Source: a virus. Taken from it: a stretch of DNA of 64,000 bases. Positions 1 through 64,000 of the stretch are shown here, piece after piece. How positions within the stretch are numbered: the stretch's first letter is position 1; each line of letters starts with the position of its first letter. The notes under the pieces are model-generated. The model was not told the DNA's origin and did no database searches. It saw only the letters and a list, made by a program, of their open reading frames with translations. Both the position numbers and the translations under genes were made by a program. The stretch is from positions 1 through 64,000 of IMG/VR virus record IMGVR_UViG_3300025118_000006; one strand, written 5' to 3'.

Positions 1-4
1 GGCT

Positions 5-1021
5 TTGTCGGTCGCACGGGCTCGTGTTAGCGAGAAGCCAGTGACGGACGAAGGGATTATTGCGATGGAGGAGCGGTTAGCTGTTTTGCGTGATGATCTT
101 CGCGATTACGCATCGTACACTACACGTGCAAGCGAGCTTGAATCTTCGCGGGCCGAAGACAAAGCCGAGCTTTCGAGGCTCGAAGGTGAGCTTGCGAAAG
201 TTAGCCAGATAATTCCTAGCGTACAGGCTTCGCTTGAGGCTCTGGGTGCAGTGCCGTCCGTCGAAGCAGAAAATGAGCGATACAAAGCTGTGCGGGCGCA
301 GTACGATGTGATTTACGCGAAGCGCATGGAGGTCGTACGCTTCGGTGAACAGAAAGCAGATGAACGTAAGCGTCTCAATTCTGAGCGTGAGCGTATTAGT
401 AACGTGTTGAACGAGTTAAAGCTGGCTCTTGCCGGTTTTGAAAAAGAGGAGAAGATGCTCGATGAAGCTGAAACCAGAGCTAAAGAAAGTCATATTGAAT
501 CGACTGCGTGGAAGGCTCTCGCAGTGGGGCTTGGATCTTTTGGAGTCCAGGCTTTGGAAATTGACGCAGCCGGACCAAGAGTCTCAACCATCGCAAATGA
601 GCTTCTACGAGCGAGCCACGGTGCGCGGTTTGAGGTTCATGTCGTTACTTCCAAAGCCAAAACTTCAGGTAAAGGTTTTACCGAGAACTTCTCAGTCGAG
701 GTCATCGATCACGTTCGTGGTAATGCTTCGGACCTTGCCAACCTTTCGGGCGGAGAAAAAGTCATCGTCGATGAGGCGATCAGGCTCGCAATCAGCCTCT
801 TCCGAAACGAAGAACTCAAGACTCCGTGGAAAACGCTCTGGCGGGACGAAACCACGGGTGCTTTGGATGCCGAAAACGCGGGGAAATACATAGCGATGTT
901 GCGAAAGGCCCAGGAGATTGGGGGGTTCGATCAGGTTGTATTCATCGCACACCAGCAAGACGTAATCGAGGCTGCCGATGCACGAGTTGAGCTAGTGAAT
1001 AGCCGGGTTTCGATTTCATGA
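5..1021 (+). CDS. sbcC: SbcC/Rad50-like ABC ATPase, C-terminal part (gene begins upstream of the window)
   Basis: Coiled coil followed by ABC signature LSGGEK, Walker B/D-loop WRDETTGALD and H-loop FIAHQ. Confidence 0.85.
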   Translation: MSVARARVSEKPVTDEGIIAMEERLAVLRDDLRDYASYTTRASELESSRAEDKAELSRLEGELAKVSQIIPSVQASLEALGAVPSVEAENERYKAVRAQYDVIYAKRMEVVRFGEQKADERKRLNSERERISNVLNELKLALAGFEKEEKMLDEAETRAKESHIESTAWKALAVGLGSFGVQALEIDAAGPRVSTIANELLRASHGARFEVHVVTSKAKTSGKGFTENFSVEVIDHVRGNASDLANLSGGEKVIVDEAIRLAISLFRNEELKTPWKTLWRDETTGALDAENAGKYIAMLRKAQEIGGFDQVVFIAHQQDVIEAADARVELVNSRVSIS

Positions 1022-1515
1022 TAAAAAACTATGCAAACCGAGGTCGCGCAACCGAAGACATGCTTAACCTCGCGCACCAAAGCATGGCTGTCCGAGGTAT
1101 CGCTTGGATACGAAAAATACCTACGCCAATAAAGGTTCTCAGACCGCTCGGCGCAGGAAAGTTCTTGGCAGTCTTTAGCGCGAGCGCGGGTGCTGATTAC
1201 GTCGGCACTTTAGAGGGTGGTAGAGCGGTAGTGGTTGAGGCAAAGGAGCTTAAAAAAGGCCCCAGCCTCCCTGCCCGACGGTTCACTGGTGCAGAGGTGG
1301 ACCACCTTACGAATACGATGGAGGCCGGGGGGTTGGCCATCGTATTCGTAAGACGGGTGATCGATGGGTCGCTGTGGGCAATCCCGTGGTCCGAATATTC
1401 AGCCATTCTGGCCACCGGGCGCAAGAGCATGAATTTAGATAAGGCCCCAGAGTTTCGGGTAGCCAAAGTCATTGATTACATTGAAGAGAGTTTGAAATGG
1501 GAAGAACAGGATTAG
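1018..1515 (+). CDS. recU: RecU-family Holliday junction resolvase
   Basis: NRG..E, KIPTP, ADYVG and VEAK motifs typical of RecU. Confidence 0.85.
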   Translation: MIKNYANRGRATEDMLNLAHQSMAVRGIAWIRKIPTPIKVLRPLGAGKFLAVFSASAGADYVGTLEGGRAVVVEAKELKKGPSLPARRFTGAEVDHLTNTMEAGGLAIVFVRRVIDGSLWAIPWSEYSAILATGRKSMNLDKAPEFRVAKVIDYIEESLKWEEQD

Positions 1516-1979
1516 AGCAAGCATCCGAGTGTGCGCGAGAGCTAGTCGATGAGTGTGGGCTTTTCTGTGCGCTGGCATACGTCCAGCGGGTTATGACCCA
1601 CCTTTACGAGGAAGGTCAGGTGGCCAGCCCTAGCGAGATGAAAGTGTGCGTTTATGCGTATTTTAAGGCTTTGAATGTCGATGTTGATGATTCGATAGAC
1701 AATATTGCCATTCGTTGGCAGGACTCGACCAAGGCAATTGGTGACAACGTGTGCGCTCGAATTTGGAGAAAGGCTCTGGAGCTATGTTGTGCCGATGTGG
1801 TTGTGACACTCTCTACCGCATCCCCACAGCGCAAGTACAAAACAGTGAGCTTTCACATGCCCCAGGACGAGTATGATCGCTTGATCGAAAGCTCGCTTGG
1901 TGGGCTGTCTCTGTCGGAGTGGATGAGGGACGCTGTTCGTCTAAAAGCGAGGTCGCATGAGCAATCAATCAGCGCGTAA
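1497..1979 (+). CDS. hypothetical protein with C-terminal ribbon-helix-helix-like motif
   Basis: Overlapping operon arrangement; KTVSFHMP..EYDRL...LSEWMRDAV looks like an RHH. Confidence 0.55.
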   Translation: MGRTGLEQASECARELVDECGLFCALAYVQRVMTHLYEEGQVASPSEMKVCVYAYFKALNVDVDDSIDNIAIRWQDSTKAIGDNVCARIWRKALELCCADVVVTLSTASPQRKYKTVSFHMPQDEYDRLIESSLGGLSLSEWMRDAVRLKARSHEQSISA

Positions 1980-2418
1980 ATTGGGGTGGAAGATGTCTCC
2001 CGGCCTGATGAAAAGAAAGCTTGAGCCGCTTCAAGCGACGATTAGTCATTTAATGGACTCTGGCGAGCTTGCATCGGTTGGCGAGGTCTCGCATTTCCTG
2101 AAGGGAATATGCGATGCGATGGGCATAAGCTTTGACGCGCTCGTAATTCACATTCCGAGCAAAGACGGTTCAGAGGAATACGCTGGAGGTCTTGCCGCTA
2201 CCGCACTACACCAGCGTGGCCATTACAGAGCTACTCAGCCTGTTAGTTTCACGATAAATACAGAGTCGTCTGGACGGCTTGTGCCCATAACGCTTCGCCT
2301 GCCGGAAGCCGACGCATTGTCGATAAAGAAACGTGCTCTCGCGCAAAAGACCACGCCCGCAAAAATGCTGGAAGCGTTGGTATTGGAGGTATTCAATGGA
2401 ACAACCAAAAACAGTTGA
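1957..2418 (+). CDS. hypothetical protein, possible C-terminal RHH DNA-binding motif
   Basis: Operon-coupled ORF; ITLRLPE...IKKRA...PAKMLEALV. Confidence 0.55.
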   Translation: MSNQSARKLGWKMSPGLMKRKLEPLQATISHLMDSGELASVGEVSHFLKGICDAMGISFDALVIHIPSKDGSEEYAGGLAATALHQRGHYRATQPVSFTINTESSGRLVPITLRLPEADALSIKKRALAQKTTPAKMLEALVLEVFNGTTKNS

Positions 2419-3094
2419 TGAGTTTTGGCGTAACCTGATGCTTTACTCAGTCAATTTGGAGCCTTCTCGAACTACTAAAAAGCAAAACTATGCACCTCTT
2501 TTCGCTCACGTTTTAGAGCCGAAAATATACAAGGAGCCACCGCTTGAAAATTGCGCGGGGCTTCGCAATGCTTTGCGGTCGAACGACTGGGAGTGGTTTT
2601 TTGAAACCATGAGGCGGGACGGCGGTTTTTTAGCGACGACCCTAGCAGCGGTCTGTGACCACGAAGATGTTGATGATGACTTGAGATTACATATAGCCCG
2701 GTCGGTCGGTGGCCTTTGTTCGATCAAGGTCGATGGTGAACTGAAGTATTTGATGACGAACCAGTGGTCCACAAAGCAACGGGTCGCTACCTTCATACGT
2801 TACGTGATGAATGTTGGCGTTGAGACGCCGTGGCAACTCGGTTTTGCCGCCATCGCTCACAACGTAAGCCCAGCCGCCATCGCGAGGAGCCTTGTGGCCC
2901 ACCGAAAATTCATGCGTCGTTGCGGAATCACGTTTGAGGTTGGTGATGACGTTGGACCACCCGTGGCCGGTGCAAATAAGATGGTGTGGTTTAACTACAA
3001 GTCATTAGAAGTACAGAGATTTTGGTGTCACGGCGATTTGGGTATATGCGGTAGGCCGGGACAGGTAATAACGAAATTGCGGTTTGAGGTGTGA
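2396..3094 (+). CDS. hypothetical protein
   Basis: GGAGGT SD before ATG 2396; coupled to neighbouring genes. Confidence 0.6.
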   Translation: MEQPKTVDEFWRNLMLYSVNLEPSRTTKKQNYAPLFAHVLEPKIYKEPPLENCAGLRNALRSNDWEWFFETMRRDGGFLATTLAAVCDHEDVDDDLRLHIARSVGGLCSIKVDGELKYLMTNQWSTKQRVATFIRYVMNVGVETPWQLGFAAIAHNVSPAAIARSLVAHRKFMRRCGITFEVGDDVGPPVAGANKMVWFNYKSLEVQRFWCHGDLGICGRPGQVITKLRFEV

Positions 3095-3333
3095 AAATGA
3101 GTGTAGACGTTGTGATCGGTCAGATTTGGGCTGACCTAGATTCGCGAAACAAAGGCAGGTTGCTTCAGGTTGTTGGTGTGACGCCAACGCACGCCATCTG
3201 CGAAGTTATTGTCTCAGCGCAAGGCAAGGCGAACAGGCGGAACGGTGTATCGATAAGAATTGATCGAATGAGTCCCGGTTCCAGGGGCTATAAACTTTTA
3301 CGAGGAAGGGAAGATGACAATGAGCGAGAGTGA
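3091..3333 (+). CDS. small hypothetical protein
   Basis: GAGGTG SD; start could be 3097; IGQIWAD..R N-terminus. Confidence 0.55.
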   Translation: MKMSVDVVIGQIWADLDSRNKGRLLQVVGVTPTHAICEVIVSAQGKANRRNGVSIRIDRMSPGSRGYKLLRGREDDNERE

Positions 3334-3829
3334 GAGTGAGAATGAGAACCAGGGTGAGCAACGCGCTTACATAATGCCAGCGGCTAAAACGAATTGGCAC
3401 ACACCACAGGTGGTGATTGATTTAGTCGAAAAGTTCGACATGGTCGGCCTGGACCCCTGCTGGGAAGAGGGATGCCTCGTTAAACCGATGCGGCGGTTTA
3501 CGAAGCGCGACGACGGACTAATTCGAGATTGGCGAGGGTACGGTACTGTTTTTGTAAACCCACCCTACGACGACCTTCGTCGGTGGTGCGAAAAGATATC
3601 GATGGAAGGCGAGAGGGGTGTTGAGATTATTGCGCTTTTGCCTAGCAGGACAGACACCAAGGCTTTTCAAGAGCGTGTCTCGAAAGCTACATGTATGTGC
3701 TTTTGGAAAGGGCGTTTGAGATTTGTGGGAGCCAAGGCTTCTGCTCCATTTCCTAGCCTCCTCGCATATTGGGGTGACAGGTATGATCGATTCTACGAGA
3801 TTTTTGCGGACAAAGGAGTTATCGCATGA
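3314..3829 (+). CDS. phage N6-adenine DNA methyltransferase (Dam_phage-like)
   Basis: WHTP, LDPC, DGL..W, VFVNPPY, LLPSRTDT and GRLRF motifs. Confidence 0.88.
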   Translation: MTMSESESENENQGEQRAYIMPAAKTNWHTPQVVIDLVEKFDMVGLDPCWEEGCLVKPMRRFTKRDDGLIRDWRGYGTVFVNPPYDDLRRWCEKISMEGERGVEIIALLPSRTDTKAFQERVSKATCMCFWKGRLRFVGAKASAPFPSLLAYWGDRYDRFYEIFADKGVIA

Positions 3830-4365
3830 AGTTCGATATCGTGTACGCGGACCCGCCTTGGGACTACAAAGGCCAAAAGCAGCACACAGGTGCCGGGGGC
3901 GTGTCCTCTGGAGGCGCAATCGAGCACTACTCTACACTGACCCTCGGACAGCTTAAAAAGCTACCTGTAAGCGAAATCTGTGCGAATGACTGCCTTTTGT
4001 TCATGTGGGCTACCAGCCCGCATCTTGATCAGGCTATTGACCTGCTGAAGGCGTGGGGCTTCAAGTGGGCAACCGTTGGGTTTGTCTGGAACAAACTGCG
4101 AGTAAATCCAGGCTTCTACACGATGTCGCAGTGCGAGATTTGCTTGATTGGAAAGCGTGGGAAGATACCTCAACCAAGAGGTGCCAGGAATATCAGACAG
4201 TTAGTCGAATCTGCGAGGGCTGACCATAGCGCAAAACCGAAGGAGGTTCGCAGACGCATCGAGCAGATGTTCCCGACGCAAAATAAGGTTGAGCTATTCG
4301 CACGAGAGCCTTCGAGCGGGTGGAGCGTTTGGGGTGATGAGGTCGAGAGCGATATCAGCATATAA
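3826..4365 (+). CDS. MT-A70-family adenine methyltransferase
   Basis: IVYADPPW, LFMWAT, AWGF, HSAKP and ELFAR motifs. Confidence 0.92.
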   Translation: MKFDIVYADPPWDYKGQKQHTGAGGVSSGGAIEHYSTLTLGQLKKLPVSEICANDCLLFMWATSPHLDQAIDLLKAWGFKWATVGFVWNKLRVNPGFYTMSQCEICLIGKRGKIPQPRGARNIRQLVESARADHSAKPKEVRRRIEQMFPTQNKVELFAREPSSGWSVWGDEVESDISI

Positions 4366-4403
4366 AAAAAGCCCCCCGAACCGTGCGCCGTCTCGGGGGG
4401 CTT
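4364..4403 (-). terminator. intrinsic terminator (U-tract on the minus strand; possibly bidirectional)
   Basis: 11-bp stem AAGCCCCCCGA/TCGGGGGGCTT, with A7 at 4364-4370, between convergent genes. Confidence 0.85.
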
Positions 4404-4453
4404 ATACAGACAATACCGCTTCTGGGAAGGGAGAAACGGTGAGGTAAGCTGCC
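4364..4453 (-). ncRNA. candidate trans-acting antisense sRNA (sRNA-R) against the replication initiator leader
   Basis: Own promoter-like element and terminator; 5' GCUUACCUCA and loop CCCUUCCC are complementary to 12380-12389 and 12345-12352. Confidence 0.6.
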
Positions 4454-4458
4454 TCATT

Positions 4459-4487
4459 ACACTGCCAAAAAACCTACTTTTGGTCAA
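4459..4487 (-). promoter_or_regulatory. sigma70-like promoter for the candidate sRNA
   Basis: TTGACC-17-CAGTGT with extended TG, the same layout as TTGACA-17-CAGTTT at 8986. Confidence 0.5.
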
Positions 4488-4960
4488 CGATTCGAGTGCC
4501 GTCTCCACAACCTCCGATACTTTTTTGATGCGCGAACAACGCTCTTCGCCCAGCGAAAAGACTTAGTGTGCTCACCTTTGCATCGACCAGAGTTGTACGA
4601 GCAGATAGCCCACTCCAATCCGTGCTTCCTCTCAAACCGGCTTCTAAAGCGATTTAACGCACGAACGCCAGCCTCGACCAGATCGCAATCGCGAGTTGAT
4701 CGGCTTTCACACCAGATTCTCGGAATGACCTGAAGTGGCCCCACAGCACCACGGTGGCTGCGTACAACATCACCACGCCGGTTGAGGTATTGCATCCTGC
4801 TTTCGTGCCAGGATAGCGCGGTTACAAGGAAGGGGTCTTCGCCTTGGCGTTCAGCCTCGTTTACTAAAAGAATGCAAGTTGACTCGCGTTCTTGCCGGAC
4901 GTTTTCGTTCAACGCCGGAAGAAACTGCGTCAACATCGCGCAATAGAGCAGTGCGTTCAT
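4484..4960 (-). CDS. lytic transglycosylase (SLT/lysozyme-like fold) with hydrophobic N-terminus
   Basis: Catalytic HESR, GAVGPLQV and YNSG motifs; AAGGAG SD. Confidence 0.82.
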   Translation of the reverse strand: MNALLYCAMLTQFLPALNENVRQERESTCILLVNEAERQGEDPFLVTALSWHESRMQYLNRRGDVVRSHRGAVGPLQVIPRIWCESRSTRDCDLVEAGVRALNRFRSRFERKHGLEWAICSYNSGRCKGEHTKSFRWAKSVVRASKKYRRLWRRHSNR

Positions 4961-5067
4961 TTTGACTCCTTTTCGATTACATCAATCACTTTTGCGTTAG
5001 CGGGGTACCTTGCCACAAGCTCTGCGAGTTTTGCCAGCGTTAATGCCATTATTTTCTTTTTCATCAT
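4957..5067 (-). CDS. 36-aa peptide MMKKKIMALTLAKLAELVARYPANAKVIDVIEKESK (not in the ORF track)
   Basis: GGAG SD; ATGA overlap with the SLT start. Confidence 0.5.
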   Translation of the reverse strand: MMKKKIMALTLAKLAELVARYPANAKVIDVIEKESK

Positions 5068-5091
5068 ATTCTCCACGAGTTGTTATTGCTC

Positions 5092-5164
5092 TACGCTAAC
5101 CGATAATCGCGCCGCGTCAAAAAAAATCAATGTGTTGACAATGCCACCGCCCCGGATGTAATTT
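5092..5164. promoter_or_regulatory. divergent sigma70-like promoters
   Basis: Minus: TTGACG(5120)-17-TAGCGT; plus: TTGACA(5135)..TGTAAT/TAATTT; A-tract between them. Confidence 0.55.
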
Positions 5165-5170
5165 AACGTC

Positions 5171-5470
5171 ATGATTATAGTTATTTTAATATTGCTTGGT
5201 GCGCGAGCCTATCGCGCTGAAAATGTTGGCTTGGGCACACTCTTTGAGCGCATGGCTTCAATCTGTGCGGTCATCGCTCTTGTAGGCATACTTTACACTG
5301 GCGTGTACTACTCGTCTGCGACTGTAGACCACGCGAGCGCGGAAGCGCGTGTGGAGCTACTGAAAGGCCAGCCACCAGAGGTTTCGCAAGACGCGGTCGG
5401 TGAATCCGCTGCTGCAATTGAAAGGAAGAGGCTATCGGTACGGTGGCTCATCTTTTTTGTCGTAATTTAG
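5171..5470 (+). CDS. small membrane protein, possibly from a leaderless mRNA
   Basis: Hydrophobic segments; ATG directly after the -10 element. Confidence 0.5.
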   Translation: MIIVILILLGARAYRAENVGLGTLFERMASICAVIALVGILYTGVYYSSATVDHASAEARVELLKGQPPEVSQDAVGESAAAIERKRLSVRWLIFFVVI

Positions 5471-5479
5471 GAGAATCAA

Positions 5480-6286
5480 ATGACTAACGTAGACCACCTT
5501 TCATGCTTGTCTTACTCTATACCTGACGAAGGCCCACCGATGGACCTTGCTGACACCGAGGTTTTGAGCACCCTGCTTGGTCGTGAAATGCACGCGATAT
5601 CCGATTGGCGATGTGTTCATTTAGCCGCGAAGCGAGTATTTCCTTCTAAAGGCACACAATTGGTACGTGACCGGCGGTCAAGGATGCTCGCCAAGGTCAC
5701 AGTTACGGAGCGGGTGAAAAGCAAATCGCGAAGGACGGAGTTTAAGGTAGCTGATAACTTTGAGGTTACGTGTGACCGCGATGATCCACGGGTCGGCGCG
5801 TTCCAGTCCCACCTAAAAGCACTTTCCGGGTCGTTCGACATGGAGTGCCTTCGATTCGCGCTTCTAAACCTGATGGAAGAAGAGGGCTGCGTTATGCTCC
5901 GCTCCGGTGGTGGCCTTTACTGGGTTCCGGCAGACGCGAGGGTGCGCTTCTCGAAGGTTCATGAGGCCGCCGCGTCTGTAGGCGCGGAAATCGACGTTTT
6001 CAGGCTACAAGACGACCCAGACACCGTTTCTTGGCTTGCGAAGCAGGCTGTGAGAGGGCTGGAAAGCGATTGGTCCAGGGTCCAGAAGGAAATGGCACGC
6101 TCGCGGTTCGTGAGGTCTTACCTGTTGGCTGGACGCTTTCGTGGTCGAGCCGAGGGCGCAGCGTGCGCGGACCTCGTACCAACACACCGAAAGAGCAAGC
6201 TGGACATGCTCCAGGCGGTAGATCGCCGGATGGCTGAGATACAGGCTGAAAACCCTGTCGCAATAGCTAAATCGAAGGCGGTCTAG
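5480..6286 (+). CDS. hypothetical protein
   Basis: AGGAG SD; 268-aa ORF. Confidence 0.7.
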   Translation: MTNVDHLSCLSYSIPDEGPPMDLADTEVLSTLLGREMHAISDWRCVHLAAKRVFPSKGTQLVRDRRSRMLAKVTVTERVKSKSRRTEFKVADNFEVTCDRDDPRVGAFQSHLKALSGSFDMECLRFALLNLMEEEGCVMLRSGGGLYWVPADARVRFSKVHEAAASVGAEIDVFRLQDDPDTVSWLAKQAVRGLESDWSRVQKEMARSRFVRSYLLAGRFRGRAEGAACADLVPTHRKSKLDMLQAVDRRMAEIQAENPVAIAKSKAV

Positions 6287-6364
6287 CCAGTGCACCCGTT
6301 CGCAACCACTTGACAATACTAGGGAAACGTGGTAAGCTCCAGTTAAACCAATTGGAGTTTGTCT

Positions 6365-6613
6365 ATGGTAGATCGCAAGAAAATCCGAGGACGGTGGTAC
6401 TCCATCGTCGAAGACGTGCCCAAGGCGGGTGACTACGTCTTCTACTATGACCGAGGCTGGCGCGGAGGCTTCATTGACCGGGTCCACAACGGACGCAAGC
6501 ACAGGTACGTAGTGATAGCCCCGATGAAGCTAAAGATCGGCAGGAAGAACCACGTAATTCGACCAAAGAAAAAAGTCGAACTGCGTGCAATCAGAGAAAT
6601 CTGCCGCCGATGA
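6365..6613 (+). CDS. small basic hypothetical protein
   Basis: TTGACA..TAAGCT promoter from 6310 and TTGGAG SD. Confidence 0.55.
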   Translation: MVDRKKIRGRWYSIVEDVPKAGDYVFYYDRGWRGGFIDRVHNGRKHRYVVIAPMKLKIGRKNHVIRPKKKVELRAIREICRR

Positions 6614-6667
6614 CAGTGGCGCAGTAAGTCTTTCGCAACTTTTTTTCAGAAAAGTGTTAGCAAGGAG

Positions 6668-6736
6668 TTGACAACACCACCAGCCGTATGCTCTAAATCG
6701 TATGGTGACGTTAATAACTTATTTGGAGAACAGAAA
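6668..6736 (+). promoter_or_regulatory. early promoter plus conserved leader A (GTGACGTTA...TTGGAGA)
   Basis: TTGACA 6668, GTGACGTTAA 6705, TTGGAGA 6723, ATG 6737. Confidence 0.75.
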
Positions 6737-7198
6737 ATGACTGAGACTTTCACATTCAAAATCGCAGAAACGAAACTCAACCCCCACTCGAAACAGCAGC
6801 GCGAAGCCGATGTGTATTGCGAGCTTTGCGGGCGCGGCATTTGGCAACGAAACAACGCGCACGTCGTGTTGACTGGAGACGAATCGAGGGAAGAGCGTCT
6901 AAGAAGCGGCAGTGTGACCCTGGAGAAGTTCGATAAAAGCCTACTCGGCACTGACTCTGCTGAATGGGGCATCTTCGTTGGGTCGCGCTGCGCGAAGCAA
7001 ATCCCTCGCGAGTTCAAGGTGTCGCAAAAGGTTGTCATGAAGCACGTCTTCGATGCCGCAAGGCGTCAAGCGACGGCATCGAAGGAAGAGCGTGATCAGT
7101 TGGATAGCGATTGGAACGAACGCTTTCTGGCTGGAGCAACCGCTGAGGAAAGAGCCGAGTGGAATCAAGTTCTCGCACTCGCTAAGGAGGTGTCCTAA
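6737..7198 (+). CDS. early hypothetical protein (CxxC ... C)
   Basis: Start reassigned to the ATG after the SD. Confidence 0.7.
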   Translation: MTETFTFKIAETKLNPHSKQQREADVYCELCGRGIWQRNNAHVVLTGDESREERLRSGSVTLEKFDKSLLGTDSAEWGIFVGSRCAKQIPREFKVSQKVVMKHVFDAARRQATASKEERDQLDSDWNERFLAGATAEERAEWNQVLALAKEVS

Positions 7199-7794
7199 TG
7201 AACACATTAAACACCACACCGGGTCGGCGCTACCCCGTCCAATTTAAAGTTCGCGTGATTGTAGACCAGCCAGCCCTTGGCCGAGACTTCTATGGCGAGG
7301 CTCGCTTCGCCACAGAGGAGGAGGCCCAGGCGGCATTGCGGGATGCGAGAATCGAAGTTACCGACAGCGGGCCTAGCTGTACACAGTACAGCAAGTGGGA
7401 CTACTCCGACCGGACCCTTCTGGTTGAGGACACACCCAACGCTCGCGCCTTCGTCGAGAAGCACTCGTACACTCACCTCGACGCTATGATGCGCGACACC
7501 CTTCGTGCAGTCGCCAGCGAGGGCGGTGCAGTTGAGGAGATGCTTTCAGACATCGAGGGGCGCATTGTGGAGGGCAGCTTATTAGACCGACTGATGCCCC
7601 TGGGTAACCCGCATTATATGCTTCCCGGCATCCCGTCGCCTGCGATGATTGGCGAGGACGTGAAGCTAGAGCTTCGTGCGCTGGCTATCGCTACTGACCT
7701 CGTGGTCACGGGTAACGTGCAACGTAGGCGCGGACGCATCAGCAGATTGCAGAACAAATTAGACCGGGCCGGTTATGGCCCGGTGGGAGGTTAG
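7198..7794 (+). CDS. early hypothetical protein
   Basis: AAGGAGG SD; TAATG coupling. Confidence 0.7.
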   Translation: MNTLNTTPGRRYPVQFKVRVIVDQPALGRDFYGEARFATEEEAQAALRDARIEVTDSGPSCTQYSKWDYSDRTLLVEDTPNARAFVEKHSYTHLDAMMRDTLRAVASEGGAVEEMLSDIEGRIVEGSLLDRLMPLGNPHYMLPGIPSPAMIGEDVKLELRALAIATDLVVTGNVQRRRGRISRLQNKLDRAGYGPVGG

Positions 7795-7796
7795 TC

Positions 7797-8534
7797 ATGG
7801 TTAAGAAACCCGTTTTCAAGTTCACCGAAGAGAAGCCTCACCCGTGGCCTGATGCGCCCGCGCCTATCAAGGCCATCGAGCGCCGCTTGCTCATGGCCAA
7901 GAAGGCTGCGGAAAAGGAGTACGCCGATTTAACTGAGATGCTGTTAGACGATGTCCTGGCAAACTTTTGGGATACGATGCTGGAGCAGCTTACAGCTTGC
8001 GAAGACCCGCTACCGCTCATCACACAGACACCTCCAAAGGCCCCTAAAGCGCCCCCAGTTCGCCCAAACGACTTTTGGGAAGGGTACACCAGCGTTAAAA
8101 ACCGCGCCGCCCGCGAGAGGGCTGTTCTGGAGGCGATGAACGGTCACTGGTTTGAGGCAAACAGCCGGTCTGCCTCAAACATCGGTGCGCCCGCGCAAAA
8201 GTTACGCTCGATTCTAGCTGGCCTGGAAGAGACTGGTCGCGTCGAGACTCGACGCGGGCGGTTGGCAGGAAAGGGCCGCGTCACACAATACCGAGCGGTC
8301 CTAGCGTGGGGTTCAGTGGATTCAAGCTCCACAAGAGCGCGTGAGGAGTTAGAGGTGCTAGAGGTCTTGCAGCGGTGGCGCAGCGCAAAGCAAGCGAAAG
8401 AACAGCTTGGCGCAGACCTGCCCAAGAAAAAGGTCGATGCGGCTATCGCTCGACTGTACGCCAACAACAAACTCGCTCGACGCTCAGGACAGACCGGGTC
8501 CGTCGAGTATATAACGAAGGAGAATTCGAGATGA
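7797..8534 (+). CDS. hypothetical protein with two possible winged-HTH repeats
   Basis: GGAGG SD; two RE..VLE...W...L...G.[VL]..R...G....Y segments. Confidence 0.6.
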   Translation: MVKKPVFKFTEEKPHPWPDAPAPIKAIERRLLMAKKAAEKEYADLTEMLLDDVLANFWDTMLEQLTACEDPLPLITQTPPKAPKAPPVRPNDFWEGYTSVKNRAARERAVLEAMNGHWFEANSRSASNIGAPAQKLRSILAGLEETGRVETRRGRLAGKGRVTQYRAVLAWGSVDSSSTRAREELEVLEVLQRWRSAKQAKEQLGADLPKKKVDAAIARLYANNKLARRSGQTGSVEYITKENSR

Positions 8535-8929
8535 AAGTATTTAAATGCACGTATAAACACACTATTGGCGAAGCCTCAGTTACCTGCGATGCGCCCATCA
8601 ACTGGGAGGGCAAGGGCAGGCACCCGAAGTATTGCGAGGCCCATAAAGGTGGCAAGGAACACCCGAGCCACTACGAAATCTGGGGCCACAGGGTGTTGAG
8701 TCGGGAAAAGTCTGTGACGGAAGGGTACAAGGCTATGCCATCGTTCGACGAGCCGGTTTACGCGGAGCCAGAGCTACTCGACACCGCCAAGACCTCGAAG
8801 GAGGCTAACTTTATGCGAATGGAATATGCGTTCGCCTTCAACCGTGCCAAGGGTGCTCGCCGTGAGTTCGGAATTGACCCCTGGAAAATTGAGATCGTTG
8901 CGTACTATCATGGGCAGGGGGGAGGTTAA
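8531..8929 (+). CDS. hypothetical protein (Cys/His-containing N-terminus)
   Basis: AAGGAG SD; ATGA coupling. Confidence 0.6.
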   Translation: MKVFKCTYKHTIGEASVTCDAPINWEGKGRHPKYCEAHKGGKEHPSHYEIWGHRVLSREKSVTEGYKAMPSFDEPVYAEPELLDTAKTSKEANFMRMEYAFAFNRAKGARREFGIDPWKIEIVAYYHGQGGG

Positions 8930-8985
8930 ATTCGATGCACTGCTCCCCACTCGAAAATAAAGTTACTGAAAACGCTTGCAAGGTG

Positions 8986-9048
8986 TTGACAACGCCACCT
9001 TCTTATGGCAGTTTTGTGAACGTGACGTTAATTGATTGGAGATTAAAG
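8986..9048 (+). promoter_or_regulatory. early promoter plus conserved leader B
   Basis: TTGACA 8986, GTGACGTTAA 9022, TTGGAGA 9036, ATG 9049. Confidence 0.75.
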
Positions 9049-9318
9049 ATGACTAAGCGAAAAGCAAAATTGATTGAAGACGCTCGGGCCGCTGGCTTTG
9101 AGGTCAACGAGGGCACGCAAGGCGAGTGGCATTTCGAGCGATGGAGCAAACACAAGAAGTCTCGCTACGGCAACGGTGGCCCGCGACTTCTTGCCGGGAT
9201 GACTCTTTACGAGTATCCCGGCACTGCGATCTCAAAGATGTGCGACCTTGTCGATGCCATTGGCATTCAGAGTTATGCACAGATGCGTTCAGTGCTGGGC
9301 TTGGGCAAGGAGGTTTAA
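9049..9318 (+). CDS. early hypothetical protein
   Basis: ATG after the leader SD. Confidence 0.65.
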   Translation: MTKRKAKLIEDARAAGFEVNEGTQGEWHFERWSKHKKSRYGNGGPRLLAGMTLYEYPGTAISKMCDLVDAIGIQSYAQMRSVLGLGKEV

Positions 9319-9319
9319 G

Positions 9320-9592
9320 ATGACTATCGAAATAGAAACATACATCTTGGATGCAGACCGTGAAGAGTTGGAGGTCGTCGTTGAGGTGACCAAGTACAGC
9401 TACGACGGTGGCTACGCTGGCTACACTTACGGGCCTCCGGGGCAGTGCTATCAGGGAGAAGGCGCGACTGCTGAACTCGAAGAGTATGTCATTCGAGATG
9501 CTAACACGAGCAAGGTTATCGCATTGGAGCTTCAAGAAGAGGACCGTGCTTCTATCGAAGAGCGGATTTGTGAGATTGAGGCCGAGCGATGA
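9320..9592 (+). CDS. acidic hypothetical protein
   Basis: AAGGAGG SD; YGPPGQCY..E segment. Confidence 0.65.
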   Translation: MTIEIETYILDADREELEVVVEVTKYSYDGGYAGYTYGPPGQCYQGEGATAELEEYVIRDANTSKVIALELQEEDRASIEERICEIEAER

Positions 9593-9873
9593 AACCCTGT
9601 GCCTACGACCCTGCGAATGTCGAGCATTTGATTGCTGACCTTTCGACGAAGAGGGAGTGCTCAGTTTGCCACTCTCTCTTCGAGCCGGGGGAGCACTACA
9701 AGCGCGTGACCTGGGATAATGTAGCCGGTGTGGTGGTGAGCTTTTACCACTGGATCGGTTGCAGCGAGAAGGCCGAGTCTTCGGGTGAAGATTGGCTTCA
9801 TGAGAATTGTTCAGGCGACCCGAAGAACATTGAGGCCGCCGTTGATTTTGTTAAGAAATTGCAAGGAGATTAG
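9589..9873 (+). CDS. hypothetical zinc-binding protein
   Basis: CxxC...HxxxC; coupled ORF. Confidence 0.6.
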   Translation: MKPCAYDPANVEHLIADLSTKRECSVCHSLFEPGEHYKRVTWDNVAGVVVSFYHWIGCSEKAESSGEDWLHENCSGDPKNIEAAVDFVKKLQGD

Positions 9874-10310
9874 TGATGATTAAGAAGTTTACAGACGAAG
9901 AAATTAACGCAGTTGAAGAGTTGTCACTGAAGATGTCGGCTGCTGCACGAAGCCTGAACGAAGAGATAAAGGCGTTCAATCGGGTGATTGCGAATCGATA
10001 CGTTGAAGTTGAGCTTGAGCGTGAAAAGTACGAGAAGCTTGTAGTTGAGTCGCGCAACCTCCTCGCGAATCTTTGGGGTCGAGTTTTTCACACGGTTCGG
10101 GAGGCAACAGAGTTGAATGGTCCGAAGTGGATGCGAACCGACGAAGGCCAGAACCTCACGTACTGGATGGACCTGCTGAATCACCACTTTGAGGTTGAGG
10201 AATTGGAAGTCCACACGCCGGGTGTTTTTCCAGAGATGCAGCCGCAAGAAGACCTCTCGCACAACCTTGACGTGCCGATGTCGCTTGAGGAACTCGCAAA
10301 CAGGTTTTAG
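9873..10310 (+). CDS. hypothetical coiled-coil protein
   Basis: AGGAG SD; W..T.EGQ....W motif. Confidence 0.65.
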   Translation: MMIKKFTDEEINAVEELSLKMSAAARSLNEEIKAFNRVIANRYVEVELEREKYEKLVVESRNLLANLWGRVFHTVREATELNGPKWMRTDEGQNLTYWMDLLNHHFEVEELEVHTPGVFPEMQPQEDLSHNLDVPMSLEELANRF

Positions 10311-10311
10311 T

Positions 10312-10340
10312 TTGACGCCAGCGACCGGCTGGCTTATCTA
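10312..10340 (+). promoter_or_regulatory. sigma70-like promoter
   Basis: TTGACG-17-TATCTA immediately after the stop codon. Confidence 0.55.
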
Positions 10341-10345
10341 ACGTG

Positions 10346-10438
10346 TACTTCGCTGGGTCAACCGTTGCGGGGTACCGAAGGGGTCTGCGCGGGTTCTCCA
10401 ATCTAAGAACGTCACAACCGCGCAGGCCCTCTTTTTTT
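10346..10438 (+). ncRNA. candidate sRNA / attenuator RNA (sRNA-E) antisense to early-operon leaders
   Basis: 13-bp stem 10380-10392/10418-10430 plus T7; 10395-10415 is the reverse complement of leader B at 18 of 21 nt. Confidence 0.65.
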
Positions 10439-10455
10439 CAGGGAAGGACACACAC

Positions 10456-11844
10456 ATGGACCCAAAAGCGTTTCCAAATTCGCTACAGGCTGAGCAGGCG
10501 ATTTTAGGCACAGTATTATTAGACCCTCAAACATACATTCTCATTGGTGAGAAGATATCCCCAGACGATTTTTTCAAGACCGCACACGGTGTCATTTGGC
10601 AGGCCGTCAAGAAGGTAGTGAAGGACGGTCGGAATCCAGACGCTACCGAGGTTATCGACCGGCTAACCCTCGCACATGAACTCGATGTTGTCGGTGGTGC
10701 GACATACGTGATGGAACTACTTGACCATACGTGCGTGCCAGTCATCGCTGAACAATATGTAGACATAATCAAAGCGCATTCGCTTCGTAGACAATTAATC
10801 CTAAACGCACACAAAATTGCGAAGGCTGCTAGGACCGAAGAGGCCCCGGACTCCGTTGCGGCAACCGCGATCCAATCGCTCTTGACGACCGTCGAGGACC
10901 GGGATGAGCCCGAGGCCAGACCAGCCGCCGACATCGTTACCGAGCGCCTCGCTAAAACGAAGGAAGCATTGGAACGAGAAGAGAGCAGCATCGGAATTCC
11001 TAGCGGTTACGATAAGTTAGACGAACTCACTCTTGGATTTCACGGTGGAAACTACATTGTAGTGGCGGCTCGACCGGGAATGGGAAAAAGCGCGTTCGCC
11101 CTAAGCCTATCGCTTAACGCAACACGAAAAGATAGATCTGTCGCATTCGTGTCCCTTGAGATGTCCGAAGAGCAGATGGCAGACCGGCTCATGGCGATGG
11201 AGTCGGGTGTGTCTATGCAGAACATTAGGCGAGGGGATATCAGCGAATACGATGTTGGTAGACTTGAGAAGGGCGCTAGGAATATCCAGCCTCTCCCGCT
11301 GTACATCTCAGTCCAGACCAGAATCAATATCGATGGGCTTAGGATGTTCGCTCGTCGAATGAAAATGCGTAACCAATGTGACATGCTTATCATCGACTAC
11401 CTCCAGCTAGTAATGCCCAGGAAAGGCTTTGGCAATCGAGAACAGGCGGTAGCTGATATGAGCCGGACCATCAAGGCTATCGCTCTTGAGCTAGACATCC
11501 CCATCATCGCGCTGGCTCAACTTAATCGTCAGGTTGACGGGAGGGCTAGTAAGCGGCCTATACTCTCGGACCTGCGAGAGTCTGGCTCAATCGAGCAGGA
11601 TGCTGACGCCGTTATGTTCCTGTATCGAGATGAGGTCTACGACCCGAATACTCAGGACAAAGGGAAGGCTGAAGTTATTGTAGCAAAGCAGCGCAATGGC
11701 CCAACCGGAATCGTCACACTTGACTTCGATGCTGAACGTAACATTTTTAAGAACGAGAATCCTTACATTCCAAATCATTCCTATTCACACACTACTACTA
11801 CCCAGGCCCAAGTTTGGGCCAATCGCTATGGAGATGACAGATGA
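10456..11844 (+). CDS. dnaB: replicative DNA helicase DnaB
   Basis: AEQAILG N-domain, AARPGMGKS Walker A, SLEMS, IIDYLQL, LAQLNR, DLRESGSIEQDAD, KQRNGPTG. Confidence 0.97.
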   Translation: MDPKAFPNSLQAEQAILGTVLLDPQTYILIGEKISPDDFFKTAHGVIWQAVKKVVKDGRNPDATEVIDRLTLAHELDVVGGATYVMELLDHTCVPVIAEQYVDIIKAHSLRRQLILNAHKIAKAARTEEAPDSVAATAIQSLLTTVEDRDEPEARPAADIVTERLAKTKEALEREESSIGIPSGYDKLDELTLGFHGGNYIVVAARPGMGKSAFALSLSLNATRKDRSVAFVSLEMSEEQMADRLMAMESGVSMQNIRRGDISEYDVGRLEKGARNIQPLPLYISVQTRINIDGLRMFARRMKMRNQCDMLIIDYLQLVMPRKGFGNREQAVADMSRTIKAIALELDIPIIALAQLNRQVDGRASKRPILSDLRESGSIEQDADAVMFLYRDEVYDPNTQDKGKAEVIVAKQRNGPTGIVTLDFDAERNIFKNENPYIPNHSYSHTTTTQAQVWANRYGDDR

Positions 11845-12320
11845 CCCAGCCAATTGACCTTTCACCAAGACCCCAGCTTTCACCAGAAGAGGCCGCAGTC
11901 GTAAACGCAGCCCAACAGCTTGTTCCTATCTACCAAAAAATGGCCGAAGCGGGACTCGTTGACGGTGAAATAACACTGAACGCCATCGTGCTTACAGCTA
12001 CCCGAATCGGTATCGACACGATGATAAACCACGCTATTTCGCAGGGTTACATGGAAGACCCTCGCGTTGCCGCAGCCGCCGAAAGCGCAAGCAAAGAGGG
12101 CTACATGGGTGACCTTGAACGGCGCGATACCGAGGCCGCCAACCAGACCGAAGAGGAAGAGGCCATTGCCGAAGCCGATGCCGATGAGCTTATGGAAATG
12201 GACAGCGATGCCGTTGAGGAGGCCGCCAAAGACCTGTGCCCACCGACTGACCTTGCAGAGCTTCCAGAGCCCTCCGAGGCACTTTCACAACCGCTTGACA
12301 ACGTGGCAGAGCAAGCGTAG
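11841..12320 (+). CDS. acidic hypothetical protein
   Basis: ATGA coupling to dnaB; GGAG SD. Confidence 0.65.
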   Translation: MTQPIDLSPRPQLSPEEAAVVNAAQQLVPIYQKMAEAGLVDGEITLNAIVLTATRIGIDTMINHAISQGYMEDPRVAAAAESASKEGYMGDLERRDTEAANQTEEEEAIAEADADELMEMDSDAVEEAAKDLCPPTDLAELPEPSEALSQPLDNVAEQA

Positions 12321-12390
12321 AAACGAGTGATGGGCGGTATGCGTGGGAAGGGACGCGCCGCCCATCACTACAAGCTAAATGAGGTAAGCC
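12295..12390 (+). promoter_or_regulatory. promoter and structured 5' UTR of the initiator gene
   Basis: TTGACA-17-TAGAAA; hairpin 12326-12369 with loop GGGAAGGG; SD TGAGGT at 12380. Confidence 0.65.
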
Positions 12391-13476
12391 ATGACCAGCG
12401 AAAAGGTATGTGTTTTTCGGCCCTGGAGAGCGTTTCAGGGGGCACACATCCCGATGGTCATCCTAACTGCTAACGACCTAAGCCCAGGCGCAAAGTTGCT
12501 ATGGGCGTTACTAGCTAAATATGCCGGGGAGAACGGTGCAGCGTACCCCAAGCAGCGCAAACTAGCCGAAGACATGGCCGTGAACATCAAAACCCTACGC
12601 AAGAGGCTCGAAGAGCTAACCAGCAAGGGCTACATAGTTCAAAGTAGAGACAGGGGTGACCGACGGGCACACAAGCCGTTTAATTATCAGTTCATCTGGA
12701 GAGACGAGTTTGAACCCGGACTTTTAAGGCCGTTGTCGGCATTGCGCCGGGTTGAAGTGGAGGTCCATAGGGATGGTACTCCACTCGAAGTCCACAAGGG
12801 TGGCACTCCAGAAGAAAACCCCACGGGTGGACCTCCAATCGAGAGCCCCACGGGTGGTACTCCTATCGAGTACCATACGGGTGGTACTCCAGAGCAGAAT
12901 GAGTTGCCTGAAATCGAGGCCCTCGAAAACCATACGGGTGGACCTGCGGATGTCCATACGGGTGGTTCTCGAATTAATAGGAGTCAAGAGATTCAATTAA
13001 GAGAATTAGAACAAAACCCCCTAACCCCCTTGCAGGGGGAACCTTCGGCTGAAGATGATTGGCCGGGTTTTCCATTTGAAGAGATACGCGAAGCGTACAA
13101 CTCTGTAGCGAAGGTCGAGGGGTGGGTCGTGATGCGTAAGCGCGAGCGTCCACCCAGGGGTAAGCGTGAGCATAAAGTCATCCGAGAGTTGCGTGCCCAG
13201 TGGAAACGCCACAAATCCTCTGTATGCGAGGTTTTGGATGTTTCGGGTACAGAATGGTTCGAGAGGTACTTTCAGGCGTGTAGAGGCTATGTTACGTGGG
13301 ATTGGAGGCCACATCTTGAGTATTGGGCGAGGCTAGATACAGAGGAGGCTATTTTGGACCGCAAGAATAGTGTCTCCCAATTTCCTTCTTCTTCTGGTAG
13401 ACTGGGGGCAGCTTATCAATCGCTTATGAACGCTGCCGACCGAGTAACTGAGATGCAGGAGAGTGAAAATGGCTAA
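12391..13476 (+). CDS. phage replication initiator (N-terminal wHTH, internal iterons)
   Basis: LSPGAKLLWALL....AYPKQRKLAEDM..N.KTLRKRLEEL..KGYI; central repeats; NPLTPLQGE linker. Confidence 0.8.
   Translation: MTSEKVCVFRPWRAFQGAHIPMVILTANDLSPGAKLLWALLAKYAGENGAAYPKQRKLAEDMAVNIKTLRKRLEELTSKGYIVQSRDRGDRRAHKPFNYQFIWRDEFEPGLLRPLSALRRVEVEVHRDGTPLEVHKGGTPEENPTGGPPIESPTGGTPIEYHTGGTPEQNELPEIEALENHTGGPADVHTGGSRINRSQEIQLRELEQNPLTPLQGEPSAEDDWPGFPFEEIREAYNSVAKVEGWVVMRKRERPPRGKREHKVIRELRAQWKRHKSSVCEVLDVSGTEWFERYFQACRGYVTWDWRPHLEYWARLDTEEAILDRKNSVSQFPSSSGRLGAAYQSLMNAADRVTEMQESENG
12757..12968 (+). repeat. about seven iteron-like repeats (27-nt period, core CMYACGGGTGG), probable replication origin
   Basis: Repeats read directly from the sequence, followed by an AT-rich stretch at 12970-13017. 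Confidence 0.75.
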
Positions 13477-14005
13477 CCCTAGAACCATAGCTTCCGCGAT
13501 AACACGCCTAATTGCAGCCGGGTTTAGACCTCCTGCGGGCATAGATATGAACGATCAAGAAGGTCAGACTGCCTTCATCGCTGTTTGGTCTGATGCGCTT
13601 TCAGACATCGAAGACCACGAGTTGAATTCGGCGGTGCGAGCTTTTATTAAAACATCGATGGAGCCTTGGTTCCCGGTGCCCGCAAAGTTGAGGTCGTTGG
13701 TACCTCGCGTGAGTCTGTCGATAATAGATGACTCAGCAGATGCTTTTAGTGAAGTGCTGTCTTTGGTTGGTCGCTTCCACCACTACAAGCACCCGTCGCT
13801 TAAAGACTTGGATACGAATCCAATCCGCGCTCGCGCAAAGTCGAGGGCCATTAAGTCTGTTGGTGGTTGGGAGAGGATATGTGAAAGCAGGTCAGGTGAC
13901 CGTGCGCTCATGTCAGCTTTTCGCCAGTCGTATAAGACATCGGCTGCTGCTGCTACAGCTACAGCCTTGGAGAGTGGTGGCTCGAAGATGTTGGGAGTCG
14001 GCTGA
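13469..14005 (+). CDS. helicase loader/inhibitor-like protein
   Basis: Directly after the initiator; W...L.D......AV...I......FPVPA.L motif. Confidence 0.6.
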   Translation: MANPRTIASAITRLIAAGFRPPAGIDMNDQEGQTAFIAVWSDALSDIEDHELNSAVRAFIKTSMEPWFPVPAKLRSLVPRVSLSIIDDSADAFSEVLSLVGRFHHYKHPSLKDLDTNPIRARAKSRAIKSVGGWERICESRSGDRALMSAFRQSYKTSAAAATATALESGGSKMLGVG

Positions 14006-14370
14006 TGGTTGGAAAGGATTCTTTCGCAATCGTAAAAAAAGTTGCGCTTTTGGCCGCAATTCTTGGGGTGTCGGCTGTAAATTCGAGCTATTCGCACACT
14101 TCTTGGCACGATGCTTACGTTATGCATAAGTGCGAAACTTGTCCAGACTGTTGCGTATCCGCGCACAAAGAAGAGCCAATGGATATCGCGTGCAGTTTTT
14201 TGATGGACCTCACAGCCCCTTATCCAATCGATACCGCAGATTGGTGTGACAGACCTGGGTTCATGGAGCCGGATCAGCGGGTGTGTTGTGTTTGGGACGA
14301 AGAGTATATGTGGTGCACGGGCATTCAGAACCCATGTAGCGGGTGGGAGTACATTGAAGATGGCTGTTAA
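14005..14370 (+). CDS. Cys-rich protein with predicted signal peptide
   Basis: KKVALLAAILGVSA followed by about ten cysteines. Confidence 0.55.
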   Translation: MVGKDSFAIVKKVALLAAILGVSAVNSSYSHTSWHDAYVMHKCETCPDCCVSAHKEEPMDIACSFLMDLTAPYPIDTADWCDRPGFMEPDQRVCCVWDEEYMWCTGIQNPCSGWEYIEDGC

Positions 14371-14929
14371 GAAGACACCAGCGAAGCGAAAGAAGAAGGT
14401 AGTTCAGAAGCGGAACACAGGCCGAAGAACAGCCGCCGAGGTTGAGATTCTGAAGTCGCAGGCGAAGACCGCAATTCTCCGAGGTGCCACCGCACATGAA
14501 TGCTGCAAAAATATGGGCGTGGACCGGAACACCATGAACAGGTGGCTCGTAGACATACATGCTGAGTGGAGCCAGAGTGTAGAGCCGGAACGATTAGAGG
14601 CCGAGCGAGCGCGACTGATAGCAGAGGCAAGGGAGGTTCAAAGAGACGCTTGGACCTTCGCCAATTTATTGATTGATGAAACTCAGGCCAGAGAAAGAAG
14701 GGGCTGGATGGGGTTGGTGCTGGCAAGCATCAAGCAGCAGTCGGAATTGCTTGGTCTGAATAAAGTTAATATCCAGGCTATAAGCACAGAAATCAACATG
14801 CAGCAAAACAACATAAACCAAGCCGACATGAGGCTACTCGACAAGATACCAGACAACGTGCTAGACAGCCTGGGTACCGCAGTAGCGAGAGCCATGAGTG
14901 ACAACGTCGTTGTCCTCGACACAGATTAG
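14360..14929 (+). CDS. terS: terminase small subunit-like protein
   Basis: Basic N-terminus, HTH (GATAHECCKNMGVDRNTMNRW), helical core ending in ELLGL. Confidence 0.55.
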   Translation: MAVKKTPAKRKKKVVQKRNTGRRTAAEVEILKSQAKTAILRGATAHECCKNMGVDRNTMNRWLVDIHAEWSQSVEPERLEAERARLIAEAREVQRDAWTFANLLIDETQARERRGWMGLVLASIKQQSELLGLNKVNIQAISTEINMQQNNINQADMRLLDKIPDNVLDSLGTAVARAMSDNVVVLDTD

Positions 14930-15169
14930 GCGAAAAGGCTTGCTACGACTGGTTGACCGGACTGGGTAGCTGTGATTCGTATTGTCCACCCGGTTTAAGC
15001 TTGCACTCGTCCTTGTGTGGGCTGGCCAGAGGTATCTAACTCACTCCTTCAAGGTCCATTTCTGGTTGGAACGCTAGTGAGTCAGTCGCATTGCCCAAAG
15101 AGGCCCCGGCCTTCGAGGGTATGCGTACATTTTGGTGACTTGCGGGCTCACCTCTTGTAGAATTCGAGT

Positions 15170-15496
15170 ATGAGCCAAGACTTGCTAAAAGAGCTATTGG
15201 ACTTTGGCGCACTGGGAATCTTCGCTGGGTTTTTGGTGTGGCAGCATCTCGGAATGCAGAAGCGGCTGGACCGTTCGGTTGGTGACTTTCACGCAGGACT
15301 AAAGCGTAACACCGAGTTCTTCGACGAGCGCACAAAGATGATTAGTGACCGACACGACGCTGCAATCGGCGCAATGCGTGAAGATCATCGTGCGGAACGC
15401 GAGAGGCTAGAGCAGAAGGTTTCAGAGCTTCAGCGCGATCTTCTAACTAGAGAGCGAGAATCGTTGATGCACTTTAAGTTAAAAAGAGATTCGTAG
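15170..15496 (+). CDS. membrane-anchored coiled-coil protein (holin-like), probably leaderless
   Basis: Single TM segment FGALGIFAGFLVW; GTGACT-17-TAGAAT ends 6 nt before the ATG. Confidence 0.65.
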   Translation: MSQDLLKELLDFGALGIFAGFLVWQHLGMQKRLDRSVGDFHAGLKRNTEFFDERTKMISDRHDAAIGAMREDHRAERERLEQKVSELQRDLLTRERESLMHFKLKRDS

Positions 15497-15587
15497 AAGT
15501 GTGTTTTTAAGCACATTTTCTGGCTTATATTTTATAGACAGTCTGGGTCTACGCGGGTACCCTCCGTGGGCACTCGATGGAGCAACA

Positions 15588-15659
15588 ATGGAAGTTCTCG
15601 AATTCTACAGCATGTGCCTTTGGGTCGCAGTCCTTCATTGCTTAACGGTCTGGAAATAA
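15588..15659 (+). CDS. 23-aa hydrophobic peptide MEVLEFYSMCLWVAVLHCLTVWK
   Basis: GGAG SD; stop two nt before the next ATG. Confidence 0.35.
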   Translation: MEVLEFYSMCLWVAVLHCLTVWK

Positions 15660-15661
15660 AC

Positions 15662-15937
15662 ATGGAAGCAAACCTTGGAAACCGAGTGCAAGGAATCATC
15701 GTCGCACTCATTGTGGCCGCCATAATCGGTGGCTGGAACTGGATGCAAGATATGACGACGCGGGTTGCCTTGCTCGAAGATGACCTCACAGAAACAATAG
15801 AGGTCTTGCACACGATCAACAGACCTCTTCGCCAAAGGCCGAAGGCAGAACGCGACGTAGTCGAGCGCAAGCGTAGAAAGCAATCGAAGCGTGCAAAGCG
15901 CCGAAGCCAGCTAAAAGCTTTGAGTAACACCCCGTGA
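15662..15937 (+). CDS. small membrane protein with basic tail
   Basis: TM segment IIVALIVAAIIGGW. Confidence 0.55.
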   Translation: MEANLGNRVQGIIVALIVAAIIGGWNWMQDMTTRVALLEDDLTETIEVLHTINRPLRQRPKAERDVVERKRRKQSKRAKRRSQLKALSNTP

Positions 15938-16189
15938 CCCAAATCTGGGACTCGGCAACGTGGGTGATTCACTGGCAGGTTATCATCGGTAACATCGAGC
16001 CAGAGGCTATACCTATCGGGTATCTGGTTGATGCCCTCTACGGCACCGACTATCCGAGGGCCTAGAAGTGGTCGGCCAGGTCGCGATCATCAATCGCGCT
16101 CGTCTCTTCCGGTCCATTCATTCTATCCCCCTACAGAAGGCAACAGCCCCACCCAACAGTCCAACGTAAATAGGCGGGGCTGCGTGCCT

Positions 16190-16423
16190 TCATTCCTCGT
16201 TTCGTTTTTGAAGCTCTGAAATAAGCTCCGAGAATCCATCCAGTTCGTCATAGAGCTTACGGACCTTCTCTGCAAGCACCTTTGTTTCGTCTGTTAGTTT
16301 CCAGACTGCCTCTTGATGCTCTGCGTAAGTGTGTCCAATCGCAGCACAAAGCTGCTCAGTGGTTAGGTCACTGGGTATCTTTGCGGTACCGTCTTCGTCC
16401 ATAAATATTATCATTGCATACAC
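16190..16423 (-). CDS. hypothetical protein
   Basis: GAGGT SD; part of the leftward block. Confidence 0.55.
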   Translation of the reverse strand: MYAMIIFMDEDGTAKIPSDLTTEQLCAAIGHTYAEHQEAVWKLTDETKVLAEKVRKLYDELDGFSELISELQKRNEE

Positions 16424-16776
16424 CTCTCAGGTACGAAGAGTACGTCGCCAACCAACTCGAATCCGACCCGGTCGGATGCTGATAGGTTCGGGGGAAGCTC
16501 TTTGAGCCTGCCATCCTCGTTGAAGACCGCCACCCATCGAGGTGCGTACTTCTTGACCTCCACATAGCCTCCTACGTGCCTCTGAAGCTCGTCTAAGGCG
16601 AAGTGTTTGCCATCCACGGGTCGAACTATGTCTATCGAGCCAGTGGCTCGATAGAGGAAAGCCTCAGTCGATTTAGAACGCGCCATCATATCCTCCGTAA
16701 TCTTGTAACAATCTTTGCAGACCTCGTTACCAGCGGGGATGCGAGCCGCGCAACTAAAGCACACTATTTCTGCCAT
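16411..16776 (-). CDS. DUF3846-like protein with N-terminal zinc ribbon
   Basis: LDELQRHVGGYVE...NEDG...LPPN..AS...LVGDVL; GGAGG SD. Confidence 0.75.
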   Translation of the reverse strand: MAEIVCFSCAARIPAGNEVCKDCYKITEDMMARSKSTEAFLYRATGSIDIVRPVDGKHFALDELQRHVGGYVEVKKYAPRWVAVFNEDGRLKELPPNLSASDRVGFELVGDVLFVPERCMQ

Positions 16777-16778
16777 GA

Positions 16779-17228
16779 TTAACCTCCATCCGACTTGTAT
16801 TTTAACACCCCGAAGCGCAAAGACCACTCTTCTGTGGTCACTCGCTCTGGTAGCGCGTAGCGGCGGCCCTTGTAGTTGATGGCGATGATGTCACCGGCCA
16901 CTCCAACCGGATCGAACCGGATTGGCTCACCCTCGGGCACATCGATAGCCAGCGTTTTAAAAAGCTCTTCGACGTTGAGCCGATATTTTAGCTGCCTTGA
17001 AAGAGCCTCTCGCTCCGCGTACCGGCCTTCAAGCCGATTAATTAACTCATCTCTTTTACTCATTGCGCCCTTAGCCTCCGTGCTCGGGTTCATCGATAGC
17101 CTAAGCTTGTCGGCTATATAAAATTGGAGATCCGAGGTAAGGCTTTTTGGGATGTTGGCGACCGCCTTATCTCTGTCGTAGTCGTGTTCTGACATGAGTC
17201 GGTCTGCCCATATTTTATCTTCAGTCAT
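16779..17228 (-). CDS. hypothetical protein
   Basis: AAGGAG SD. Confidence 0.6.
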   Translation of the reverse strand: MTEDKIWADRLMSEHDYDRDKAVANIPKSLTSDLQFYIADKLRLSMNPSTEAKGAMSKRDELINRLEGRYAEREALSRQLKYRLNVEELFKTLAIDVPEGEPIRFDPVGVAGDIIAINYKGRRYALPERVTTEEWSLRFGVLKYKSDGG

Positions 17229-17242
17229 GATCGTTGTGCTCC

Positions 17243-17644
17243 TTACGCAAGACATTGTTCTTTTTCATCGACCCATGCTTCTGATCGAGGGGCCACCATC
17301 GCGGGCAGAACCGTGAGGCTCGGAAAGTGTTCAGCGAGGAAAGTGTCGATCACAGCCATCGCCGCTTCTTTTGTGTCTTCGATACCGCTGGTGCAGCGAC
17401 CATCGCCGTCGGGGCAGCTTTTGTAGCCCCAACCATTGGTTCCACCGTGCGCGTCTCCGAAGCCGCCTAACCAAGAGGTCACGATTGCGACCTGCTTCCC
17501 CATCCCATTGACTCGGACGAATTTCGGTGGATAAGAAGAATCGGGTGCCCACGGAAGAACCACCTTGGCTAAGACCTTCTGGGCTTCACGTATGGAACTG
17601 GGGTCTTGGGTGTCGAAGGATTTAAGGTTATTAGTGACCATCAC
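17243..17644 (-). CDS. hypothetical protein
   Basis: AAGGAGG SD. Confidence 0.6.
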   Translation of the reverse strand: MMVTNNLKSFDTQDPSSIREAQKVLAKVVLPWAPDSSYPPKFVRVNGMGKQVAIVTSWLGGFGDAHGGTNGWGYKSCPDGDGRCTSGIEDTKEAAMAVIDTFLAEHFPSLTVLPAMVAPRSEAWVDEKEQCLA

Positions 17645-17651
17645 AGCCTCC

Positions 17652-18119
17652 TTATTTCTGGCAATTCAGCAGCTTGGTGTTGCCGTAAATGTCACGAATG
17701 ACCGTGAACGGTGAGGTGTTTGGCTCATCAGGAACGGCCTCAATAAGGGCAGTCTTCACGTAGGTTTCTTCGCCTGTCTCGGCGCAGAAAATCTTTGTCA
17801 GGCCGCCGGTCTTGTTTCCGTAGCCAAGTTGAGCAGCGGTGCGAGCGCGGAGCACGGTGTAGGTCCGGTCGCGATGAAGCATAACCGACACCGACCTTGG
17901 CGCGAGCCGTGTCTCGCCAGCACTGTTCAGTCCATGCGAGCGGGGGCTGTCGTACCAAGCGTTACGCTCGTCTTGCGTAATAGGTCGGCTGGAATGAACT
18001 GTTCCGTCCATGTCGTTGCCATAGGTTTCGAGGGGATACTCAAGCTCGCCACCCTCTTTGTTGGTGAAGCACTTGGCTACGTTTAATCGAACGATGGTAT
18101 TTTTGAGAATCTTAGTCAT
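17652..18119 (-). CDS. early hypothetical protein
   Basis: Start reassigned to the ATG after leader C. Confidence 0.7.
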   Translation of the reverse strand: MTKILKNTIVRLNVAKCFTNKEGGELEYPLETYGNDMDGTVHSSRPITQDERNAWYDSPRSHGLNSAGETRLAPRSVSVMLHRDRTYTVLRARTAAQLGYGNKTGGLTKIFCAETGEETYVKTALIEAVPDEPNTSPFTVIRDIYGNTKLLNCQK

Positions 18120-18190
18120 TTTCTGTCTCCAATCAAGATTTGCTAACGTCACATTCAGGATTATAGGCATAGCCCTGGGGGCACGGTCAA
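18120..18190 (-). promoter_or_regulatory. early promoter plus conserved leader C
   Basis: TTGACC 18190, TATAAT 18165, GTGACGTTA 18152, GATTGGAGA SD. Confidence 0.75.
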
Positions 18191-18198
18191 GTACTTTA

Positions 18199-18501
18199 TT
18201 ACATAAAAGTTGAGAAAAAGAACTCGAACTCTGCCGACTCAGCCGCAGCAAGTCGATTAGCGAGTTCATTTTTTTCGTCTTCATCCTGCAATTCACGCGC
18301 AATCGCACCCCATGAGCAGTCGCCAGATTGGCATTCTGCCTTACCCTCGCGACGGGTAACGCGCTCAATAGCACGCTCTTCAGCGCCCATAGATGCGCGG
18401 GAGCAGGAGGAGCCGGGGGAGCCCTTACCTGGGTCACCCCAGAAAGAGCCCCGGCGGCCTCGGTGTCGAGGGACTAATGATTTAGAAGTAGATGCAGCCA
18501 T
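18199..18501 (-). CDS. hypothetical protein
   Basis: GGAGGT SD before ATG 18501. Confidence 0.5.
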   Translation of the reverse strand: MAASTSKSLVPRHRGRRGSFWGDPGKGSPGSSCSRASMGAEERAIERVTRREGKAECQSGDCSWGAIARELQDEDEKNELANRLAAAESAEFEFFFSTFM

Positions 18502-18503
18502 GA

Positions 18504-18725
18504 TTACTTTACCTCCGCTTTGCGAGCACGCTTCCATTTGGGCTTTGTAGGCTCTCTCAGTTCGCAGCCCTTTGGGCATTTCATCTCCGTAAGACCCTCC
18601 ACGAGAGGAACGCTACCCCACCCGCCACAGACGCACTCGTTGTGCATCCACGTGGGCCGTGGGTATGGAAGGTTTGCTCGCCATGGAATGGTCGCTGACT
18701 CTGTTCTTATTGTGTTCGTATTCAT
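18504..18725 (-). CDS. small Cys-containing hypothetical protein
   Basis: GGAGGT SD; TAATG coupling; CVCGG.G...CPKGC. Confidence 0.55.
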   Translation of the reverse strand: MNTNTIRTESATIPWRANLPYPRPTWMHNECVCGGWGSVPLVEGLTEMKCPKGCELREPTKPKWKRARKAEVK

Positions 18726-18907
18726 TACTTAACCTCCACTGGCTCGGCTACGGCTTTGCCAAGCGTCCATACACCGCCCATCGACTCGACCATCTCGTAT
18801 AGTGAGCGGTGGAACTTGTAGCGGCAATCATCAACGCTATTCGCGATGTACGTTACGTTTTCTTCGCCACTGTTGACGGGCGCAAGGTCTGTGATTCTAA
18901 CTTTCAT
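18725..18907 (-). CDS. early hypothetical protein (60 aa)
   Basis: Start reassigned to the ATG after leader D. Confidence 0.6.
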   Translation of the reverse strand: MKVRITDLAPVNSGEENVTYIANSVDDCRYKFHRSLYEMVESMGGVWTLGKAVAEPVEVK

Positions 18908-18970
18908 TTTTTTCTCCAAATAAATTAACGTCACCCGATAAGTTATAAGCCCTACCAAGCCTGTAGTCAA
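18908..18970 (-). promoter_or_regulatory. early promoter plus conserved leader D
   Basis: TTGACT-17-TATAAC, GTGACGTTAA 18934, TTGGAGA SD. Confidence 0.8.
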
Positions 18971-18999
18971 GCACTTTACTACAAGTTTGTGAAAAAAAG

Positions 19000-19203
19000 T
19001 TAATAACCGAGCAACAGCGCGACAGTGCCTATTGCGACAACGGCGCAACTAATGGTGACGATAGGGTCAAAAACTATGCGCCCAGTGAATGGGCTCTTGT
19101 GGGTGTAGAACGACGGTTCCTTCGCGTGAGGGTTTACCGTCCATTCACCACAGTGGTTACATTTAAGCCTTTCCATAACAGCCCCCCGTTCGCTCACGAG
19201 CAT
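19000..19203 (-). CDS. small protein with CxxC and C-terminal TM segment (start probably about 19176)
   Basis: Leftward block ORF. Confidence 0.45.
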   Translation of the reverse strand: MLVSERGAVMERLKCNHCGEWTVNPHAKEPSFYTHKSPFTGRIVFDPIVTISCAVVAIGTVALLLGY

Positions 19204-19414
19204 CGAACTCGCTTGCTGCTCTGATCAAGTGCGTGGCAAGGTTACGTGCTTGGGCAGATGACAGGTTGAGGCTTGGTCCTGGGTGCTCGATACGGACGGT
19301 GAAGAGGTTGCCTTCATCATATCCACCACAGACGCTCACGATGCCGTTAAGTGTGTTTATACCAGTACATTCCAGGCCCTCAAGCTCCGGCTGATTCATT
19401 TCATTGCTAGTCAT
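19163..19414 (-). CDS. hypothetical protein
   Basis: TTGACA-17-TAAATT promoter at 19481 (minus); GAGGA SD; LS..QARNLA..LI.AA motif. Confidence 0.6.
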   Translation of the reverse strand: MTSNEMNQPELEGLECTGINTLNGIVSVCGGYDEGNLFTVRIEHPGPSLNLSSAQARNLATHLIRAASEFDARERTGGCYGKA

Positions 19415-19481
19415 AAAGGTGTCCTCTCGATAAAATAGTAGTAGTTACGCCAAATTTACAGCCCGTGGGGAAGATTGTCAA

Positions 19482-21143
19482 GTGGTTGCGAACGAACACA
19501 GTGATATGGCCGCCAACATACTAGCTACGACAGCAGGTCGCAGGCGAATGTCTACGGCCTCTTTAATATACTTTGACACATACTATTGCGGCATGGCCTA
19601 CGCGGAACACAGGCAGAGGTGGTTGGACATTCTAGCGACCGCATATCGCAAGGGTCAGTCATCACGGGATGACCAGTCTTTACTGCTTCTGGCCCCTCGA
19701 AAGCATGGAAAGACTGAGCTTGCAGTTACATTCACGCTCTGGCTTATCTGCATGAACCGGAACATTCGTGTGCTTTGGATTGGTTCCAAAGCTGACTTGG
19801 CGAAGAAGCGTTTGGCGAGGTGTAAGGCCCTGCTAGAGAGCGCAAGAGTCCAGAATGACTGGTGCGGTGAGCCTGAAACCGGGTTCGGGCCTTGGCGTGG
19901 GGATTCTGGCGATGTTGAGTGGGACAAGAGCCGTATCCGAATCACGCGCAGCGCGGCACTTATTGACCCAACGATTGAAGCAGTCGGTATGCGTGGCGCA
20001 ATCACAGGTGGTCACTTCGATGTTATTATTCTGGATGACGTGGAGGACGAGAATTCGGTGCGCTCGGGTAGCGTGCGCGAGCACACGAGAGAGTGGTTCG
20101 AGGGAACGCTTACACCGATGTTAAATCAGGGTGGGCTCATGCTTTGCATTGGTACCCGAAAGCATTTCGACGATCTTTACGGTCGTTTGGATGAAAATCC
20201 CATGTGGCAAATCATCACCGACAAAGCCATTATGCAATGGCCTGATAAGTATGAGCCGACGTACGAGGAAATCGACGGCAAGGATATATTCACAGGCGTT
20301 TCGGTGGAGGGTGAGGCGAAGGTTTTGTGGCCTGAACAGCGACCGTTCGAGTACATGATTCGTCAGAGAATTAAGATGGGTTCGACGATTTTCGCTCGCG
20401 AGATGCAGAACGAGGTAGTGGATGATGAGACGGCCCAATTCAGGCTTGCTTGGCTGAAAGACGCTATGGCGAACGGGTCGAACTATAGTCTTTACGAGTT
20501 CCCGCCAAACGTGGACATCGTAGACATCGTGCAAGGCTGGGATCTCGCGCTAGTTACAGATCAAAGAAAGGCAGACGAGGGCGATAGGGACTTCACAGTA
20601 GGCGTGACGTGGGGTCGAGATGCGAAGGGAAATCGGTATCTTCTAGGAATGAGGCGGGAGCGAGGTATCACCCCAGGAACATTGCGGAACTCCATCATCA
20701 AAGAGCATGAACGCTTTGCTGGAAAGGTTCGAGCTATTGCTATTGAGAAGAACAGCTTTGGCGAACTCCACTTCCTCGGACTTCAGAAAACCACAGATTT
20801 ACCTCTAAAGGCACACATTACGGGGCGAAACAAAACCGACTCATGGGAAGGCGTACCGTCGATGGCGGCGCTTTTTGAAAACGGCAAGGTTCACTTCCCA
20901 AGCAAGACCCTGCGCGACAAGGAGATCATGAAGGACGTGATCGCGGAATTCCACGGCCTTGGCAGGGAGCGACACGACGACATCGTAATGTCTATGTGGA
21001 TAGCTGAAACCGTGCTACGCAAAGGTGGCTTCCAGTATCGTGCCGCGCAGGGAGACGACCTAATAGAGACGGATATTGTTGGCGCAGACGACTTCTCTCA
21101 TTTCGGTGGCGGGTTCGACGACCTACCCTTCCTTGACGATTGA
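19482..21143 (+). CDS. terL: terminase large subunit
   Basis: Walker A APRKHGKT, ITGGHFDVIILDDVED Walker B, IGTR, nuclease motifs GWDLA and HDDIV. Confidence 0.95.
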   Translation: MVANEHSDMAANILATTAGRRRMSTASLIYFDTYYCGMAYAEHRQRWLDILATAYRKGQSSRDDQSLLLLAPRKHGKTELAVTFTLWLICMNRNIRVLWIGSKADLAKKRLARCKALLESARVQNDWCGEPETGFGPWRGDSGDVEWDKSRIRITRSAALIDPTIEAVGMRGAITGGHFDVIILDDVEDENSVRSGSVREHTREWFEGTLTPMLNQGGLMLCIGTRKHFDDLYGRLDENPMWQIITDKAIMQWPDKYEPTYEEIDGKDIFTGVSVEGEAKVLWPEQRPFEYMIRQRIKMGSTIFAREMQNEVVDDETAQFRLAWLKDAMANGSNYSLYEFPPNVDIVDIVQGWDLALVTDQRKADEGDRDFTVGVTWGRDAKGNRYLLGMRRERGITPGTLRNSIIKEHERFAGKVRAIAIEKNSFGELHFLGLQKTTDLPLKAHITGRNKTDSWEGVPSMAALFENGKVHFPSKTLRDKEIMKDVIAEFHGLGRERHDDIVMSMWIAETVLRKGGFQYRAAQGDDLIETDIVGADDFSHFGGGFDDLPFLDD

Positions 21144-21202
21144 CGTTGACCAGAGTGTGTTTTTAGACATAATTTCATAATAGAATCTCGGAGTAGAAGC
21201 TC

Positions 21203-21586
21203 ATGCCTCAGATGCAAAAAAACAAGAAGTTCACCTTTCAGGCCACTAACGGCCAAGAGAAGGTTTTTAATTTAAATAGACGAAACCTCGGCTTTAACCC
21301 AAGCCAAACCTTCGACCATCACCAGATACAGGTGTACGCGAGCAACACGTCCCACGCTATTGCGACGGACCAGATTTCGCTGACCTTCAAACCTGTTAAT
21401 TCAGATGTCTTTGCTAGTCTGTCTGGCTCCACAACAATGGACAACGGTGACGTTTTTCTCGTTGATGTTGGTCCGTGGGAGGAGATAAAGGTGACCCTGT
21501 CAGCAACGCACGGGTTGGCCACATCGGCTGATAACGTGACAGTCGTGTGCAATTCCTTCGTGGCCTTCGGCGGCATGGGACAATAA
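21203..21586 (+). CDS. hypothetical virion protein
   Basis: Promoter TTGACC..CATAAT, GGAG SD; beta-rich sequence. Confidence 0.6.
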   Translation: MPQMQKNKKFTFQATNGQEKVFNLNRRNLGFNPSQTFDHHQIQVYASNTSHAIATDQISLTFKPVNSDVFASLSGSTTMDNGDVFLVDVGPWEEIKVTLSATHGLATSADNVTVVCNSFVAFGGMGQ

Positions 21587-21606
21587 AAAATTAGGAGAGT
21601 CGAAAG

Positions 21607-24600
21607 ATGGCAACTGTAATACGGGCCTCTGTATCAACAACTAGCTCTAAAGAGGGTGTTCAGACTCTCGCAGCACTGAAGGCGCTTACGGTACGAACAG
21701 ATAAAGAAGTTCGACTCGTGGAGGATTCTGGAATCCAGTATCGGTGGGATGCTGACAGCACGGCTACGTCGGAAGATTTCGACATCGTGCGCCCAACGGA
21801 TGTTGGTTCGGACGCATCCGCTGGACGCTGGCTCCGTATTTTCGGTAACATTCAAAGCGTAGCAGGCAGGACTGGGGTTATCACGCTTGCTTCAAGCGAC
21901 CTCACAGACTGGGGTGCGGCTACACCCCTGGCGTTTAGAACCACCACGAACGAAAACAAGATCACCTTTGGCGCGGCTGATATCGGAATTGCCAACAAGG
22001 ACGGTACCGATCTGGTTTTCTTCTCAGACGCTGCGGGCGAGATATTGTTCGCGGACGGTGGGCGAACCGGAAACGTCAAGATGGCCATTGACATGGACGC
22101 TGGCGGCGTCTCCATCGGGAACAATGTTCACAGCAACACACCGCCAACGAGCGGCCTCTACGTCGAAGGCAGCGTTGGTGTTGGCGTAGCACCAAAGACT
22201 CAGCTATCGGTTGAGGGCGCGGTTACCATCAAGGAGCAGGCGGCGGCTGATTCAGACACAGCCGCCTACGGGCAGTTGTGGGTCAAGACAGCTACACCGA
22301 ATGAATTGTATTTCACCACAGACGCGGGAAATGACATTCAGATCACCACTGGCTCGTCGATAGTCGCTGCGAGCGGTGGGTCCACTGCGGCAGATGACAT
22401 TACAGCCGGTGATGCGGCGGTAAGTGTTGCGACAAGCAGCGGTGCTGTCGTTATTGACTCCAACGCGAGCACTGTGACAGTAGACGGCCACACTGGCGTG
22501 ACCGTGACTTCGTCGAATTCGGGAGAGGTTGATATAACCTCGGCTGCGAACGTAGACATCAACGCTACGACCGGGGTCACGATAGACGGAACAACCGTTT
22601 CTATCGACGGGACCGATACGACTAACCTTACGATGACCGCTAACAGCAGTAGCGCCAAGGCGTTGACCATTGACGCTGTAAATTCCGGTTCAGGGGTCGC
22701 GAGCATTTCGTTGGGAACCACGAGCGGAACGGCGATCAGTATTGGACATTCAACCTCCGAAACGACCGTCAACGACAACCTGACCGTGACCGGTAATTTG
22801 ACCGTTGACGGAACGACCACGACGATCAACTCAACCACGCTTACCGTAGACGACAAGGTAGTCGTTATTGCGTCCGGCGCTGCGGATTCCGCTGCTGCTG
22901 ATGGTGCAGGTATCTCGGTTGACGGCGCGAGCGCCACGATACTTTATGACCACACTGGCACTCAATGGGAAATGAACAAGCCCCTTGAGATCACTGGCAC
23001 GTTAGCCACGACAGGTGACGTGACTTTCGGTGTGGACGATACGGGCGTAGACGTGCGTATGTTTAGCGCGACAGCTTCCGAGGGTGTGCTCTATGACGCC
23101 TCCGAGGACGAGCTTGCTTTGTTACTCACAACCAAGCTGAAGTTTCATGATGTAGGTGGTGGCGAGGAAATTTTTGCTTCAGCAGACGGACACCTTGAGG
23201 TGAACGCTGGTACGACGCTGGACATGACTGCGCCGACAGTGGATATGAACGCCTCAACAGCAGTAACTATTGACGGACCAGCAGTGACAGTTGCCGACAG
23301 TGCTGCTGGTAAGCCAGTGCTTACCTTAAAAACAACGCACACAACCAAGACATCTTCAAGTGAATTACAGTTCTTGAAAGACGCTGCTGATACAGAAGAC
23401 GGCGAGGTTCTGGGTCAGATCACATTCTATGGCGAAGATGAAGGAAATAATAATACACAGTTTGCCGGCATTGTAGCGTCGATTAGTGAATCCGACGAAA
23501 CTGACGAAGCAGGCAAATTAGAGCTTCAGGTTGCTGAGAGCGATGGTACAAATACAGCTATGACGACCGGCTTAACCCTAGAGGGTGAGCACGCAACTGA
23601 TGGTCAGATTGACGTAACAATCGCTGCCGGTGCAGCATCCACAACAACAGTTGCCGGTGACTTATCAGTTACCACCGACCTTACAGTTAACGGAGATGGA
23701 ACATTCCATAACGCAAGTAGCAACTGTTTAATTTCGTTAGAGGCATTATCAGGAGCAAACTCTGCAATAGAATTTAGAGAAGGAAGCCTCTATTGGCAAA
23801 TGGGTCATCGAGGAAGCAATAACGCCTTCTACCTTAGAGATGCTCTTTCGACTACAGGCGACGTTATACAAATTGAAGAAAATGCTGGTGACAATCTCAT
23901 ATATGGTAAAGCCGGATCTCTTTTGGGTATCAATACAGATGCCCCAACACACACTCTTACTGTAGCCGGAACATCTTTGATTACAGGCGACGCAACATTC
24001 GGCGTTGATGATACTGGAGTAGACGTAAGGCTCTTTAGTGCCACCGCAAGCGAAGGTGTGCTCTACGACGCATCCGAAGACGAGCTTGCCCTGCTTCTTA
24101 CTACGAAGCTCAAGTTCCACGACGTTGGTGGTGGTGAAGAAATCTTTGCGTCTGCTAACGGACACCTTGAGGTGAACGCTGGGACAACGCTGGATATGAC
24201 AGCGCCAACGGTTGACATCAACGCATCTACAACACTGACCATTGATTCGCCGAGCGTAGTAATCTCTAGCTCTACAGATGACAAGCCGCTGGTTGAGATT
24301 GTGTCAACAAACGCTGGTGCGAACCCACCAACGCTTCTCTTGAATCATGCTAGCGCCTCTCCTGCTGACAACGATGAGATTGGCGAGATTGTCTTTAACG
24401 GCAACGACGACGGCGGCTCGTCCACTATGATGGCGAAGATCGTAGCAACATCCCCGGATGTTTCTAATGGCTCTGAAGATGGTAAGATTGCGTTTAAGCT
24501 GCGTACCGCAGGGGCAGTATTGACGCCTGTTGAAATCGTAGGAGCAGGTTTAACGATTGGTTCTGCCACTGAAGCAGACTCTATGATTATCTTCGACGGT

Positions 24601-25140
24601 CACGCTCAAGACTACCGAATTGGTATTGACGACGGGACCGACACCTTAGAGATTGGGCACGGAACGGCGCATGGAACCAACACTGGGCTTACGATTAACT
24701 CTTCGGGTGATGTAACAAAGATTGGTCAAGACACACCAAGTGATGCCCAGGTCCTTACATGGGACAACAGCAACACGAAGGTTGTTTGGTCTGATGCCTC
24801 AGGTGGTGGCGGTGCTCAAGAGAAAGCAATCACAATCCTCGCATCCGGCAACAGCCCACTAGAACTAACAACAAGCCACGGCGTTATCCTTGTGGACACC
24901 AGTGCAGGCGCATATCAGGTAAACCTACCAAGCTCAGACTTAGCTGACGGGCAGGTTTGGCACATCAAAGATCAGGATGGAAATGCTTCTGCGAACAATA
25001 TATCCATCGCGCTTGTAGACACAACAAACGACCGGATTGACGGGTCGACAGCCAACGTCGTCATTAACCAAGACTATGGCTCCGTCACTCTCACCCAATA
25101 CGAGGTTTCGTCGGGCGTTTACCAATACTTCATCTTGTAG
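21607..25140 (+). CDS. long fibre-like structural protein with internal duplication
   Basis: T/S/D/G-rich beta repeats, VAGRTGVITL, GNLTVDGTTTTINSTTLTVDD, C-terminal IKD..GNA..NNI domain. Confidence 0.7.
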   Translation: MATVIRASVSTTSSKEGVQTLAALKALTVRTDKEVRLVEDSGIQYRWDADSTATSEDFDIVRPTDVGSDASAGRWLRIFGNIQSVAGRTGVITLASSDLTDWGAATPLAFRTTTNENKITFGAADIGIANKDGTDLVFFSDAAGEILFADGGRTGNVKMAIDMDAGGVSIGNNVHSNTPPTSGLYVEGSVGVGVAPKTQLSVEGAVTIKEQAAADSDTAAYGQLWVKTATPNELYFTTDAGNDIQITTGSSIVAASGGSTAADDITAGDAAVSVATSSGAVVIDSNASTVTVDGHTGVTVTSSNSGEVDITSAANVDINATTGVTIDGTTVSIDGTDTTNLTMTANSSSAKALTIDAVNSGSGVASISLGTTSGTAISIGHSTSETTVNDNLTVTGNLTVDGTTTTINSTTLTVDDKVVVIASGAADSAAADGAGISVDGASATILYDHTGTQWEMNKPLEITGTLATTGDVTFGVDDTGVDVRMFSATASEGVLYDASEDELALLLTTKLKFHDVGGGEEIFASADGHLEVNAGTTLDMTAPTVDMNASTAVTIDGPAVTVADSAAGKPVLTLKTTHTTKTSSSELQFLKDAADTEDGEVLGQITFYGEDEGNNNTQFAGIVASISESDETDEAGKLELQVAESDGTNTAMTTGLTLEGEHATDGQIDVTIAAGAASTTTVAGDLSVTTDLTVNGDGTFHNASSNCLISLEALSGANSAIEFREGSLYWQMGHRGSNNAFYLRDALSTTGDVIQIEENAGDNLIYGKAGSLLGINTDAPTHTLTVAGTSLITGDATFGVDDTGVDVRLFSATASEGVLYDASEDELALLLTTKLKFHDVGGGEEIFASANGHLEVNAGTTLDMTAPTVDINASTTLTIDSPSVVISSSTDDKPLVEIVSTNAGANPPTLLLNHASASPADNDEIGEIVFNGNDDGGSSTMMAKIVATSPDVSNGSEDGKIAFKLRTAGAVLTPVEIVGAGLTIGSATEADSMIIFDGHAQDYRIGIDDGTDTLEIGHGTAHGTNTGLTINSSGDVTKIGQDTPSDAQVLTWDNSNTKVVWSDASGGGGAQEKAITILASGNSPLELTTSHGVILVDTSAGAYQVNLPSSDLADGQVWHIKDQDGNASANNISIALVDTTNDRIDGSTANVVINQDYGSVTLTQYEVSSGVYQYFIL
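23011..24246 (+). repeat. 88-codon direct repeat (23011-23274 and 23983-24246) inside the fibre gene
   Basis: Near-identical peptide TGD.TFGVDDTGVDVR...TID with many synonymous differences. Confidence 0.9.
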
Positions 25141-25148
25141 GTGGCACT

Positions 25149-25625
25149 ATGACCGTAGGACTAGGAATACTTGAACCTATTTTTCACCAGCGCAACTACG
25201 CGCCTGGGCTGGGCGCGGGGCGTGACACGTTCAACAACGGCGCGAATCAGATGCACATTGCGACGGTAGCCATGCCAAAGGATATGACTACTCGCGATTA
25301 CATTGTGATGATGTGGGCGGGTACAATCCAGACAGACGGTGACGACCCTGGGTACAAGGTAGAGATAGCAGACGAGGCTGGCAATTCACACAGCACGGCC
25401 TGGGAGTACAACAAGGGCTCGTCTATGGCATTCCGTGTAGCCGATTGCACACGATACACAGCCGAAAAAGCAGTTAGCACCGACCTACGCGATTACTGCA
25501 CAGGCTCGGGCTCTGGTGGTAGCGCAGCCGACGCACACCTTTCTCGGGTGGACCACTACAACGCAAACACCAGCGAGGGGCTTTCGACGGTATACGGGTT
25601 CACCATGTTTCTTCGGAGAGGCTGA
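25149..25625 (+). CDS. hypothetical virion protein, paralog 1 of 3
   Basis: MPKDMTTRDYI motif. Confidence 0.6.
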   Translation: MTVGLGILEPIFHQRNYAPGLGAGRDTFNNGANQMHIATVAMPKDMTTRDYIVMMWAGTIQTDGDDPGYKVEIADEAGNSHSTAWEYNKGSSMAFRVADCTRYTAEKAVSTDLRDYCTGSGSGGSAADAHLSRVDHYNANTSEGLSTVYGFTMFLRRG

Positions 25626-26104
25626 TGACCTACAAGCACCGATATTGCATCCCATTCCTGCAATACAAACGGTCGAATGGGACCACAGACCCTGTCTCTG
25701 GTGGTTGGACCAAATCTTGTGGCTCCGACGAGTCCTCGCCAAGCAGCCTGTGGTACTTTGGTTTACCGCTCGGATTAACAACGCGAGACGTGATTCACGT
25801 TCGTGTTGGTATTAAAGAGCCGGATGATGTCAACAGAGGGTTCAAACTTTACTTTGCCACTGCGAACACTAGCTATTCCGCAGATGATCTGAAAGAAACA
25901 TACATCCTAAACCCAAGCGATACAGCCAACGAGGCTAAATACCCTGTAATGCAGATAACGACTCGTGTGAACGCAGACCTTGTTACCGCCAGCGCAAACC
26001 ACACTGCAATGCGCTCGTGGGTGAGCCCTTCGGAGTCAGGCTCGGGAACGGTGTACATGCACGGGCTATTGGCCTGGGTAGAAAAAAATGTTGGGGGTCC
26101 ATAA
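25625..26104 (+). CDS. hypothetical virion protein, paralog 2 of 3
   Basis: LPLGLTTRDVI motif; TGATG coupling. Confidence 0.6.
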   Translation: MTYKHRYCIPFLQYKRSNGTTDPVSGGWTKSCGSDESSPSSLWYFGLPLGLTTRDVIHVRVGIKEPDDVNRGFKLYFATANTSYSADDLKETYILNPSDTANEAKYPVMQITTRVNADLVTASANHTAMRSWVSPSESGSGTVYMHGLLAWVEKNVGGP

Positions 26105-26559
26105 TGACGTACAAGCGCGACGACGACGTTATACCACTTTTGTTCTGCAACTACTTGGGTCCGAAGCCTAATGTGGTTATACCGTTTCACCTTCCAGAAG
26201 ATCTGACAGCCAACGACCGGATTCACCTAAACATCCCGTTTAGAAACAACGCTACCTCTGGAAACATCACGGCGACCGGCCACATCCAGAAAGCAAACGA
26301 CTCCGACGCAGACTTTGATATCACTGGTACAGGGAATGCGACGGCCTTTAGTACAGCATGGGAGTCCGACGCTAATGTTACCGTCACGGGCTCAAGCGGG
26401 TCTTACATGAAGCAAATTGCCCGGTTCGTTTTCTCACCCGACAACGCTGACTACCTCACGCACGCGGCGGCGGGAAAGCTATTTGTGTTTACCATCACGG
26501 TAGATAGCGGTGCGCTAACAGCACTGAACTCACACGCATATATTCAAAGGTGCAGATAG
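26104..26559 (+). CDS. hypothetical virion protein, paralog 3 of 3
   Basis: LPEDLTANDRI motif; TAATG coupling. Confidence 0.6.
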   Translation: MTYKRDDDVIPLLFCNYLGPKPNVVIPFHLPEDLTANDRIHLNIPFRNNATSGNITATGHIQKANDSDADFDITGTGNATAFSTAWESDANVTVTGSSGSYMKQIARFVFSPDNADYLTHAAAGKLFVFTITVDSGALTALNSHAYIQRCR

Positions 26560-26834
26560 TCATGCCAACGCTTAATTTAGGCTTAGTCAGCCCAGGATTT
26601 TTCAATGATGGCGACCTCGAAATTAACGGAGAGCAGCTAGGCGCATTAGAGGTTTTAGCGGCTGACTCGGATAACGCACTAGCGGACGCCATAAGCGGCT
26701 TTGACAACCTAACAGCCACCGTAAGCGAAACAGGCGAATTGGTGATAGAATGGAGTGGAGTGCTTTCGGTAGACGGCCAAGACCCTACCGGAGGCGGGGC
26801 CATAAACGACCTTCAGGCAGGGTCTTACGAATAG
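26550..26834 (+). CDS. small acidic hypothetical protein
   Basis: Fills the gap in the operon. Confidence 0.5.
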   Translation: MQIVMPTLNLGLVSPGFFNDGDLEINGEQLGALEVLAADSDNALADAISGFDNLTATVSETGELVIEWSGVLSVDGQDPTGGGAINDLQAGSYE

Positions 26835-26843
26835 GAGTGAAAG

Positions 26844-27809
26844 ATGATCAAGCGGGGAAGCAAGGGTCGCTTGGTTTCGGAGTTGCAGCTAGGGCTTGCA
26901 AGGCTCGGATACCACCCAGGACAGGCCGATGGAATATACGGCGGGCTAACAGAACAGGCAGTGGCAGAATTCCAGACAAAAGCACACATTTTGTCCGACG
27001 GGGTTTTTGGGCCAATAACACGCGAGGCTTTCAACGCATCTTTGAAGGAAGCTGGCATTGGTGAGCTTAGAGTTGCGATGGAGCAACCAAAGAAGTCGGT
27101 CCACGCGGTTCCAGACAAGCTACTAAGATGGGTTCGATGCCCAGCCGACACGGTTGAGGGTTATGCGGGATACTCACGAACCACTCTTCGCGAGGGAGGC
27201 GTTGCGGATGCTTACAAGCAGCTACACAAAGAGGTGAAGAGTTTGGGCGGGGTAATCACCTCTGCTGGTGGCAGGCGGTCGCTTTCAAGCAAGGCAAGCC
27301 CGTCGCGTTCAAAGTGCAGTATGCACTACCTCGGTAGAGCCTTCGATATGTCAATTTACTCAGGCATGGTGAAGCCTGAGAAAGACCCATTCATAATAAC
27401 GAAGGATACGACGGACCCTCGCGGAAGAAAGTGGGTTGTCTGGTGCAGGACTGAGAGCATGGATGTTCCCCCAGTTTCACTAGATGCGGTCTACGTGACG
27501 AGAGGAAAGAACGCCAAGGGCAGAAAATACACACAAATACACACAAAGCCGGTGACAGCCCGTGCGTTCAACTTCACAGACCTCTGCGCCAAGCACGGGT
27601 TCTACAACATCAGTGCTCGCTCATCATTCTTCAGGGGAGGCAGTTTTGGTGGCGCAGAGTGGTGGCATTTTCAGTGGGAGGACGGATTGATTCATGGTAA
27701 GACCACATTCGGGCAAGAGCTTTTAAAGGTTTACCCAGTCGAGAAGTGCAAAGAGTTCGTTTATTGGAATGTCGTAAAAGACTTTGTGTTCGGAGAGCAT
27801 TGGAATTGA
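26844..27809 (+). CDS. endolysin: peptidoglycan-binding domain plus M15-type Zn peptidase
   Basis: GSKG..V.ELQ..L...G...DGIYG..T..AV..FQ....DGVFGP.T; S.HY.GRAFD and EWWHFQ. Confidence 0.88.
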   Translation: MIKRGSKGRLVSELQLGLARLGYHPGQADGIYGGLTEQAVAEFQTKAHILSDGVFGPITREAFNASLKEAGIGELRVAMEQPKKSVHAVPDKLLRWVRCPADTVEGYAGYSRTTLREGGVADAYKQLHKEVKSLGGVITSAGGRRSLSSKASPSRSKCSMHYLGRAFDMSIYSGMVKPEKDPFIITKDTTDPRGRKWVVWCRTESMDVPPVSLDAVYVTRGKNAKGRKYTQIHTKPVTARAFNFTDLCAKHGFYNISARSSFFRGGSFGGAEWWHFQWEDGLIHGKTTFGQELLKVYPVEKCKEFVYWNVVKDFVFGEHWN

Positions 27810-28102
27810 GTGAAGACATGCAGCAAATGGTGACGCTTTTCGCGGCTATCGCGGGAGTGATACTGCCAGCCGTATGGCACCTATCCACCCGTATCCAGAG
27901 GATACAGGGGTCACAGGAGACTCACTCACGCACAGTCGAAACAAAGCTGGACAACATTGAGGTTGACCTTCGGCACGTTCGGGATGAAATCAAAGCTGCT
28001 CGCGAGGGAAGAGCGAATCTTTGGGAGCAATTGAACAGGACACGAACCCGTGTGACGCGGGTGGAAACAGTTGTAGAAATGAAAAAAGGAGAAGGCGCAT
28101 GA
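27806..28102 (+). CDS. TM plus coiled-coil lysis-cassette protein
   Basis: N-terminal TM segment, coiled coil; follows the endolysin. Confidence 0.55.
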   Translation: MSEDMQQMVTLFAAIAGVILPAVWHLSTRIQRIQGSQETHSRTVETKLDNIEVDLRHVRDEIKAAREGRANLWEQLNRTRTRVTRVETVVEMKKGEGA

Positions 28103-28539
28103 GCGTAACTATCACAAAGACTAATAACATCTCCGCTGAAGGCGATGTCCCGACGCTGGAGCAGACTATTCACGTAACCGCTGCGCCGTCGGTGCCTGTT
28201 GCGGCTCCGGCAAAGCCAGATGCGAATGACATTGCTTCTATCGCAATTATTGGTGCGACATGTGCAGTCATTGCCTACGGCTGCACTCAGGTGATTAAGT
28301 CGTTCTGCCAAGATCTGTTTCGGGTCCGCAAGATGGAAAAACCTTGGTGGTACCTCAGTCTGATAAGATTGCTTTGTATTGTTTTCGGTGGTGTTGCGGG
28401 GTTCTACTTGCAGGACTCGTTCGGTCCAGCCGAAGCGCATTTTGCAGTAGCTACTGGTTGCGGTGCGGGCGTCCTCTCTACATCAATCGTAGCGGTTGTG
28501 AAGAAGAAGATTAAAGCGGCTGCACCTTCGGACAAGTAA
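28099..28539 (+). CDS. putative holin (three TM segments)
   Basis: Three hydrophobic helices, basic C-terminus, lysis context. Confidence 0.6.
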   Translation: MSVTITKTNNISAEGDVPTLEQTIHVTAAPSVPVAAPAKPDANDIASIAIIGATCAVIAYGCTQVIKSFCQDLFRVRKMEKPWWYLSLIRLLCIVFGGVAGFYLQDSFGPAEAHFAVATGCGAGVLSTSIVAVVKKKIKAAAPSDK

Positions 28540-28883
28540 TGATACCCAGTTGGTTAAACAAAGCTTTGGGTGTCCCTATTGTTAAGTGGCTAATCGGGGC
28601 GGTTGCGCTCTTACTTGTGATTGTATGGGTGGCACTCAAGCGTATGTGGCTGCTCCAGCAACGGCTTATTGTGACACAGCAAATTCGCAACGTAGAGAAC
28701 AGCTACAATCGAGAGCGTGCAAAATTGCGATCAGACCAGCTATCAAAGCTAAATGCGCTGGCACTGAAGAGGGAGCGGCGGCATATCGAGCTAGAGCGTT
28801 CGAGGCGGGTCATTCGGAAGGCGCAAAACGAGGGTGTTGATGCGGTTGCTGGGATCGTAAACAAGGCTTTTAAGGGGAAATGA
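28539..28883 (+). CDS. putative i-spanin-like protein
   Basis: N-terminal TM segment plus coiled coil. Confidence 0.45.
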   Translation: MIPSWLNKALGVPIVKWLIGAVALLLVIVWVALKRMWLLQQRLIVTQQIRNVENSYNRERAKLRSDQLSKLNALALKRERRHIELERSRRVIRKAQNEGVDAVAGIVNKAFKGK

Positions 28884-29293
28884 TGCGGTCGGTTGCGCTG
28901 ATGCTTGTTATGGTTCTAGTTGGGCAAACCTCTCTAAAAGCACAGGTTTGCACTCAGGCGGTCGGAATCGAGGCTGGCGTCGTAACACCGTGCGACGGTG
29001 TGCTTTGGAGCCCTACGCACTCAGTACAGGCTGTGGAGTGCGTGTCTGTAGATCTACCGAAGTGTGTTGCAGATGTGGATTACCATAGCGGTCGGTCTGC
29101 TACTTGTCGCCAGCACATCTCGAAACTGGAGACATTGTGCGACGGGAAGATCGGCCAACTAATCGACATTGCTGAAGATGCTGCGGGCCTGAAGCCGGAG
29201 CCGTGGTATAAGAACCCGTGGCTGATGTTGGGATTAGGGGTGGTCATAGGCGGGGCTTCGGTTTACTATATTGGTACGAACTACGGGAACTAA
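28880..29293 (+). CDS. secreted Cys-rich protein with C-terminal TM segment (spanin-like)
   Basis: Signal peptide, six Cys, PWYKNPWLMLGLGVVIGG tail. Confidence 0.5.
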   Translation: MMRSVALMLVMVLVGQTSLKAQVCTQAVGIEAGVVTPCDGVLWSPTHSVQAVECVSVDLPKCVADVDYHSGRSATCRQHISKLETLCDGKIGQLIDIAEDAAGLKPEPWYKNPWLMLGLGVVIGGASVYYIGTNYGN

Positions 29294-29295
29294 GC

Positions 29296-30912
29296 ATGGG
29301 TTGGTTAAAAAACATCGTTGCGCCAGACGTTATTGATCTGGAAAAAGCACGCAAAGCCGAGGTTGTGAACAAGTCAAAGGCTTGGAGCTTCGACCCAAAC
29401 GAGCTACGGACAGGTCTGTACGGCGGGCCTGAAGTAGCGGAGCACCAAGGTACGCTAGGGGTCAATTACAACACACTTATGGTTATGAGCCGGGTGCCCA
29501 TTATAGGTGCCATTATACAGCTTAGAACAAACCAGTTAGCTGAATTCGCGATGCCACAAATGTCGCGCTACGGCCTTGGATTTAAGATCGCGATGCGCGA
29601 CAAAAAAGCCAAGGCGACGACAGCAGCGGAAAATCAGATTAAGGAAATACAGACGCTCATACAGACATGTGGTGGCTACAAGTACGAACCCCAAGGTTTC
29701 GAGGGTTTCATGCGGAAGATTGTTCGAGATTCGCTCACCTATGATCAAGCGAACTTCGAGGTTGTTTACAACAAGGCCGGTAAGCCCGGAGCTTTCTGCG
29801 CTGTGGATGCGATGACAATCAGAAGAGCTATCCCAAAGGACGCCAAGCGCAAGGGCGGGGCAGCAGGTCTTGACAGCAACGATAAGGATGCTTTCGTTCA
29901 GGTTCTAGGCAATAAGCAGGTAGCTGAATTCGGAAGGCAGGAGATGGCTTGGGGGATTAGAAGACCCAGGACTTGGATGAGAGTAAACGGCTACGGCTAT
30001 CCAGAGTTGGAAGAGTCGATGAGGATCATAACAAACCTCTTGAATGCGGCTGAATACAACTCAAACAACTTCACTCATGGAGTTCACGCGAATTCGATTC
30101 TGACAGTGAAGTCTGGGATGTCGAAAGAGGTGTTTGCGGCTTTCAGGCGACAGTTTTACGCAATGGTTTCCGGGGTTCGCAATGCGAAGAGAACACCGAT
30201 TATCCAGCTTGACCCAGAGATGAAGGAAGAAATCTCAAACGTGTCAATGAGCCAATCGAACAAGGAAATGGAATACTCCAACTGGATGTCTTTCCTCCTT
30301 AAAGTCTTGTGTAGCGTGTACGGCCTGGACGCGGCAGAGCTAGGCTTCGTGTATGGCAACGAAGGGCAGGCGGCTTCACTCTCGCAAAAAGGGCCGGAGG
30401 AGCGAATTGTCGCGTCGAAGGAGCGTGGGTTGAGGCCGCTCGTTCGTGCCGTACAGGGATGGATGAATCAGTGGGTTGTTTACCCGGTAGACGAGGATTT
30501 TGAGATTCAATTCGTAGGTTTCGACGCTCACTCTGAATCAGAAAAGGTAGAGCTAGACACGAAGGCTGTAAAAGCGTTTAAAACCGTAAACGAAATCCGC
30601 GCAGAACACGACCTACCGCCACTCGAAGACAGCGTTGCTGACATGGTCTTAGATCCAACTTACGTGCAGTTTGCAACGGCGGGTGGAGAAGAAGAGGGCG
30701 GCGAGGAAGAAGGCGACTACGGGTCATATTTTGATGACTCTAAAGGCGACGAAGGCGAAGATGACGAGGAAAAGGGAGAAGAGGAAGTGCCCAGTGGCAA
30801 GCCGAAGAAGCCAGAGCCTCGAAAAAAAGAAGGCGGCAAAGGCGACTATAGTGACTCCTTTGAAGAGAAAACAGAAAAAGGGCTCCGAACGGTCACTATC
30901 GAGGTGACCTAG
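29296..30912 (+). CDS. portal protein
   Basis: RDSLTYDQ, VDAMTIR, GYGYPELE, DAAELG, SKERGLRPL and TVNEIR motifs of Twort/SPO1-type portals; acidic tail. Confidence 0.9.
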   Translation: MGWLKNIVAPDVIDLEKARKAEVVNKSKAWSFDPNELRTGLYGGPEVAEHQGTLGVNYNTLMVMSRVPIIGAIIQLRTNQLAEFAMPQMSRYGLGFKIAMRDKKAKATTAAENQIKEIQTLIQTCGGYKYEPQGFEGFMRKIVRDSLTYDQANFEVVYNKAGKPGAFCAVDAMTIRRAIPKDAKRKGGAAGLDSNDKDAFVQVLGNKQVAEFGRQEMAWGIRRPRTWMRVNGYGYPELEESMRIITNLLNAAEYNSNNFTHGVHANSILTVKSGMSKEVFAAFRRQFYAMVSGVRNAKRTPIIQLDPEMKEEISNVSMSQSNKEMEYSNWMSFLLKVLCSVYGLDAAELGFVYGNEGQAASLSQKGPEERIVASKERGLRPLVRAVQGWMNQWVVYPVDEDFEIQFVGFDAHSESEKVELDTKAVKAFKTVNEIRAEHDLPPLEDSVADMVLDPTYVQFATAGGEEEGGEEEGDYGSYFDDSKGDEGEDDEEKGEEEVPSGKPKKPEPRKKEGGKGDYSDSFEEKTEKGLRTVTIEVT

Positions 30913-31202
30913 TGAAAGTAATCGTAAAAGAATCCTTTTCAGGAGAGCTTGACAGTCGCCACGCGGTAGAAAAATTGGAACAGGCTATAAGCGAGTTCTC
31001 AGAACTTGCTGGGTTGGGGGTGGGTAATTCGTTCCAAAAGCACACTTGTGATGGCCACGAGGTTTTGGAAAAGGCCGTAAAGACACACGACCACCGAGTG
31101 GACGCTGTCGATGAGATGGTTGAGTTAATGCGTAAGGCTTATGAGAAGCGCATGAAGGCGATGGTCAAAGACATCGCGAAGCGTGTCAGCGATGGCGTCT
31201 AA
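30912..31202 (+). CDS. small head-module protein
   Basis: GAGGTG SD; coupled on both sides. Confidence 0.6.
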   Translation: MKVIVKESFSGELDSRHAVEKLEQAISEFSELAGLGVGNSFQKHTCDGHEVLEKAVKTHDHRVDAVDEMVELMRKAYEKRMKAMVKDIAKRVSDGV

Positions 31203-33682
31203 TGTCCTTACCACCAAAAATAGATGACATAGTATCCGCGCACCACGATGGGTTCCTCTACGATCTTTTTGGAGAAAGCCTCGGTCTTCCACTGGAAAGG
31301 GTCGCTGAGTTGCGAAGTATGGGGATACTTCCTGATATCCCGGTACCAATTTTAGCCCGTGCAGGGCTGGACGTATTGGCTGCTCGCCCGCTCATGATGG
31401 CCATGATGATTGGTGCCGCAAAGCAGTCGATGGAACCTGGGAGGCGAAAACAGGCAGACCGATGGCCCGCAAAGAAGTGGGCCAAGCAAATCATCAGAGA
31501 TGCCCCTTCGGTAAGTTCACCACCCCCGACTATCCCCTCGGTGACACCTATCGGTGGCGATACGCCTGACCTTCCACCACCACCTCCTCCTCCTCCGACC
31601 GGATCGGGAGGTGGTGGGCCTAAACCACCGGACCCACCGGACTTTTTGACCGACCTACAGAGGCACTCTTGGACGCAAGCAAGGGAGCGTGCAGGATCGT
31701 TTGTTCGAGGGCTAGGTAACATTGTCACAGCAGAAGCAGAAACAACGCTTGCGGAAGTGTGGAACGGAGAGCAAATAGAGCGCGAGACAGACGCAGATAA
31801 GCGTGCAGAGGTTGTCGATATCATTCGGGAAGAGACGGCGGCAGCCACCGCCAACAACACGAAGTGGAGATCTAGTACAGCGCAAAAGCTCGCATCAAAC
31901 CTTGCACACAGGACTGGTGACTGGAGTCGCAATTGGGAGCGGATAGCGCGAACGGAGCTTCAGGGTGCGTACAATGAGGGCAGTGTGTTGGAGGCCATCG
32001 AATGGGACGGCCCAGACGCGCTCATAGCCAGAATACCTGAGCCAAGCGCGTGCGCTGATTGCCGACGTGTACACATGACACGAGATGGCAGGCCACGGGT
32101 TTTCAAGGCGAGCGACCTCATAAACAATGGTACAAATGTAGGCCGAAAACGCGCACAGTGGCAGGCTACTATCTGGCCCGTTCACCCGAATTGTAGATGC
32201 GACACGCAACACATCCCCGAGGGAATGGAGTTCGATGATGAGTGGGGGCTTGTATACAAGGCGTATTCATTCTCGCAGTTAGCGAACCTTGTAAAGGCCA
32301 AGGGCTATCTATACAAGGCAGGGCCTTTTATCGGTCCACGCGGTGGCAAGTGGGCTGACGCGAAGCATACGATAGCCTGGAAGGAAAAACAGACAACAAG
32401 GACTAAGGGGCATGAAATAGCAAGACTCCCGCCAGAGGTTCAATCAGAAATAGCAGGGGCGGTCACTTTTGTGACCCGCCTTTTTCCAGAATTGCAAGAT
32501 GTCCGCGTGGTGATTGCAGATCATGATCTTGGCCATTCTCACGCCACTAAGGACAGTAAAAAAATCAAGCTCAACCCCACAACTTGGCTGGACGTAAATA
32601 AGCTAAAACAGCAACGGGATGAGGCGGCAGGGCTGGTGGTAGATGGGTCGATCAAGGGCATTATCGTACACGAGTTAGGCCATATACTGGCTGGCCGAAT
32701 ACTCAACGCGCTTGGATCGAAAAAGTACAACGAAATAGCGCAAAAGCACTTAGGCGTACCGCAAGATGGCTTAGATCCGTGGGGAGAGCCTGTATTCACC
32801 ACGCTGTCTAACTCTGACATGCCAAGCGCATACGCTATGGATAACAGGAGCGAGTACGAGGCAGAAGCCTTTTCAGCAGCGGTATTTGGAAAAGCAGAAA
32901 CGAACCCCAAGTGGGCGGCAGGGGCTGTAAACAAGTCTAAAGCGTATTGGGCAGACATGCTCCACGCTTATCGAAATCTAAGCAAGTCATTAGCAAAATC
33001 CGGTCCCTACATCGGCCCTCGCGGTGGTAAGTGGGCTGACGCCAAGCATACAATTGCGTGGAAGGAAAAGTCTAAGAGGCAGCTTAAAAGGGAGGCTTCG
33101 GAGAAGAGAAAGAAGGCGCGAGCGAGCGCAGAAGGGCCTGCGGTAGAGGCGTATAACAAGGCCGTTAAAGACCACAACGAACACGATGACGCTGGGTATG
33201 ACGCAAACGCTTCGGACATGGTCGATGTCGCGTACGGCGGGTACGCACCGGCAAAAATAGACGCCATGAAGGTTTGGGCCAAAAAGGTGGGGCTAGAGGT
33301 TGGCGAAACTGATTTTTCAGGTGGAGCATCGTATGGCAGCGCGTACATACAATTGAAAGTTCCAGGCATCGGCGCGGTGGGAGGATCAGGACGGTTGGAC
33401 CGGGCCGTTGTTGTGAGAATGTCGGATCACGGAAACATGGCGCGAGTTGGCGGGCGGCTGCAAACTGACACAAACATAGCGCCTGATTTTGGTTGGACTT
33501 TCATGAAAGGGATAGGGCACGCGATTGGTATCTTGCGCGAACGCTTTCAAGAGCACCTCGACAACGCAGACGACGACGATTATTTCGACCAAGACCCAGA
33601 TGGCGATGCAGAGCGCAAGCGAATGGAAGAGGCTATGCCACTTCTTGACAAGCTCGGAAAGCTGTACCGAAAACCCGGTTAA
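31202..33682 (+). CDS. MuF (SPP1 gp7-like) head protein fused to a zincin domain and a second cargo domain
   Basis: WERIARTE, C..C, PVHPNCRC (MuF); HELGH...S.YA....EYEAEAF (zincin); two GPxIGPRGGKWADAKHTIAWKE tags. Confidence 0.85.
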   Translation: MSLPPKIDDIVSAHHDGFLYDLFGESLGLPLERVAELRSMGILPDIPVPILARAGLDVLAARPLMMAMMIGAAKQSMEPGRRKQADRWPAKKWAKQIIRDAPSVSSPPPTIPSVTPIGGDTPDLPPPPPPPPTGSGGGGPKPPDPPDFLTDLQRHSWTQARERAGSFVRGLGNIVTAEAETTLAEVWNGEQIERETDADKRAEVVDIIREETAAATANNTKWRSSTAQKLASNLAHRTGDWSRNWERIARTELQGAYNEGSVLEAIEWDGPDALIARIPEPSACADCRRVHMTRDGRPRVFKASDLINNGTNVGRKRAQWQATIWPVHPNCRCDTQHIPEGMEFDDEWGLVYKAYSFSQLANLVKAKGYLYKAGPFIGPRGGKWADAKHTIAWKEKQTTRTKGHEIARLPPEVQSEIAGAVTFVTRLFPELQDVRVVIADHDLGHSHATKDSKKIKLNPTTWLDVNKLKQQRDEAAGLVVDGSIKGIIVHELGHILAGRILNALGSKKYNEIAQKHLGVPQDGLDPWGEPVFTTLSNSDMPSAYAMDNRSEYEAEAFSAAVFGKAETNPKWAAGAVNKSKAYWADMLHAYRNLSKSLAKSGPYIGPRGGKWADAKHTIAWKEKSKRQLKREASEKRKKARASAEGPAVEAYNKAVKDHNEHDDAGYDANASDMVDVAYGGYAPAKIDAMKVWAKKVGLEVGETDFSGGASYGSAYIQLKVPGIGAVGGSGRLDRAVVVRMSDHGNMARVGGRLQTDTNIAPDFGWTFMKGIGHAIGILRERFQEHLDNADDDDYFDQDPDGDAERKRMEEAMPLLDKLGKLYRKPG

Positions 33683-33746
33683 AAACACACTTGTTGAACT
33701 GAAAGCCACTCCATAGTAATTTGAACTGAACAACTCGGAGCCCACA

Positions 33747-34496
33747 ATGAAGACTTTTCAAAGCCTGAACGACATTTACAAGGCTGCAAAGAAGCCAAAG
33801 AAGGAAGAGAAGGAACCTGAAGAAGAGGTGTCCGAGGGGCAAATGTCCTTGTTTGACGGCCTAAAAAAGGCCGCAGACGAAGAAGAGGACGAGGACGAGA
33901 AGCGCGACAAGAAGCTGCAACAACGGCTCGACGAAGAGGCGGCTGGTGGCGAGGAAGAGTATAAGCGGATGAAAGAGGAAGAGGCTGAGAAGTCTTTCTC
34001 GGGCCTCGAAGGAATGGACATTGTCAAAAACATGGCCAAGGTCCAGGCCGAAATGAAGAGCGGGAAGTCCGCGAAAGAAGCTGTTCAGGCCGCATACCCG
34101 GATTACACCGAAGAGCAGGTAGAGATCTTTGTGAAGGACATGAAGAAAGGCTACGGCGTCTATCGTGCCAAGAAGGAAAAGAAGATGATTAAGTCAGACA
34201 ATGAGAACACACGGCTTGTGGTGAGCCTCACAAAAGGCGCATTGGAAGAGAGCGTTTCGATCATGCGAGGTGGTCCAAGTCGAGCAGACGTGGCTACAGC
34301 GTTGGCTTCATCGATTAAGAAGGGTTTCAACATCCCTGCGGAGTTCCCAGAGATGATGTTAGACGATCTCGACACATGCTCTAACGTAGCTCGCAAGAGC
34401 TTTGCTAATGCGTGCATGATGACCGCATCGGGATACCCAGAATTGCAGGTAGCTGGCGACATGGTCGGGTACCTTGAAGAGCTTACAGAAGGATAA
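33747..34496 (+). CDS. highly charged head-module protein (internal/scaffold-like)
   Basis: GGAG SD; many hydrophobic-x-K-[ASG] sites. Confidence 0.6.
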   Translation: MKTFQSLNDIYKAAKKPKKEEKEPEEEVSEGQMSLFDGLKKAADEEEDEDEKRDKKLQQRLDEEAAGGEEEYKRMKEEEAEKSFSGLEGMDIVKNMAKVQAEMKSGKSAKEAVQAAYPDYTEEQVEIFVKDMKKGYGVYRAKKEKKMIKSDNENTRLVVSLTKGALEESVSIMRGGPSRADVATALASSIKKGFNIPAEFPEMMLDDLDTCSNVARKSFANACMMTASGYPELQVAGDMVGYLEELTEG

Positions 34497-34499
34497 ATT

Positions 34500-37400
34500 A
34501 TGGCAGATTTTACGTCGCTAATTCATGGTGGGCTCAACGATCTCCGCAAGGGGAAGGGTCCGTTTATCGGACCCCGTGGCGGCAAGTGGGCCGATGCCAA
34601 GCATACAATTGCGTGGAAAGAGGACGGTGGGAAGTCGGGTGGTAAAAAGTTCAAGCCGGACCCTGAGTATAAGTTAAGCTCGGAGGGGCATAACAAAAAA
34701 GACTACAACCGTGGCCTGAAGGAGGGGATGTCTAGCACGACAATCCCGCAAACGTCCGAAAAAGATAAGAAAGACACGAGCTATATGGCTGGCCTGAAAC
34801 AGGGCTTAATGGTGCAGATTAAGGCAAAAGACCACGCGAAAGCTCGCTATAAAATGCTGCGAGAAAGAGCAGACCGAGGTGAAAAGGGTGGGATTCCGAA
34901 GGGGTCTAGTGTCACCGAGAAAGTCTACATCGAGGCAAACACCGACGCCATCATGGAGAACATCCTGTCCGGCATGGAGCCGGACGGAAAGGGTGGCTAC
35001 AAGGGTGGCTATAGAAAAGCCTCCACCACCTTCTCGGACCTCGCGAAAGGAAAGCCCACAAAGTATCTCAAGCGTAAACGCGGCAAGGGTGGTCGCTACG
35101 AGTACACCTACGCCGAAGACGGTAAACCTAAGAAGAAGAAGGGCCGCTTTGGGAACCTTCTAAGCACGTTGATGGGTGTCGTTAAGAAGCATCCATACGC
35201 GCTGATGGGTGAGTTTAAGTCGATGGTACGCGACTTCGATTTGGATGAGCTAATTGAGATGCGCTCCGAGATCAAAGACGCACTCGAAGCGAAACCTGAG
35301 AAGAAGGCTCCGGGCGAGAAGAAGGCTCCCAAGAAAGAAACCGCCGAAAAGAAAAAGCCAGCCCCAAAGAAAGGCCCGTCGGAGAAAGATATTCTTCGCC
35401 AGATGCTCAAGGCCATCGACAAGATGATCGCCAAGAAGCAGGAGGCGAACTCGAAGCTAAGTCTGAGGAGCTTGGTCGCGGGCTATCACAAGGGCGACAC
35501 TGAAGCGATTAAAGAGCTATACAAGAGAGCGCAGGAATTGCTTCCTGGCATTCGCATCTCAGACGCTCTTAACGTGGTCGCAACGGCGGCTGAAAACTAC
35601 GGGAAATTGCCGAAAGAATTTGTGGACGAGATGATTCGGGAGAACCGGGTCAAGGGCAAGAAGCCACCCGCAGCCGCTACAGAAGAGGCTCCGAAGCCCG
35701 CTGCCAAATACGAACGCTCAAAGTGGGCTGATTTTAAGAGCCAAATGGCCTCGTCTGACGGCGGCGCAAAATTAAACAGGCAATACGCGGAATTCGCGAA
35801 AAACGCACTGAAAGCCACGTCAAAGAAAGACCTAAAGCACGCCATCGAACAGGCGAAGGCAGCGAGTAGAAAGGATGACACGGTGGTCACTAGGACTGGT
35901 GTCGGGTATTCGACAGGAATCAAAGGCAAATTAAAGCGATTGCAAGCCCACTTGGAAAACAAGCTCAAGCTAGTGTCCAAGTATGGCGAGAGCGGGTTGG
36001 CCAAAGAAAGCGAAAAAAAGCAGAAAGAAAAGAAGCCAGTCACTCCGCAAGTTCCCGCGATGGAGGGCATGGCACCACTTGGAATAGCTCCGAAGCCCGC
36101 TGGCGAGGACATTGGCGTAGCCAAAGAGAGAGGCGACAACCGATACAAAAGCTCTGGCACCACCGACAAGGCCACGAATCACGATGAGATTATCGCCGCT
36201 GGCGGGGAATACCTCGGTCAAGGTGTGTACACGGATAAAGGTCCACCCAAGGCAAAGCGTGGGAAAAAGGGCAAGGTTGAGATCGTCCACCGTGGAGAAA
36301 AGAAACTGACCGATGGGACCATCTACGGCAAGGGTGACTGGGCCATCACTAAGCAACTTGAGTCGAAAAGGGTTACAGTGACAAACATAGCTACCGGGCA
36401 CTCCATCGGTGGCGAGATGTCCGGGCCACAGGCTTCGTACTTGATGGACCAAGTCATGGAATTGGAAGCGAGTGGAAAGCTGGACGGGTTCGACCCAGAC
36501 AATTTGTCCTCATCGTCATCAAAACCAGCGTTTGATGCTCTCAAGAAAGTCGCAGACGAAGTGCGCGAGGAAGGTAACTCTGGTATGCCTATCTGGAGCC
36601 GACGAAACAAGGCGAAACGAGAGGCTAACAGGCGGGCGAAGGTCGAGAAGCTCACCGAAGCAGCGTCCGTGAAAGGCGTCATCAGCCGCCCACTAGCCCT
36701 GGCTGATGTGAAAAGAAAAGAGCACAAGAGCGGAGAGGCCGCTCACAAGCGGGCAAGAAATTTTCAATCTACAGACGAATTCCGACTAAATCTTCAGCAG
36801 TCCATAGTAGACCGTTTCGAGGGCGAGCAGTACATGATTTCAACGGACGGCCACAGGATGGCGTTGATACCAGTATCGAATGACGTGAAACAAGGGGTGG
36901 GCTACGGCGAGGGTTCGCGAGATGCTCTGGGTGGAGGACGTGAATTTCCAAACTATAAGCAGGTCATACCGGATGACCGGAAGGCAAATGACACCCACGA
37001 CTTCGACGCCGAAACACTGCTGGCGCACGCGAAGCTGGGGGCATCGACGCCGGGTGTCATGGCGGGTTACGTTCATTTATACGCAGACGGTGGTGCCCAC
37101 AAAGCCCAAGCCAGTCATTCGGCTGTGATATCGCCTGAAGTTGACGAGAGGGAAAAGGGCATGGCGGGGATCGCTCTTGCGGAGTCCAAGCGCCCTTCCA
37201 CTGCGGGCGAGCCCACCGGAGGCGACAGCAAGAGCATCTCGGTGAACGCAAGGTATTTGGTAGACGCCCTTGAGGGCGCAAAAGGCTCAGTGTCCGTGTA
37301 TTACAAGGACAAAGGTAGCCAGATGATCATTGAAAGAGCCGATGGCGAGATACACGTCATCATGCCTGTGCGTGATGCTATGCCGAAGGACCACCCACAC

Positions 37401-39818
37401 AGGACGGAAGAGTGGGAGGTAAGCCCAGCCAGCAAGTCCTTCACCAACTTCTCCGATCTTTTCAAAGCGAAGCCCACCAAGTACAAGACTCGCAAGCGCG
37501 GAAAGGACGGAAGGTGGGTTTACACGTATGCTGAGAAGAAGGCACCGAAATCGCGGATGGGCGCGTTCTTGAACAAGATTGTCGGCTTTTTCTCTGAGCA
37601 CCACGACAAAGAGGATAACCTCATAGCGGCAGAAAAGAAGCTCATCTACGATCTGGAAACGCCACAGCTTGAGATGCTTAGGGATGCGATAAAGGCCGAA
37701 CTGGCCGCGATGGAAAAGAAGCCTGTTCCGGGGGCAAAGAAAAAGAAGCCCTCAAAGAAACGCTCGGGAGCACCCGTAACAGCAGAAAAGAAGGGGCCGT
37801 CACGCAAGCAAATTCTTCAGCAACTTCTTGCGAAGATCGATGGAGAGTTGGCTGCTCGCGCAATCGTGGGCTCCGCACCAACGGAGTCCGAAGACAACTT
37901 CGAGACGATGCCTGATGAGGAGTCCATCGGGCACCGTAGAGCCCGAGAAGTAATGGCCATGACCGTGAGCGATGCTTCACGGCTTGCGAGCGAAGAGCCA
38001 GGGACTCCGTTACGAGCCCCACACCACACAACATCGACACAAGGTTTACTCGGTGAACTTGACCAAGCGCAGGGGGGCATCCTATTTCTCGACCAGATCG
38101 AGGACTTCTCCCTTGAGTCGATCAAAAAGCTCGCAGTTGCGATGCGAGACAACCCCTATGTGATGATCGGGTACAGAACCACCGGCACCGGCACCGAAAC
38201 CGACAAGGTGAAGCTGAAGGCCCGCCTCGAAGCCCTGGGTGTTGATGTCAGCATGTGGGATGCCAATGAGGGCGTATCCGAAGACAACTTCGAGACGATT
38301 CAAGAGCACTATAGCGCGAAGAAGCAGCTTCTCAGAGACGTGGACGTTGTTCGCGCCTCGAAACTTAATGAGCTTAACGTGCCGTCACACTCGGAAATTA
38401 TGGACCACGCGGTCAATCATTCCCATTATAGGCACGTTAAGCCAGCCTTTAAGAGTGCCAAGGAGAAAATTGACCGCCTAAATGAAGCTCTTGCGGCGCT
38501 AGGTGTAAGAGAGTGGCGGGGTTACAAAATAAAGCCGTTCGCCTCTAGCGACTTAGATGACTTAATCGCGATGAGGGATCAGATACGGCGCGATGAAGAA
38601 GCCCTAAGCGCGAGGGTGGGCTTGGTTTCGGTAGACCTTCCGTCGAATTCAATGATTGGCCGTGAGCATCCCGAGGTAGGGCCACAGATCAGGGAGGAAA
38701 GGGAGAAGTTAGAGGAGGTCAAATCGGCTATTGCAGCTTACAACAATGAGGGCACATCCGAAGACAACTTCGAGACGATGCCTGAAGCAACCACGCCCGT
38801 AAGCCAAGCGCATGAAGAGAATCGCCTGGACGCTGAGTTGCGAAGCAACAACACCAGCGAGCAGAAGGCCAACGAGAACATCTTCACGTATGCCGAAAAT
38901 GCCTTGGACCCGGACTCGCTTAAATTCGTCATCGAGTGGTCAGAAAGTGGTGCTGTAGAAGACGGCCAAGAGTTCGCATCAGTCAATGAGCTTAACGCCA
39001 AATTGCAGGAAATATCCGACCACCATAGGGAGCGGTACGGTCTTGGTGGTGGCTACTTTAAGACAAAGGTCTACGCTGAACTTGAGGGCAATCGGTTCTT
39101 TGGCAACCGTCTGGACGTTACATCGGGCGGCGAAGACGTAAATCTGGTAGATCACATGACTGCGATTTCTCATTATTACCAGTCCGACAGGGGTCGAGAA
39201 TATTGGTCGGCGGTTCAGGCTAACCAACGTGACAGGGGTGAAGAGACAGGCGAGCAGGCGCACGAGCGGGCGCAGTCGTATAAGAACATGGTTCAGCTAG
39301 TGCGGGACCATCAAAGAATTGCCAGTGGCTACGACATCGCAGGGGGCGACCCTCCTCAAGTAAAGTCTAAGAGAGAGTTAGACAAACTATCCGAAACAAG
39401 AAGAGCACAGGCCGATGCTTGGGAACAAGCAGAGCGAGAGGCCGAACAAAGAGCCGCCCAGGATGCTCACGCGGCTCGAACAGCAGGCTGGGAAGCCCCG
39501 CAGAGCAGGCGAGAGGTAACCAAGCGCGTTAAGCGAGCTATCGTTCAGGCGACTGGTTTGCCAGCGAAGGACGTTAGCGTTCGTGGTTCAACAGGGACCG
39601 CCTGGGGGTGGGTACGGATAAGCGGAAAAACGCAAGCAGCGCAAGCGGCTATTGATGCGTTTCAGGGAAGGACTTATTGGGGCAACATTTCTCCAGATGA
39701 CTGGGACAGGGCAACGCTAGAGTTTGAAATTGGTGCGGGCATTCACACTCCGGGCTCTATCTCGCGAGGCGGCTTCACTAACTTCTCAGACCTGCTCAAA
39801 TCAATAGGCCGTGCCTAA
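34500..39818 (+). CDS. large polyvalent protein / polyprotein with beta-clamp-like, ComM-like and LPD25-like domains
   Basis: STDGHRMA, FPNYKQVIP, NARYLVDAL, VIMPVR; PLRAPHH, ILFLDQ; IEWSES..GGYFKTK; repeated tags. Confidence 0.8.
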   Translation: MADFTSLIHGGLNDLRKGKGPFIGPRGGKWADAKHTIAWKEDGGKSGGKKFKPDPEYKLSSEGHNKKDYNRGLKEGMSSTTIPQTSEKDKKDTSYMAGLKQGLMVQIKAKDHAKARYKMLRERADRGEKGGIPKGSSVTEKVYIEANTDAIMENILSGMEPDGKGGYKGGYRKASTTFSDLAKGKPTKYLKRKRGKGGRYEYTYAEDGKPKKKKGRFGNLLSTLMGVVKKHPYALMGEFKSMVRDFDLDELIEMRSEIKDALEAKPEKKAPGEKKAPKKETAEKKKPAPKKGPSEKDILRQMLKAIDKMIAKKQEANSKLSLRSLVAGYHKGDTEAIKELYKRAQELLPGIRISDALNVVATAAENYGKLPKEFVDEMIRENRVKGKKPPAAATEEAPKPAAKYERSKWADFKSQMASSDGGAKLNRQYAEFAKNALKATSKKDLKHAIEQAKAASRKDDTVVTRTGVGYSTGIKGKLKRLQAHLENKLKLVSKYGESGLAKESEKKQKEKKPVTPQVPAMEGMAPLGIAPKPAGEDIGVAKERGDNRYKSSGTTDKATNHDEIIAAGGEYLGQGVYTDKGPPKAKRGKKGKVEIVHRGEKKLTDGTIYGKGDWAITKQLESKRVTVTNIATGHSIGGEMSGPQASYLMDQVMELEASGKLDGFDPDNLSSSSSKPAFDALKKVADEVREEGNSGMPIWSRRNKAKREANRRAKVEKLTEAASVKGVISRPLALADVKRKEHKSGEAAHKRARNFQSTDEFRLNLQQSIVDRFEGEQYMISTDGHRMALIPVSNDVKQGVGYGEGSRDALGGGREFPNYKQVIPDDRKANDTHDFDAETLLAHAKLGASTPGVMAGYVHLYADGGAHKAQASHSAVISPEVDEREKGMAGIALAESKRPSTAGEPTGGDSKSISVNARYLVDALEGAKGSVSVYYKDKGSQMIIERADGEIHVIMPVRDAMPKDHPHRTEEWEVSPASKSFTNFSDLFKAKPTKYKTRKRGKDGRWVYTYAEKKAPKSRMGAFLNKIVGFFSEHHDKEDNLIAAEKKLIYDLETPQLEMLRDAIKAELAAMEKKPVPGAKKKKPSKKRSGAPVTAEKKGPSRKQILQQLLAKIDGELAARAIVGSAPTESEDNFETMPDEESIGHRRAREVMAMTVSDASRLASEEPGTPLRAPHHTTSTQGLLGELDQAQGGILFLDQIEDFSLESIKKLAVAMRDNPYVMIGYRTTGTGTETDKVKLKARLEALGVDVSMWDANEGVSEDNFETIQEHYSAKKQLLRDVDVVRASKLNELNVPSHSEIMDHAVNHSHYRHVKPAFKSAKEKIDRLNEALAALGVREWRGYKIKPFASSDLDDLIAMRDQIRRDEEALSARVGLVSVDLPSNSMIGREHPEVGPQIREEREKLEEVKSAIAAYNNEGTSEDNFETMPEATTPVSQAHEENRLDAELRSNNTSEQKANENIFTYAENALDPDSLKFVIEWSESGAVEDGQEFASVNELNAKLQEISDHHRERYGLGGGYFKTKVYAELEGNRFFGNRLDVTSGGEDVNLVDHMTAISHYYQSDRGREYWSAVQANQRDRGEETGEQAHERAQSYKNMVQLVRDHQRIASGYDIAGGDPPQVKSKRELDKLSETRRAQADAWEQAEREAEQRAAQDAHAARTAGWEAPQSRREVTKRVKRAIVQATGLPAKDVSVRGSTGTAWGWVRISGKTQAAQAAIDAFQGRTYWGNISPDDWDRATLEFEIGAGIHTPGSISRGGFTNFSDLLKSIGRA
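37887..38785 (+). repeat. three copies of TCCGAAGACAACTTCGAGACGAT (37887, 38277, 38757)
   Basis: 23-nt identity in all three copies; encodes SEDNFET; spacing 390 and 480 bp. Confidence 0.95.
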
Positions 39819-40036
39819 TGCAGCCAGCCCAGCCCCCAAAGGATACAGCAATTGTGTGCGATTACTGCGGTTTTCGCTTGGGCGTCTGGGTTAAATCACG
39901 CCTAAAGATACACGTTCGGAGTCGGCTTTTAGTGGTAAGAAAAAGTGGACAAGCTGAGTTGAGATGTCACAATTGTAAAAGCGACACTCTACTTCCTCTT
40001 TTTCTACCTCTGGAGCAGCCATGTTCATCTGGTTAA
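39818..40036 (+). CDS. small zinc-ribbon protein (Mu Com-like regulator candidate)
   Basis: CDYC...ELRCHNCK; upstream of the head protease leader. Confidence 0.55.
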   Translation: MQPAQPPKDTAIVCDYCGFRLGVWVKSRLKIHVRSRLLVVRKSGQAELRCHNCKSDTLLPLFLPLEQPCSSG

Positions 40037-40476
40037 ACGTACTTCTGACTATGATGTTCCTTCCGGTTGCGCTGTTGTTTGGTAAAATTAAGCGAGTCGG
40101 GCTCTGTAAGGACGCAGTAAACGATCAGGTAAACGAAGCGTTTCCCGTGTCGAAGTGGACCCCGTATTTAGATCTTGAACCACGAGGCTGGTTTAGGTGT
40201 TGGATGGAGAGGAATGGGATCGGTGGTATGGCGTGCCTCGGGTACGTGTTTATCCAACAAAGACACGAGTTAATTGTGTTCCATGAGTGCGTGCATGTGA
40301 TGCAGCAGAGCGCGGTGAGCCCTGCACTGATAGGTCTTACCTACCTTCTGGACATAATCGTGTTCCTTCCGTGGCGTGGATGGTTCAAGGAGGGAGAGGC
40401 TAAGAGGGTGTCCACGGTAGAGGTCGTAGCGTACCGGGTGACAGGGCAAGACGAGTGGTCTTCGGGACAAGATTAA
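40021..40476 (+). CDS. membrane protein with HExxH zincin-like motif
   Basis: HECVHVMQQ and a distal E..AY. Confidence 0.6.
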   Translation: MFIWLNVLLTMMFLPVALLFGKIKRVGLCKDAVNDQVNEAFPVSKWTPYLDLEPRGWFRCWMERNGIGGMACLGYVFIQQRHELIVFHECVHVMQQSAVSPALIGLTYLLDIIVFLPWRGWFKEGEAKRVSTVEVVAYRVTGQDEWSSGQD

Positions 40477-40480
40477 ATAC

Positions 40481-40569
40481 TTGACACCGATCTTGGCCCG
40501 GACAAGAATGTGCAGAGAGGCCCGTAGTTTAGGGGCGCGAGAATCCGTGTGGTTTTTGTGCCTTTTTTT
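40481..40569 (+). promoter_or_regulatory. promoter plus leader terminator (attenuator) before the head genes
   Basis: TTGACA-17-AAGAAT; GU-rich stem 40534-40545/40551-40562 plus T7. Confidence 0.6.
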
Positions 40570-40582
40570 GTTTTGGTGATTT

Positions 40583-41341
40583 ATGTACGAGAATAATATC
40601 GACGTATTCAGCGCATGGACCCCGTTCGACGTTGTCGAAAAGGGTGAGTCCGAAAGCAGTCCTAGTGGTCGTATCTCCGGTGTTGTTTCAACTGAGACGG
40701 TAGACCAACAGGGCGAGCAGGTTGTACAGAAGGGCCTCGACTGGGACTATTTCCTGAGCAAGGGTTGGTTCAACTGGGAGCACGCGGCTGGGCCTGAAAA
40801 TGTTCTAGGGTACCCAGACAAGGTTGAACCCGTAGAAATCAACGGAACCCACGCAACTCGCGTAGAGGGCCGTCTCTTGATGAACAAGGCTAAGGCCAAA
40901 GAAATTTACAATACGGCGGTAAGTCTACAGAAGTCGGAATCAAACCGACGGCTTGGATTTTCCATCGAGGGTCAGGTGTTAGAGCGCGAAGGGAAGACGA
41001 TCAAAAAAGCTCGTATTCTCAATGTTGCGATAACTGCTCACCCGATTCATCCAGACGCACGTTTGGAGATCCTAGCGCAATCACTCCTCGCCCGCGCCGC
41101 CTCTGTCGGCTATCAAACCCCAGCCGGTGAGGGCGGCTCTATAGCACCTTTGGTCGCACAATCTCTGGAAGGCTCAGTTTCAACTGCCACCTTCGGGGCT
41201 CGTGGTCTTGAAGCGTATTTGAAGAGCTTGAAAGAGGAAGACCTGATTGCGCTGCGTATTCTAAAGAGCTTTCCAACGCTCAATTTTGGAGACGCACATT
41301 CCATAGTAACAGACTTTTTACGAAAAAAGGGAGTCCTCTAA
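40583..41341 (+). CDS. prohead protease
   Basis: ISGVVSTE.VD.QGE, FNWEH, LGFSIEG, NVAIT..P.HP motifs. Confidence 0.88.
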   Translation: MYENNIDVFSAWTPFDVVEKGESESSPSGRISGVVSTETVDQQGEQVVQKGLDWDYFLSKGWFNWEHAAGPENVLGYPDKVEPVEINGTHATRVEGRLLMNKAKAKEIYNTAVSLQKSESNRRLGFSIEGQVLEREGKTIKKARILNVAITAHPIHPDARLEILAQSLLARAASVGYQTPAGEGGSIAPLVAQSLEGSVSTATFGARGLEAYLKSLKEEDLIALRILKSFPTLNFGDAHSIVTDFLRKKGVL

Positions 41342-42063
41342 TGAAGAAGGCAACGCAACTCCGAGAGGAGTTAAACGGCGTGCTTGCGGACGGGGAAGTA
41401 GATCGCGTAGTAAAATCCGCGATTGACGCTGGAACAGTCGAGAATGACATCGACTACAAGCCAGCGGTAGATCCAGAAGCACTCGACGTAGCACTCGAAG
41501 CCGTTAAGAAAGCGATGAATATCGCTAAAGAAGAAGTATCAACTGAGCAAGCACTAGCTCAAGCCGAAGAGATTGAGGAAGAAGTTTCCAAGTCTCTTAG
41601 CTTTGACGAAGTCGCTCTCGCAGAAGAAGAGGACTACGTTGATGTAACGGACGTTCTCGACACAATCACAAAGGGCGCAGACAGCCTTCTGAGTGAGATT
41701 CGCCACGAGCACACAGTGTTGGCAAGCGCAATCACTGAGATGACTGCTGTATACCGCGACATCGCTAAGGGCATCAACGCGCTTAGTGGTCGAGTCGGTG
41801 ACCTAGAGAACGAAACCAAAGAGGTCCAAAAGGGTCTTGCCATTACTCCTGAACGTAAATCCGTTACAGGCACGTTAGAGGCAGTTCCCCACCCAGGTGA
41901 CGCTCCAGTGCAGCTTGACCGCGCCGGACTCATCCAGAAGGGCCTGACACTTCTTGAAACTTCGACTGAGCCAATGAAGCAAGCAGAACTCTCGAAAGCC
42001 ATTTCGCTTTTGGAGTCTGGTGCTGACATTAACGAAGTCGTAAGCAATTACCATCTTAACTAA
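41341..42063 (+). CDS. scaffold-like protein
   Basis: Acidic and helical, between protease and capsid genes, dense in xxK[SAG] sites, P.RKSV motif. Confidence 0.7.
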   Translation: MKKATQLREELNGVLADGEVDRVVKSAIDAGTVENDIDYKPAVDPEALDVALEAVKKAMNIAKEEVSTEQALAQAEEIEEEVSKSLSFDEVALAEEEDYVDVTDVLDTITKGADSLLSEIRHEHTVLASAITEMTAVYRDIAKGINALSGRVGDLENETKEVQKGLAITPERKSVTGTLEAVPHPGDAPVQLDRAGLIQKGLTLLETSTEPMKQAELSKAISLLESGADINEVVSNYHLN

Positions 42064-42077
42064 GGAGGGCTTTCATT

Positions 42078-43508
42078 ATGCTTTCAATGCCCCAAGCAAA
42101 CGACCTAGTGTCGGTGAAGGACTTGCATGAGCTTAACAAAGCTCTCCGCAAGGCCACAGCGGCTGGCTACCAGACACCAGCCAGCCAAACACCAGACGGC
42201 AACACCACCTTTAGCCCACTGGTGCCTCAATCTATTGAGGCGACTCTCGCTTCAAAAACTTTCACTATGGACGAACTCGTTCTGTGGAAAATGCTGCCTA
42301 AACGCGCAGTTTCTCAAACCGTTCATGAGTACACCGTTGTAAATGAGCATGGTGGAGATATGGACCCATTCTTCGTGGAAGGTGGTGGTGGATATGAATC
42401 CCTCAGCACTTACGAAAGAAAGAGTCTGCGAATCAAGTACCTCATGGAAAAGCGAGAGGTTACTGACGTGGCCTCTATGGTCGGAATCATCGGCAATAAC
42501 GCAAACGCTATTGCTGAAGCCACCGAGCGTGGAACCATCTCTCTTTTGAGCAAGTTGGAGAAGCAGCTTTTTATCGCTGACTCCAGCATCAACCCACTTG
42601 CATTCGATGGTATCGATAAGCAGATGGCTGATGGCGCTCCTAACAATGTCAGCAACCTTGCTGGTGATGACCTTACTCCAATGAAGTTGCAGGAAATCCT
42701 GTCTGGCTCCTATGCCGAGCCAAACTTCGGTAAGCCATCCGTAGTTCTCGTTGAGCCTCGCGTACACGCGCAGCTTATTGAGCAGGCTACTGCTTATGGT
42801 CGCCACGACATGATGGGCACGGGACAGGGAACAATGACCTTCGGTCGTTCCGACCTCCGCATCTCGGTGCCTTACGGTACTGGTTCCGTACCTGTAGTTG
42901 GTTGCCCGTTCTTGTACCCAGAAGGTGCACCGAACGCAGCCGCTGTTGGTACTGCACCGACAGCACCTTCTGCTTTCAACACCCCTACCGTTGCAACTCA
43001 CGCTTCTTCCCTGTTCCTCTCCGGCGATGCCGGAACTTACTACTACCACGCGGTAGCAGTAGGACAGGGCGGTAAGTCAGCACCGATTGTGTCGGCTGCT
43101 ATAACAGTAGCTGCTGGTGAGCGAGTATCCGTTGGTATTAACGATGACGCCCTTGCTACACCAGTAAGCGGCTCCGAGAACACTGCAAGTATCTTGTACT
43201 ACAAGATTTATCGCAGCACGACCGGCGTCCACGCTGATGCAAAGTGGGCCTTCAACGTCAAGAAAGCGGATACCAGTAGTGACACCGCATTCAACGATGA
43301 CAACCTTCACCGCCCTGGCATGTCCAAGGCGTATGCTCTTCAGATGACTCCAGATGTAATCGAGTGGGTAAAACTTCTCGACTTCATCCGTCGTCCTCTT
43401 GCAGAGGTGAAGACCACTAAACCATTCTTGCTCATGCTCTTTGGTGCGCTAAACATCAAAGTTCCGACCAAGAACTGGCTTATCCGTAACATCAAGACTA
43501 ATCCTTGA
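42078..43508 (+). CDS. major capsid protein
   Basis: KA...GY.T N-arm, PL..QSIE.TL, TVHEY, FDG..K; AAGGAGG SD; position in the head module. Confidence 0.9.
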   Translation: MLSMPQANDLVSVKDLHELNKALRKATAAGYQTPASQTPDGNTTFSPLVPQSIEATLASKTFTMDELVLWKMLPKRAVSQTVHEYTVVNEHGGDMDPFFVEGGGGYESLSTYERKSLRIKYLMEKREVTDVASMVGIIGNNANAIAEATERGTISLLSKLEKQLFIADSSINPLAFDGIDKQMADGAPNNVSNLAGDDLTPMKLQEILSGSYAEPNFGKPSVVLVEPRVHAQLIEQATAYGRHDMMGTGQGTMTFGRSDLRISVPYGTGSVPVVGCPFLYPEGAPNAAAVGTAPTAPSAFNTPTVATHASSLFLSGDAGTYYYHAVAVGQGGKSAPIVSAAITVAAGERVSVGINDDALATPVSGSENTASILYYKIYRSTTGVHADAKWAFNVKKADTSSDTAFNDDNLHRPGMSKAYALQMTPDVIEWVKLLDFIRRPLAEVKTTKPFLLMLFGALNIKVPTKNWLIRNIKTNP

Positions 43509-43527
43509 TGTTATAGTACTATGAGTT

Positions 43528-43562
43528 AGCCGCCTCTTCTTAGCGGGGGAGGCGGCTGCTTG
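43528..43562 (+). terminator. hairpin after the capsid gene
   Basis: AGCCGCCTC/GAGGCGGCT stem with a weak U-tract. Confidence 0.55.
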
Positions 43563-43600
43563 TGTGCTTTTAGTGTTAATTAACCTGGGAGGAAGTACCG

Positions 43601-43861
43601 ATGGCGGTAATCTGGAAACATAAAACAATTCGCAACAGCACTGTTGTGGTTGGCTCTGAAACCTATCAGATTGATGGAGAAGGCGTTTTGTCGCCTGAAT
43701 TGTCGGAGCCAGCATCAACACGTTTGCTAGGTATTCCCGGCTATTCGTGTTCGCGAGTGCCCGATGCGAAGCCAAAAGAAAAACCTGCGCCGAAGAAAAA
43801 TCCAGCAGCCAAAAAGGCTGCCCCAAAGAAAAAAGCGGCTGCAAAGCCTAAGAAAAAATAA
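43601..43861 (+). CDS. small protein with Lys/Ala-rich tail
   Basis: GGAGG SD; KKAAPKKKAAAKPKKK. Confidence 0.7.
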   Translation: MAVIWKHKTIRNSTVVVGSETYQIDGEGVLSPELSEPASTRLLGIPGYSCSRVPDAKPKEKPAPKKNPAAKKAAPKKKAAAKPKKK

Positions 43862-43872
43862 GGAGAATTCTC

Positions 43873-44403
43873 ATGGCCGATCCTACCGGAACCAACATGA
43901 CAGCCGCGAAAGCCAAGGCGATTGACGCGACTGACCCTGCCCTCTACGAATTACGTCTTTGCGAGCGTGTGCAACAGCTTCGCACAGACCACGAAAACCC
44001 AGTTCTCAGCACTGTGTCTGCGCCTGCGAGCACCACAACCACGCTCACATCCGCACAGTCCGGCAGCGTGGTGCTTATGGCACCGAACGCAGCCGCAATC
44101 GTACTGCCTACGCCATCTGTTGGCCTGAACTACAAAATTGTTCTCACAGCAGACTACGCCACGGCTGTATGCACTGTGAAAACAGCGACCACAGACGGTT
44201 CGGTGCATTTTGTCGGTGGCTGGACCTCTCCAGACTCTAACCACGGAGCGGCGTCCAACAACAGCAGCAATGATGCCATCACCTTCGGCGCTGATACAGA
44301 GGCGGGTGACAACATCGACCTGACCTGCATTAGTGCCACACAGTGGCTTGTGACCGGGTTCTCGAACGCGACGACGAACGGAATCACAATCGCTGACGCA
44401 TAG
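43873..44403 (+). CDS. head decoration / minor structural protein
   Basis: TLT.AQSG.V....LP....GLNY...GD.I.L.C....W.V beta domain. Confidence 0.55.
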   Translation: MADPTGTNMTAAKAKAIDATDPALYELRLCERVQQLRTDHENPVLSTVSAPASTTTTLTSAQSGSVVLMAPNAAAIVLPTPSVGLNYKIVLTADYATAVCTVKTATTDGSVHFVGGWTSPDSNHGAASNNSSNDAITFGADTEAGDNIDLTCISATQWLVTGFSNATTNGITIADA

Positions 44404-44427
44404 TCTTAGTCAATAAGGAGATAGGCG

Positions 44428-45171
44428 GTGGCCATCGCAGATCAAGTTTCAGTCAGCTTTCTCAAGACCAACTTTTTAGCTGGTGTTGACCTGACATTTG
44501 ATGATGGCACCGCCTACCCCGACTCTCTTTATCAGCAGAGTATTGATGCAGCCATTTCTTGGCTAGAAGCAGACCTTGAGGTGGTGTTCGATGATGCCAC
44601 CTTCACGGAACGCTACGATGCGCGTGATATTGATCGCAACGCATTCTGGTTAATTCACGTAAATAAGCGTCCGATAAAATCTGTTACGTCGTTAAAGGCA
44701 CGCTACGGGTCTTTCGACGGGGTAACATTCCCGGTAGATTGGATTCACATATCTTCGGAGATAGGTGGCCAGCTTCAGGTCATTCCGGGTCCATCGAGTA
44801 TGGGTAGTTTTGCGTTTACATCCGGTGTACCGTTGCTTATTGGCGACGTGTTTATGCCAGTGGAGTACATGCCGTTGTGGTGGGAGATTACTTACACGGC
44901 GGGGTTTACCAGTCTTCCAAAAGACCTTATCCATGCGATAGCTCTGAAGGCAGCCTTACTCCCTCTTGATGTTGCCGGTGACCTCATTGCGGGCGCAGGC
45001 ATCGCGAACAAGTCGATTTCTGTCGATGGGTTGAGCCAGACAATTGGCACGACGGCATCGGCTACGAACGCTGGCTATGGTAGTCGGATTCTTCAATATG
45101 AACGGGAGCTTAAAGCACTCTTGCCACAGCTTCGGAAGCGTTATCGCGGCAAGAACATGATGGTGATCTAA
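44428..45171 (+). CDS. head-tail adaptor (neck) protein
   Basis: ITYTAGF..LP.DL..AI, S.SVDGLSQT..TTASAT..GYG.RI..Y. Confidence 0.75.
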   Translation: MAIADQVSVSFLKTNFLAGVDLTFDDGTAYPDSLYQQSIDAAISWLEADLEVVFDDATFTERYDARDIDRNAFWLIHVNKRPIKSVTSLKARYGSFDGVTFPVDWIHISSEIGGQLQVIPGPSSMGSFAFTSGVPLLIGDVFMPVEYMPLWWEITYTAGFTSLPKDLIHAIALKAALLPLDVAGDLIAGAGIANKSISVDGLSQTIGTTASATNAGYGSRILQYERELKALLPQLRKRYRGKNMMVI

Positions 45172-46373
45172 TGCTTCTGCCGGTAGATACCCCAGCAAAG
45201 CTGTCGCCAAGAGTCGATTTCCGACCAGAGGAATTTAAGAAGCTACTGTTCTCGCACGGTCTACGTTTGAAGTGGGAACAAGCAGCGACTTGCCCCTGCA
45301 ACATAAAGGTGACCGCAAACGAAGGTGTCGCTGCTTATCTGAAGACAGGCTTTACTGGAGAGACGCGGGTTGCGTGCCCTGCCTGCAACGGCACAGGTGT
45401 TATCTACCACAGTAGCCAAGAGGTTCGCGCTATCGTCACGAGCGCAAGAACGAATCCAGAACGCTTTAAACTCTACGGAGAGCACGCTGAAGGCGCGATG
45501 GGGCTCACGCTATTACCAGAACACCTTCCGGGCTTCTTAGACCGATTTACGCTCCTTGATGCCGTCATTGTGTACACGGAGACACGCGAGCGAAAGAAGG
45601 CCAAGGCTTCCGCAACCATTACCGTTACATCGGGTTCAGCGCAAACGGTGGGTGACAAGGTGACGATTAACGTACCTGTTGCAGCCGGTGGCACTGGGTC
45701 TGCTATAGACGTACCTTTAGTGGCGAGCAACGGGGTGCCAAGCCTCGAATCAGCAAACTCCTTTCAGTCCTCAACGGACAAGGTCGAGCAAGCCAGATAT
45801 ATAGCAGCCGCGATCAACAACGCGGTTTCAGGTGTCTTTGCATCTACAGAAAACCGGCCTGTGGTTACGATACAAGCTACGACATCTGGCACTGCTGGAA
45901 ACGCTATAACGGTGGTGGCGACACAGTCGAGTAGTTGGATGACGGTTTCGGGCTCACCACTGAGTGGTGGCGACGATAACGTGATGAAGATGCGGTACCC
46001 GATTGTGAAACGAACGCTCGCGCTCACGGGCGGGAGCAAAACTTTTGGAACGATGTATCTTCGTAGCGCACTGACCGATAATGTCATGGGTAATATCGCC
46101 ACGACCGTTTGCGCTGAGGATACGGACTTCAGCGTGAACGGCGATGGTGACCTCGATTTTTCGTCGGCAACATCGAAGACCCCAGCGGTAGGAAATATGT
46201 TTACGGTTTCGTACTACGCCAATCCGAGATTCATAGTACGTGACCACCCACATAGCCTCCGAGTCTCATACGTGAAGGAAAAAAGCGTATCCGCAACGAA
46301 GACGGAGATGCCTGTAAATGTAAATTGCTGGCTCGAATTCAGAGGCGACCCTGAGAGGTTTAGTGATGGCTGA
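45171..46373 (+). CDS. neck/head-closure protein with Zn motif and an inserted beta domain
   Basis: WEQA..CPC...CPACNGTG as in Twort-like neck proteins. Confidence 0.7.
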   Translation: MLLPVDTPAKLSPRVDFRPEEFKKLLFSHGLRLKWEQAATCPCNIKVTANEGVAAYLKTGFTGETRVACPACNGTGVIYHSSQEVRAIVTSARTNPERFKLYGEHAEGAMGLTLLPEHLPGFLDRFTLLDAVIVYTETRERKKAKASATITVTSGSAQTVGDKVTINVPVAAGGTGSAIDVPLVASNGVPSLESANSFQSSTDKVEQARYIAAAINNAVSGVFASTENRPVVTIQATTSGTAGNAITVVATQSSSWMTVSGSPLSGGDDNVMKMRYPIVKRTLALTGGSKTFGTMYLRSALTDNVMGNIATTVCAEDTDFSVNGDGDLDFSSATSKTPAVGNMFTVSYYANPRFIVRDHPHSLRVSYVKEKSVSATKTEMPVNVNCWLEFRGDPERFSDG

Positions 46374-47079
46374 GTTACGCGCTGAAACTATCGACCTAAG
46401 CAAGGTTGTGCGAGCGAGCAAAAGCCAGAACGCGAAGCTCATTCGGTCTATCGCGATTCGGGTTAAGATGGAAATTCTGAAGGAGGCAAGGAATAGCCTC
46501 GGTACGACGCTGAATGATTACATTCGCGGCCTCCAGATTGATCACATTTCCGAAACCAGTGCTCGCATCGTCTTGACTGGCCCGATTGCGAATATGATCG
46601 AGCAGGGCTTAGGTAGCGGGGGGATTGGGACAACCGGACCACGGGATATGCGTGCAGTGCTTCTAAAGCCCGGAACAAGAAGCTTGCGGCATGGTAAAAA
46701 CGGCATGTACCTGCACGTCCCGTTTACGCACACGAAGGGATCTATCGAGTCAAAGGGCGGGGCCAGTGCCATGACGGCTGCAAGACGGCTATCCCCGACG
46801 CAAACCAGCCAGAGAGGGGCAAGTCGGGTCACGCGGTGGGCTCCGGGCGAAACGGGCCGTCTTGGCAATGAGTTTCACAAACACCTAACGGGTATGGTGA
46901 GGCTTGAAAAACAGTATGCGGGAGCGACACAAAGCACATACCGGACTTGGCGTACAATATCCGAGGCGTCAAAGACCGGGTGGATAGCCGCGCCGATTAA
47001 AGCTCGCAATTTCTTTGAAAAAATAAACATGCTTGTGCCACAGTTCGTAAACGAAGCTCGTGCGAGGATGAATCAATAA
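46363..47079 (+). CDS. neck/tail completion protein
   Basis: NMIEQG, YLHVPF, Y.TWRTIS....GW motifs. Confidence 0.65.
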   Translation: MMAELRAETIDLSKVVRASKSQNAKLIRSIAIRVKMEILKEARNSLGTTLNDYIRGLQIDHISETSARIVLTGPIANMIEQGLGSGGIGTTGPRDMRAVLLKPGTRSLRHGKNGMYLHVPFTHTKGSIESKGGASAMTAARRLSPTQTSQRGASRVTRWAPGETGRLGNEFHKHLTGMVRLEKQYAGATQSTYRTWRTISEASKTGWIAAPIKARNFFEKINMLVPQFVNEARARMNQ

Positions 47080-47741
47080 TGTTGGATAGACACACACTTT
47101 TAGTGCTGCAAGCCGGTTGGCAAACCTTGATCGATGACCGGGTGATGTTCCACGATCTTTATCCAATCGCATCGGATTCAGAGATCGAAAGCTGGCGAGC
47201 GGCCTTCAAAAAGCATCCGGTGGTCTTTAAGGCGGCGTTTGCTCCGGGCGAAGAAGAGCTACCGCTTTGTGTGGTCCAATTGTCGTCGGAGTCCGTTGAA
47301 GTTCAGCCGCTAGGCGGCGTTGGTGGTTGGACACCAAACCAGTCCACAGGCTCGGTCACGATGTCTAGTGCTGGCGTACCGTCCCACGCTTCTGGCGTTC
47401 GAGATTACTTCCACTACGGAATTCGGCAGAACGTGAACATATCATGCTACACCGAGCACCCCGATCTTACGCGATCACTACATTACGGGCTTCGTGCGGT
47501 TATGTTTGCAGCCCAGGATTGGTTTCTCGGGAGCGGGTATTCAACAATCGAATATCAATCGGCCTCTGATCTAACAACAGAGCTAGAGCTTCTTTTTGGG
47601 TATGTAAGGCAAATGAGTTGGTCCGCGCTACGTATGGAGCAAATTACGGGCGTAAGCCGACTCGCACACAGTATTTCAGTTCACATGAATGATATTGTTG
47701 TCGCTGGGGTAACTGGTGGTACAATAGCTCTTAACGAATAG
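47079..47741 (+). CDS. tail terminator-like protein
   Basis: Position immediately before the sheath gene. Confidence 0.5.
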   Translation: MLDRHTLLVLQAGWQTLIDDRVMFHDLYPIASDSEIESWRAAFKKHPVVFKAAFAPGEEELPLCVVQLSSESVEVQPLGGVGGWTPNQSTGSVTMSSAGVPSHASGVRDYFHYGIRQNVNISCYTEHPDLTRSLHYGLRAVMFAAQDWFLGSGYSTIEYQSASDLTTELELLFGYVRQMSWSALRMEQITGVSRLAHSISVHMNDIVVAGVTGGTIALNE

Positions 47742-47755
47742 TAAGGAGGCACGCG

Positions 47756-49771
47756 ATGTCAGCGTCCACATTAACCTTCGGTGGTTTCCAAACACGGCGG
47801 CCCGGTACATACGCGCTGGTAGATGCCTCTGCTTTAGGCGGCAAGCAACTAACAGTAGGTCGATTGGGAATCGTTGGTGACTTCCCGTTCCTGCAACAAA
47901 ACACAGCGAAAGAGGTCACTTCACCTCTGGCGATGTCACAGCTTGACTCGACGAACGAGGATCTACAAGTCATTACGCGACTTGCGTTCACTCCATCAAA
48001 CGATGAGCGGGTTCCGGGTGGAGCTACAGCGGTAGTCCTTATGAACGCGGCTGTCACGACTCAGGCCAGCAAGGCAGTGTCTTCGTCGGGTGCTGAAGAC
48101 GTACTTCTTTTAAAAAGTCGAATCTGGGGAGCCTCTGGGAACCGTATGCGCTACGCAATCGCAGCAGGGACCAACGAGGGGAAAAAGCTCACCATTGAAC
48201 ACAATGGAACATCTGAGGTTCACGACAATGTGACCTGGGGAACCATCTTACAGGTGAACTACAGCGGTAGCTCGTTTGCGACTGCGACCATGTACGTGGA
48301 CAACTCGTCGGCTGGAAACGGGTTGGTGATCAACGCTACGCGCTCGCTTGGAACCTCCACTGGATCGCACGCCTTGGCTACCCCAGCCGACGGAAAGGTG
48401 ACCATCACATCAAACGCCATCGGTGCAGCCGACGCCAACATAACTGTTGTTGTCTCGGGAACAGCCTTGGTAGATGGTGTGGCCACAACAGGCCAAACCG
48501 AAACAATCGTGTTCAATAACACGAGCGGAACCTCGAAAGAGGGAACTAAGCACTTTACGCACATCACAACAATTGCGAACACGCACACGAACATTGCAAA
48601 CGCTGCGACTGCACAGTTCGACGTTTTCACAGCGAAAGACAGTGGTTCGACTAACCAGAGCCATAACTTCGCGAAGATTTCAGACGCAGTTGAGGAACTG
48701 ACTAGCTACACAGATTTCGCTGCGACATCCGTATCTCCAAGAGTCTCAAGCTTGAAGATAAGTGAGCTTGATGACTTCGCATCGTCCGGGTCACCAACTT
48801 CCATCAAGGCGTCTCTCCAAGATTTGACTGCGGAACTTCACGCAGTCAACGCTGCTTTCAATAGCAGTGCGCTCGTGTCATCGACTGTTTCCCTTGAGGG
48901 AGCGCGCAAGAATGTCGCGAATGTCACAGCAACCTATCTTATTGGTGGGACTGCGACAGCACCTACGACTTCAGGCTACCAGACAGCCTTGGAAAACCTA
49001 GAAAGCCAGAACGCGCAAGTGCTCGCGGTTCTTTCCGATAACGCGACTGTTCACGGTTACACAGTCACGCACTGCAAGAAGATGGCGGGCCTCGGTAAAT
49101 CAGAGCGTAACGCCTGGGTAGGTGCAGCCGCTTCCGAGGCGTTGTCAGCACTGAAGACTCGCGCAAAGGCAATAAACTCTCGACACGTCGCTTTGGTCGG
49201 CCAAGAGATATATATCGCCAACGCGAAAGGGACTTTAGCCTACTACGCGCCAATGTATTTAGCATTGCAGCTTGCAGCTATGCAGTGCGGGACACCAGTT
49301 GCTACGCCTCTCACACGTAAGCTGCCAGCACTGAGTGGGTTTCGGCAAGCAGCATCATGGTCGCCTGATAAAAACGCAGAGGAACTTCTCTCTAACGGTA
49401 TTTGCTTTCTCGTGGATACCGATTTAACGCCACGAGTCGAGCGTTCTATTACGACCTACCTCACGGACGACAACGCTATCTTCTCTGAAGTTTCAGCTAA
49501 TGAGTCTGTAAACACGTCGGTACGTGACTTGCGTGCAGAATTGGACACTTTCATCGGTTCCGCGTCGGTGGCAGGTACAACTGCGCTAATCAAAGAGTTG
49601 GCCGTTTCGAGGCTTAAAAAACAGGTTGAGCTTGGCTATATCAAGGCATTTAGAAATGTCTCGATTGACGACCTTGGCGATACTTTCCGTATCAACTACG
49701 AAGTAGCTGCCACCGAGCCAATCAACTTCATCCTCATCGTCGCACACGTTGTGCGAATTGCGGCTGCATAA
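47756..49771 (+). CDS. tail sheath protein
   Basis: FGG....PG.Y, WG..GN, PLT.K, ITTY, PINFI C-terminus. Confidence 0.9.
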   Translation: MSASTLTFGGFQTRRPGTYALVDASALGGKQLTVGRLGIVGDFPFLQQNTAKEVTSPLAMSQLDSTNEDLQVITRLAFTPSNDERVPGGATAVVLMNAAVTTQASKAVSSSGAEDVLLLKSRIWGASGNRMRYAIAAGTNEGKKLTIEHNGTSEVHDNVTWGTILQVNYSGSSFATATMYVDNSSAGNGLVINATRSLGTSTGSHALATPADGKVTITSNAIGAADANITVVVSGTALVDGVATTGQTETIVFNNTSGTSKEGTKHFTHITTIANTHTNIANAATAQFDVFTAKDSGSTNQSHNFAKISDAVEELTSYTDFAATSVSPRVSSLKISELDDFASSGSPTSIKASLQDLTAELHAVNAAFNSSALVSSTVSLEGARKNVANVTATYLIGGTATAPTTSGYQTALENLESQNAQVLAVLSDNATVHGYTVTHCKKMAGLGKSERNAWVGAAASEALSALKTRAKAINSRHVALVGQEIYIANAKGTLAYYAPMYLALQLAAMQCGTPVATPLTRKLPALSGFRQAASWSPDKNAEELLSNGICFLVDTDLTPRVERSITTYLTDDNAIFSEVSANESVNTSVRDLRAELDTFIGSASVAGTTALIKELAVSRLKKQVELGYIKAFRNVSIDDLGDTFRINYEVAATEPINFILIVAHVVRIAAA

Positions 49772-49783
49772 GGAGTATAAAAA

Positions 49784-50254
49784 ATGGCAACTGAATTAGG
49801 ACGTGTATTCTCGGGTGCTCGCGCAGAGATACACATAAAAGGCTCTCAAGGCTTAGAACGAGTCGGCTACGCGACTGGGGTGACTGGGACAGAAACGCTC
49901 ACGCTTCAAGAGGTTGAGGTGCTTGGTCACATCGACCCTATCGAAATCGAGCCCATCGGGCGAAGGGTTACTGTCACAGCGGACTTTGTTCGTTTCGTTG
50001 GCACGAGCCTGAGAAGCAAAGGTTTGTGGCCGAAAGCTGGGGCAGATGCCAACTCGGCAGTGTCGGAGGTGATCAATTTTCCAGACCTTGAGTTCATTGT
50101 CTTCGATGCAATCAGTGGCCAGAAGATCTTCAAGGTTGAGGGTATCAAGTGTGAAACAAGGACGTTCCGAGTTGACCGCGCCGGTCTAACTACGACAAAC
50201 GCAACATTTAGAGGTCTTCGCATGACCGACGAAGGTGATGCGTCTAACGAATAA
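49784..50254 (+). CDS. tail tube protein
   Basis: SGARA....VGYATG....VLG...P.E; follows the sheath gene. Confidence 0.8.
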   Translation: MATELGRVFSGARAEIHIKGSQGLERVGYATGVTGTETLTLQEVEVLGHIDPIEIEPIGRRVTVTADFVRFVGTSLRSKGLWPKAGADANSAVSEVINFPDLEFIVFDAISGQKIFKVEGIKCETRTFRVDRAGLTTTNATFRGLRMTDEGDASNE

Positions 50255-50284
50255 TCGCAATATAAACACACGGGGAGGTAAAGT

Positions 50285-50779
50285 GTGTCTTTAGATGATA
50301 TTAGGCAACTCGGAGAAACTTCTGAGTCAGAAAAGGTTTACGAGCGTGAACACACGTTCGTTGTTAGGTACAAGTGCCCGGAGGGTCGCCAGTACGAAGC
50401 GGCCATTACTTCTAAGATTCTTTCGGGCGATGATCGCAACAAGGTAGCGCGAATTGCAGCACAGATAGCAGCGTGCCCCTGGGATCAGCTTCCGATGGGT
50501 GAGCAAATCCGAATTTATGGCCTTGCCGTGTGCTCTGTCGCACTCGATAGCCCGCCAGACTGGATAAATAAATTCATTACGGAAGACCCTGCTTTGTTAG
50601 GCGGCATCTATGAGGAGGTGGCCCGACATGACACGGGCTGGTTTCGTTCAGGTGGTGGATCGGGTAGCGAGGACGAGGAAGAGGCCAGAGTTTCAATTTC
50701 TTCAGAAGCACCTACCTCAACTCCAGACGAGCGAATGCAGCCCATTAGTTCCAAACCTATGCTTGGCCGATCTGTATGA
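50285..50779 (+). CDS. tail assembly chaperone
   Basis: Between tube and tape measure; P.W...D...L..IYEEV......FR. Confidence 0.7.
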   Translation: MSLDDIRQLGETSESEKVYEREHTFVVRYKCPEGRQYEAAITSKILSGDDRNKVARIAAQIAACPWDQLPMGEQIRIYGLAVCSVALDSPPDWINKFITEDPALLGGIYEEVARHDTGWFRSGGGSGSEDEEEARVSISSEAPTSTPDERMQPISSKPMLGRSV

Positions 50780-50993
50780 GGCTAATTTTCTTCGCATGGA
50801 AGATAAGCATTGGAATGAGTTCTTAGCTAGTAGGGCGTCTACCGGAGAAGGGTTAGTGACCGGCGATCAGGTTTTCGATGAAATGGAGCGTAAGCTCTTC
50901 TCGGAGCTTGATGGTGGCGAAGAAGTGGAGACAATTTCCGCAGCTAATGGTACAAATGAGGTAGATAAGAAGCCGGAGAAAGAAGATGCCTGA
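50643..50993 (+). CDS. +1-frame extension of the tail chaperone (GT-like product)
   Basis: Overlapping ORF without a clear RBS; TGG TTT CGT at 50639-50647; TGD.VFDE.E.KL motif. Confidence 0.55.
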   Translation, partial: FVQVVDRVARTRKRPEFQFLQKHLPQLQTSECSPLVPNLCLADLYEANFLRMEDKHWNEFLASRASTGEGLVTGDQVFDEMERKLFSELDGGEEVETISAANGTNEVDKKPEKEDA

Positions 50994-52656
50994 GCAGCGG
51001 CATAGAACTATACTCGACATCCAAGCTGACACGTCTAGCGCAGAGCAGGCGATTCAGCGTTTAGAGGATAGGATACGGTCGATGCAGCAGGCGGCTAACA
51101 TCACATTCGGTGGTGGAGGCGGCGGTGGCGGTGGTGGCGGTGGTGGCCAAATCAACGCGGGAGCTTCAGGTACCGGCTCACACAGGCGCGGTCGGTACGG
51201 CGGGTCAGATCAAGTAAGGGACAGCCAGGGAAGATTCGTTGGCGAAGGTGGTGGAAGCGGTGGCGGCAGCATGTTTCAGGGCCTTGGTCGAGGTTTGCTC
51301 GGGCTTGGCGCTGTCGGCTTTGCGGGTCAAGTAGGTGGATACTCTGCTGGGCAAGTCTCCCCAGGATATGGCGGCGTAGCTGCTCGCCAACAGCAGCGTT
51401 TAGCGATGGGCCAGACAGCCGGTATGACAGCCGGTGGCGCATTGATGATGACAGGCAACCCGGCTCTTATGGCTGGTGGTGCGCTGCTCTCTATCGGTAG
51501 CTCGTTCTTCGGGTCACGCTCGCGTGCAGACCTTCAGCGACAGCAGAATCAGGCTCAAATGCGTCAATCGGTAGCCGAACGAAGCATTAGCATTAACATG
51601 GCCATGCGAAGAGCTTCCTTTCAGGGCGCGAACGTGTTTGGAGCAGACGCAAGCGCGCAGAACGACCCATTTTCAATGTTGCGTACGGGTGCCAATTTGG
51701 GCATGGACCCAACACAAGCGGCTGGAATGCTTCAGCAAATCACCACGGCTGGTGGTGGTGGCTTTAACGGTGACTTCATGGGTCGAAACCCACAGACCTT
51801 CGCAACCAACCTCATTCAAAGCCTCGCAGCCGGTGTCAGCGCGGGGGGGATGGGGAATTTTGCAGGGCAGTTTAGGGCCGGTGGTGGTTTTCGTATGGGT
51901 GGAAACCGAGGGCTCGGCGGTGGCGAGTTGATGATGGGGCTTATACGCAGCGGGCAAGAGCAAGGTCTTGGCTCCGCTGGTATCGACCAGATGTTATCTT
52001 CGTTCACTCGTATCGGGCAGATGATGGAGGAGAAGGGCATGAAAATAGCCCCAGAATCCATCCTGAGCTTCTCTGAGAGCCTTCGTGGGCACGGGGGCAT
52101 GAATGGCCCATTCGCGGGCGCACAGGGCATGAGAGCGGCCCAGACGATGATACAAAGCAACCTGGGTGCGCGGGATAAGTTACTTTCTCCCTTCCAGGGG
52201 CTAGGCCAAACGATGGCGATGGCGACGGCACTAGATAAAACGGGCGGTAACCTTGTGGCCGCAACCGACCTGCTAGAAACGGGTGGCCCCGGATTCGCGG
52301 CTAACTCGGTGCTCGGCTTTGGTGGAGAGGATTCGTTTTTGTCGAAGATGGTTTTCCGGTCTATGGGGTTCGGGGGAGGTCAGGCTGATGTCCTTGCTTC
52401 CGGTGGCTTTAGGAACGTGAACACGGCGGGATTAGCAGACCAACTCGACACATCGTTTGCTATGGGCGGGGGAATGGACATTGCAGCACCGGACGCACCG
52501 GGGGCCGCCGTAGCCCAGGCATCGAAGACCCTTCGCCAACAACAGATGATTAGTGGTGGCGAAGCGACGAACATAATTAGGTCATTGGCAAATATGGAGG
52601 ATGCGTGGGTACGCACGGCATCTTCTCTTGAGAAGTACGTGACCAAGAATTACTAA
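50986..52656 (+). CDS. tape measure protein (Gly/Met/Ala-rich)
   Basis: Position after the chaperone; I.ADTS.A N-terminus. Confidence 0.65.
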   Translation: MPEQRHRTILDIQADTSSAEQAIQRLEDRIRSMQQAANITFGGGGGGGGGGGGGQINAGASGTGSHRRGRYGGSDQVRDSQGRFVGEGGGSGGGSMFQGLGRGLLGLGAVGFAGQVGGYSAGQVSPGYGGVAARQQQRLAMGQTAGMTAGGALMMTGNPALMAGGALLSIGSSFFGSRSRADLQRQQNQAQMRQSVAERSISINMAMRRASFQGANVFGADASAQNDPFSMLRTGANLGMDPTQAAGMLQQITTAGGGGFNGDFMGRNPQTFATNLIQSLAAGVSAGGMGNFAGQFRAGGGFRMGGNRGLGGGELMMGLIRSGQEQGLGSAGIDQMLSSFTRIGQMMEEKGMKIAPESILSFSESLRGHGGMNGPFAGAQGMRAAQTMIQSNLGARDKLLSPFQGLGQTMAMATALDKTGGNLVAATDLLETGGPGFAANSVLGFGGEDSFLSKMVFRSMGFGGGQADVLASGGFRNVNTAGLADQLDTSFAMGGGMDIAAPDAPGAAVAQASKTLRQQQMISGGEATNIIRSLANMEDAWVRTASSLEKYVTKNY

Positions 52657-55091
52657 TGACCACGAAAACACCAAACGAAGATGTCGGCTTTGCTTCCGCT
52701 GGAATTTGCGTCGAATTGCACACTTTCGACAAGAACACGGTCTTGGACCTGAGTGACGCTGCCAAAGCTGAGGGCCTCAATACCCAACTTTCATCGTGGC
52801 TGCTGGCCTCGGATAACAGTGTCCAGGGAATTGATGATGGTTGGCTCAAAGATGTGGTGAGAGGTAATAATCTAGGCGACCTGACGGAAAAAACAGGCGG
52901 CCAGGTTTCGGAACCGAAGATACCCGACGCATCCGCTTGGCAGGGAGGAGGTATCCCGCTAGACGTGACCTGCTGGGTGAAAAGCCTCTCTTGGTCACAG
53001 TCTACGACGCCACCATACGACACAATATCTGTAGAGCTTGCCTTGCCTGTTGCAGACGCAGGGTGGCTCGCAAAGCACCTAATGAGCGATGCCCAAGGCG
53101 GTTGCGTCGTAGTTCGCCGTCGCGGTGGGTACTCAACCAACACAACAACCGATTGGCCAGCCGTGGCGTGGGGTTTTATTGACAACGTAGAGCACGGTGC
53201 GAGCGCGGGTCAGAATGGTGAAATCAGAAGTTATGGTGTCCAGATTAAGACTATCAGTTGGTTTCAATATCTTCGGTACACGAGGCCGATAGTGGACGTT
53301 TTTCAGGCGGCACAGGCGAAGGCAGCGGGCTCTGAAATTGGCGGGTTTAGGATTGGGACGCTATTTTCGTTGTCGAGTTGGTACAAAGGTGTAGTTACAC
53401 CTATGCTCAAAGGCATGACGGGCGTCCGCGTTCACCGGCTGGTAAGATCGCTCCTGAAAGTTCTGGGCTCTCCACAAATACCAAAGTCACTCACTCCAGG
53501 CGCAAATAGTAGCAGGGACAGGGAAATCGGTCGGTCGGTTTACGTGTATCAATCGATGGGTGCAGACATGGTGTACAACCATGCTTACACACCGACTGGT
53601 GATGTCGGGAAACAGGAGTTGGAAAAATGGGCGGCTGGCGGCGTTAATGCGATTCATCCGACAGCAAACGTGTCTGTTCCTGCACCACCACCGGGAGCAA
53701 GAGTTGTGTGCCCACCCGGCATCGCAATGCTGAATCTTGGCGACTGGAAACAGACATCGTCTGTACATGACATGATTCGTCAGAATTTCGCGCCAGACGA
53801 CGCGCTCATCGAGATGTTCCCATCGCTTGTTCCGCTCGACCACCATTTAAAAGAAAACGCTAATTTCGGGAAGGACTGTAAGTATTGGAAAGGCGATAAA
53901 TCGCTTACACCATTAGGCCGTGGCCTAAATGCGTTCCCGACCCTTATCTATCGCTTCATACCGGACGCTGGAGAGACTTACAGTGGAGAGATGGCGCATG
54001 TTCTTATCGGAGGCTCGACACGAGAAGGCTCTAAGTTTAGCGAGAATCGAATCAAAGTAAATCAGGTTATGAGCTACCGAATTCGTTACGAGGAATCCTC
54101 TCGAATGAACGTGTTCGCTGCAATCTTTCCGCTTTCGCCTGAGTCTGAGATAAAATTCAAAGGCGGGCTTCCCATTTATCTTAGCTCGTCCATGAAAAGG
54201 TTCGGCTGTAGGGCATACGAGCCCAACTACACCTTCATCGGCTTACCGAAGCAAAAGCGTGAAGACAATCATTACATTACTGGCATGAATGATGCCGAAA
54301 TTAAGGCAGTTGCAGAGTATATGGTCAAGCACGGAAAGGTTGACCAGTTCGGTAATGTGACATCTATGATGGACTCCACGACCACTGACCAGATAGCGCG
54401 TCTGACTGGCCAATTCGGGACGAGCCAAGATAAAGTCATGGAGAAGATGACTGCGTTTTCTAAGTACGCGCAAGCGGCGTTTGAGGTGAAGGAGCGTGTC
54501 GAAAGCGGTCAATCGGACGGCATGGCGGCTGCCGACAACATGGAAGGTGCGCTTTTGCAGGCGAGGGGTTACGCAGATCAGGTACAACAGGCTTTAATCT
54601 TCACACTTCTTCGCCAAGTCAATGAATACAGCGCAAAAGTACATTACTGGGGTCCACTTGTTGGGAATTGCTCTGCGAGCACAGCGTACACACCGGAGCT
54701 TCAGGCCGGGATGCACGTAGAGTTGACCCCGTTTCCAGACCAGCTTCACACAAAAAAGCGGTATGGGGCAGCGGTCGATCAGGCGTACTCGTCGTTTGAC
54801 CCGGCAACTGGAAAGCCACAAGCGAAGGGCTTTGATGATTTCACAATTGACGGGTACTGCACTGAGGTGACGCATTCAATTTCTGTGGGTGAGTCTGGGG
54901 CTGTTAGTAGGCGAACAGATATGTCATTGGCGCGAGCAAGAACATTTCACGGTTTTCCAGGCCCAGGTTCATCGTTAGACATGGACTTTCGATCTTTTCG
55001 TGGAATGAGTGACGAGCAGGCAAGGAAGGTCGCAGACGAGCTACCCAGTGCGACTGGAAGCGACTGGTCATCCGATTCAGGCGATAGGTAA
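52656..55091 (+). CDS. baseplate hub-like protein
   Basis: Position; C-terminal PEL..G...YC..VTHS.......T...L.R. Confidence 0.5.
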   Translation: MTTKTPNEDVGFASAGICVELHTFDKNTVLDLSDAAKAEGLNTQLSSWLLASDNSVQGIDDGWLKDVVRGNNLGDLTEKTGGQVSEPKIPDASAWQGGGIPLDVTCWVKSLSWSQSTTPPYDTISVELALPVADAGWLAKHLMSDAQGGCVVVRRRGGYSTNTTTDWPAVAWGFIDNVEHGASAGQNGEIRSYGVQIKTISWFQYLRYTRPIVDVFQAAQAKAAGSEIGGFRIGTLFSLSSWYKGVVTPMLKGMTGVRVHRLVRSLLKVLGSPQIPKSLTPGANSSRDREIGRSVYVYQSMGADMVYNHAYTPTGDVGKQELEKWAAGGVNAIHPTANVSVPAPPPGARVVCPPGIAMLNLGDWKQTSSVHDMIRQNFAPDDALIEMFPSLVPLDHHLKENANFGKDCKYWKGDKSLTPLGRGLNAFPTLIYRFIPDAGETYSGEMAHVLIGGSTREGSKFSENRIKVNQVMSYRIRYEESSRMNVFAAIFPLSPESEIKFKGGLPIYLSSSMKRFGCRAYEPNYTFIGLPKQKREDNHYITGMNDAEIKAVAEYMVKHGKVDQFGNVTSMMDSTTTDQIARLTGQFGTSQDKVMEKMTAFSKYAQAAFEVKERVESGQSDGMAAADNMEGALLQARGYADQVQQALIFTLLRQVNEYSAKVHYWGPLVGNCSASTAYTPELQAGMHVELTPFPDQLHTKKRYGAAVDQAYSSFDPATGKPQAKGFDDFTIDGYCTEVTHSISVGESGAVSRRTDMSLARARTFHGFPGPGSSLDMDFRSFRGMSDEQARKVADELPSATGSDWSSDSGDR

Positions 55092-55097
55092 CGAGAT

Positions 55098-57050
55098 ATG
55101 GATTTTGTTCAAAAATGTGGAGGCAGGTTGCCCGCTGGAGGCACCTCAGACGTGAACAACGTCGGGTCGATTAGGGAGTTCACAAAGGGCCTTCTTATGT
55201 CCTACGGGCCTGCCGCAGACGGCGGGATGGTGGGAGAGGTATTCGATTTACATGGGTGTCATGTGTATACGGAGTGCCAATTTCTTCATCACGGCGGGAT
55301 GTCCGAAGGCAAGATGAACTGGGACTTTGGTTACGAGCCACCACACCCGGATGTTATGGATAGCCTCATGGGTAACAGGCCGATGTCGGGAGAGGCTGGT
55401 GGGTCAGAGTGGGATAAGGCCAGTTTTGTGCTTTTAGGCTTCATTAACGAAGGCTCTACCCGGATGCCGGTCATCATGGGCCAACTACTCAGCTTGAAGC
55501 AGCGGGTTCTGATGGCTGCCACGTTTGCCGATGACCAAACTGCAAACCGGGGCTCGGGGTCGCTTCTTGGTGGCCGTGTTTCAGGGCGTGACCTTGTAAG
55601 ACAGGCGGGAGGCACGCTATTTCAGATATCATACCAAGGCGGCGTCACGTTTGACACGAACTGGCTATCTAAGTCGGACATGCTTGCCGACTCTGTTAGC
55701 AAGGGACTAGCGGACGCATCAGAGCAGAATGCCCGACCGGGCACGGGATCATCTCGCGTATCAACATCCAGCGATGGAGTCTCGCGGGAGTGGTTACCAA
55801 AGACGCCATATATCAGATTTATCTGCACGCACACCGAGGAGGGATTGCGTGGGGAGGTGTCAGTTATCCTTCAGAGGTGGTCTTGGAAAAAAGCAAAAGC
55901 AGGCGGTGGATGGGGAACGGAGTACCCGTCCGAAGAAAGAAAAAACGCGATACTGAAGCGTGACTTTCCCATGCTCGGACAGCGGGTATCAACTTTAATG
56001 TATGCAGCGTTCAAACATTTTGAGCAGCGTATTTTCCAACTCGAAACCCAGATGTTGTGGTGCTGGAATCAGTTCATCACAGTCGAAAAAGAATTTGGTA
56101 AACTCGATGGTGCAGTTGTCTTGGGTACGGGGTCTTTTAACGGAACCCTAAAGACTCCTCTGGCTACGGTGGCTGGAGGCCCCGTCACAACACCCCACTC
56201 ATATTATTGGGGCAGCAAGGGCCTTTTTGAGCACTCAGACCAGAACTCGACGAAAACCGGCAAACATTACATAAGCGGGGCTGCTGGAAATCAGCGCGAT
56301 GGGTGGGGAAGCAGAATCCCCTACGGCGTGCCAACCACGCCAGAGCACGTAAAGGCGTATGATGCCAACCACAGTAAGAACTCCTCGTCGCAAGAGGAGG
56401 CCGCGATGGCATCGACGGTCAAGATGACTGAAAAAAACACCGCCAAAAGCGCAAATTTTGTCAGTGAATTAAATGAGCAGCGGGAGAATTGTGCTCGACC
56501 ACCATCCTACGGAGAGCGTGTCCGGGGTCTGGTTCGGTGGTATCAGGGAGGCTACAATAGCGCCTGGGTGAATTGGCCTGGGCGGTCTTCTTTGACCATC
56601 AAAAATCCAACGTGGGAAAAGGATATATCAGCGTTCAGTAACATCAAAAACATGAATCCCGTCTCAGGCGCGGGCGCGGGCTCAGGCAGGCTCCATCCGG
56701 TTACCAGTGTTGCTAATAGCCCCTACAACGAAACATCAACCAATATTCAGAAAGCTCTGCCAGCGTCGATAGAATTTCACTTTCCCTGCGATGCCAAGAT
56801 CGCAACTCCATTTTTTAAGAAGCAAGACGTAGGATATGGTCACTACGCACTAAACAGCCCAGAACAGAATGCGCCGATGATCGCCGCGATGACGTTCTCA
56901 GAAACAGCGATGAATCTATTTACCGCTGGCATCCACGTCTCGGGAATGAGCGTGGATGAAGACAGCCCATCGTTCGGATTCGAGACTGTGATGAACAAAA
57001 AAGAAGAATCTGTCACGCAAGATCTACGAAAATTCTTTCACGAGAGTTAA
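55098..57050 (+). CDS. baseplate central spike-like protein
   Basis: N-terminal VLLGFI.....PVIMG OB-fold-like motif; position. Confidence 0.45.
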   Translation: MDFVQKCGGRLPAGGTSDVNNVGSIREFTKGLLMSYGPAADGGMVGEVFDLHGCHVYTECQFLHHGGMSEGKMNWDFGYEPPHPDVMDSLMGNRPMSGEAGGSEWDKASFVLLGFINEGSTRMPVIMGQLLSLKQRVLMAATFADDQTANRGSGSLLGGRVSGRDLVRQAGGTLFQISYQGGVTFDTNWLSKSDMLADSVSKGLADASEQNARPGTGSSRVSTSSDGVSREWLPKTPYIRFICTHTEEGLRGEVSVILQRWSWKKAKAGGGWGTEYPSEERKNAILKRDFPMLGQRVSTLMYAAFKHFEQRIFQLETQMLWCWNQFITVEKEFGKLDGAVVLGTGSFNGTLKTPLATVAGGPVTTPHSYYWGSKGLFEHSDQNSTKTGKHYISGAAGNQRDGWGSRIPYGVPTTPEHVKAYDANHSKNSSSQEEAAMASTVKMTEKNTAKSANFVSELNEQRENCARPPSYGERVRGLVRWYQGGYNSAWVNWPGRSSLTIKNPTWEKDISAFSNIKNMNPVSGAGAGSGRLHPVTSVANSPYNETSTNIQKALPASIEFHFPCDAKIATPFFKKQDVGYGHYALNSPEQNAPMIAAMTFSETAMNLFTAGIHVSGMSVDEDSPSFGFETVMNKKEESVTQDLRKFFHES

Positions 57051-57074
57051 AATGTGTGTTTTTGGAGGTAAATT

Positions 57075-58856
57075 ATGGAATTTCTAGGAAGCCTAAATCC
57101 GCACGCGACTCCGATTAAATATATAATTGAGTACACAACGAGCGGTGGTGACGTGAAATACATACCGCTCCCATACAACCCGATACAGATTCGCTTCAAC
57201 AAACAATTTGCGACGGTGGTGACCCCGACCCTTGGCCGGCTTCCTGTGGTAGAGCATTCAGGCCCTCGGTTCATGGAGATTGAGCTTCAGGGTCGCACGG
57301 GCCTCAAAGAGCGAAGACAGGTGTTAGACGGGGGGTGGTGGTCACCAAACAACATCTTCGACGGTTACGCGGCATTCTCGAAGCTGTACAAGGCTTTGGT
57401 GGATTGGGAATCGGAGGCCGCCTCGATTGAAGCCGAACACCATAGTGAAAAAAAGCCCTTTAGGCTCGCAGCCTCTTCTTTTACTGGGTTAAAGTTCGAC
57501 GATGCAGACCAGAACCTAACGCGGTCTGGTGGTCGAATGGTTTTACGCGCACTTGACGAGCAAATCGAATACCACGTTGAGCCAACCTCGTTCACTTGGT
57601 CAAGGCGGGCGTCTGGGCCTCGTTTTGGGTACCAGTACACACTAAACCTTAAGGGGTACGGCGAAGCAGAGAGGATATCCAAGCCTAGCGTTGTCGAGAT
57701 GGCGTTTAGTGCGTACGCGGGAGCAACCGCGTTTATCGATACCTACCGGCGTGGCGTTCAAAATCTGACCGGCATTGTGAGCGACCTCAATGCTTTGGTC
57801 CACGGCGCGTCAACTCAGATCAAAAGAACCGCGCTCACTGTCATAAATATGGGCAACGAGCTTGTGGCTACATCGCGAGCGTTAAAAAACACTCCAGGCA
57901 ATTTAAGCCTCAACGCGCTGGAGGTATCAAACAGATATAAAGCTCTTATGAACGACTTGCAGAACGCATTCGATGACGAGGACGTATACGACGCGGACAC
58001 TGATCCTCAAACAAACGCAGTAGCCAAATCGAGCGTTCACGACTTCCTGCTGGCACTAGCCCCAACGATAAATGCCGCGAATTTAACAGCCGCATCAACG
58101 CTCCAACTCCACTACCAACCGAACATGCCATACGTGTATTTCCAGTCACAGTTGGATGTTGAGAAGCAGATGGGGCTAGAGTCGATGGATGGTGCGATAC
58201 TCAGTGACGAGCGCAATCGATCACATGCAGTCGAGGCTGGTTTTGATGGTGGCGACTGCGTCTACCATACAGTCGGTGTTGGCGAAAGCCTGTATGAAAT
58301 TGCTGAAAAGTATTACAACTCCCGACATTCGGTTGGCCTCTTGATGCTGGCTAATCCGGCCCTTGATGAGATGTACGCCTCGGACGCTGGGACGCCAGGG
58401 TATTTAGAGGTCGGTAGCGTGCTTATTGTGCCAAGCCCATCAAATAAAGAGCAGGGAATCGTTGATCCTAACAACCCACTCGTTCAAGGGCTCTTTGGAA
58501 TCGACCTAATGCTCGACGAAGACGGTGATCTAAAGATCAAAGGTGATGATAGCGATGATATCGCGTTGATCCGGGGGCATGAAAATCTTCGACAGGGCCT
58601 TCTGAACAAGCTAAAAACATATCGTGGCGACAACAAGGTTTTCCCTGAAATCGGCCTACCGATACGTCCTGGCGACCCTTCGTCTACGGAATCTATCGCG
58701 ATTCTTTTGTCCGAACTGAAGAATCAGATTGTAGGAGATAAGCGGGTTTCCAGGCTGCAAGACGTACAGATTGTGGACGGTGGCGACCGCCTCGCGGTAA
58801 GATGCGATGTGTATCCTGTGGCTGGTGGATTTATACCGGCTGAGATACCGATTTAG
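57075..58856 (+). CDS. baseplate protein: tube-initiator-like, LysM and gp25-like domains
   Basis: LP.NP..I, YHTVGVGESLYEIAEKYY (LysM), GIDL.LD.DGDL...G.ENL.Q.L...L.T..G...P..G...D.RV. Confidence 0.7.
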   Translation: MEFLGSLNPHATPIKYIIEYTTSGGDVKYIPLPYNPIQIRFNKQFATVVTPTLGRLPVVEHSGPRFMEIELQGRTGLKERRQVLDGGWWSPNNIFDGYAAFSKLYKALVDWESEAASIEAEHHSEKKPFRLAASSFTGLKFDDADQNLTRSGGRMVLRALDEQIEYHVEPTSFTWSRRASGPRFGYQYTLNLKGYGEAERISKPSVVEMAFSAYAGATAFIDTYRRGVQNLTGIVSDLNALVHGASTQIKRTALTVINMGNELVATSRALKNTPGNLSLNALEVSNRYKALMNDLQNAFDDEDVYDADTDPQTNAVAKSSVHDFLLALAPTINAANLTAASTLQLHYQPNMPYVYFQSQLDVEKQMGLESMDGAILSDERNRSHAVEAGFDGGDCVYHTVGVGESLYEIAEKYYNSRHSVGLLMLANPALDEMYASDAGTPGYLEVGSVLIVPSPSNKEQGIVDPNNPLVQGLFGIDLMLDEDGDLKIKGDDSDDIALIRGHENLRQGLLNKLKTYRGDNKVFPEIGLPIRPGDPSSTESIAILLSELKNQIVGDKRVSRLQDVQIVDGGDRLAVRCDVYPVAGGFIPAEIPI

Positions 58857-58864
58857 GGGTTCCA

Positions 58865-60304
58865 ATGCCATTCACACCACGCCTAAGAAATGAAATCTTG
58901 CAAGACATGGTCGCTCGCGTCGTTGCGAGGACCGAATTAAATGACCTCAACGCAGGCTCGGTGTTGTTACAAATCCTGGGTTCTGTAGCTGAAGAGCTTG
59001 AGCATATTGAGCTACGGATGAAGTCGGTTCGTGACAGTTACTTTCTCGAAGGTGTTTTCGGATCGGAGCTTGATGAGCGCGTTGCTGAACTACCACCGAA
59101 CGGCGTTATAAGAAAGGGTGCGGTTTCTGCACGCGGGACAGTGACGATTCAGAGAACAGTATCCGCTGGTGATGCTGGCCTTTCTGTTCCGGTCGGCGGC
59201 CTGATTGTGTCCTCGACTTTTAATCCTGGGGTCACCTACACAAACGACGCGGTAATCAGCTTTGCGACCGATGCAGCGAGCGCAAACGCTAATGTGGTAT
59301 CGCTAGTCCCAGGCACGTCCAGCAATACAGCGGCAGGCACGATTAACTCGATTGACTTGAGCCCGAGCCCCTCGGTGTTTAGCGTTACCAACGCTGCACC
59401 AATAGCGGGCGGCCAAACAAGGGAGAGTGACGCATCACTACGCGCTCGCGCTAAAAAATACCTAAAGTCCCTATCTCGATGCCAGCGGCCCGCGCTGGAG
59501 TATAAGGCGATAACTTTTACCGGCAGTAATGGTGACACTTTCAAAAATGCGACTGTCTATGAAGATGTCAGCCGACCCGGCTATTGTGAATTGGTTGTGG
59601 ACGATAAAGGTACCACCGCGAATGGTGTGTCTTTAGGCGCAATTCCTCCACAGGTGACAGTCCCATCGACAGGTATTTCGCAGTTATACTTTCAGGCCCC
59701 GGCGCAGGACGCGCCAAAAATATTTAAGAAAGCGAGTGGTGCATCGACGTTTACAGAGCTAGAGCCCGATGTCTACAAGTCGGACTTTACAATCATCGAG
59801 GAGCGAGGCGTTGTTTACATCAATAACCCTGAGCTTTTCTCGACTGGCGATACCATAGCCGTCGGAGTTGTTGCTGACACGTCAGCGGACTTGATCGATG
59901 CAACGCAATCCGGCTACTACGTTTACGGTGCTTCGATCAAAGAGCTTCAAGATCAGTTGGAGGGTGACCTCAATAAAGGCGCGGGCTTTTACGGTTTCCG
60001 TGCAGCCGGAACCAGGGTCCGGGTGGTGCCACCGACAGCGCAGTATTTTGATGTAGAATTCACAGCAACTTATACGACAGCGTCGGAAGTAGCTCTTTTC
60101 GGAGAACAGGCTCAGTTGGCCGTCGTTGACTATGTGAACGAATTGGCCCCAGGGCAGCCAGCCCTGCTCGCAGAAATGTCGCGCAGAATTATGGATATCT
60201 CTGGTGTAACGAACGTGCTCATAAATGAGCCACAGACTGACGTGTATCCTAAGTCGATGCGTCACAGCCTTCGCGTCGAGAAGGCCAATATTACGGTGGT
60301 CTAA
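58865..60304 (+). CDS. baseplate J-like wedge protein
   Basis: D.N.GSV, G.ELD, R..A..A.G, G...N...G.I, GG...ESD..LR.R, RAAG. Confidence 0.88.
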   Translation: MPFTPRLRNEILQDMVARVVARTELNDLNAGSVLLQILGSVAEELEHIELRMKSVRDSYFLEGVFGSELDERVAELPPNGVIRKGAVSARGTVTIQRTVSAGDAGLSVPVGGLIVSSTFNPGVTYTNDAVISFATDAASANANVVSLVPGTSSNTAAGTINSIDLSPSPSVFSVTNAAPIAGGQTRESDASLRARAKKYLKSLSRCQRPALEYKAITFTGSNGDTFKNATVYEDVSRPGYCELVVDDKGTTANGVSLGAIPPQVTVPSTGISQLYFQAPAQDAPKIFKKASGASTFTELEPDVYKSDFTIIEERGVVYINNPELFSTGDTIAVGVVADTSADLIDATQSGYYVYGASIKELQDQLEGDLNKGAGFYGFRAAGTRVRVVPPTAQYFDVEFTATYTTASEVALFGEQAQLAVVDYVNELAPGQPALLAEMSRRIMDISGVTNVLINEPQTDVYPKSMRHSLRVEKANITVV

Positions 60305-60306
60305 AA

Positions 60307-62430
60307 ATGGATAAAGTAAAGCTACATGACCTAGAACGCTTAGACATCCCAGATGCTAACGCGCTTCAAGATTTGGTCTACACCTACTGTTCTCGATTCA
60401 TTGGCCAGATTTTGGGCCAAGGGAATTGGACGCATGACCAGAAGAGCTTCAATCGTGGCGGCGTGTTTTCAAAACCGGACCTCACAATTACGCACAACGC
60501 AGTTGGCGTAGCTGGGAGCGATGCGTTTAAACGAACGCAGTTGAAGGTGACGCTAGGCAGTAAGTTCATGGTTTATCATTACGCGACTGACGACACTGCA
60601 ATCAGCGTGAGTGCGGATGACCCTCGCGAGGTCGAGGGCCACATCCTATCCATTGACCCATCGAACGCGCAGCAGCAGGACAAGTTTGACCTAATCGGCG
60701 TACAGGACGCTTTCGATTCGACTGGGCAACACCCTTACGTTTGGGTTCGGCCTGTAGCATACGATGCTGATACGGCTACCCGAAGAAAGTGGTCTACGAC
60801 AACTTCTAAGGAAGTAGCTGTCGCGCTAAAAACACGCATTCGCACGGTGGCTGAGTTCGCCTTCCAGGCTGATGACCCAGGCCCCGAATGGTGTGCGATT
60901 GGACGTATTTTGATGCACAAACCGGAAACTGCCGGAACGGGCGCACAAAAACCAGAGATTAAATGGTTCCACTGGAGCGACATGGAAGCCTTTGGTGGAG
61001 AGATCCCAAAGGGCCTTTTGGGTGAGCTAGGCTTATACTCCAGCACATCGACTGGCTACAACATTCAGGGAAAGGATGGTCGAAGAATCGACGGGCTTGT
61101 GAACCAATTAACTGAGATCAAGAGGCAGATTGCACGTCTCTACGGGGGCAACCCGCATTTTCCAGAGCATGATTACTGGCATCACTGGCGTGCCGGTGTG
61201 CTCGACACGGTGCCGCAACCGCAAGGTATAATGAGCCTTACGCGGAGGCAGCGAGAGCTAAAGGAACTTTGGGGAGCTAACGGGTACGCTATCGAGGAGT
61301 TAGTTGATGATGCTCCGACATCTCAGTTTAGCTGGGACAAGTTCATTTCAGACAACGGGCTTTCTGACGGGACTTACAATTTCCCGATCAACGTAACCGC
61401 TGGCATTCTTCACGACGAAGATGGCGAGCAAGTGTACGATACGCCCGAAGAGCAGGGAGCCGATGGTGGTTTGAATTTAAGGGTAGAGATTGTTGTGTCG
61501 GGTGGAGCACTGGATAGCAGCGTTTTCTTCCTCGGTGCCACCGAAGAGTTCTCGCCGGGTGCTGGATATGGTTTTATGGCCAACCAACCCGGAAAACCAT
61601 TCAAGGTAACGTCGAAGGGTTTCACAGCAGAGAGCCTGACTCACCTCGCTTTTGTAAACTCTGCGTGGTCTGGGACTGCGACCGTCGGAACCGAATTGAA
61701 GTCGCTCGACAAGGATGATTTCGACCGGAGAATACAGGCCAACGTAGACGAGAGTTTAACTGCCTCCACCATGCCAGTCGCAGTGTTCCACGCAGCGCAC
61801 ACGTTAGAAGGTTTCACGGGTGCTGAGTCGGATGGTGAGTGGAACGAAAAAAGGAACTGGAATTACTCATACCAGCATCGCAATGGTAAAACCGTTCGAT
61901 TTTGGCGAGTCGCTCGCGGGACATACGTGTTGGACTTTGGTTCCAAGGTGAATTGCGTGGTCGCTACGTCCACCCAGTTCAACGGGTCTGCAACCGTGGC
62001 CGCGTTGGACCCAAACACAGACCCGTTGAACGGAACGTCGTCCACTGGTGCGAAGGGTCCGAAAACATGGGTGGTGCAGGGCCAAAATCCACAACAGGCT
62101 TCAGGCGCAACCTCGGACCTTTCTGGACCGACCGCGCCCACACGTTACTGGCTCGTTAGAACGCAGTATTACGCAGGCCACCAAGACTACATTAGCGAGG
62201 TTGGCGAGGGCTGGATTAGTGGTCGAGAGGAGCCTATGACCTCCTACGAAAACTTGAGCCAAGAGGCGGGTGGGTTTTTTGAAAAACTCGAAAACGTCCA
62301 CGATGCGTCGTTTAGTTTGGCGGCATGGCTAATTTCCAGCGCAACTGGTGGTCGAGTGGTCAAGCAACAAAAGACGCTGATTGAAGGTGACCTTGAAGGC
62401 AATGGCTTTGGTGGCATCTTAAATGACTAG
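60307..62430 (+). CDS. baseplate/tail-fibre-associated protein
   Basis: Follows the J-like gene; 707-aa ORF. Confidence 0.5.
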   Translation: MDKVKLHDLERLDIPDANALQDLVYTYCSRFIGQILGQGNWTHDQKSFNRGGVFSKPDLTITHNAVGVAGSDAFKRTQLKVTLGSKFMVYHYATDDTAISVSADDPREVEGHILSIDPSNAQQQDKFDLIGVQDAFDSTGQHPYVWVRPVAYDADTATRRKWSTTTSKEVAVALKTRIRTVAEFAFQADDPGPEWCAIGRILMHKPETAGTGAQKPEIKWFHWSDMEAFGGEIPKGLLGELGLYSSTSTGYNIQGKDGRRIDGLVNQLTEIKRQIARLYGGNPHFPEHDYWHHWRAGVLDTVPQPQGIMSLTRRQRELKELWGANGYAIEELVDDAPTSQFSWDKFISDNGLSDGTYNFPINVTAGILHDEDGEQVYDTPEEQGADGGLNLRVEIVVSGGALDSSVFFLGATEEFSPGAGYGFMANQPGKPFKVTSKGFTAESLTHLAFVNSAWSGTATVGTELKSLDKDDFDRRIQANVDESLTASTMPVAVFHAAHTLEGFTGAESDGEWNEKRNWNYSYQHRNGKTVRFWRVARGTYVLDFGSKVNCVVATSTQFNGSATVAALDPNTDPLNGTSSTGAKGPKTWVVQGQNPQQASGATSDLSGPTAPTRYWLVRTQYYAGHQDYISEVGEGWISGREEPMTSYENLSQEAGGFFEKLENVHDASFSLAAWLISSATGGRVVKQQKTLIEGDLEGNGFGGILND

Positions 62431-62442
62431 GAGTAGATAGAG

Positions 62443-63657
62443 ATGGCAGCACCGATAGCCACAGCTAAAATTGGAACCTCCAGCGAGGCGACGTATCTTT
62501 ATTCAGACGTTGTCTCGGGCGGGGGTGTTTCAAGCATAACTTTAACCGGGGCCGGTACTGCGGACGGTGGGGCTACAATTGCCTCCTACAAGTGGTATAT
62601 AATTTCTCAGCCACCAAACGGTACTGCGGTTCTTTCATCCGACACAGCGCAAAACCCGACCATCGGGCCGATTAGCAAGTGGGGTAACTACCGCGTACTT
62701 TTGGTGGTGACTGATTCGGCTGGCGTTACTTCTGCCACTGACCCACTTTTAGCACCGGATAGCGCGTTCGCTACCGTGCGAGTTCGTGGCCCGAACGTCA
62801 AGCTTGCTGGGTACCCAGGCGACCCTGCCGCTATTGGGCTGATAAAGCCAGCGGCTACCGAGCGAAATTGGTACGATGAGTATTGGGAGCTTGTTGAGGC
62901 GGTTTCAGATAACGCCAATCGTTGGCCAGTCATTGAGCACACAGACGTTACCGCTTGCACAGGCCCCAATTTGGATGAGCTTGTTTCAGGCGATTACACT
63001 ACTCTGCACAAGCATCAAGGCGATTCGATTGAGGCGTCTACTGCGAGTGCCCCCGGAACTGTCGTCTTACGCGACACGCCAGCGGATGCGGCTACTCCGA
63101 AGGCAGTGAACTACGAGTATTTTGTTTACACCGCGCAGGTTTACGGATCGTTCTATATCGACCTCCGAAATGGAGTCACCACACCTTTGCCATACTGGAT
63201 TGCATCTACAGACACTTCCAGCCTAACAGGCGCAGGGCAGGGTGGTGCGTTCACTCAGGATGGACTCTCTCACGTTGTGGCTCGACCTCACGTAATGTTT
63301 ACATTGCCGAAGACAGGCGCGAGCGCAAACCTAACGATGGATTTGTGGCAAGTCACAGTAAATATGGCCGATTCTGGCTTTGATTCAGGTGGTAGCGGAA
63401 GCTATCAGTTCAAGGTTGTCGAGGGTAGTGCGGCTGAGTGGGCTGCGAATGCGCTTATCGACGGCTCGGGAGGATTAGATTCAAAGCACACGATTTCTGG
63501 CTCTGTTGGTACAGCCCGTTCACCACTCTCCATCGATAGCTATGTTGGTGGGTCGGTTCAACTTAGCGATGCACACTTTGGGCTTGTCTGCACGGGTGCT
63601 CCGGCCAACATCGGTGGAGGCATGAGCGTAACCATTATATTGAGGCACAGAGTATGA
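62443..63657 (+). CDS. virion protein with N-terminal PKD/Ig-like domain
   Basis: ITLTG.G..D...I.SY.W....P......LS.....PT......G.Y.V.LVVTD. Confidence 0.65.
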   Translation: MAAPIATAKIGTSSEATYLYSDVVSGGGVSSITLTGAGTADGGATIASYKWYIISQPPNGTAVLSSDTAQNPTIGPISKWGNYRVLLVVTDSAGVTSATDPLLAPDSAFATVRVRGPNVKLAGYPGDPAAIGLIKPAATERNWYDEYWELVEAVSDNANRWPVIEHTDVTACTGPNLDELVSGDYTTLHKHQGDSIEASTASAPGTVVLRDTPADAATPKAVNYEYFVYTAQVYGSFYIDLRNGVTTPLPYWIASTDTSSLTGAGQGGAFTQDGLSHVVARPHVMFTLPKTGASANLTMDLWQVTVNMADSGFDSGGSGSYQFKVVEGSAAEWAANALIDGSGGLDSKHTISGSVGTARSPLSIDSYVGGSVQLSDAHFGLVCTGAPANIGGGMSVTIILRHRV

Positions 63658-64000
63658 GTCCTACTTTCGATCTACCACTGTTTATCCCTAGTTCGGTCGG
63701 GTCTGGTACAGCCCTTAATGCTACCCAGGCGACCGCGAAGATCACAGTTTCAGGTAACCCTTCGTCGAATCCGACGTTTAAGGTAAATGGTTTAGACACA
63801 GAGGTGACGCGAGGCGTCTCGACTACAGCGACAGCGACAGCCATTGCGGCTGCGCTACTCGCGGCTGGCAACGGCTGCGTGGCTGAATCTGATGGTGCCG
63901 TTGTTACCCTCACTTCCTCGGTTCGGGGTCCGGTTGGTAACAACATGAGCTTAGGTTTGGTGAGTGCTGGAGGCGGGACCATCACGGTGACGGGTTTTAG
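63654..64000 (+). CDS. virion protein, truncated by the window end (MSPTFDLPLFIPSS...)
   Basis: ATGA coupling; open to the end of the window; sheath-like beta domain. Confidence 0.6.
   Translation, partial: MSPTFDLPLFIPSSVGSGTALNATQATAKITVSGNPSSNPTFKVNGLDTEVTRGVSTTATATAIAAALLAAGNGCVAESDGAVVTLTSSVRGPVGNNMSLGLVSAGGGTITVTGF

Follow-up and report, generated by a model that had tools for sequence, protein, structure and literature searches.

A candidate trans-acting antisense RNA of a marine phage, with a loop and a 5′ tail complementary to the leader of the replication initiator

The plasmid copy-control antisense RNAs CopA/CopT of R1 and RNAI of ColE1 are encoded in cis. The C4 RNAs of P1 and P7, CI of P4 and CB of N15 are phage immunity RNAs that act in trans through two short seeds, while CpxQ, SroC and DapZ are derived from 3′ UTRs, such RNAs being released by processing or transcribed from a promoter within the gene or at its end. 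To our knowledge, RNA control of initiators is almost always of the cis-antisense kind found in plasmids, the exceptions being the P1/P4-type immunity RNAs of temperate phages. For pMV158 RNAII, the 5′ tail is reported to be critical both for binding and for inhibiting repB translation (PMC4485353). Anti-hemB, put forward as a proposed ncRNA (PMC1950547), is expressed as the sRNA ncS04 in Burkholderia, in which CU-rich loops are predicted to mask RBSs (PMC5688073).

The segment considered here lies behind a lytic transglycosylase gene in the first 64 kb (the window) of the 78.5-kb IMG/VR virus record IMGVR_UViG_3300025118_000006. CheckV estimates the completeness of this record at 54%, and it was found again in many marine metagenomes. 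A preliminary description of the window had suggested that the segment encodes a small RNA repressor of phage replication, and the sequence observation behind that suggestion is confirmed, each item being found in its place. Under a crude gene model the genome is 93% coding, with 33 intergenic regions, and the segment belongs to the early, DNA-metabolism block of the phage, where its neighbours are the following.

3314-3829, plus strand: Dam-like methyltransferase
3826-4365, plus strand: MT-A70 methyltransferase, convergent with the SLT unit
Same block as these two methyltransferases, plus strand: SMC/SbcC-like protein and RecU
4484-4960, minus strand: SLT-like lytic transglycosylase of 158 aa, with the element in its 3′ UTR
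4957-5067, minus strand: 36-aa ORF (orf36), first gene of the minus-strand unit, with an ATGA overlap with the SLT gene
Near 5120, minus strand: candidate promoter of orf36-SLT, TTGACG-16-TAGCGT
Right of the SLT unit, plus strand: small early genes, then dnaB (10456-11844), a 159-aa ORF and the initiator
10441-10447, plus strand: dnaB SD GGGAAGG, a possible secondary loop site of 7 bp

The phage protein itself scores below threshold for Pfam SLT; PF01464 is present in its homologues, and the E-S motif shows no variation. Despite the dense coding of the genome, ~80 nt of structured spacer separate the SLT stop from the terminator. The parts of this spacer and of the putative promoter before it are listed below.

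4482-4487, minus strand: candidate -35 box TTGACC, overlapping the SLT stop codon TGA (4486-4484)
4459-4464, minus strand: candidate -10 box CAGTGT, at a 17-nt spacer from the -35 box
4461-4456, minus strand: alternative -10 box TGTAAT, at 20-nt spacing
4441-4452, minus strand: 5′ single-stranded tail GCAGCUUACCUC(A) of 12-13 nt, which reads GCAGCUUACCUCA
4449->4440, minus strand: seed 2, GCUUACCUCA, within the 5′ tail
4415-4440, minus strand: hairpin 1, a 9-bp stem with one G-U pair and an 8-nt loop
4431->4424, minus strand: seed 1, the loop of hairpin 1, CCCUUCCC, fully unpaired, with an opening cost of 0
4404-4414, minus strand: AU-rich single-stranded linker AUUGUCUGUAU
4364-4403, minus strand: intrinsic terminator, an 11-bp GC-rich stem followed by U7

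The anatomy that had been proposed for the RNA (tail, CU-rich loop hairpin, linker and terminator) is reproduced by folding: the minus-strand RNA 4452->4364 is laid out as a 5′ tail, a 9-bp hairpin, an AU-rich linker and an 11-bp GC stem with U7, its folding z-score is -4.6, and the terminator works on the minus strand only. The U7 tract, which coincides in part with the stop codon of the MT-A70 methyltransferase gene running towards it, is found on the minus strand alone, the plus-strand tail being merely UUAUAC, and it marks the minus strand as the transcribed one. Hairpin 1 has a free energy of -10.5 kcal/mol on the minus strand versus -7.6 on the plus strand, where the G-U pair becomes a C-A mismatch. 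For the hairpin at the target locus the plus strand is instead the more stable one (-30.4 kcal/mol, versus -27.5 on the minus strand), and the two asymmetries fit the proposed transcribed strands. Opening the tail costs 2.6-4.9 kcal/mol, and its duplex with the RBS block is worth -15.2. A plus-strand ORF starting from CTG 4449 or ATT 4456 was rejected as a reading of the same DNA, as its starts are non-canonical and it lies antisense to the conserved SLT gene.

At the second locus, the leader hairpin, the RBS and the AUG at 12391 were all located where they had been described.

12295-12323, plus strand: candidate initiator promoter TTGACA-17-TAGAAA, read from the sequence and absent from the calls of the scan
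12326-12369, plus strand: leader hairpin of 16-17 bp with a small bulge, target site 1
12345-12352, plus strand: loop of the leader hairpin, GGGAAGGG, 8 nt
12380-12389, plus strand: target site 2, UGAGGUAAGC, containing the SD GAGG, at -11 to -2 from AUG 12391
12391-13476, plus strand: replication initiator of 361 aa (HTH_36, 8e-14; PHROG replication-initiation families)
12758-12974, plus strand: about eight 27-nt iterons inside the initiator gene, encoding HTGGTP-type repeats

The assignment of this gene as a replication initiator, already part of the preliminary description, is solid, given the HTH_36 domain, the PHROG replication-initiation families and the iterons inside the gene. Both features of a lambda-O-like initiator, a winged-helix N-terminal DNA-binding domain and iterons within the gene, were found, and the iteron array is likely to be the origin of replication, arranged as in lambda O. 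The candidate initiator promoter has TTGACAACG in common with the early promoters of the phage. From its position, the initiator mRNA would start near 12330, in the 5′ arm of the leader hairpin, which would put the hairpin, with 13 bp remaining, at the extreme 5′ end of the mRNA. The arms of its stem have no further copies elsewhere, which argues against an operator family.

Compared with the known systems, the locus most resembles in mechanism the RNAs of P1 C4 and P4 CI, in that a phage RNA exposes two seeds to two separated leader sites, one of them on an RBS, in the control of replication or of an anti-repressor. The comparison with these bipartite trans-acting RNAs, drawn in the preliminary description, therefore holds for the pairing of two seeds with two leader sites, one an RBS, which is a likeness of mechanism only; no member of the P1 C4 / P4 CI / N15 CB family was among the 19 Rfam matches listed at E<=10 for 4300-4560. 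RNase P or RNase E excises C4 and CI from a longer transcript, and these RNAs belong to one structural family. They also serve lysogenic immunity, whereas the phage studied here is without a repressor or an integrase in the parts of the contig examined. A further difference is that one of the two sites here would be the loop of a hairpin at the mRNA 5′ end, contacted by loop-loop kissing.

With the plasmid copy-control RNAs (CopA/CopT, RNAI and pMV158 RNAII) the element has in common that a replication initiator would be controlled through kissing loops, a 5′ tail on the initiator RBS, or both. Those RNAs, however, lie opposite their targets and are fully complementary to them, whereas the present element lies 8 kb away and offers 8-10 nt plus 10 nt, so that the kiss cannot extend into a long duplex. 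The Rfam match to ctRNA (17.9 bits versus a cut-off of 50) covers the terminator stem only. The 3′ UTR-derived sRNAs, which have their terminator in common with the upstream mRNA, offer another parallel, the -35 box here overlapping the SLT stop; CpxQ, SroC and DapZ differ in being host-encoded, Hfq-dependent and directed at host mRNAs, whereas this RNA would be encoded by a phage.

The RNA could not be placed in a described family, since no Rfam family reached its gathering score anywhere in the window. The best sub-threshold match was anti-hemB (RF02837; 26.3 bits versus a cut-off of 49.5; E 0.009 over 10 kb), which aligned over the full length of the model with the CU-rich first hairpin and the terminator matched and the middle hairpin missing. 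The combination of a hairpin with a CU-rich loop, an AU linker and a terminator with a U-tail is shared with known anti-RBS sRNAs, and the first hairpin aligns closely to the anti-hemB consensus, but the phage element lacks the three-hairpin architecture of anti-hemB; the resemblance is a likeness of design and not membership. The Betaproteobacteria toxic sRNA family (RF02278; 15.3 bits versus 50) has double CU-rich hairpins where the phage element has one. Both families are chromosomal and come from Burkholderia and other beta-proteobacteria, in contrast to the marine phage contig studied here.

The complementarity comes from two short blocks. As had been reported, the two loci, 7.9 kb apart, contain TGGGAAGGGA at 4423-4432 and at 12344-12353 (block 1) and TGAGGTAAGC at 4440-4449 and at 12380-12389 (block 2), in the same order, with gaps of 7 nt versus 26 nt and with unrelated flanks. 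The seeds of the minus-strand RNA are perfectly complementary to the two sites in the initiator leader, colinear with them and of the correct antisense polarity. As a bare repeat this is unremarkable, for the whole window holds 12 colinear 10+10 pairs (versus 3.5 in Markov simulations). Among the 33 intergenic regions, the pair formed by these two blocks is the sole colinear 10+10 pair, where 0.01 are expected under a Markov-1 model and 0.028 from shuffles keeping local composition (p about 0.01-0.03). Intergenic two-block pairs also occur in 4 of 44 unrelated phage loci, so that the simulations understate the real background; repeated regulatory motifs are probably its cause. An 8-mer pair is common to 6287-6358 as well, a promoter-like TAAGCT region, and looks like chance.

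Position adds to the rarity of the match. At both loci, block 1 consists of an 8-nt apical loop and the U-A pair that closes it, no more and no less, on stems that are unrelated. The probability that a 10-mer drawn at random from the intergenic DNA of this genome spans an entire hairpin loop is 0.058 per locus, and the probability that it coincides exactly with an 8-nt loop and its closing pair is 0.001. The placement on two apical loops and one SD multiplies the chance probability by another ~0.003 or less. With position considered, the match is better than chance, and the intergenic rarity, the loop placement of block 1 and the position of block 2 on the initiator SD together suggest that pure coincidence is unlikely, at roughly 1e-3 or less before unmodelled biases.

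In the ranking of targets, the tail and the loop were run as two separate queries; a scan with the whole-sRNA duplex was discarded because the GC-rich terminator stem dominated its scores. The initiator leader is the best two-site partner genome-wide on either strand (-36.0 kcal/mol versus -33.0 for the runner-up) and leads the 80 start regions by the same score (next, -29.5 kcal/mol), and it alone among these 80 offers two perfect sites in the right order. None of 248 composition-preserving seed shuffles reached -36.0 (null mean -26.6, sd 2.3, best -35.1). The loops cost 0 kcal/mol to open in both RNAs and their duplex is worth -14.5 kcal/mol, while the tail and the RBS cost 2.6-5.7 to open; UGAGGUAAGC is the best tail partner of the 80 start regions (-16.5 versus -13.5). 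The CU-rich seeds pair with many purine-rich SDs, and the loop taken by itself scores best with the SD of the Dam-like gene at 3314 (-15.1), then with that of gene 43601 (-14.8) and third of 80 with that of dnaB at 10456 (-14.2), where the GGGAAGG at 10441, noted earlier as matching 7 nt of the loop, is indeed present. In the initiator leader the loop would pair not with an SD but with a hairpin loop that precedes the AUG by 46 nt, which points to a dedicated recognition site.

The claim that the initiator is the specific target thus stands in the two-site ranking and weakens once the kiss is left out. In a nested cofold, in which no kiss can form, both hairpins are kept and the tail-RBS helix forms with a net energy of -12.4 kcal/mol, level with the -12.6 obtained for the start region of the Dam-like methyltransferase. 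Specificity for the initiator consequently hinges on the loop-loop contact. It had also been proposed that the loop-loop and tail-RBS pairings form together; the polarity of the two RNAs allows this, but the geometry is strained. With 9 bp in the sRNA stem, 8 bp in the kiss and ~17 bp in the target stem, a coaxial stack would measure ~34 bp, or ~95 A, to be bridged back through a target linker of 10 nt, and by this geometric estimate the simultaneous occupation of both sites would need a sharp bend or partial melting of a stem. A stepwise path, with the kiss formed first and the tail-RBS helix second, is equally plausible.

The preliminary description had derived the RNA from its own promoter, TTGACC-17-CAGTGT. 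This element is present, overlaps the SLT stop and has a good -35 box at ideal spacing, but its -10 box agrees with the consensus at 2 of 6 positions, and it was absent from the calls of a consensus promoter scan. GTTGAC occurs 35 times in the genome, mostly within genes, and so says little alone. The likely early promoters of this phage have highly variable -10 boxes, and the one at 8986, which keeps the fixed 7-nt distance of its family from a conserved GTGACG box, reads TTGACA-17-CAGTTT; CAGTGT is therefore not implausible as a -10 box. The existence of an independent sRNA gene with this weak promoter is the weakest link of the case, and the segment can be read equally well as the 3′ UTR of the orf36-SLT operon. 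The RNA sequence is very likely transcribed whenever the SLT gene is, since it forms the 3′ end of the orf36-SLT unit, which has a promoter candidate of its own. The long 3′ UTR form folds with a UGAGG/CCUCA helix that hides part of the tail seed. A short form, whether primary or processed, would be more active.

Searches for relatives returned no close relative among cultured phages (INPHARED, DNA and protein) or in IMG/VR by exact hairpin, SLT protein, initiator or initiator alignment; the best IMG/VR match to DnaB had 40% identity, again with no close relative. No relatives were found in JGI metagenomes by SLT and initiator alignments or in GTDB genomes by initiator alignment. Relatives were found only in ENA and Logan assemblies: an SLT protein with 78% identity, and three initiators, of which the first (91% identity) is on a contig of 1.3 kb, the second (70%) is on a Logan contig of 33 kb and the third has 65% identity. 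An SLT alignment recovered 55 distant loci in IMG/VR (<=41% identity), where the region downstream of SLT is not syntenic and holds no comparable element. A scan of IMG/VR for the two-seed pattern gave one match (L065), in a coding region, with ~3 expected by chance. None of the sequencing runs listed as containing the phage is recorded as RNA. Four DNA sequencing runs of low depth contain the same clonal phage, with no variant at either locus, a result uninformative about constraint.

The segment might be a plain 3′ UTR and terminator that ends and stabilises the orf36-SLT transcript and separates it from the convergent methyltransferase operon, its complementarity to the initiator leader being a coincidence of two SD-like intergenic sequences rich in purines or pyrimidines. 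Such a reading, which we consider possible though doubtful, accords with the location of the element immediately after the SLT stop and on the strand of the SLT gene, with the weakness of the promoter, with the 12 comparable pairs in the window and the intergenic pairs at other phage loci (4 of 44), and with the SD-like character of both blocks, the loop also fitting the dnaB and Dam-like SDs. It has to contend with an intergenic pair expected just 0.01-0.03 times and with shuffled seeds that never attain the observed two-site energy (0 of 248), and chance gives no account of why block 1 should be an apical loop with its closing pair twice (~0.06 per locus on a lenient count) or why block 2 should be the initiator SD. 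Were the segment only a 3′ UTR, the case would still be a warning of how misleading short exact matches among SD-like intergenic sequences may be.

The RNA might instead be a general anti-Shine-Dalgarno sRNA, its CU-rich loop and ACCUC tail acting on several phage start regions (Dam-like, dnaB and 43601) or on host mRNAs, with the initiator as one target of many or not the main one. The energies of the loop with the SDs of genes 3314, 43601 and 10456 (-15.1, -14.8 and -14.2 kcal/mol) and the parity of gene 3314 with the initiator in the nested cofold are in keeping with this, and CU-rich sRNAs with many RBS targets are known (PMC5688073); we nevertheless hold it unlikely, as two perfect, ordered sites are found in the initiator only and its loop site is the hairpin loop 46 nt before the AUG rather than an SD. 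We give still less credence to a shared same-sense motif, in which the plus-strand hairpin loop GGGAAGGG followed by UGAGGUAAGC would be bound at both loci by a common protein, whether as an operator of translation, a decoy or a signal in single-stranded DNA close to the origin, with no RNA-RNA pairing. Identical blocks recur in unchanged order on one and the same DNA strand, and the second locus lies ~400 nt from the iterons, as such a motif would have it. But the spacing of the blocks is unequal (7 nt vs 26 nt), the plus strand of the first locus lies downstream of the terminator hairpin of the methyltransferase operon with no plus-strand gene to follow, its hairpin 1 is weakened by the C-A mismatch, and the U7 tract indicates that the minus strand is the one transcribed.

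A trans-acting antisense RNA that represses translation of the initiator, whether as a primary transcript or derived from a 3′ UTR, appears to be the most likely reading, and one that we regard as evenly balanced between right and wrong. On the minus strand, the stretch that begins at about 4452, or else at the SLT stop (4483), and runs to 4364 would be the terminator-proximal end of a leftward transcript, reached by one of two routes: as a primary RNA of ~89 nt from the weak TTGACC-17-CAGTGT promoter, or as the 3′ UTR, perhaps after trimming, of the orf36-SLT mRNA. By either route the RNA would expose two pyrimidine-rich seeds. Its 8-nt loop CCCUUCCC would pair with the 8-nt leader loop GGGAAGGG in a fast loop-loop recognition, and its 5′ stretch GCUUACCUCA with UGAGGUAAGC, which would cover the initiator SD (-11 to -2). 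Masking of the SD would block 30S binding and lower the amount of the lambda-O-like initiator, whose iterons lie in its own gene. The repressor interpretation offered in the preliminary description is favoured by the anatomy, the complementarity, the rank of the target and the strand asymmetry, and is weakened by the poor promoter, the strained geometry and the tie without the kiss; repression of replication would be its consequence. We infer that the RNA would be transcribed, would pair with the leader in vivo, would repress the initiator and would affect replication.

A wider circuit can be suggested more tentatively. In a phage without a visible repressor, an RNA made from or behind the lytic transglycosylase gene and acting in trans, with no dedicated protein, might kiss the initiator hairpin and mask its SD, and its loop might also reach the SDs of dnaB and the Dam-like gene. 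With the dnaB leader, which bears a terminator, it would then make up an RNA circuit setting the timing of replication or limiting it. If true, such a circuit would amount to plasmid-style copy control moved into trans in a phage. A trans-acting sRNA that combines a kissing loop with RBS pairing on the initiator of an uncultured marine phage would, if the reading is right, widen the known picture. Its compact two-seed design would be directly testable by compensatory mutations, and it would mean that phages can assemble circuits resembling copy control out of short bipartite seeds, and that regulators can reside at the 3′ ends of their genes.

Around the candidate sRNA, the minus-strand RNA encoded behind the SLT-like lytic transglycosylase (SLT) gene, three features were mapped.

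3314-4365, two adjoining DNA methyltransferase genes, Dam-like (PF05869) and MT-A70 (PF05063)
4438-4458, alternative hairpin, with 7 bp in its plus-strand version and 5 bp (UGAGG/CCUCA) in its minus-strand version
4957-5067, minus strand, 36-aa ORF MMKKKIMALTLAKLAELVARYPANAKVIDVIEKESK, with RBS TGGAGA

The 36-aa ORF overlaps the SLT gene at an ATGA, and the methyltransferase pair ends at the shared terminator, that of the candidate sRNA. The best single-site partner predicted for the loop of this RNA is the SD of the Dam-like methyltransferase gene (GAGGAAGGGAAG). In the predicted fold, the alternative hairpin masks the tail seed only if transcription begins upstream of 4456, and on this model it could act as a discriminator between the 3' UTR form and a short primary or processed form. 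Neither tRNA genes nor Rfam families at gathering score were found across window positions 1-64000.

The replication region and its promoters comprise the following features.

6668 and 8986, with 18190 and 18970 on the minus strand, and 72888 in genome coordinates, likely early promoters
10312-10455, dnaB leader, a TTGACG-17-TATCTA promoter followed by a GC stem and T7
10381-10439, the GC stem (12-13 bp) with T7, directly 5' of the dnaB SD GGGAAGG
12295-12323, candidate initiator promoter TTGACA-17-TAGAAA, read from the sequence
12758-12974, iteron array of about eight 27-nt units inside the initiator gene, consensus near TCGAGTACCATACGGGTGGTACTCCAGA

Early promoters share an invariant -35 box, TTGAC(A/C/T), and a conserved GTGACG box 7 nt after every -10 box; the -10 boxes themselves are highly variable (TCTAAA, CAGTTT, TATAAT, TATAAC and CATAAA). 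The candidate initiator promoter, which overlaps the stop codon of a 159-aa ORF, has TTGACAACG in common with this family, and would give rise to a separate initiator transcript carrying a hairpin at its 5' terminus. Judged from its sequence, the stem and T7 of the dnaB leader look like a terminator or attenuator preceding the replication operon.

The iterons encode HTGGTP-type repeats in the initiator, and part of the array is missing from a relative of this protein with 65% identity (P0014). The array is probably the origin, which would lie inside the initiator gene, an arrangement like that of lambda O.

Follow-up and report, generated by a model that had tools for sequence, protein, structure and literature searches.

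The window analyzed here comprises 64,000 nucleotides of IMG/VR virus record IMGVR_UViG_3300025118_000006, from an uncultured marine phage, probably lytic, whose genome is a complete 78.3-kb circle (208-bp end overlap). Divergent promoters at 5100-5170 are flanked by a 39-aa ORF, an SLT-like gene, and a membrane protein gene (Table 1). The 158-aa product of the leftward operon has a weak SLT match, and its motifs can be read as SLT catalytic motifs, suggesting a lytic-transglycosylase-like protein; the 3' untranslated region (UTR) of this operon forms site A. The rightward early operon has its last stop at 10310 and is followed by site B, by a gene for a dnaB-type helicase, and by a replication initiator gene with ~27-bp iteron-like repeats inside it (12758-12950). 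An iteron-bearing initiator together with DnaB is the kind of replication module known from temperate phages and plasmids.

Table 1. Early and replication region of the phage; promoters and RNAs are predicted
Feature	Position	Strand	Description
Site A, candidate RNA A	4364-4483	-	3' UTR of leftward transglycosylase operon
Intrinsic terminator, RNA A 3' end	4364..4401	-	9-bp G/C stem, inner extension, U7
RNA A stem-loop 2	4415..4440	-	8-nt C-rich loop CCCUUCCC, complement of 4424-4431
RNA A stem-loop 1	4440..4455	-	Anti-SD block GCUUACCUCA, complement of 4440-4449
Leftward operon carrying RNA A	4484..5076	-	39-aa ORF 4957-5076; 158-aa gene 4484-4960
Possible promoter TTGATT-16-GATTAT	~5130-5103	-	Read from the sequence; back to back with P5135
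Early promoter P5135, TTGACA-18-TAATTT	5135..5173	+	ATG of 99-aa membrane protein at predicted +1
Early promoter and tagged leader	6668..6739	+	GTGACGTT 6705, TTGGAGA 6723, ATG 6737
Early 245-aa protein	7797..8534	+	Winged-helix domain, residues ~101-170 (fold)
Early promoter and tagged leader	8986..9051	+	GTGACGTT 9022, ATTGGAGA 9035, ATG 9049
Promoter-like TTGACG-17-TATCTA, 5' of RNA B	10312..10340	+	Inferred by reading
Candidate RNA B	10347..10438	+	5' hairpin, then long terminator hairpin, U7 at 10432-10438
Lower stem of RNA B terminator hairpin	10380-10392 / 10418-10429	+	12-13-bp GC stem
Anti-leader core UUCUCCAAUCUAAGAACGUCAC	10394..10415	+	Reverse complement of GTGACGTT-N5-ATTGGAGAA
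dnaB-type replicative helicase gene	10456..11844	+	SD GGGAAGGA at 10441-10448
Promoter-like TTGACA-17-TAGAAA (P12295)	12295..12323	+	Within 3' end of gene 11841-12320
Initiator leader	12326..12390	+	Hairpin 12326-12369, loop GGGAAGGG 12345-12352, SD block UGAGGUAAGC 12380-12389
Replication initiator	12391..13476	+	HTH_36; PHROG replication initiation / O-like
Early promoter TTGACC ... TATAAT and tagged leader	18117..18190	-	Leftward; GTGACGTT 18152-18145, TTGGAGA 18132-18126, ATG 18119
Early promoter TTGACT-17-TATAAC and tagged leader	18905..18970	-	Leftward; GTGACGTT 18934-18927, TTGGAGA 18919-18913, ATG 18907

The pattern GTGACGTT-N3-14-TTGGAGA has exactly five copies in the genome. Four of them (6705, 9022, 18152-, and 18934-) are leaders directly behind TTGAC-type promoters and before ATGs, and the fifth is the anti-leader of site B; a further leader at 72925 bears GTGACGAA. 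Five sigma70-type early operons are headed by this two-block leader, and the phage, which to judge from its gene content is most likely virulent, probably transcribes its early genes with the sigma70 RNA polymerase of the host. At least three promoter-like sites (P5135, P19482(-), and P12295) have no tag, indicating that the tag marks a subset of promoters and is not a general promoter feature. The transcript from P5135 is predicted to be leaderless and carries no sense-direction GTGACGTT tag.

Site B (10312-10438, plus strand) consists of the promoter-like element followed by ~92 nt that end in a GC stem and U7. Its fold of -45.9 kcal/mol has a z score of -5.6 versus shuffles; site B, site A, and the initiator leader all fold better than shuffles (z from -3.4 to -5.6), and sites A and B contain the two most stable intergenic hairpin-plus-U7 terminators of the whole genome. 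Lying 3' of the stop at 10310, RNA B doubles as the 3' end of the rightward early operon, whose intrinsic terminator and U7 tail it shares. Within this hairpin, positions 10394-10415 are the exact antisense of the two-block leader (GTGACGTT, spacer, ATTGGAGA), providing blocks of 8 nt and 8-9 nt complementary to the leaders. In the predicted fold, part of the anti-SD block is exposed in an 8-nt apical loop and part of the anti-tag block in a 7-nt bulge. The minus strand of this core lacks both a promoter and a start codon. Compared with the leader at 9022, which has the same block spacing, the anti-leader copy is identical at 16/16 block positions versus 2/5 spacer positions (Fisher test, p ~0.008), and the flanks are unlike. 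The likeness is thus restricted to the two functional blocks, which argues against a decaying duplicate.

Could plain terminators and a leader structure resemble one another by chance, with no RNA-RNA regulation involved? When duplex energies are computed without accessibility, many false targets are equally good, as chance resemblance would have it. However, the calculated chance expectation for the tag plus SD pattern is ~0.002 copies, and in an accessibility-aware scan with the anti-leader core the five leaders take ranks 1-5, 8, and 13 among 7,830 windows. Net energies of the core with the leaders are ~-10 to -21 kcal/mol, the best predicted pairing being that with the leader at 9022 (-21.5 kcal/mol), versus ~+1 +/- 4 kcal/mol for shuffled leaders (minimum -8.8). 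The five tagged leaders are therefore the best predicted targets of RNA B genome-wide. Ordinary cofolding gives no net gain for 4/5 leaders, since a very stable stem closes off the anti-leader, implying that pairing would need seeding from the loop and the bulge and partial melting.

Site A adjoins the strongest minus-strand terminator, which is followed in the plus-strand direction by only a weak T tract; RNA A would begin 3' of the stop at 4484 and end in U7. Two 10-nt identities connect it with the initiator leader: TGGGAAGGGA (4423-4432) recurs at 12344-12353, in the loop of the leader hairpin, and TGAGGTAAGC (4440-4449) recurs at 12380-12389, the initiator SD. Both are noncoding at both loci, and one of them lies in an 8-nt hairpin loop at each. 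The RNA A loop CCCUUCCC is exactly complementary to the initiator-leader loop and also fits the dnaB SD GGGAAGG, with net energies after the opening cost of -8.2 kcal/mol for the initiator loop and -10.0 kcal/mol for the dnaB translation initiation region (TIR), and the anti-SD block GCUUACCUCA matches the initiator SD region UGAGGUAAGC. The initiator leader folds at -32 kcal/mol (z -4.1), the predicted start from P12295 coincides with the foot of its hairpin, and its minus strand has no U tract after the hairpin.

As a target of RNA A, the initiator TIR ranks 7 among 7,830 windows, which is good but not unique. Double 10-mer matches are not rare, since a shuffled genome of equal size contains ~10 collinear clusters by chance, and the two-block match of RNA A is moderately unusual genome-wide. 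The weight for site A comes instead from where the matches lie, namely, in intergenic partners, in hairpin loops or on an SD, and near a strong terminator; the joint chance is estimated to be well <0.01. No public RNA run among those searched contains the stretch, and every reachable copy of it is identical, flanks included, which is also compatible with chance. As the two strongest terminators also fall at these two sites, we regard a chance origin as improbable. The preliminary description had proposed two sRNAs, one covering early operons and the other covering the initiator and perhaps dnaB. The exact antisense at 10394-10415 and the RNA A matches to the initiator loop, the initiator SD, and the dnaB SD agree with both proposed targets. 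The complementarities, the folds, and their placement relative to genes, promoter-like sites, and terminators are real, and from them we infer the existence of the RNAs, the ends of the transcripts, pairing in vivo, and the sign and timing of the effect.

The promoters of both RNAs are weak or doubtful. The element 5' of RNA B was not reported by a consensus promoter scan; if it is active, RNA B would be the terminated leader of the dnaB operon. The stretch from the U-run to the dnaB ATG is 17 nt long, SD included, and contains no promoter, suggesting that dnaB expression depends on read-through. The earlier proposal that this terminator links two circuits is thus right about the anatomy, dnaB being without a promoter of its own, while mutual repression is not visible.

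The boxes might alternatively be DNA sites for a protein regulator, such as the early winged-helix protein or a host factor, with GTGACGTT(AA) as an operator at +1 and the hairpins as strong terminators that contain or acquired such a site. The tag has a near-palindromic TGACGTTA core (imperfect, TnACGTnA), which could for this reason be bound by a protein, and at P5135 an inverted tag copy overlaps the gene 5171 start. The tagged promoters are also alike around the -35 element: all five have a TGTnnnAAAG-like stretch upstream of it, and P6668 and P8986 have GTTGACAAC-CCACC around it in common. Furthermore, the early operon encodes the 245-aa protein, whose winged-helix domain reaches Z scores of 8-9.6 to ArsR/MarR/PadR-type regulators, making it a candidate protein regulator. 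However, an operator leaves unexplained why the inverted copy at site B, ~55 nt 3' of the closest promoter-like -10 element and distant from every +1, retains the SD block ATTGGAGAA at the proper spacing, and why the site A matches fall in hairpin loops and on an SD and not at promoters. An operator function is therefore unlikely.

For two of the five operons, leader and anti-leader are on one predicted transcript, running from 6705 or 9022 to 10438, which would allow the 3' hairpin to pair in cis with its own 5' leader, protecting the ends or tuning translation of the first cistron. Pairing of 5' and 3' UTRs over an SD has precedent in the icaR mRNA of S. aureus and the hbs mRNA of B. subtilis, whose 3' UTRs contain an element complementary to the SD region in the leader of the same mRNA (PMC3868564, PMC5737220). 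These are single mRNAs acting in cis, whereas most targets here are on other transcripts: three tagged leaders (18152-, 18934-, and 72925) could be reached only in trans, as could the target of RNA A, which is on the opposite strand and 8 kb away. Cis action is thus a rather improbable account of the two sites.

Origin from the 3' end of an operon or from a short leader is a feature of 3'-UTR-derived Hfq-type sRNAs and of lambda sRNAs (PreS, LPR2, 6S; StxS), which RNA A and RNA B resemble in their GC hairpins, long U tails, and predicted short-seed pairing. Both candidates follow a stop codon, share an intrinsic terminator, and have a U tail of at least 6. In phages, the mapping of such RNAs has only just begun (bioRxiv 10.1101/2024.10.31.621285). 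The characterized targets of PreS are host genes, whereas RNA A and RNA B would act on early and replication genes of the phage itself.

Searches of the window and of the remainder of the complete genome, among them Pfam searches and, for HTH_3 and S24, six-frame family scans of the whole genome, turned up no integrase, resolvase, ParA/ParB, HTH_3, or S24 gene. The complete genome thus has no recognizable genes of lysogeny, partition, or repression, which agrees with the earlier observation that the window contains no CI-like repressor or integrase and extends it to the rest of the genome. Unlike in lambda-type CI/Cro immunity, no HTH_3/S24 repressor stands beside the divergent early promoters. 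No relatives were found among 72,556 plasmids, and no prophage relatives were found in one genome per species of ~186,000 bacterial and archaeal species. In view of these results, neither immunity nor control of plasmid copy number is likely; a temporal shut-off within the lytic cycle fits best.

They bear directly on the proposal of a protein-free, two-sRNA switch serving superinfection immunity or copy-number control of a plasmid-like prophage. The one feature that speaks for immunity or copy control as such is the likeness of site A to plasmid Rep control, RNA A being predicted to kiss the loop of the initiator leader and cover its SD; a protein-free switch would also accord with the temperate-phage- or plasmid-like replication module and with the fact that no protein repressor family was recognized. 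Beyond the missing genes and relatives, the term protein-free is contradicted by the winged-helix domain encoded at 7797-8534, and most early proteins are of unknown function. Cross-inhibition between the two loci is not visible, which removes the basis for bistability, and RNA B would also be the tail of the operons it would silence, which fits feedback and not the upkeep of silence. The two loci do not form a bistable switch, working independently of protein is not supported, and this proposal as a whole is very improbable. The early-to-middle timer that the preliminary description offered as an alternative fits these data, as it does the location of the elements at operon 3' ends.

The c4 RNA of P1/P7 (RF01695) and the CI RNA of satellite phage P4 resemble the candidates in having two short blocks directed against the phage's own leader or RBS, in blocking downstream genes, and in coming from the same transcription unit as some targets. 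P1 needs C4 RNA for full ant repression (PMC8198154). Two short blocks complementary over an RBS are predicted in both RNA B and RNA A, and yet the RF01695 model gives no gathering-score match in the window and none at E<=1 on 4000-13600. The c4 and CI RNAs confer lysogenic immunity on temperate elements through one operon, whereas here five operons carry the putative target and the integrase, HTH_3/S24 repressor, and partition genes of a c4-type immunity region are absent from the complete genome. With plasmid rep antisense RNAs (R1 CopA/CopT, IncI/IncB RNAI, and pMV158 RNAII), RNA A would have in common a terminator-bearing small RNA, a loop-loop first contact with a hairpin of the rep leader, and inhibition of initiator translation at or near the SD, as described for the control of rep by pMV158 RNAII (PMC4485353) and reviewed for plasmids (PMC12361487); the 8-nt loops CCCUUCCC of RNA A and GGGAAGGG of the initiator leader are complementary and sit in predicted stable hairpins, the pairing being in silico alone. 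Plasmid RNAs are transcribed from the strand opposite their target and are fully complementary to it, whereas RNA A has two 10-nt blocks, is encoded 8 kb away as part of an unrelated gene's 3' UTR, and belongs to a phage without plasmid functions.

RNA pairing probably helps to time the early and replication genes. More specifically, we favor, with somewhat less than even confidence, an early tag/anti-tag feedback through RNA B combined with a limit on replication proteins through RNA A, both within the lytic cycle. In this reading, five early operons are marked at their 5' ends by a private tag, GUGACGUU, which coincides with the predicted transcript start or adjoins it, and the SD block (A)UUGGAGA comes next. 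The rightward early operon and a small promoter-to-terminator unit would both end in the anti-leader terminator hairpin, from which RNA B may be released as a stable ~90-nt 3'-end fragment or as the terminated dnaB leader. Since the antisense elements are at operon 3' ends, their product would build up with time, here during early transcription. Pairing of RNA B with the leaders, seeded from the 8-nt loop and the 7-nt bulge, would keep ribosomes off the first cistrons and leave the mRNAs open to decay. The outcome would be delayed negative feedback bringing the early phase to an end, and the RNA B hairpin would be the sole transcriptional gate before dnaB. Independently, RNA A would make a loop-loop kiss with the initiator leader and then cover its SD; its loop fits the dnaB SD too, so that synthesis of replication proteins may be limited.

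In T4, RegA is a translational repressor of early mRNAs, and RegB is an endonuclease that cleaves GGAG within the SD sites of early messages. The role proposed here is likewise to shut off early-message translation via a shared ribosome-binding feature, whereas the effector would be an RNA instead of a protein and the shared feature includes the private 5' tag. A broader notion of RNA "address tags," in which a virulent phage combines a five-operon tag regulon and an anti-tag terminator with a kissing-loop RNA acting in trans on initiator and helicase, is possible but not likely. It would, if true, join an RNA analog of T4 RegA/RegB to trans-acting Rep control in the style of plasmids. Competition of early leaders for the nascent hairpin, should it occur, would couple the abundance of early mRNA to dnaB read-through.

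RNA A also scores 26.3 bits over the full length of the RF02837 model (anti-hemB, a Burkholderia sRNA), versus a gathering score of 49.5. This family has a CU-rich loop hairpin and a terminator; the model's middle hairpin is absent from RNA A, which is a look-alike only.

The window covers the first 64 kb of a single virus record of 78,499 bp. The two ends of the record share a 208-bp overlap with a single mismatch (207/208 identical, window 1-208 versus genome 78292-78499), indicating that the record is a complete circular assembly of ~78,291 bp; its catalogue entry is linear, with 54% estimated completeness, despite the overlapping ends. The structural module is of the myovirus type (large terminase, portal, major capsid protein, and tail sheath). 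Other products of the genome are SbcC-like and SbcD-like proteins, a Holliday-junction resolvase, two DNA methyltransferases, an amidoligase, and two GGACT proteins, and the replication module is composed of a DnaB helicase and an HTH_36 initiator with intragenic iteron-like repeats. No tRNA genes and no Rfam families at gathering score were found.

Five sigma70-type promoters head early operons. They have in common a TGTnnnAAAG-like upstream stretch, TTGAC, a 17- to 19-bp spacer, and a -10 element, and they look like E. coli sigma70 promoters. About 7 nt past the -10 element lies a tag or box, GTGACGTT (GTGACGAA in one promoter), followed by a variable spacer of 5 to 12 nt, the SD block (A)TTGGAGA, and then ATG, often as ATGACTAAG. 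Other promoter-like sites are without the box, which is therefore a mark of a subset of early operons and no general promoter feature. The transcription map drawn here is inferred from sequence. At the box-free P5135, the predicted mRNA is leaderless, and an inverted TGACGTTAA overlaps the ATG of the 99-aa membrane protein gene.

Positions of promoters, candidate RNA sites, and other features discussed in the text
Feature	Position	Strand	Description
Tagged promoter	starts 6668	+	Read from sequence
Tagged promoter	starts 8986	+	Read from sequence
Tagged promoter	starts 18190	-	Read from sequence
Tagged promoter	starts 18970	-	Read from sequence
Tagged promoter	starts 72888, beyond the window	+	Read from sequence
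P5135, box-free	5135-5470	+	TTGACA-18-TAATTT; ATG of 99-aa membrane protein at predicted +1
P19482, box-free promoter-like site		-	TTGACA-17-TAAATT
P12295, box-free promoter-like site			TTGACA-17-TAGAAA, before initiator
P10312, box-free promoter-like site			TTGACG-17-TATCTA
Site B	10312-10455	+	Stop of gene 9873-10310, P10312, 5' hairpin, long hairpin, U7, dnaB SD
Lower stem, long hairpin	10380-10392/10418-10429	+	Site B
U7 of site B	10432-10438	+	dnaB ATG at 10456
Anti-leader core	10394-10415	+	TTCTCCAATCTAAGAACGTCAC
Second anti-tag octamer	genome 73999-74060 (L001:13999-14060)	+	AACGTCAC
Site A	4364-4483	-	Candidate RNA A
Initiator-leader hairpin	12326-12369	+	Initiator ATG at 12391
Iteron region of initiator gene	12758-12983		Dense variants
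MT-A70 methyltransferase gene, 70-nt stretch	4032-4104		Dense variants
Early gene, 245 aa	7797-8534	+	Predicted winged helix
Early gene, 82 aa	6365-6613	+	Very basic protein
GTGTG[CT]NTTTA[GAT], examples	window 15499, 21155, 43562, 50283	+
GTGTG[CT]NTTTA[GAT], examples	window 5646, 10801, 20805, 33679	-

A candidate regulator of these leaders is RNA B, the predicted hairpin RNA of site B. Its long hairpin has a stable lower stem, an upper stem of 5 to 6 bp, an 8-nt loop, and a 7-nt bulge, and the 96-nt site B RNA folds with -45.9 kcal/mol (z -5.6). The U7 is followed 17 nt on by the dnaB ATG, with the SD in between, bearing out the preliminary description of this hairpin as the terminator in front of dnaB. 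The anti-leader core is the exact reverse complement of GTGACGTT-CTTAG-ATTGGAGAA. Such a match might be a chance resemblance; the pattern GTGACGTT-N3-14-TTGGAGA occurs in five exact copies genome-wide, namely, at four leaders and at site B, compared to a chance expectation of ~0.002 (calculated as 2 x 78,291 x 12 / 4^15). Between site B and the leader at 9022, 16 of 16 positions match in the two blocks versus 2 of 5 in the spacer (Fisher test, p ~0.008), and no match was found beyond the blocks. This confinement looks like selection on two blocks, unlike a decaying duplicate. A minus-strand reading of the box (10395-10415) was rejected, since neither a promoter nor a start codon past the SD-like block is present on that strand.

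Pairing was scored with an accessibility-aware scan, in which the cost of opening both partners is added to the duplex energy; plain duplex energies were dropped as a target test, being too unspecific. The core pairs with all five leaders at net -9.7 to -21.5 kcal/mol, compared to a mean of ~+1 (sd ~4, best -8.8) kcal/mol for shuffled leaders, and leaders rank 1 to 5, 8, and 13 as core targets among 7,830 windows on both strands. The proposed match of RNA B with the early leaders is present in the sequence as the exact antisense copy, and the target ranks favor predicted pairing. Cofolding with RNAcofold yielded a gain for leader 9022 only, since the stable lower stem encloses the core; pairing would have to begin at the loop (CCAAUCUA) and the bulge (GUCACAA), and loop or bulge pairing within a closed stem is not representable in RNAcofold. 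A rival explanation of the complementarity is 5'-3' pairing in cis, each long early transcript folding back on itself in the manner of icaR and hbs (PMC3868564, PMC5737220). Antitermination of dnaB by the leader RNAs was set aside as kinetically unlikely. A second intergenic anti-tag octamer overlaps the amidoligase stop codon, with a 12-bp hairpin downstream of it; this copy lacks the anti-SD block and may be due to chance.

Candidate RNA A corresponds to the 3' UTR of the leftward operon comprising a 39-aa ORF and a 158-aa lytic-transglycosylase-like gene. Its 3' end is a 9-bp G/C stem plus U7, and the same hairpin read on the plus strand has a poor T tract. It folds into two hairpins and the terminator (-47 kcal/mol, z -3.4), with GCUUACCUCA in one hairpin and CCCUUCCC as the loop of the other. 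The initiator leader forms a hairpin (-32 kcal/mol, z -4.1) with the loop GGGAAGGG, after which comes UGAGGUAAGC, right before the ATG. Two 10-mers are identical between site A and the initiator leader; net energies of RNA A against this leader are -8.2 kcal/mol for the loop block and -4.5 kcal/mol for the SD block. Among the 7,830 windows, the initiator TIR takes rank 7, and the RNA A loop against the dnaB SD (GGGAAGG) reaches net -10.0 kcal/mol. Collinear double 10-mer matches number 20 direct and 11 inverted in the real genome versus ~5 direct and 4 to 5 inverted after shuffling. Such matches are not rare genome-wide, and it is therefore position that speaks for site A: the two partners are both intergenic, a canonical terminator contains the element, one block is in a hairpin loop at each of the two loci, and the other block falls on an SD. 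Counts of 9-mer clusters gave background only. In the whole genome, no other intergenic hairpin-plus-U7 site is as stable as sites A and B. Against Rfam RF02837, a family with a CU-rich loop hairpin and a terminator, site A scores 26.3 bits (gathering score, 49.5); it is a look-alike, not a member. For the two sRNA candidates of the preliminary description, then, complementarities, folds, and positions are present in the sequence, and the RNAs themselves are predicted; the predicted pairing of RNA A with the initiator leader keeps its 10-mers and target rank, tempered by the frequency of double matches.

Relatives that could inform on constraint were scarce. IMG/VR searched with DnaB, capsid, initiator, and the 245-aa protein gave no close relative, nor did phage records searched with region DNA and capsid; DnaB against metagenome contigs and the initiator against genome contigs gave no usable relative, and the initiator and capsid against plasmids gave none. 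Only one identical copy (L010) emerged across these searches. Two true relatives were seen at the protein level: one is a DnaB (P0003, 90% identical) on a 2,969-bp ENA contig, and the other, P0124, is 72% identical and comes from a Logan contig of 7,477 bp. The same phage is found in contigs of four marine DNA runs, in which the flanks are as identical as the elements, so these contigs are uninformative on constraint. Its DNA is present in many marine metagenomes, and none of the public runs listed for the stretch is RNA. In marine metagenome contigs, dense variants occur in the iteron region and in the MT-A70 methyltransferase gene, with hardly any variation across the remainder of 4000-19500. 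Scanning IMG/VR for the leader pattern returned four chance-like matches. A foreign contig sharing 9028-9068 was discarded as an unrelated AT-rich phage with a similar SD and start cassette without the tag. An unrelated AT-rich IMG/VR phage contig (L086:640-700, minus strand) carries TTAATTTATTGGAGAA...ATGACTAAG before a gene, resembling the 3' half of the leaders of this phage with the GTGACG tag missing. Compared with the tag, the A/T-rich enhancer-SD-MTK start cassette may have a wider distribution.

Scanned in six frames, the complete genome gave no match to the families Phage_integrase, Resolvase, HTH_3, ParB_N, AAA_31, or Peptidase_S24, a result extending to the whole circle the earlier failure to see a repressor or an integrase and covering par genes as well. 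Pfam and PHROG scans of ~45 early ORFs found the initiator HTH only. The description of the control as protein-free is nevertheless unsupported, given an early 245-aa protein with a predicted winged helix. Its H-H-H-strand-strand core (residues 101 to 170, pLDDT 70-82) aligns to ArsR/SmtB, MarR, and PadR winged-helix regulators and Z-alpha domains (Z 8-9.6, rmsd 1.5-3, 60 to 70 residues aligned), with the winged-helix fold in all 50 of the top 50 rows, and feature and sequence hints concur. There is possibly a second winged helix near the C terminus. Its sole homologue among 5.8 billion proteins is 72% identical. The tag, which is near-palindromic, might be read as a DNA operator, possibly bound by this protein; at site B, the apparent selection takes in the SD block along with the tag. 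Another early protein, of 82 aa, is very basic (24 Lys+Arg); its Atlas model (pLDDT 0.82) is like small beta-barrel domains of the SH3/Tudor kind, and it could bind nucleic acid.

Post-transcriptional timing in a lytic cycle is the best-supported reading of the two candidates. RNA B would arise from the 3' end of the rightward early operon, perhaps also from its own weak promoter, and on accumulating would cover the tag and SD of the five early operons, a delayed negative feedback; its terminator would also gate dnaB, which lacks a separate promoter. RNA A would make a kissing contact with the loop of the initiator leader and mask the initiator SD, and it may additionally cover the dnaB SD. 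No mutual repression between the two circuits was seen, which leaves the proposed switch unsupported; they look like two loops with the replication module in common, not a toggle. Among the three roles first offered, the early-to-middle timer is favored, and RNA-based immunity and copy control of a plasmid-like prophage are unlikely, as no lysogeny or partition families and no related plasmid or prophage were found.

To our knowledge, explanations of temporal control in lytic phages rely almost wholly on proteins, among them sigma factors, anti-sigmas, RegA/RegB, and RNA polymerase modifiers. RNA B, if functional, we take to be an RNA analogue of T4 RegA/RegB; it is presumably also like the P4 CI RNA in function, though it fails the membership tests. 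A limited literature search found no phage sRNA acting on its own early regulon and no trans-encoded kissing RNA against a phage initiator. RNA B would be functionally like the P1/P7 c4 RNA (PMC8198154), but membership tests do not place it among c4 RNAs, and this phage has no lysogeny genes. RNA A would act like plasmid Rep antisense RNAs (PMC4485353, PMC12361487) and is unlike them in being encoded in trans with partial complementarity. Phage sRNAs with terminator U tails have been mapped in lambda only recently (10.1101/2024.10.31.621285). If real, this would be a compact system made up of two RNAs of ~90 to 120 nt, the five leaders with the tag, and the structured leader of the initiator, and since the promoters are E. 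coli sigma70-like, it could be tried in E. coli without phage culture.

A further repeated element is the 12-mer GTGTG[CT]NTTTA[GAT], with 12 copies genome-wide compared to <1 calculated by chance. Its intergenic plus-strand copies lie immediately upstream of late or structural genes, and its minus-strand copies, which would give rise to antisense transcripts, lie within plus-strand genes, dnaB and an early gene among them. It is a candidate middle/late promoter or other DNA site.

Follow-up and report, generated by a model that had tools for sequence, protein, structure and literature searches.

The analysed DNA (hereafter the window) comprises positions 1-64,000 of the IMG/VR record IMGVR_UViG_3300025118_000006, a 78.5 kb record of an uncultured marine phage, and has a G+C content of 52%. 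Its first 20 kb form the early and replication region, in which genes run rightward up to approximately 15.5 kb and leftward from approximately 19.4 kb, the leftward operons ending near 15.5 kb. No lysogeny genes were seen, and the phage looks lytic. One of the rightward units, operon B, extends from an ATG at 9049 to a stop codon at 10310 and contains four small ORFs. A spacer of 145 nt separates it from dnaB (10456-11844), the product of which is a DnaB-type helicase according to its Pfam domains. Downstream of dnaB lie a 159-aa ORF and then the gene of an HTH_36 O-like initiator with internal 27-nt iterons. For ten early ORFs, including the four of operon B, no significant Pfam or PHROG match was found, and no repressor, antiterminator or RNA-binding protein was recognised among them in these searches.

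The predicted terminator hairpin upstream of dnaB

The spacer between operon B and dnaB contains the following features:

10312-10340, plus strand: candidate weak sigma-70-type promoter, TTGACG (10312-10317) and TATCTA (10335-10340) separated by 17 nt
10346-10374, plus strand: 5′ hairpin of the intergenic RNA, predicted in the MFE fold of 10346-10440
10377-10438, plus strand: predicted Rho-independent terminator/attenuator, composed of a GC-rich stem of 12 bp plus 4 bp, a structured loop of 25 nt and a T7 run
10395-10415, plus strand: anti-leader segment UCUCCAAUCUAAGAACGUCAC, complementary to the early-leader box
10442-10458, plus strand: dnaB ribosome binding site (GGAAGGA) and ATG (10456), the ATG lying 18 nt after the T-run

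The main stem of the hairpin is formed by a 5′ arm at 10381-10392 (GGGTCTGCGCGG) and a 3′ arm at 10418-10429 (CCGCGCAGGCCC), which pair over 12 bp (ten G-C pairs, one A-U and one G-U). Beyond a 1-nt bulge (U), the stem is extended by four pairs between 10377-10380 and 10431-10434, and the T7 run (10432-10438) lies 2 nt beyond the 12-bp stem. Within the loop there is an inner stem of 5 bp, GUUCU/AGAAC (10393-10397 with 10406-10410), which leaves an apical loop CCAAUCUA (10398-10405) and a 3′ bulge GUCACAA (10411-10417). The ViennaRNA fold had a minimum free energy of -31.3 kcal/mol and a z-score of -5.4, and no sequence among 200 shuffles was as stable. The MFE structure accounted for 30-66% of the ensemble (frequency 0.30-0.66). 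In a scan of all T-runs, the hairpin ranked first among the hairpin-plus-T-run sites on both strands of the 64-kb window.

The GC-rich stem and the U-tract are those of an intrinsic terminator, as is the placement: on the coding strand, at the 3′ end of its unit, the hairpin begins 67 nt beyond the last operon-B stop codon (10310). The loop, however, is 25 nt long and partly closed by the inner stem, whereas the loops of intrinsic terminators usually have 3-8 nt, and this loop length is why the standard terminator scan missed the hairpin. A search for classical attenuator features recovered neither a competing antiterminator fold nor a leader peptide, and the terminator fold dominates the ensemble. 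The sole ORF overlapping the hairpin (10343-10507) has a GTG start without an SD sequence and runs into dnaB. Genome-wide duplex scans found no target for the 5′ hairpin (10346-10374) at any translation start. Rfam cmscan of the window at the gathering threshold returned no match, and at E≤10 the region 10250-10500 yielded only two chance-level matches to unrelated families. The covariance models of the C4 antisense RNA and of P4 CI-like RNA did not match the hairpin.

Since the hairpin is flanked solely by rightward genes and the leftward operons end at approximately 15.5 kb, plus-strand RNA is expected at this site. No TTGAC-type promoter was found between 10438 and 10456, and the next evident one is a TTGACA at 12295. 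Transcripts of dnaB must therefore read through the hairpin, which would make it also an attenuator of the replication genes. We infer that the element is an intrinsic terminator that closes operon B at its 3′ side, and an attenuator for dnaB.

Early leaders and their inverted copy in the loop

The early region contains at least seven recognisable sigma-70-like promoters whose -35 element is a near-perfect TTGACA, with upstream similarity common to pairs of them. Four of these (A, B, C and D) belong to duplicated promoter-leader cassettes, which occur in both orientations. The cassettes and promoter E are located as follows:

6668-6739, plus strand: cassette A, TTGACA at 6668, -10 TCTAAA, box at 6705-6729, ATG at 6737
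8986-9051, plus strand: cassette B, TTGACA at 8986-8991, -10 CAGTTT, box GTGACGTT..TTGGAGA at 9022-9042, ATG at 9049
18905-18975, minus strand: cassette C, TTGACT at 18970, TATAAC, box at 18934-18913, ATG at 18907
18117-18195, minus strand: cassette D, TTGACC at 18190, TATAAT, box at 18152-18126, ATG at 18119
5135-5173, plus strand: promoter E, with an inverted 5′ block TTAACGTCA at 5163-5171, at the predicted start of a leaderless ORF

In an alignment of the four cassettes, the invariant parts were the -35 element, GTGACGTTA, and TTGGAGA (the SD block) followed by ATGA. GTGACGTTA begins 6-7 nt past the -10 hexamer in all four, i.e. at or beside the transcript start, and the spacing between the two leader blocks ranges from 6 to 12 nt. 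The four-gene operon with the hairpin at its end (9049-10310) is preceded by cassette B, whose leader gave the best pairing with the loop. The leaderless ORF at promoter E starts with an ATG at 5171, 7 nt past TAATTT.

The reverse complement of 10395-10415, GTGACGTTCTTAGATTGGAGA, is identical to leader B, GTGACGTTAATTGATTGGAGA (9022-9042), at 18 of 21 positions and has the same block spacing. Its anti-SD block, UCUCCAAUC, covers inner stem and apical loop, and complements GAUUGGAGA of leader B at 9 of 9 positions on the predicted transcript 9022-10438. The anti-5′-end block, AACGUCAC, covers inner stem and bulge, and complements the first eight nucleotides of the leaders. By sequence, the predicted operon-B mRNA thus carries near its 3′ end a motif complementary to its own SD, as does the icaR mRNA.

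An inverted match of 18/21 is not rare on its own: approximately two were estimated to occur by chance in 22 kb, and many similar pairs were listed. By the pattern counts, what goes beyond chance is that the match covers both leader-invariant blocks, and not the 18/21 score itself. The pattern GTGACGTT-N(6-12)-TTGGAGA had five copies in the 78.5-kb record, namely the four leaders and the inverted copy in the hairpin. The reversed control pattern had none, and the composition-based analytic expectation for the two-block pattern was 0.0008 per window. The block positions were intact in the hairpin copy (17/17), while three of the four spacer positions were changed. All three differences from leader B fell within the 6 positions that vary among the leaders (P = 20/1330 = 0.015), and two of them supply a C-G and a U-A pair to the inner stem, which leaves the conserved blocks displayed in apical loop and bulge. 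The terminator arms frame the copy to within 2 nt on each side. The SD block, GATTGGAGA, was kept at 9/9 positions and at the spacing of leader B, without a start codon.

Most of these elements had been described in an initial annotation, which placed a promoter-like site, a hairpin, a T7 run and the dnaB ribosome binding site in the spacer; all were found at these coordinates. The inner stem with its apical loop and bulge, as drawn there, is identical to the MFE fold. The annotation had also read the loop as an 18/21 inverted match to leader B with the same spacing, which we reproduced, and the two blocks that it considered common to all four leaders (GTGACGTT and TTGGAGA) were recovered both by alignment and by pattern search. 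It further held that the copy was not a fifth promoter on the minus strand. We likewise rejected a fifth leftward promoter, as no -35 or -10 element precedes the copy on that strand and no start codon follows its SD.

Pairing energies were computed in the RNAup style, from the opening energy of each partner and the energy of the hybrid. Opening of 10395-10415 cost 2.7 kcal/mol, and the net energies of pairing with the leaders were -19.6 (B), -17.6 (D), -14.2 (A) and -9.9 kcal/mol (C). The exposed seed CCAAUC could form 6 bp with leaders B and D, and 4 bp with A and C. The other exposed seed, GUCAC, could pair over 5 bp with the very start of each of the four leaders. In the computed structure both blocks are accessible, in the apical loop and in the bulge, as expected of the seeds of a trans-acting sRNA. 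Because duplex scans with the loop plus the stem ends gave many GC-driven chance matches, the 21-nt segment was used alone. Among approximately 32,000 windows from both strands, its four best partners after its own complement were leaders B, D, A and C, with energies between -25.8 and -20.4 against a background of -7.3 (sd 2.7). This ranking results from sequence identity and is not independent evidence, yet no better target was found. Ordinary cofolding kept the hairpin intact (ddG 0 to -2.6), but this method cannot model pairing inside a loop. A full duplex would be under strain in this loop, which a 12-bp stem closes, and pairing is likely to take the form either of two short helices, as in c4-type RNAs, or of a competition between pairing and stem closure.

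Relatives of the element were sought in several collections. Megablast against phage records gave no close match, and the DnaB relatives found in IMG/VR had no more than 40% identity. A DnaB search of metagenome contigs recovered only contig L131, in which the spacer was identical. A 90%-identical DnaB (P0003) was found on a 2969-nt ENA contig. None of the large-terminase relatives, at approximately 50% identity, carried the box. Two architecture patterns used in IMG/VR gave three chance matches without stems and zero matches, respectively, and a first, loose pattern scan had given chance matches only. In all, no phage sharing the box was found in the phage and viral collections by way of DnaB, the large terminase or the two architecture patterns. 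In contigs from four marine DNA runs, which represent near-identical strains, the hairpin was unchanged except for one low-depth CG insertion after 10404. It would make the apical loop and the spacer longer while sparing both blocks and both stems, and may be an error. None of the runs listed as holding this stretch is on record as RNA. We also considered an invertible DNA segment and rejected it, as the contigs of the four runs had no joints or strand changes and an inversion would put no gene behind promoter B.

Interpretation of the anti-leader sequence

The observed structure of the hairpin, its complementarity to the leaders, the specificity of that complementarity within the genome and the position of the element suggest that pairing may take place in cells and lower translation. 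We tentatively propose that the loop is a selected anti-leader and anti-SD sequence that would act as an antisense brake on early translation, and on operon B first. This is the most likely of the readings considered, although we hold it with less than even confidence. Every RNA ending at the hairpin would display the anti-leader sequence; this includes the operon-B mRNA, at its 3′ end, and possibly the 92-nt RNA of the candidate promoter at 10312. Since operon-B transcripts that stop at the hairpin would share this 3′ end, an anti-leader RNA would be made independently of the promoter candidate at 10312. Pairing would cover the ribosome binding site and the 5′ end of early mRNAs. The first target would be the operon's own leader B, through a 5′-3′ interaction in cis or in trans, and leaders D, A and C would be bound more weakly in trans. 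Because leader B is the best match, such an interaction within or between operon-B mRNAs would be the most economical mechanism. The outcome would be negative feedback on early translation or its shut-off.

Several points stand against an antisense brake. Its basis is one sequence, as the sole other copy retrieved (contig L131) is identical over the whole spacer. A duplex of 17-18 bp inside a loop closed by 12 bp would be topologically strained, and the free seeds measure 5-6 nt. The complementarity of the apical loop to leaders A and C amounts to 4 bp.

The initial annotation had proposed an sRNA that silences four early operons, control of read-through into dnaB by early leaders pairing with the hairpin, or both. 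The sRNA would be a special case of the brake, in which a stand-alone gene with its own promoter at 10312 produces a trans-acting RNA of approximately 92 nt, starting at about 10346-10347. The accessible seeds and the in silico ranking of the four leaders as best targets agree with that proposal, and the RNA would have a 5′ hairpin as well as a terminator with a U7 tail. The weak point is the promoter. TTGACG-17-TATCTA does follow directly after the upstream stop codon, its -35 element (5/6) is as good as those of other TTGAC promoters in this phage, and the clear promoters A (TCTAAA) and B (CAGTTT) likewise have poor -10 hexamers. However, its own -10, without the final T, matches TATAAT at only 3/6 positions, the site was absent from the output of the promoter scan, and the upstream flanks common to the promoter families are missing. 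TTGAC[N] occurs approximately 50 times in the first 22 kb, mostly within genes. The spacer of the candidate promoter contains a small palindrome, GCCAGC-N5-GCTGGC. In addition, the RNA matched no Rfam family and its 5′ hairpin has no evident target, so that a stand-alone sRNA gene seems unlikely. A plain terminator with a passenger, in which an old inverted duplication of a leader cassette was caught between the stem arms, the hairpin serves solely to end operon B and stabilise its 3′ end, and the anti-leader sequence is inert, is also unlikely, if less so. Promoter-leader cassettes have clearly been duplicated around the genome in both orientations, and other strains have mosaic joints at leader B (loose ends at 9028 and 9068). 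A decaying relic should nevertheless lose parts of the blocks, and here it is the spacer that changed while all block positions stayed intact. The close framing of the copy by the 12-bp stem and the two changes that build the inner stem are also difficult to reconcile with a passenger, and a simple terminator has no need of a 25-nt loop.

The conserved block could instead be read on DNA, with GTGACGTT(AA) as an asymmetric site at early starts for a phage or host regulator, functional in either orientation. The copy before dnaB would then be a further site, e.g. a roadblock or a co-regulated switch. Phage P1 has scattered asymmetric C1 operators of this kind, one of which controls the dnaB analogue ban. 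In A-D the GTGACGTT block starts 6-7 nt after the -10 element, and four of the six copies of GTGACGTT in the window are at leaders A-D, with a fifth in the hairpin. The inverted TGACGTTAA at promoter E (5163-5171) lies across the start of the leaderless ORF (estimated chance ~1e-3); an RNA role is unlikely there, which suggests that at least this 5′ block is read on DNA, in either orientation. An operator, however, leaves the retention of the SD block GATTGGAGA at the spacing of leader B unexplained, as there is no start codon, and given GTGACGTT the probability of a chance TTGGAGA 6-12 nt away is ~4e-4. The block spacing varies from 6 to 12 nt among the leaders, which argues against one rigid operator, and the hairpin copy lies approximately 65 nt downstream of the sole candidate promoter. 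None of the early ORFs could be recognised as coding for a DNA-binding protein, the sole HTH protein being the iteron-bearing initiator, with repeats unrelated to the box. For these reasons we consider a DNA operator decidedly unlikely as the explanation of the hairpin copy. More speculative, and very unlikely in our judgement, is an antiterminator that senses leaders. A free leader RNA would bind the nascent loop ahead of synthesis of the 3′ arm, and the rigid duplex would hold the two stem arms apart, so that the polymerase could continue into dnaB. Such a leader could be supplied in trans or by the operon-B transcript itself, through its tethered 5′ end. The timing of the replication genes would in this case depend on how far early leaders have accumulated or are free of ribosomes. 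Every dnaB transcript crosses the hairpin, and leader B, in cis, is the best match. Since no more than 2 nt of the loop on either side are left outside the complementary segment, a complete duplex would be sterically incompatible with closure of the stem. Against this, the polymerase needs to transcribe only 3-15 nt from the end of the loop to reach the 3′ arm, which allows well under a second for an intermolecular or long-range encounter unless it pauses, and neither an alternative fold nor a leader peptide is evident, with the MFE structure at 30-66% of the ensemble. Equally doubtful is a combined, protein-free RNA timer, in which a free leader, either the 5′ end of the same transcript while no ribosome occupies it or accumulated leaders of other early operons, opens read-through into dnaB and the terminated RNA silences the leaders, thus coupling early shut-off to replication.

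Comparison with known systems

The closest parallels to an antisense brake are found in bacterial mRNAs. In the icaR mRNA of Staphylococcus aureus, a UCCCCUG anti-SD motif in the 3′-UTR pairs with the SD in the 5′-UTR of the same mRNA (PMC3868564), and an interaction between 5′- and 3′-UTR was described in the hbs mRNA of Bacillus subtilis (PMC5737220). As in these mRNAs, the phage sequence is located at the 3′ end of an mRNA and complements the SD region of that mRNA, and such elements can act in cis or in trans. The interaction of the icaR and hbs type blocks ribosome loading, as that of the phage element would. Unlike in icaR and hbs, the phage motif lies inside a terminator loop and is accompanied by a second block directed against the extreme 5′ end. 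It also matches a family of four leaders and lies before phage replication genes.

Among phages, the P4 CI and N15 CA RNAs are related to c4. The c4 antisense RNA of P1 and P7 controls ant (Citron & Schuster 1990, cited in PMC8201110). As in c4, two short exposed blocks match two blocks of an mRNA leader, one of which covers the ribosome binding site, and the RNA can come from the same transcription unit as its target. Unlike c4 and CI, the phage hairpin has no match to Rfam in sequence or structure. In temperate phages the c4 and CI RNAs serve, after processing, as immunity factors for the control of a single operon, whereas here a terminator hairpin matches four.

Regulatory loops offer a further comparison. 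C-rich loops of the RNAIII and RsaE type pair with SD regions, as mentioned in PMC3868564, and terminator loops of sRNAs drive the control of fepA in E. coli, probably without base pairing according to the authors (PMC11979758). The phage element resembles both in carrying its regulatory information in hairpin loops, including the loop of an intrinsic terminator. The RNAIII loops, however, present a generic UCCC motif, and the phage loop a 21-nt image of a private leader.

The position of the hairpin is also similar to that of lambda tR1. Early terminators of the tR1 type precede replication genes in lambda; here too a predicted terminator follows the first early genes and precedes the replication genes, the expression of which would depend on read-through. 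Unlike for tR1, no N/nut-like or Q-like antitermination component was identified, and the content of the loop has no counterpart in tR1. The arrangement would be a variant of anti-SD and antisense control, as in icaR, c4 and the sRNAs with loop seeds, and is outside the catalogued RNA families. If the pairing is real, a lytic-looking marine phage would control a whole class of its early mRNAs through the 3′ end of one member and without a dedicated protein, and would do so at the point where transcription decides on entering the replication genes. Anti-SD control of the icaR and c4 type would in that case extend to class-wide early shut-off in phages, and a terminator loop that mirrors a shared early leader would provide a search rule for uncultured phages.

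A second hairpin-terminated candidate RNA was identified on the minus strand, from 4487 to 4364. It carries GCUUACCUCA and CCCUUCCC, which complement the ribosome binding site of the initiator gene and a hairpin loop in its 5′-UTR, and its terminator ranks second in strength within the window. Two such candidate arrangements in one phage would make control at the RNA level somewhat more credible.

The candidate initiator gene and a second candidate antisense RNA

The features considered here were as follows.

12391-13476 (+): HTH_36 protein gene, 3′ of dnaB, with internal tandem repeats
4364-4487 (-): second candidate antisense RNA, with partner sites at 12345-12352 and 12379-12388 (+)

Between six and eight 27-nt tandem repeats were found within the HTH_36 gene (12758-12974). 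The gene looks like a replication initiator of the lambda O type, in which the internal repeats would be origin iterons located within the initiator's own gene. A TTGACA-17-TAGAAA element at 12295 may be its promoter. The minus-strand candidate RNA consisted, in order, of TTGACC-17-CAGTGT, GCUUACCUCA and CCCUUCCC, a 10-bp G/C hairpin and U7. These two blocks are complementary to sites 5′ of the initiator coding sequence, namely its RBS (TGAGGTAAGC) and a loop within its 5′ UTR (GGGAAGGG). The terminator of this candidate RNA ranked second in strength within the 64-kb window.

Additional promoters and TTGAC motifs

5135-5470 (+): promoter E, TTGACA-18-TAATTT, together with its ORF
6294-6317 (+): promoter F
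19474-19500 (-): promoter G

Promoter E preceded an ORF of 99 aa whose N-terminus is hydrophobic. Since the A of its ATG (5171) lies only 7 nt 3′ of the -10 element, a leaderless mRNA is predicted for this ORF. TGACGTTAA, in inverted orientation (5163-5171), spanned the predicted start. Promoters F and G formed a pair sharing GTTCGCAACCACTTGACAAT in opposite orientations. An 84-aa ORF (6359-6613) was located downstream of promoter F, and its leader contained the palindrome CCAATTGG. Three overlapping TTGAC motifs (TTGACGATTGACGTTGACC, 21133-21151, +) lay a short distance 5′ of the gene starting at 21203, directly 3′ of the large terminase gene.

Cassette borders and possible strain variation

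6637-6652 (+) and 19001-18986 (-): upstream flanks of the promoters of early cassettes A and C, sharing AACTTTTTTTCA
10429-10441 (+): tail of the terminator that precedes dnaB, with the sequence CTCTTTTTTTCAG

T7-CA runs are thus found repeatedly where cassettes begin or end, and could represent terminator tails or UP elements. Contigs from two marine runs (X6 and X8) matched the window only over 41 nt (9028-9068), comprising the 3′ half of leader B and the first codons. Their divergence on either side points to mosaic recombination with another phage, with the joint at this leader cassette. One low-depth contig from a further marine run (X7) carried a CG insertion after 10404, for which either strain variation or an error in assembly may account. 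It fell in the apical loop of the dnaB-upstream terminator, within the spacer of the inverted box (the complement of the early-leader box), and left both complementary blocks and both stems intact.
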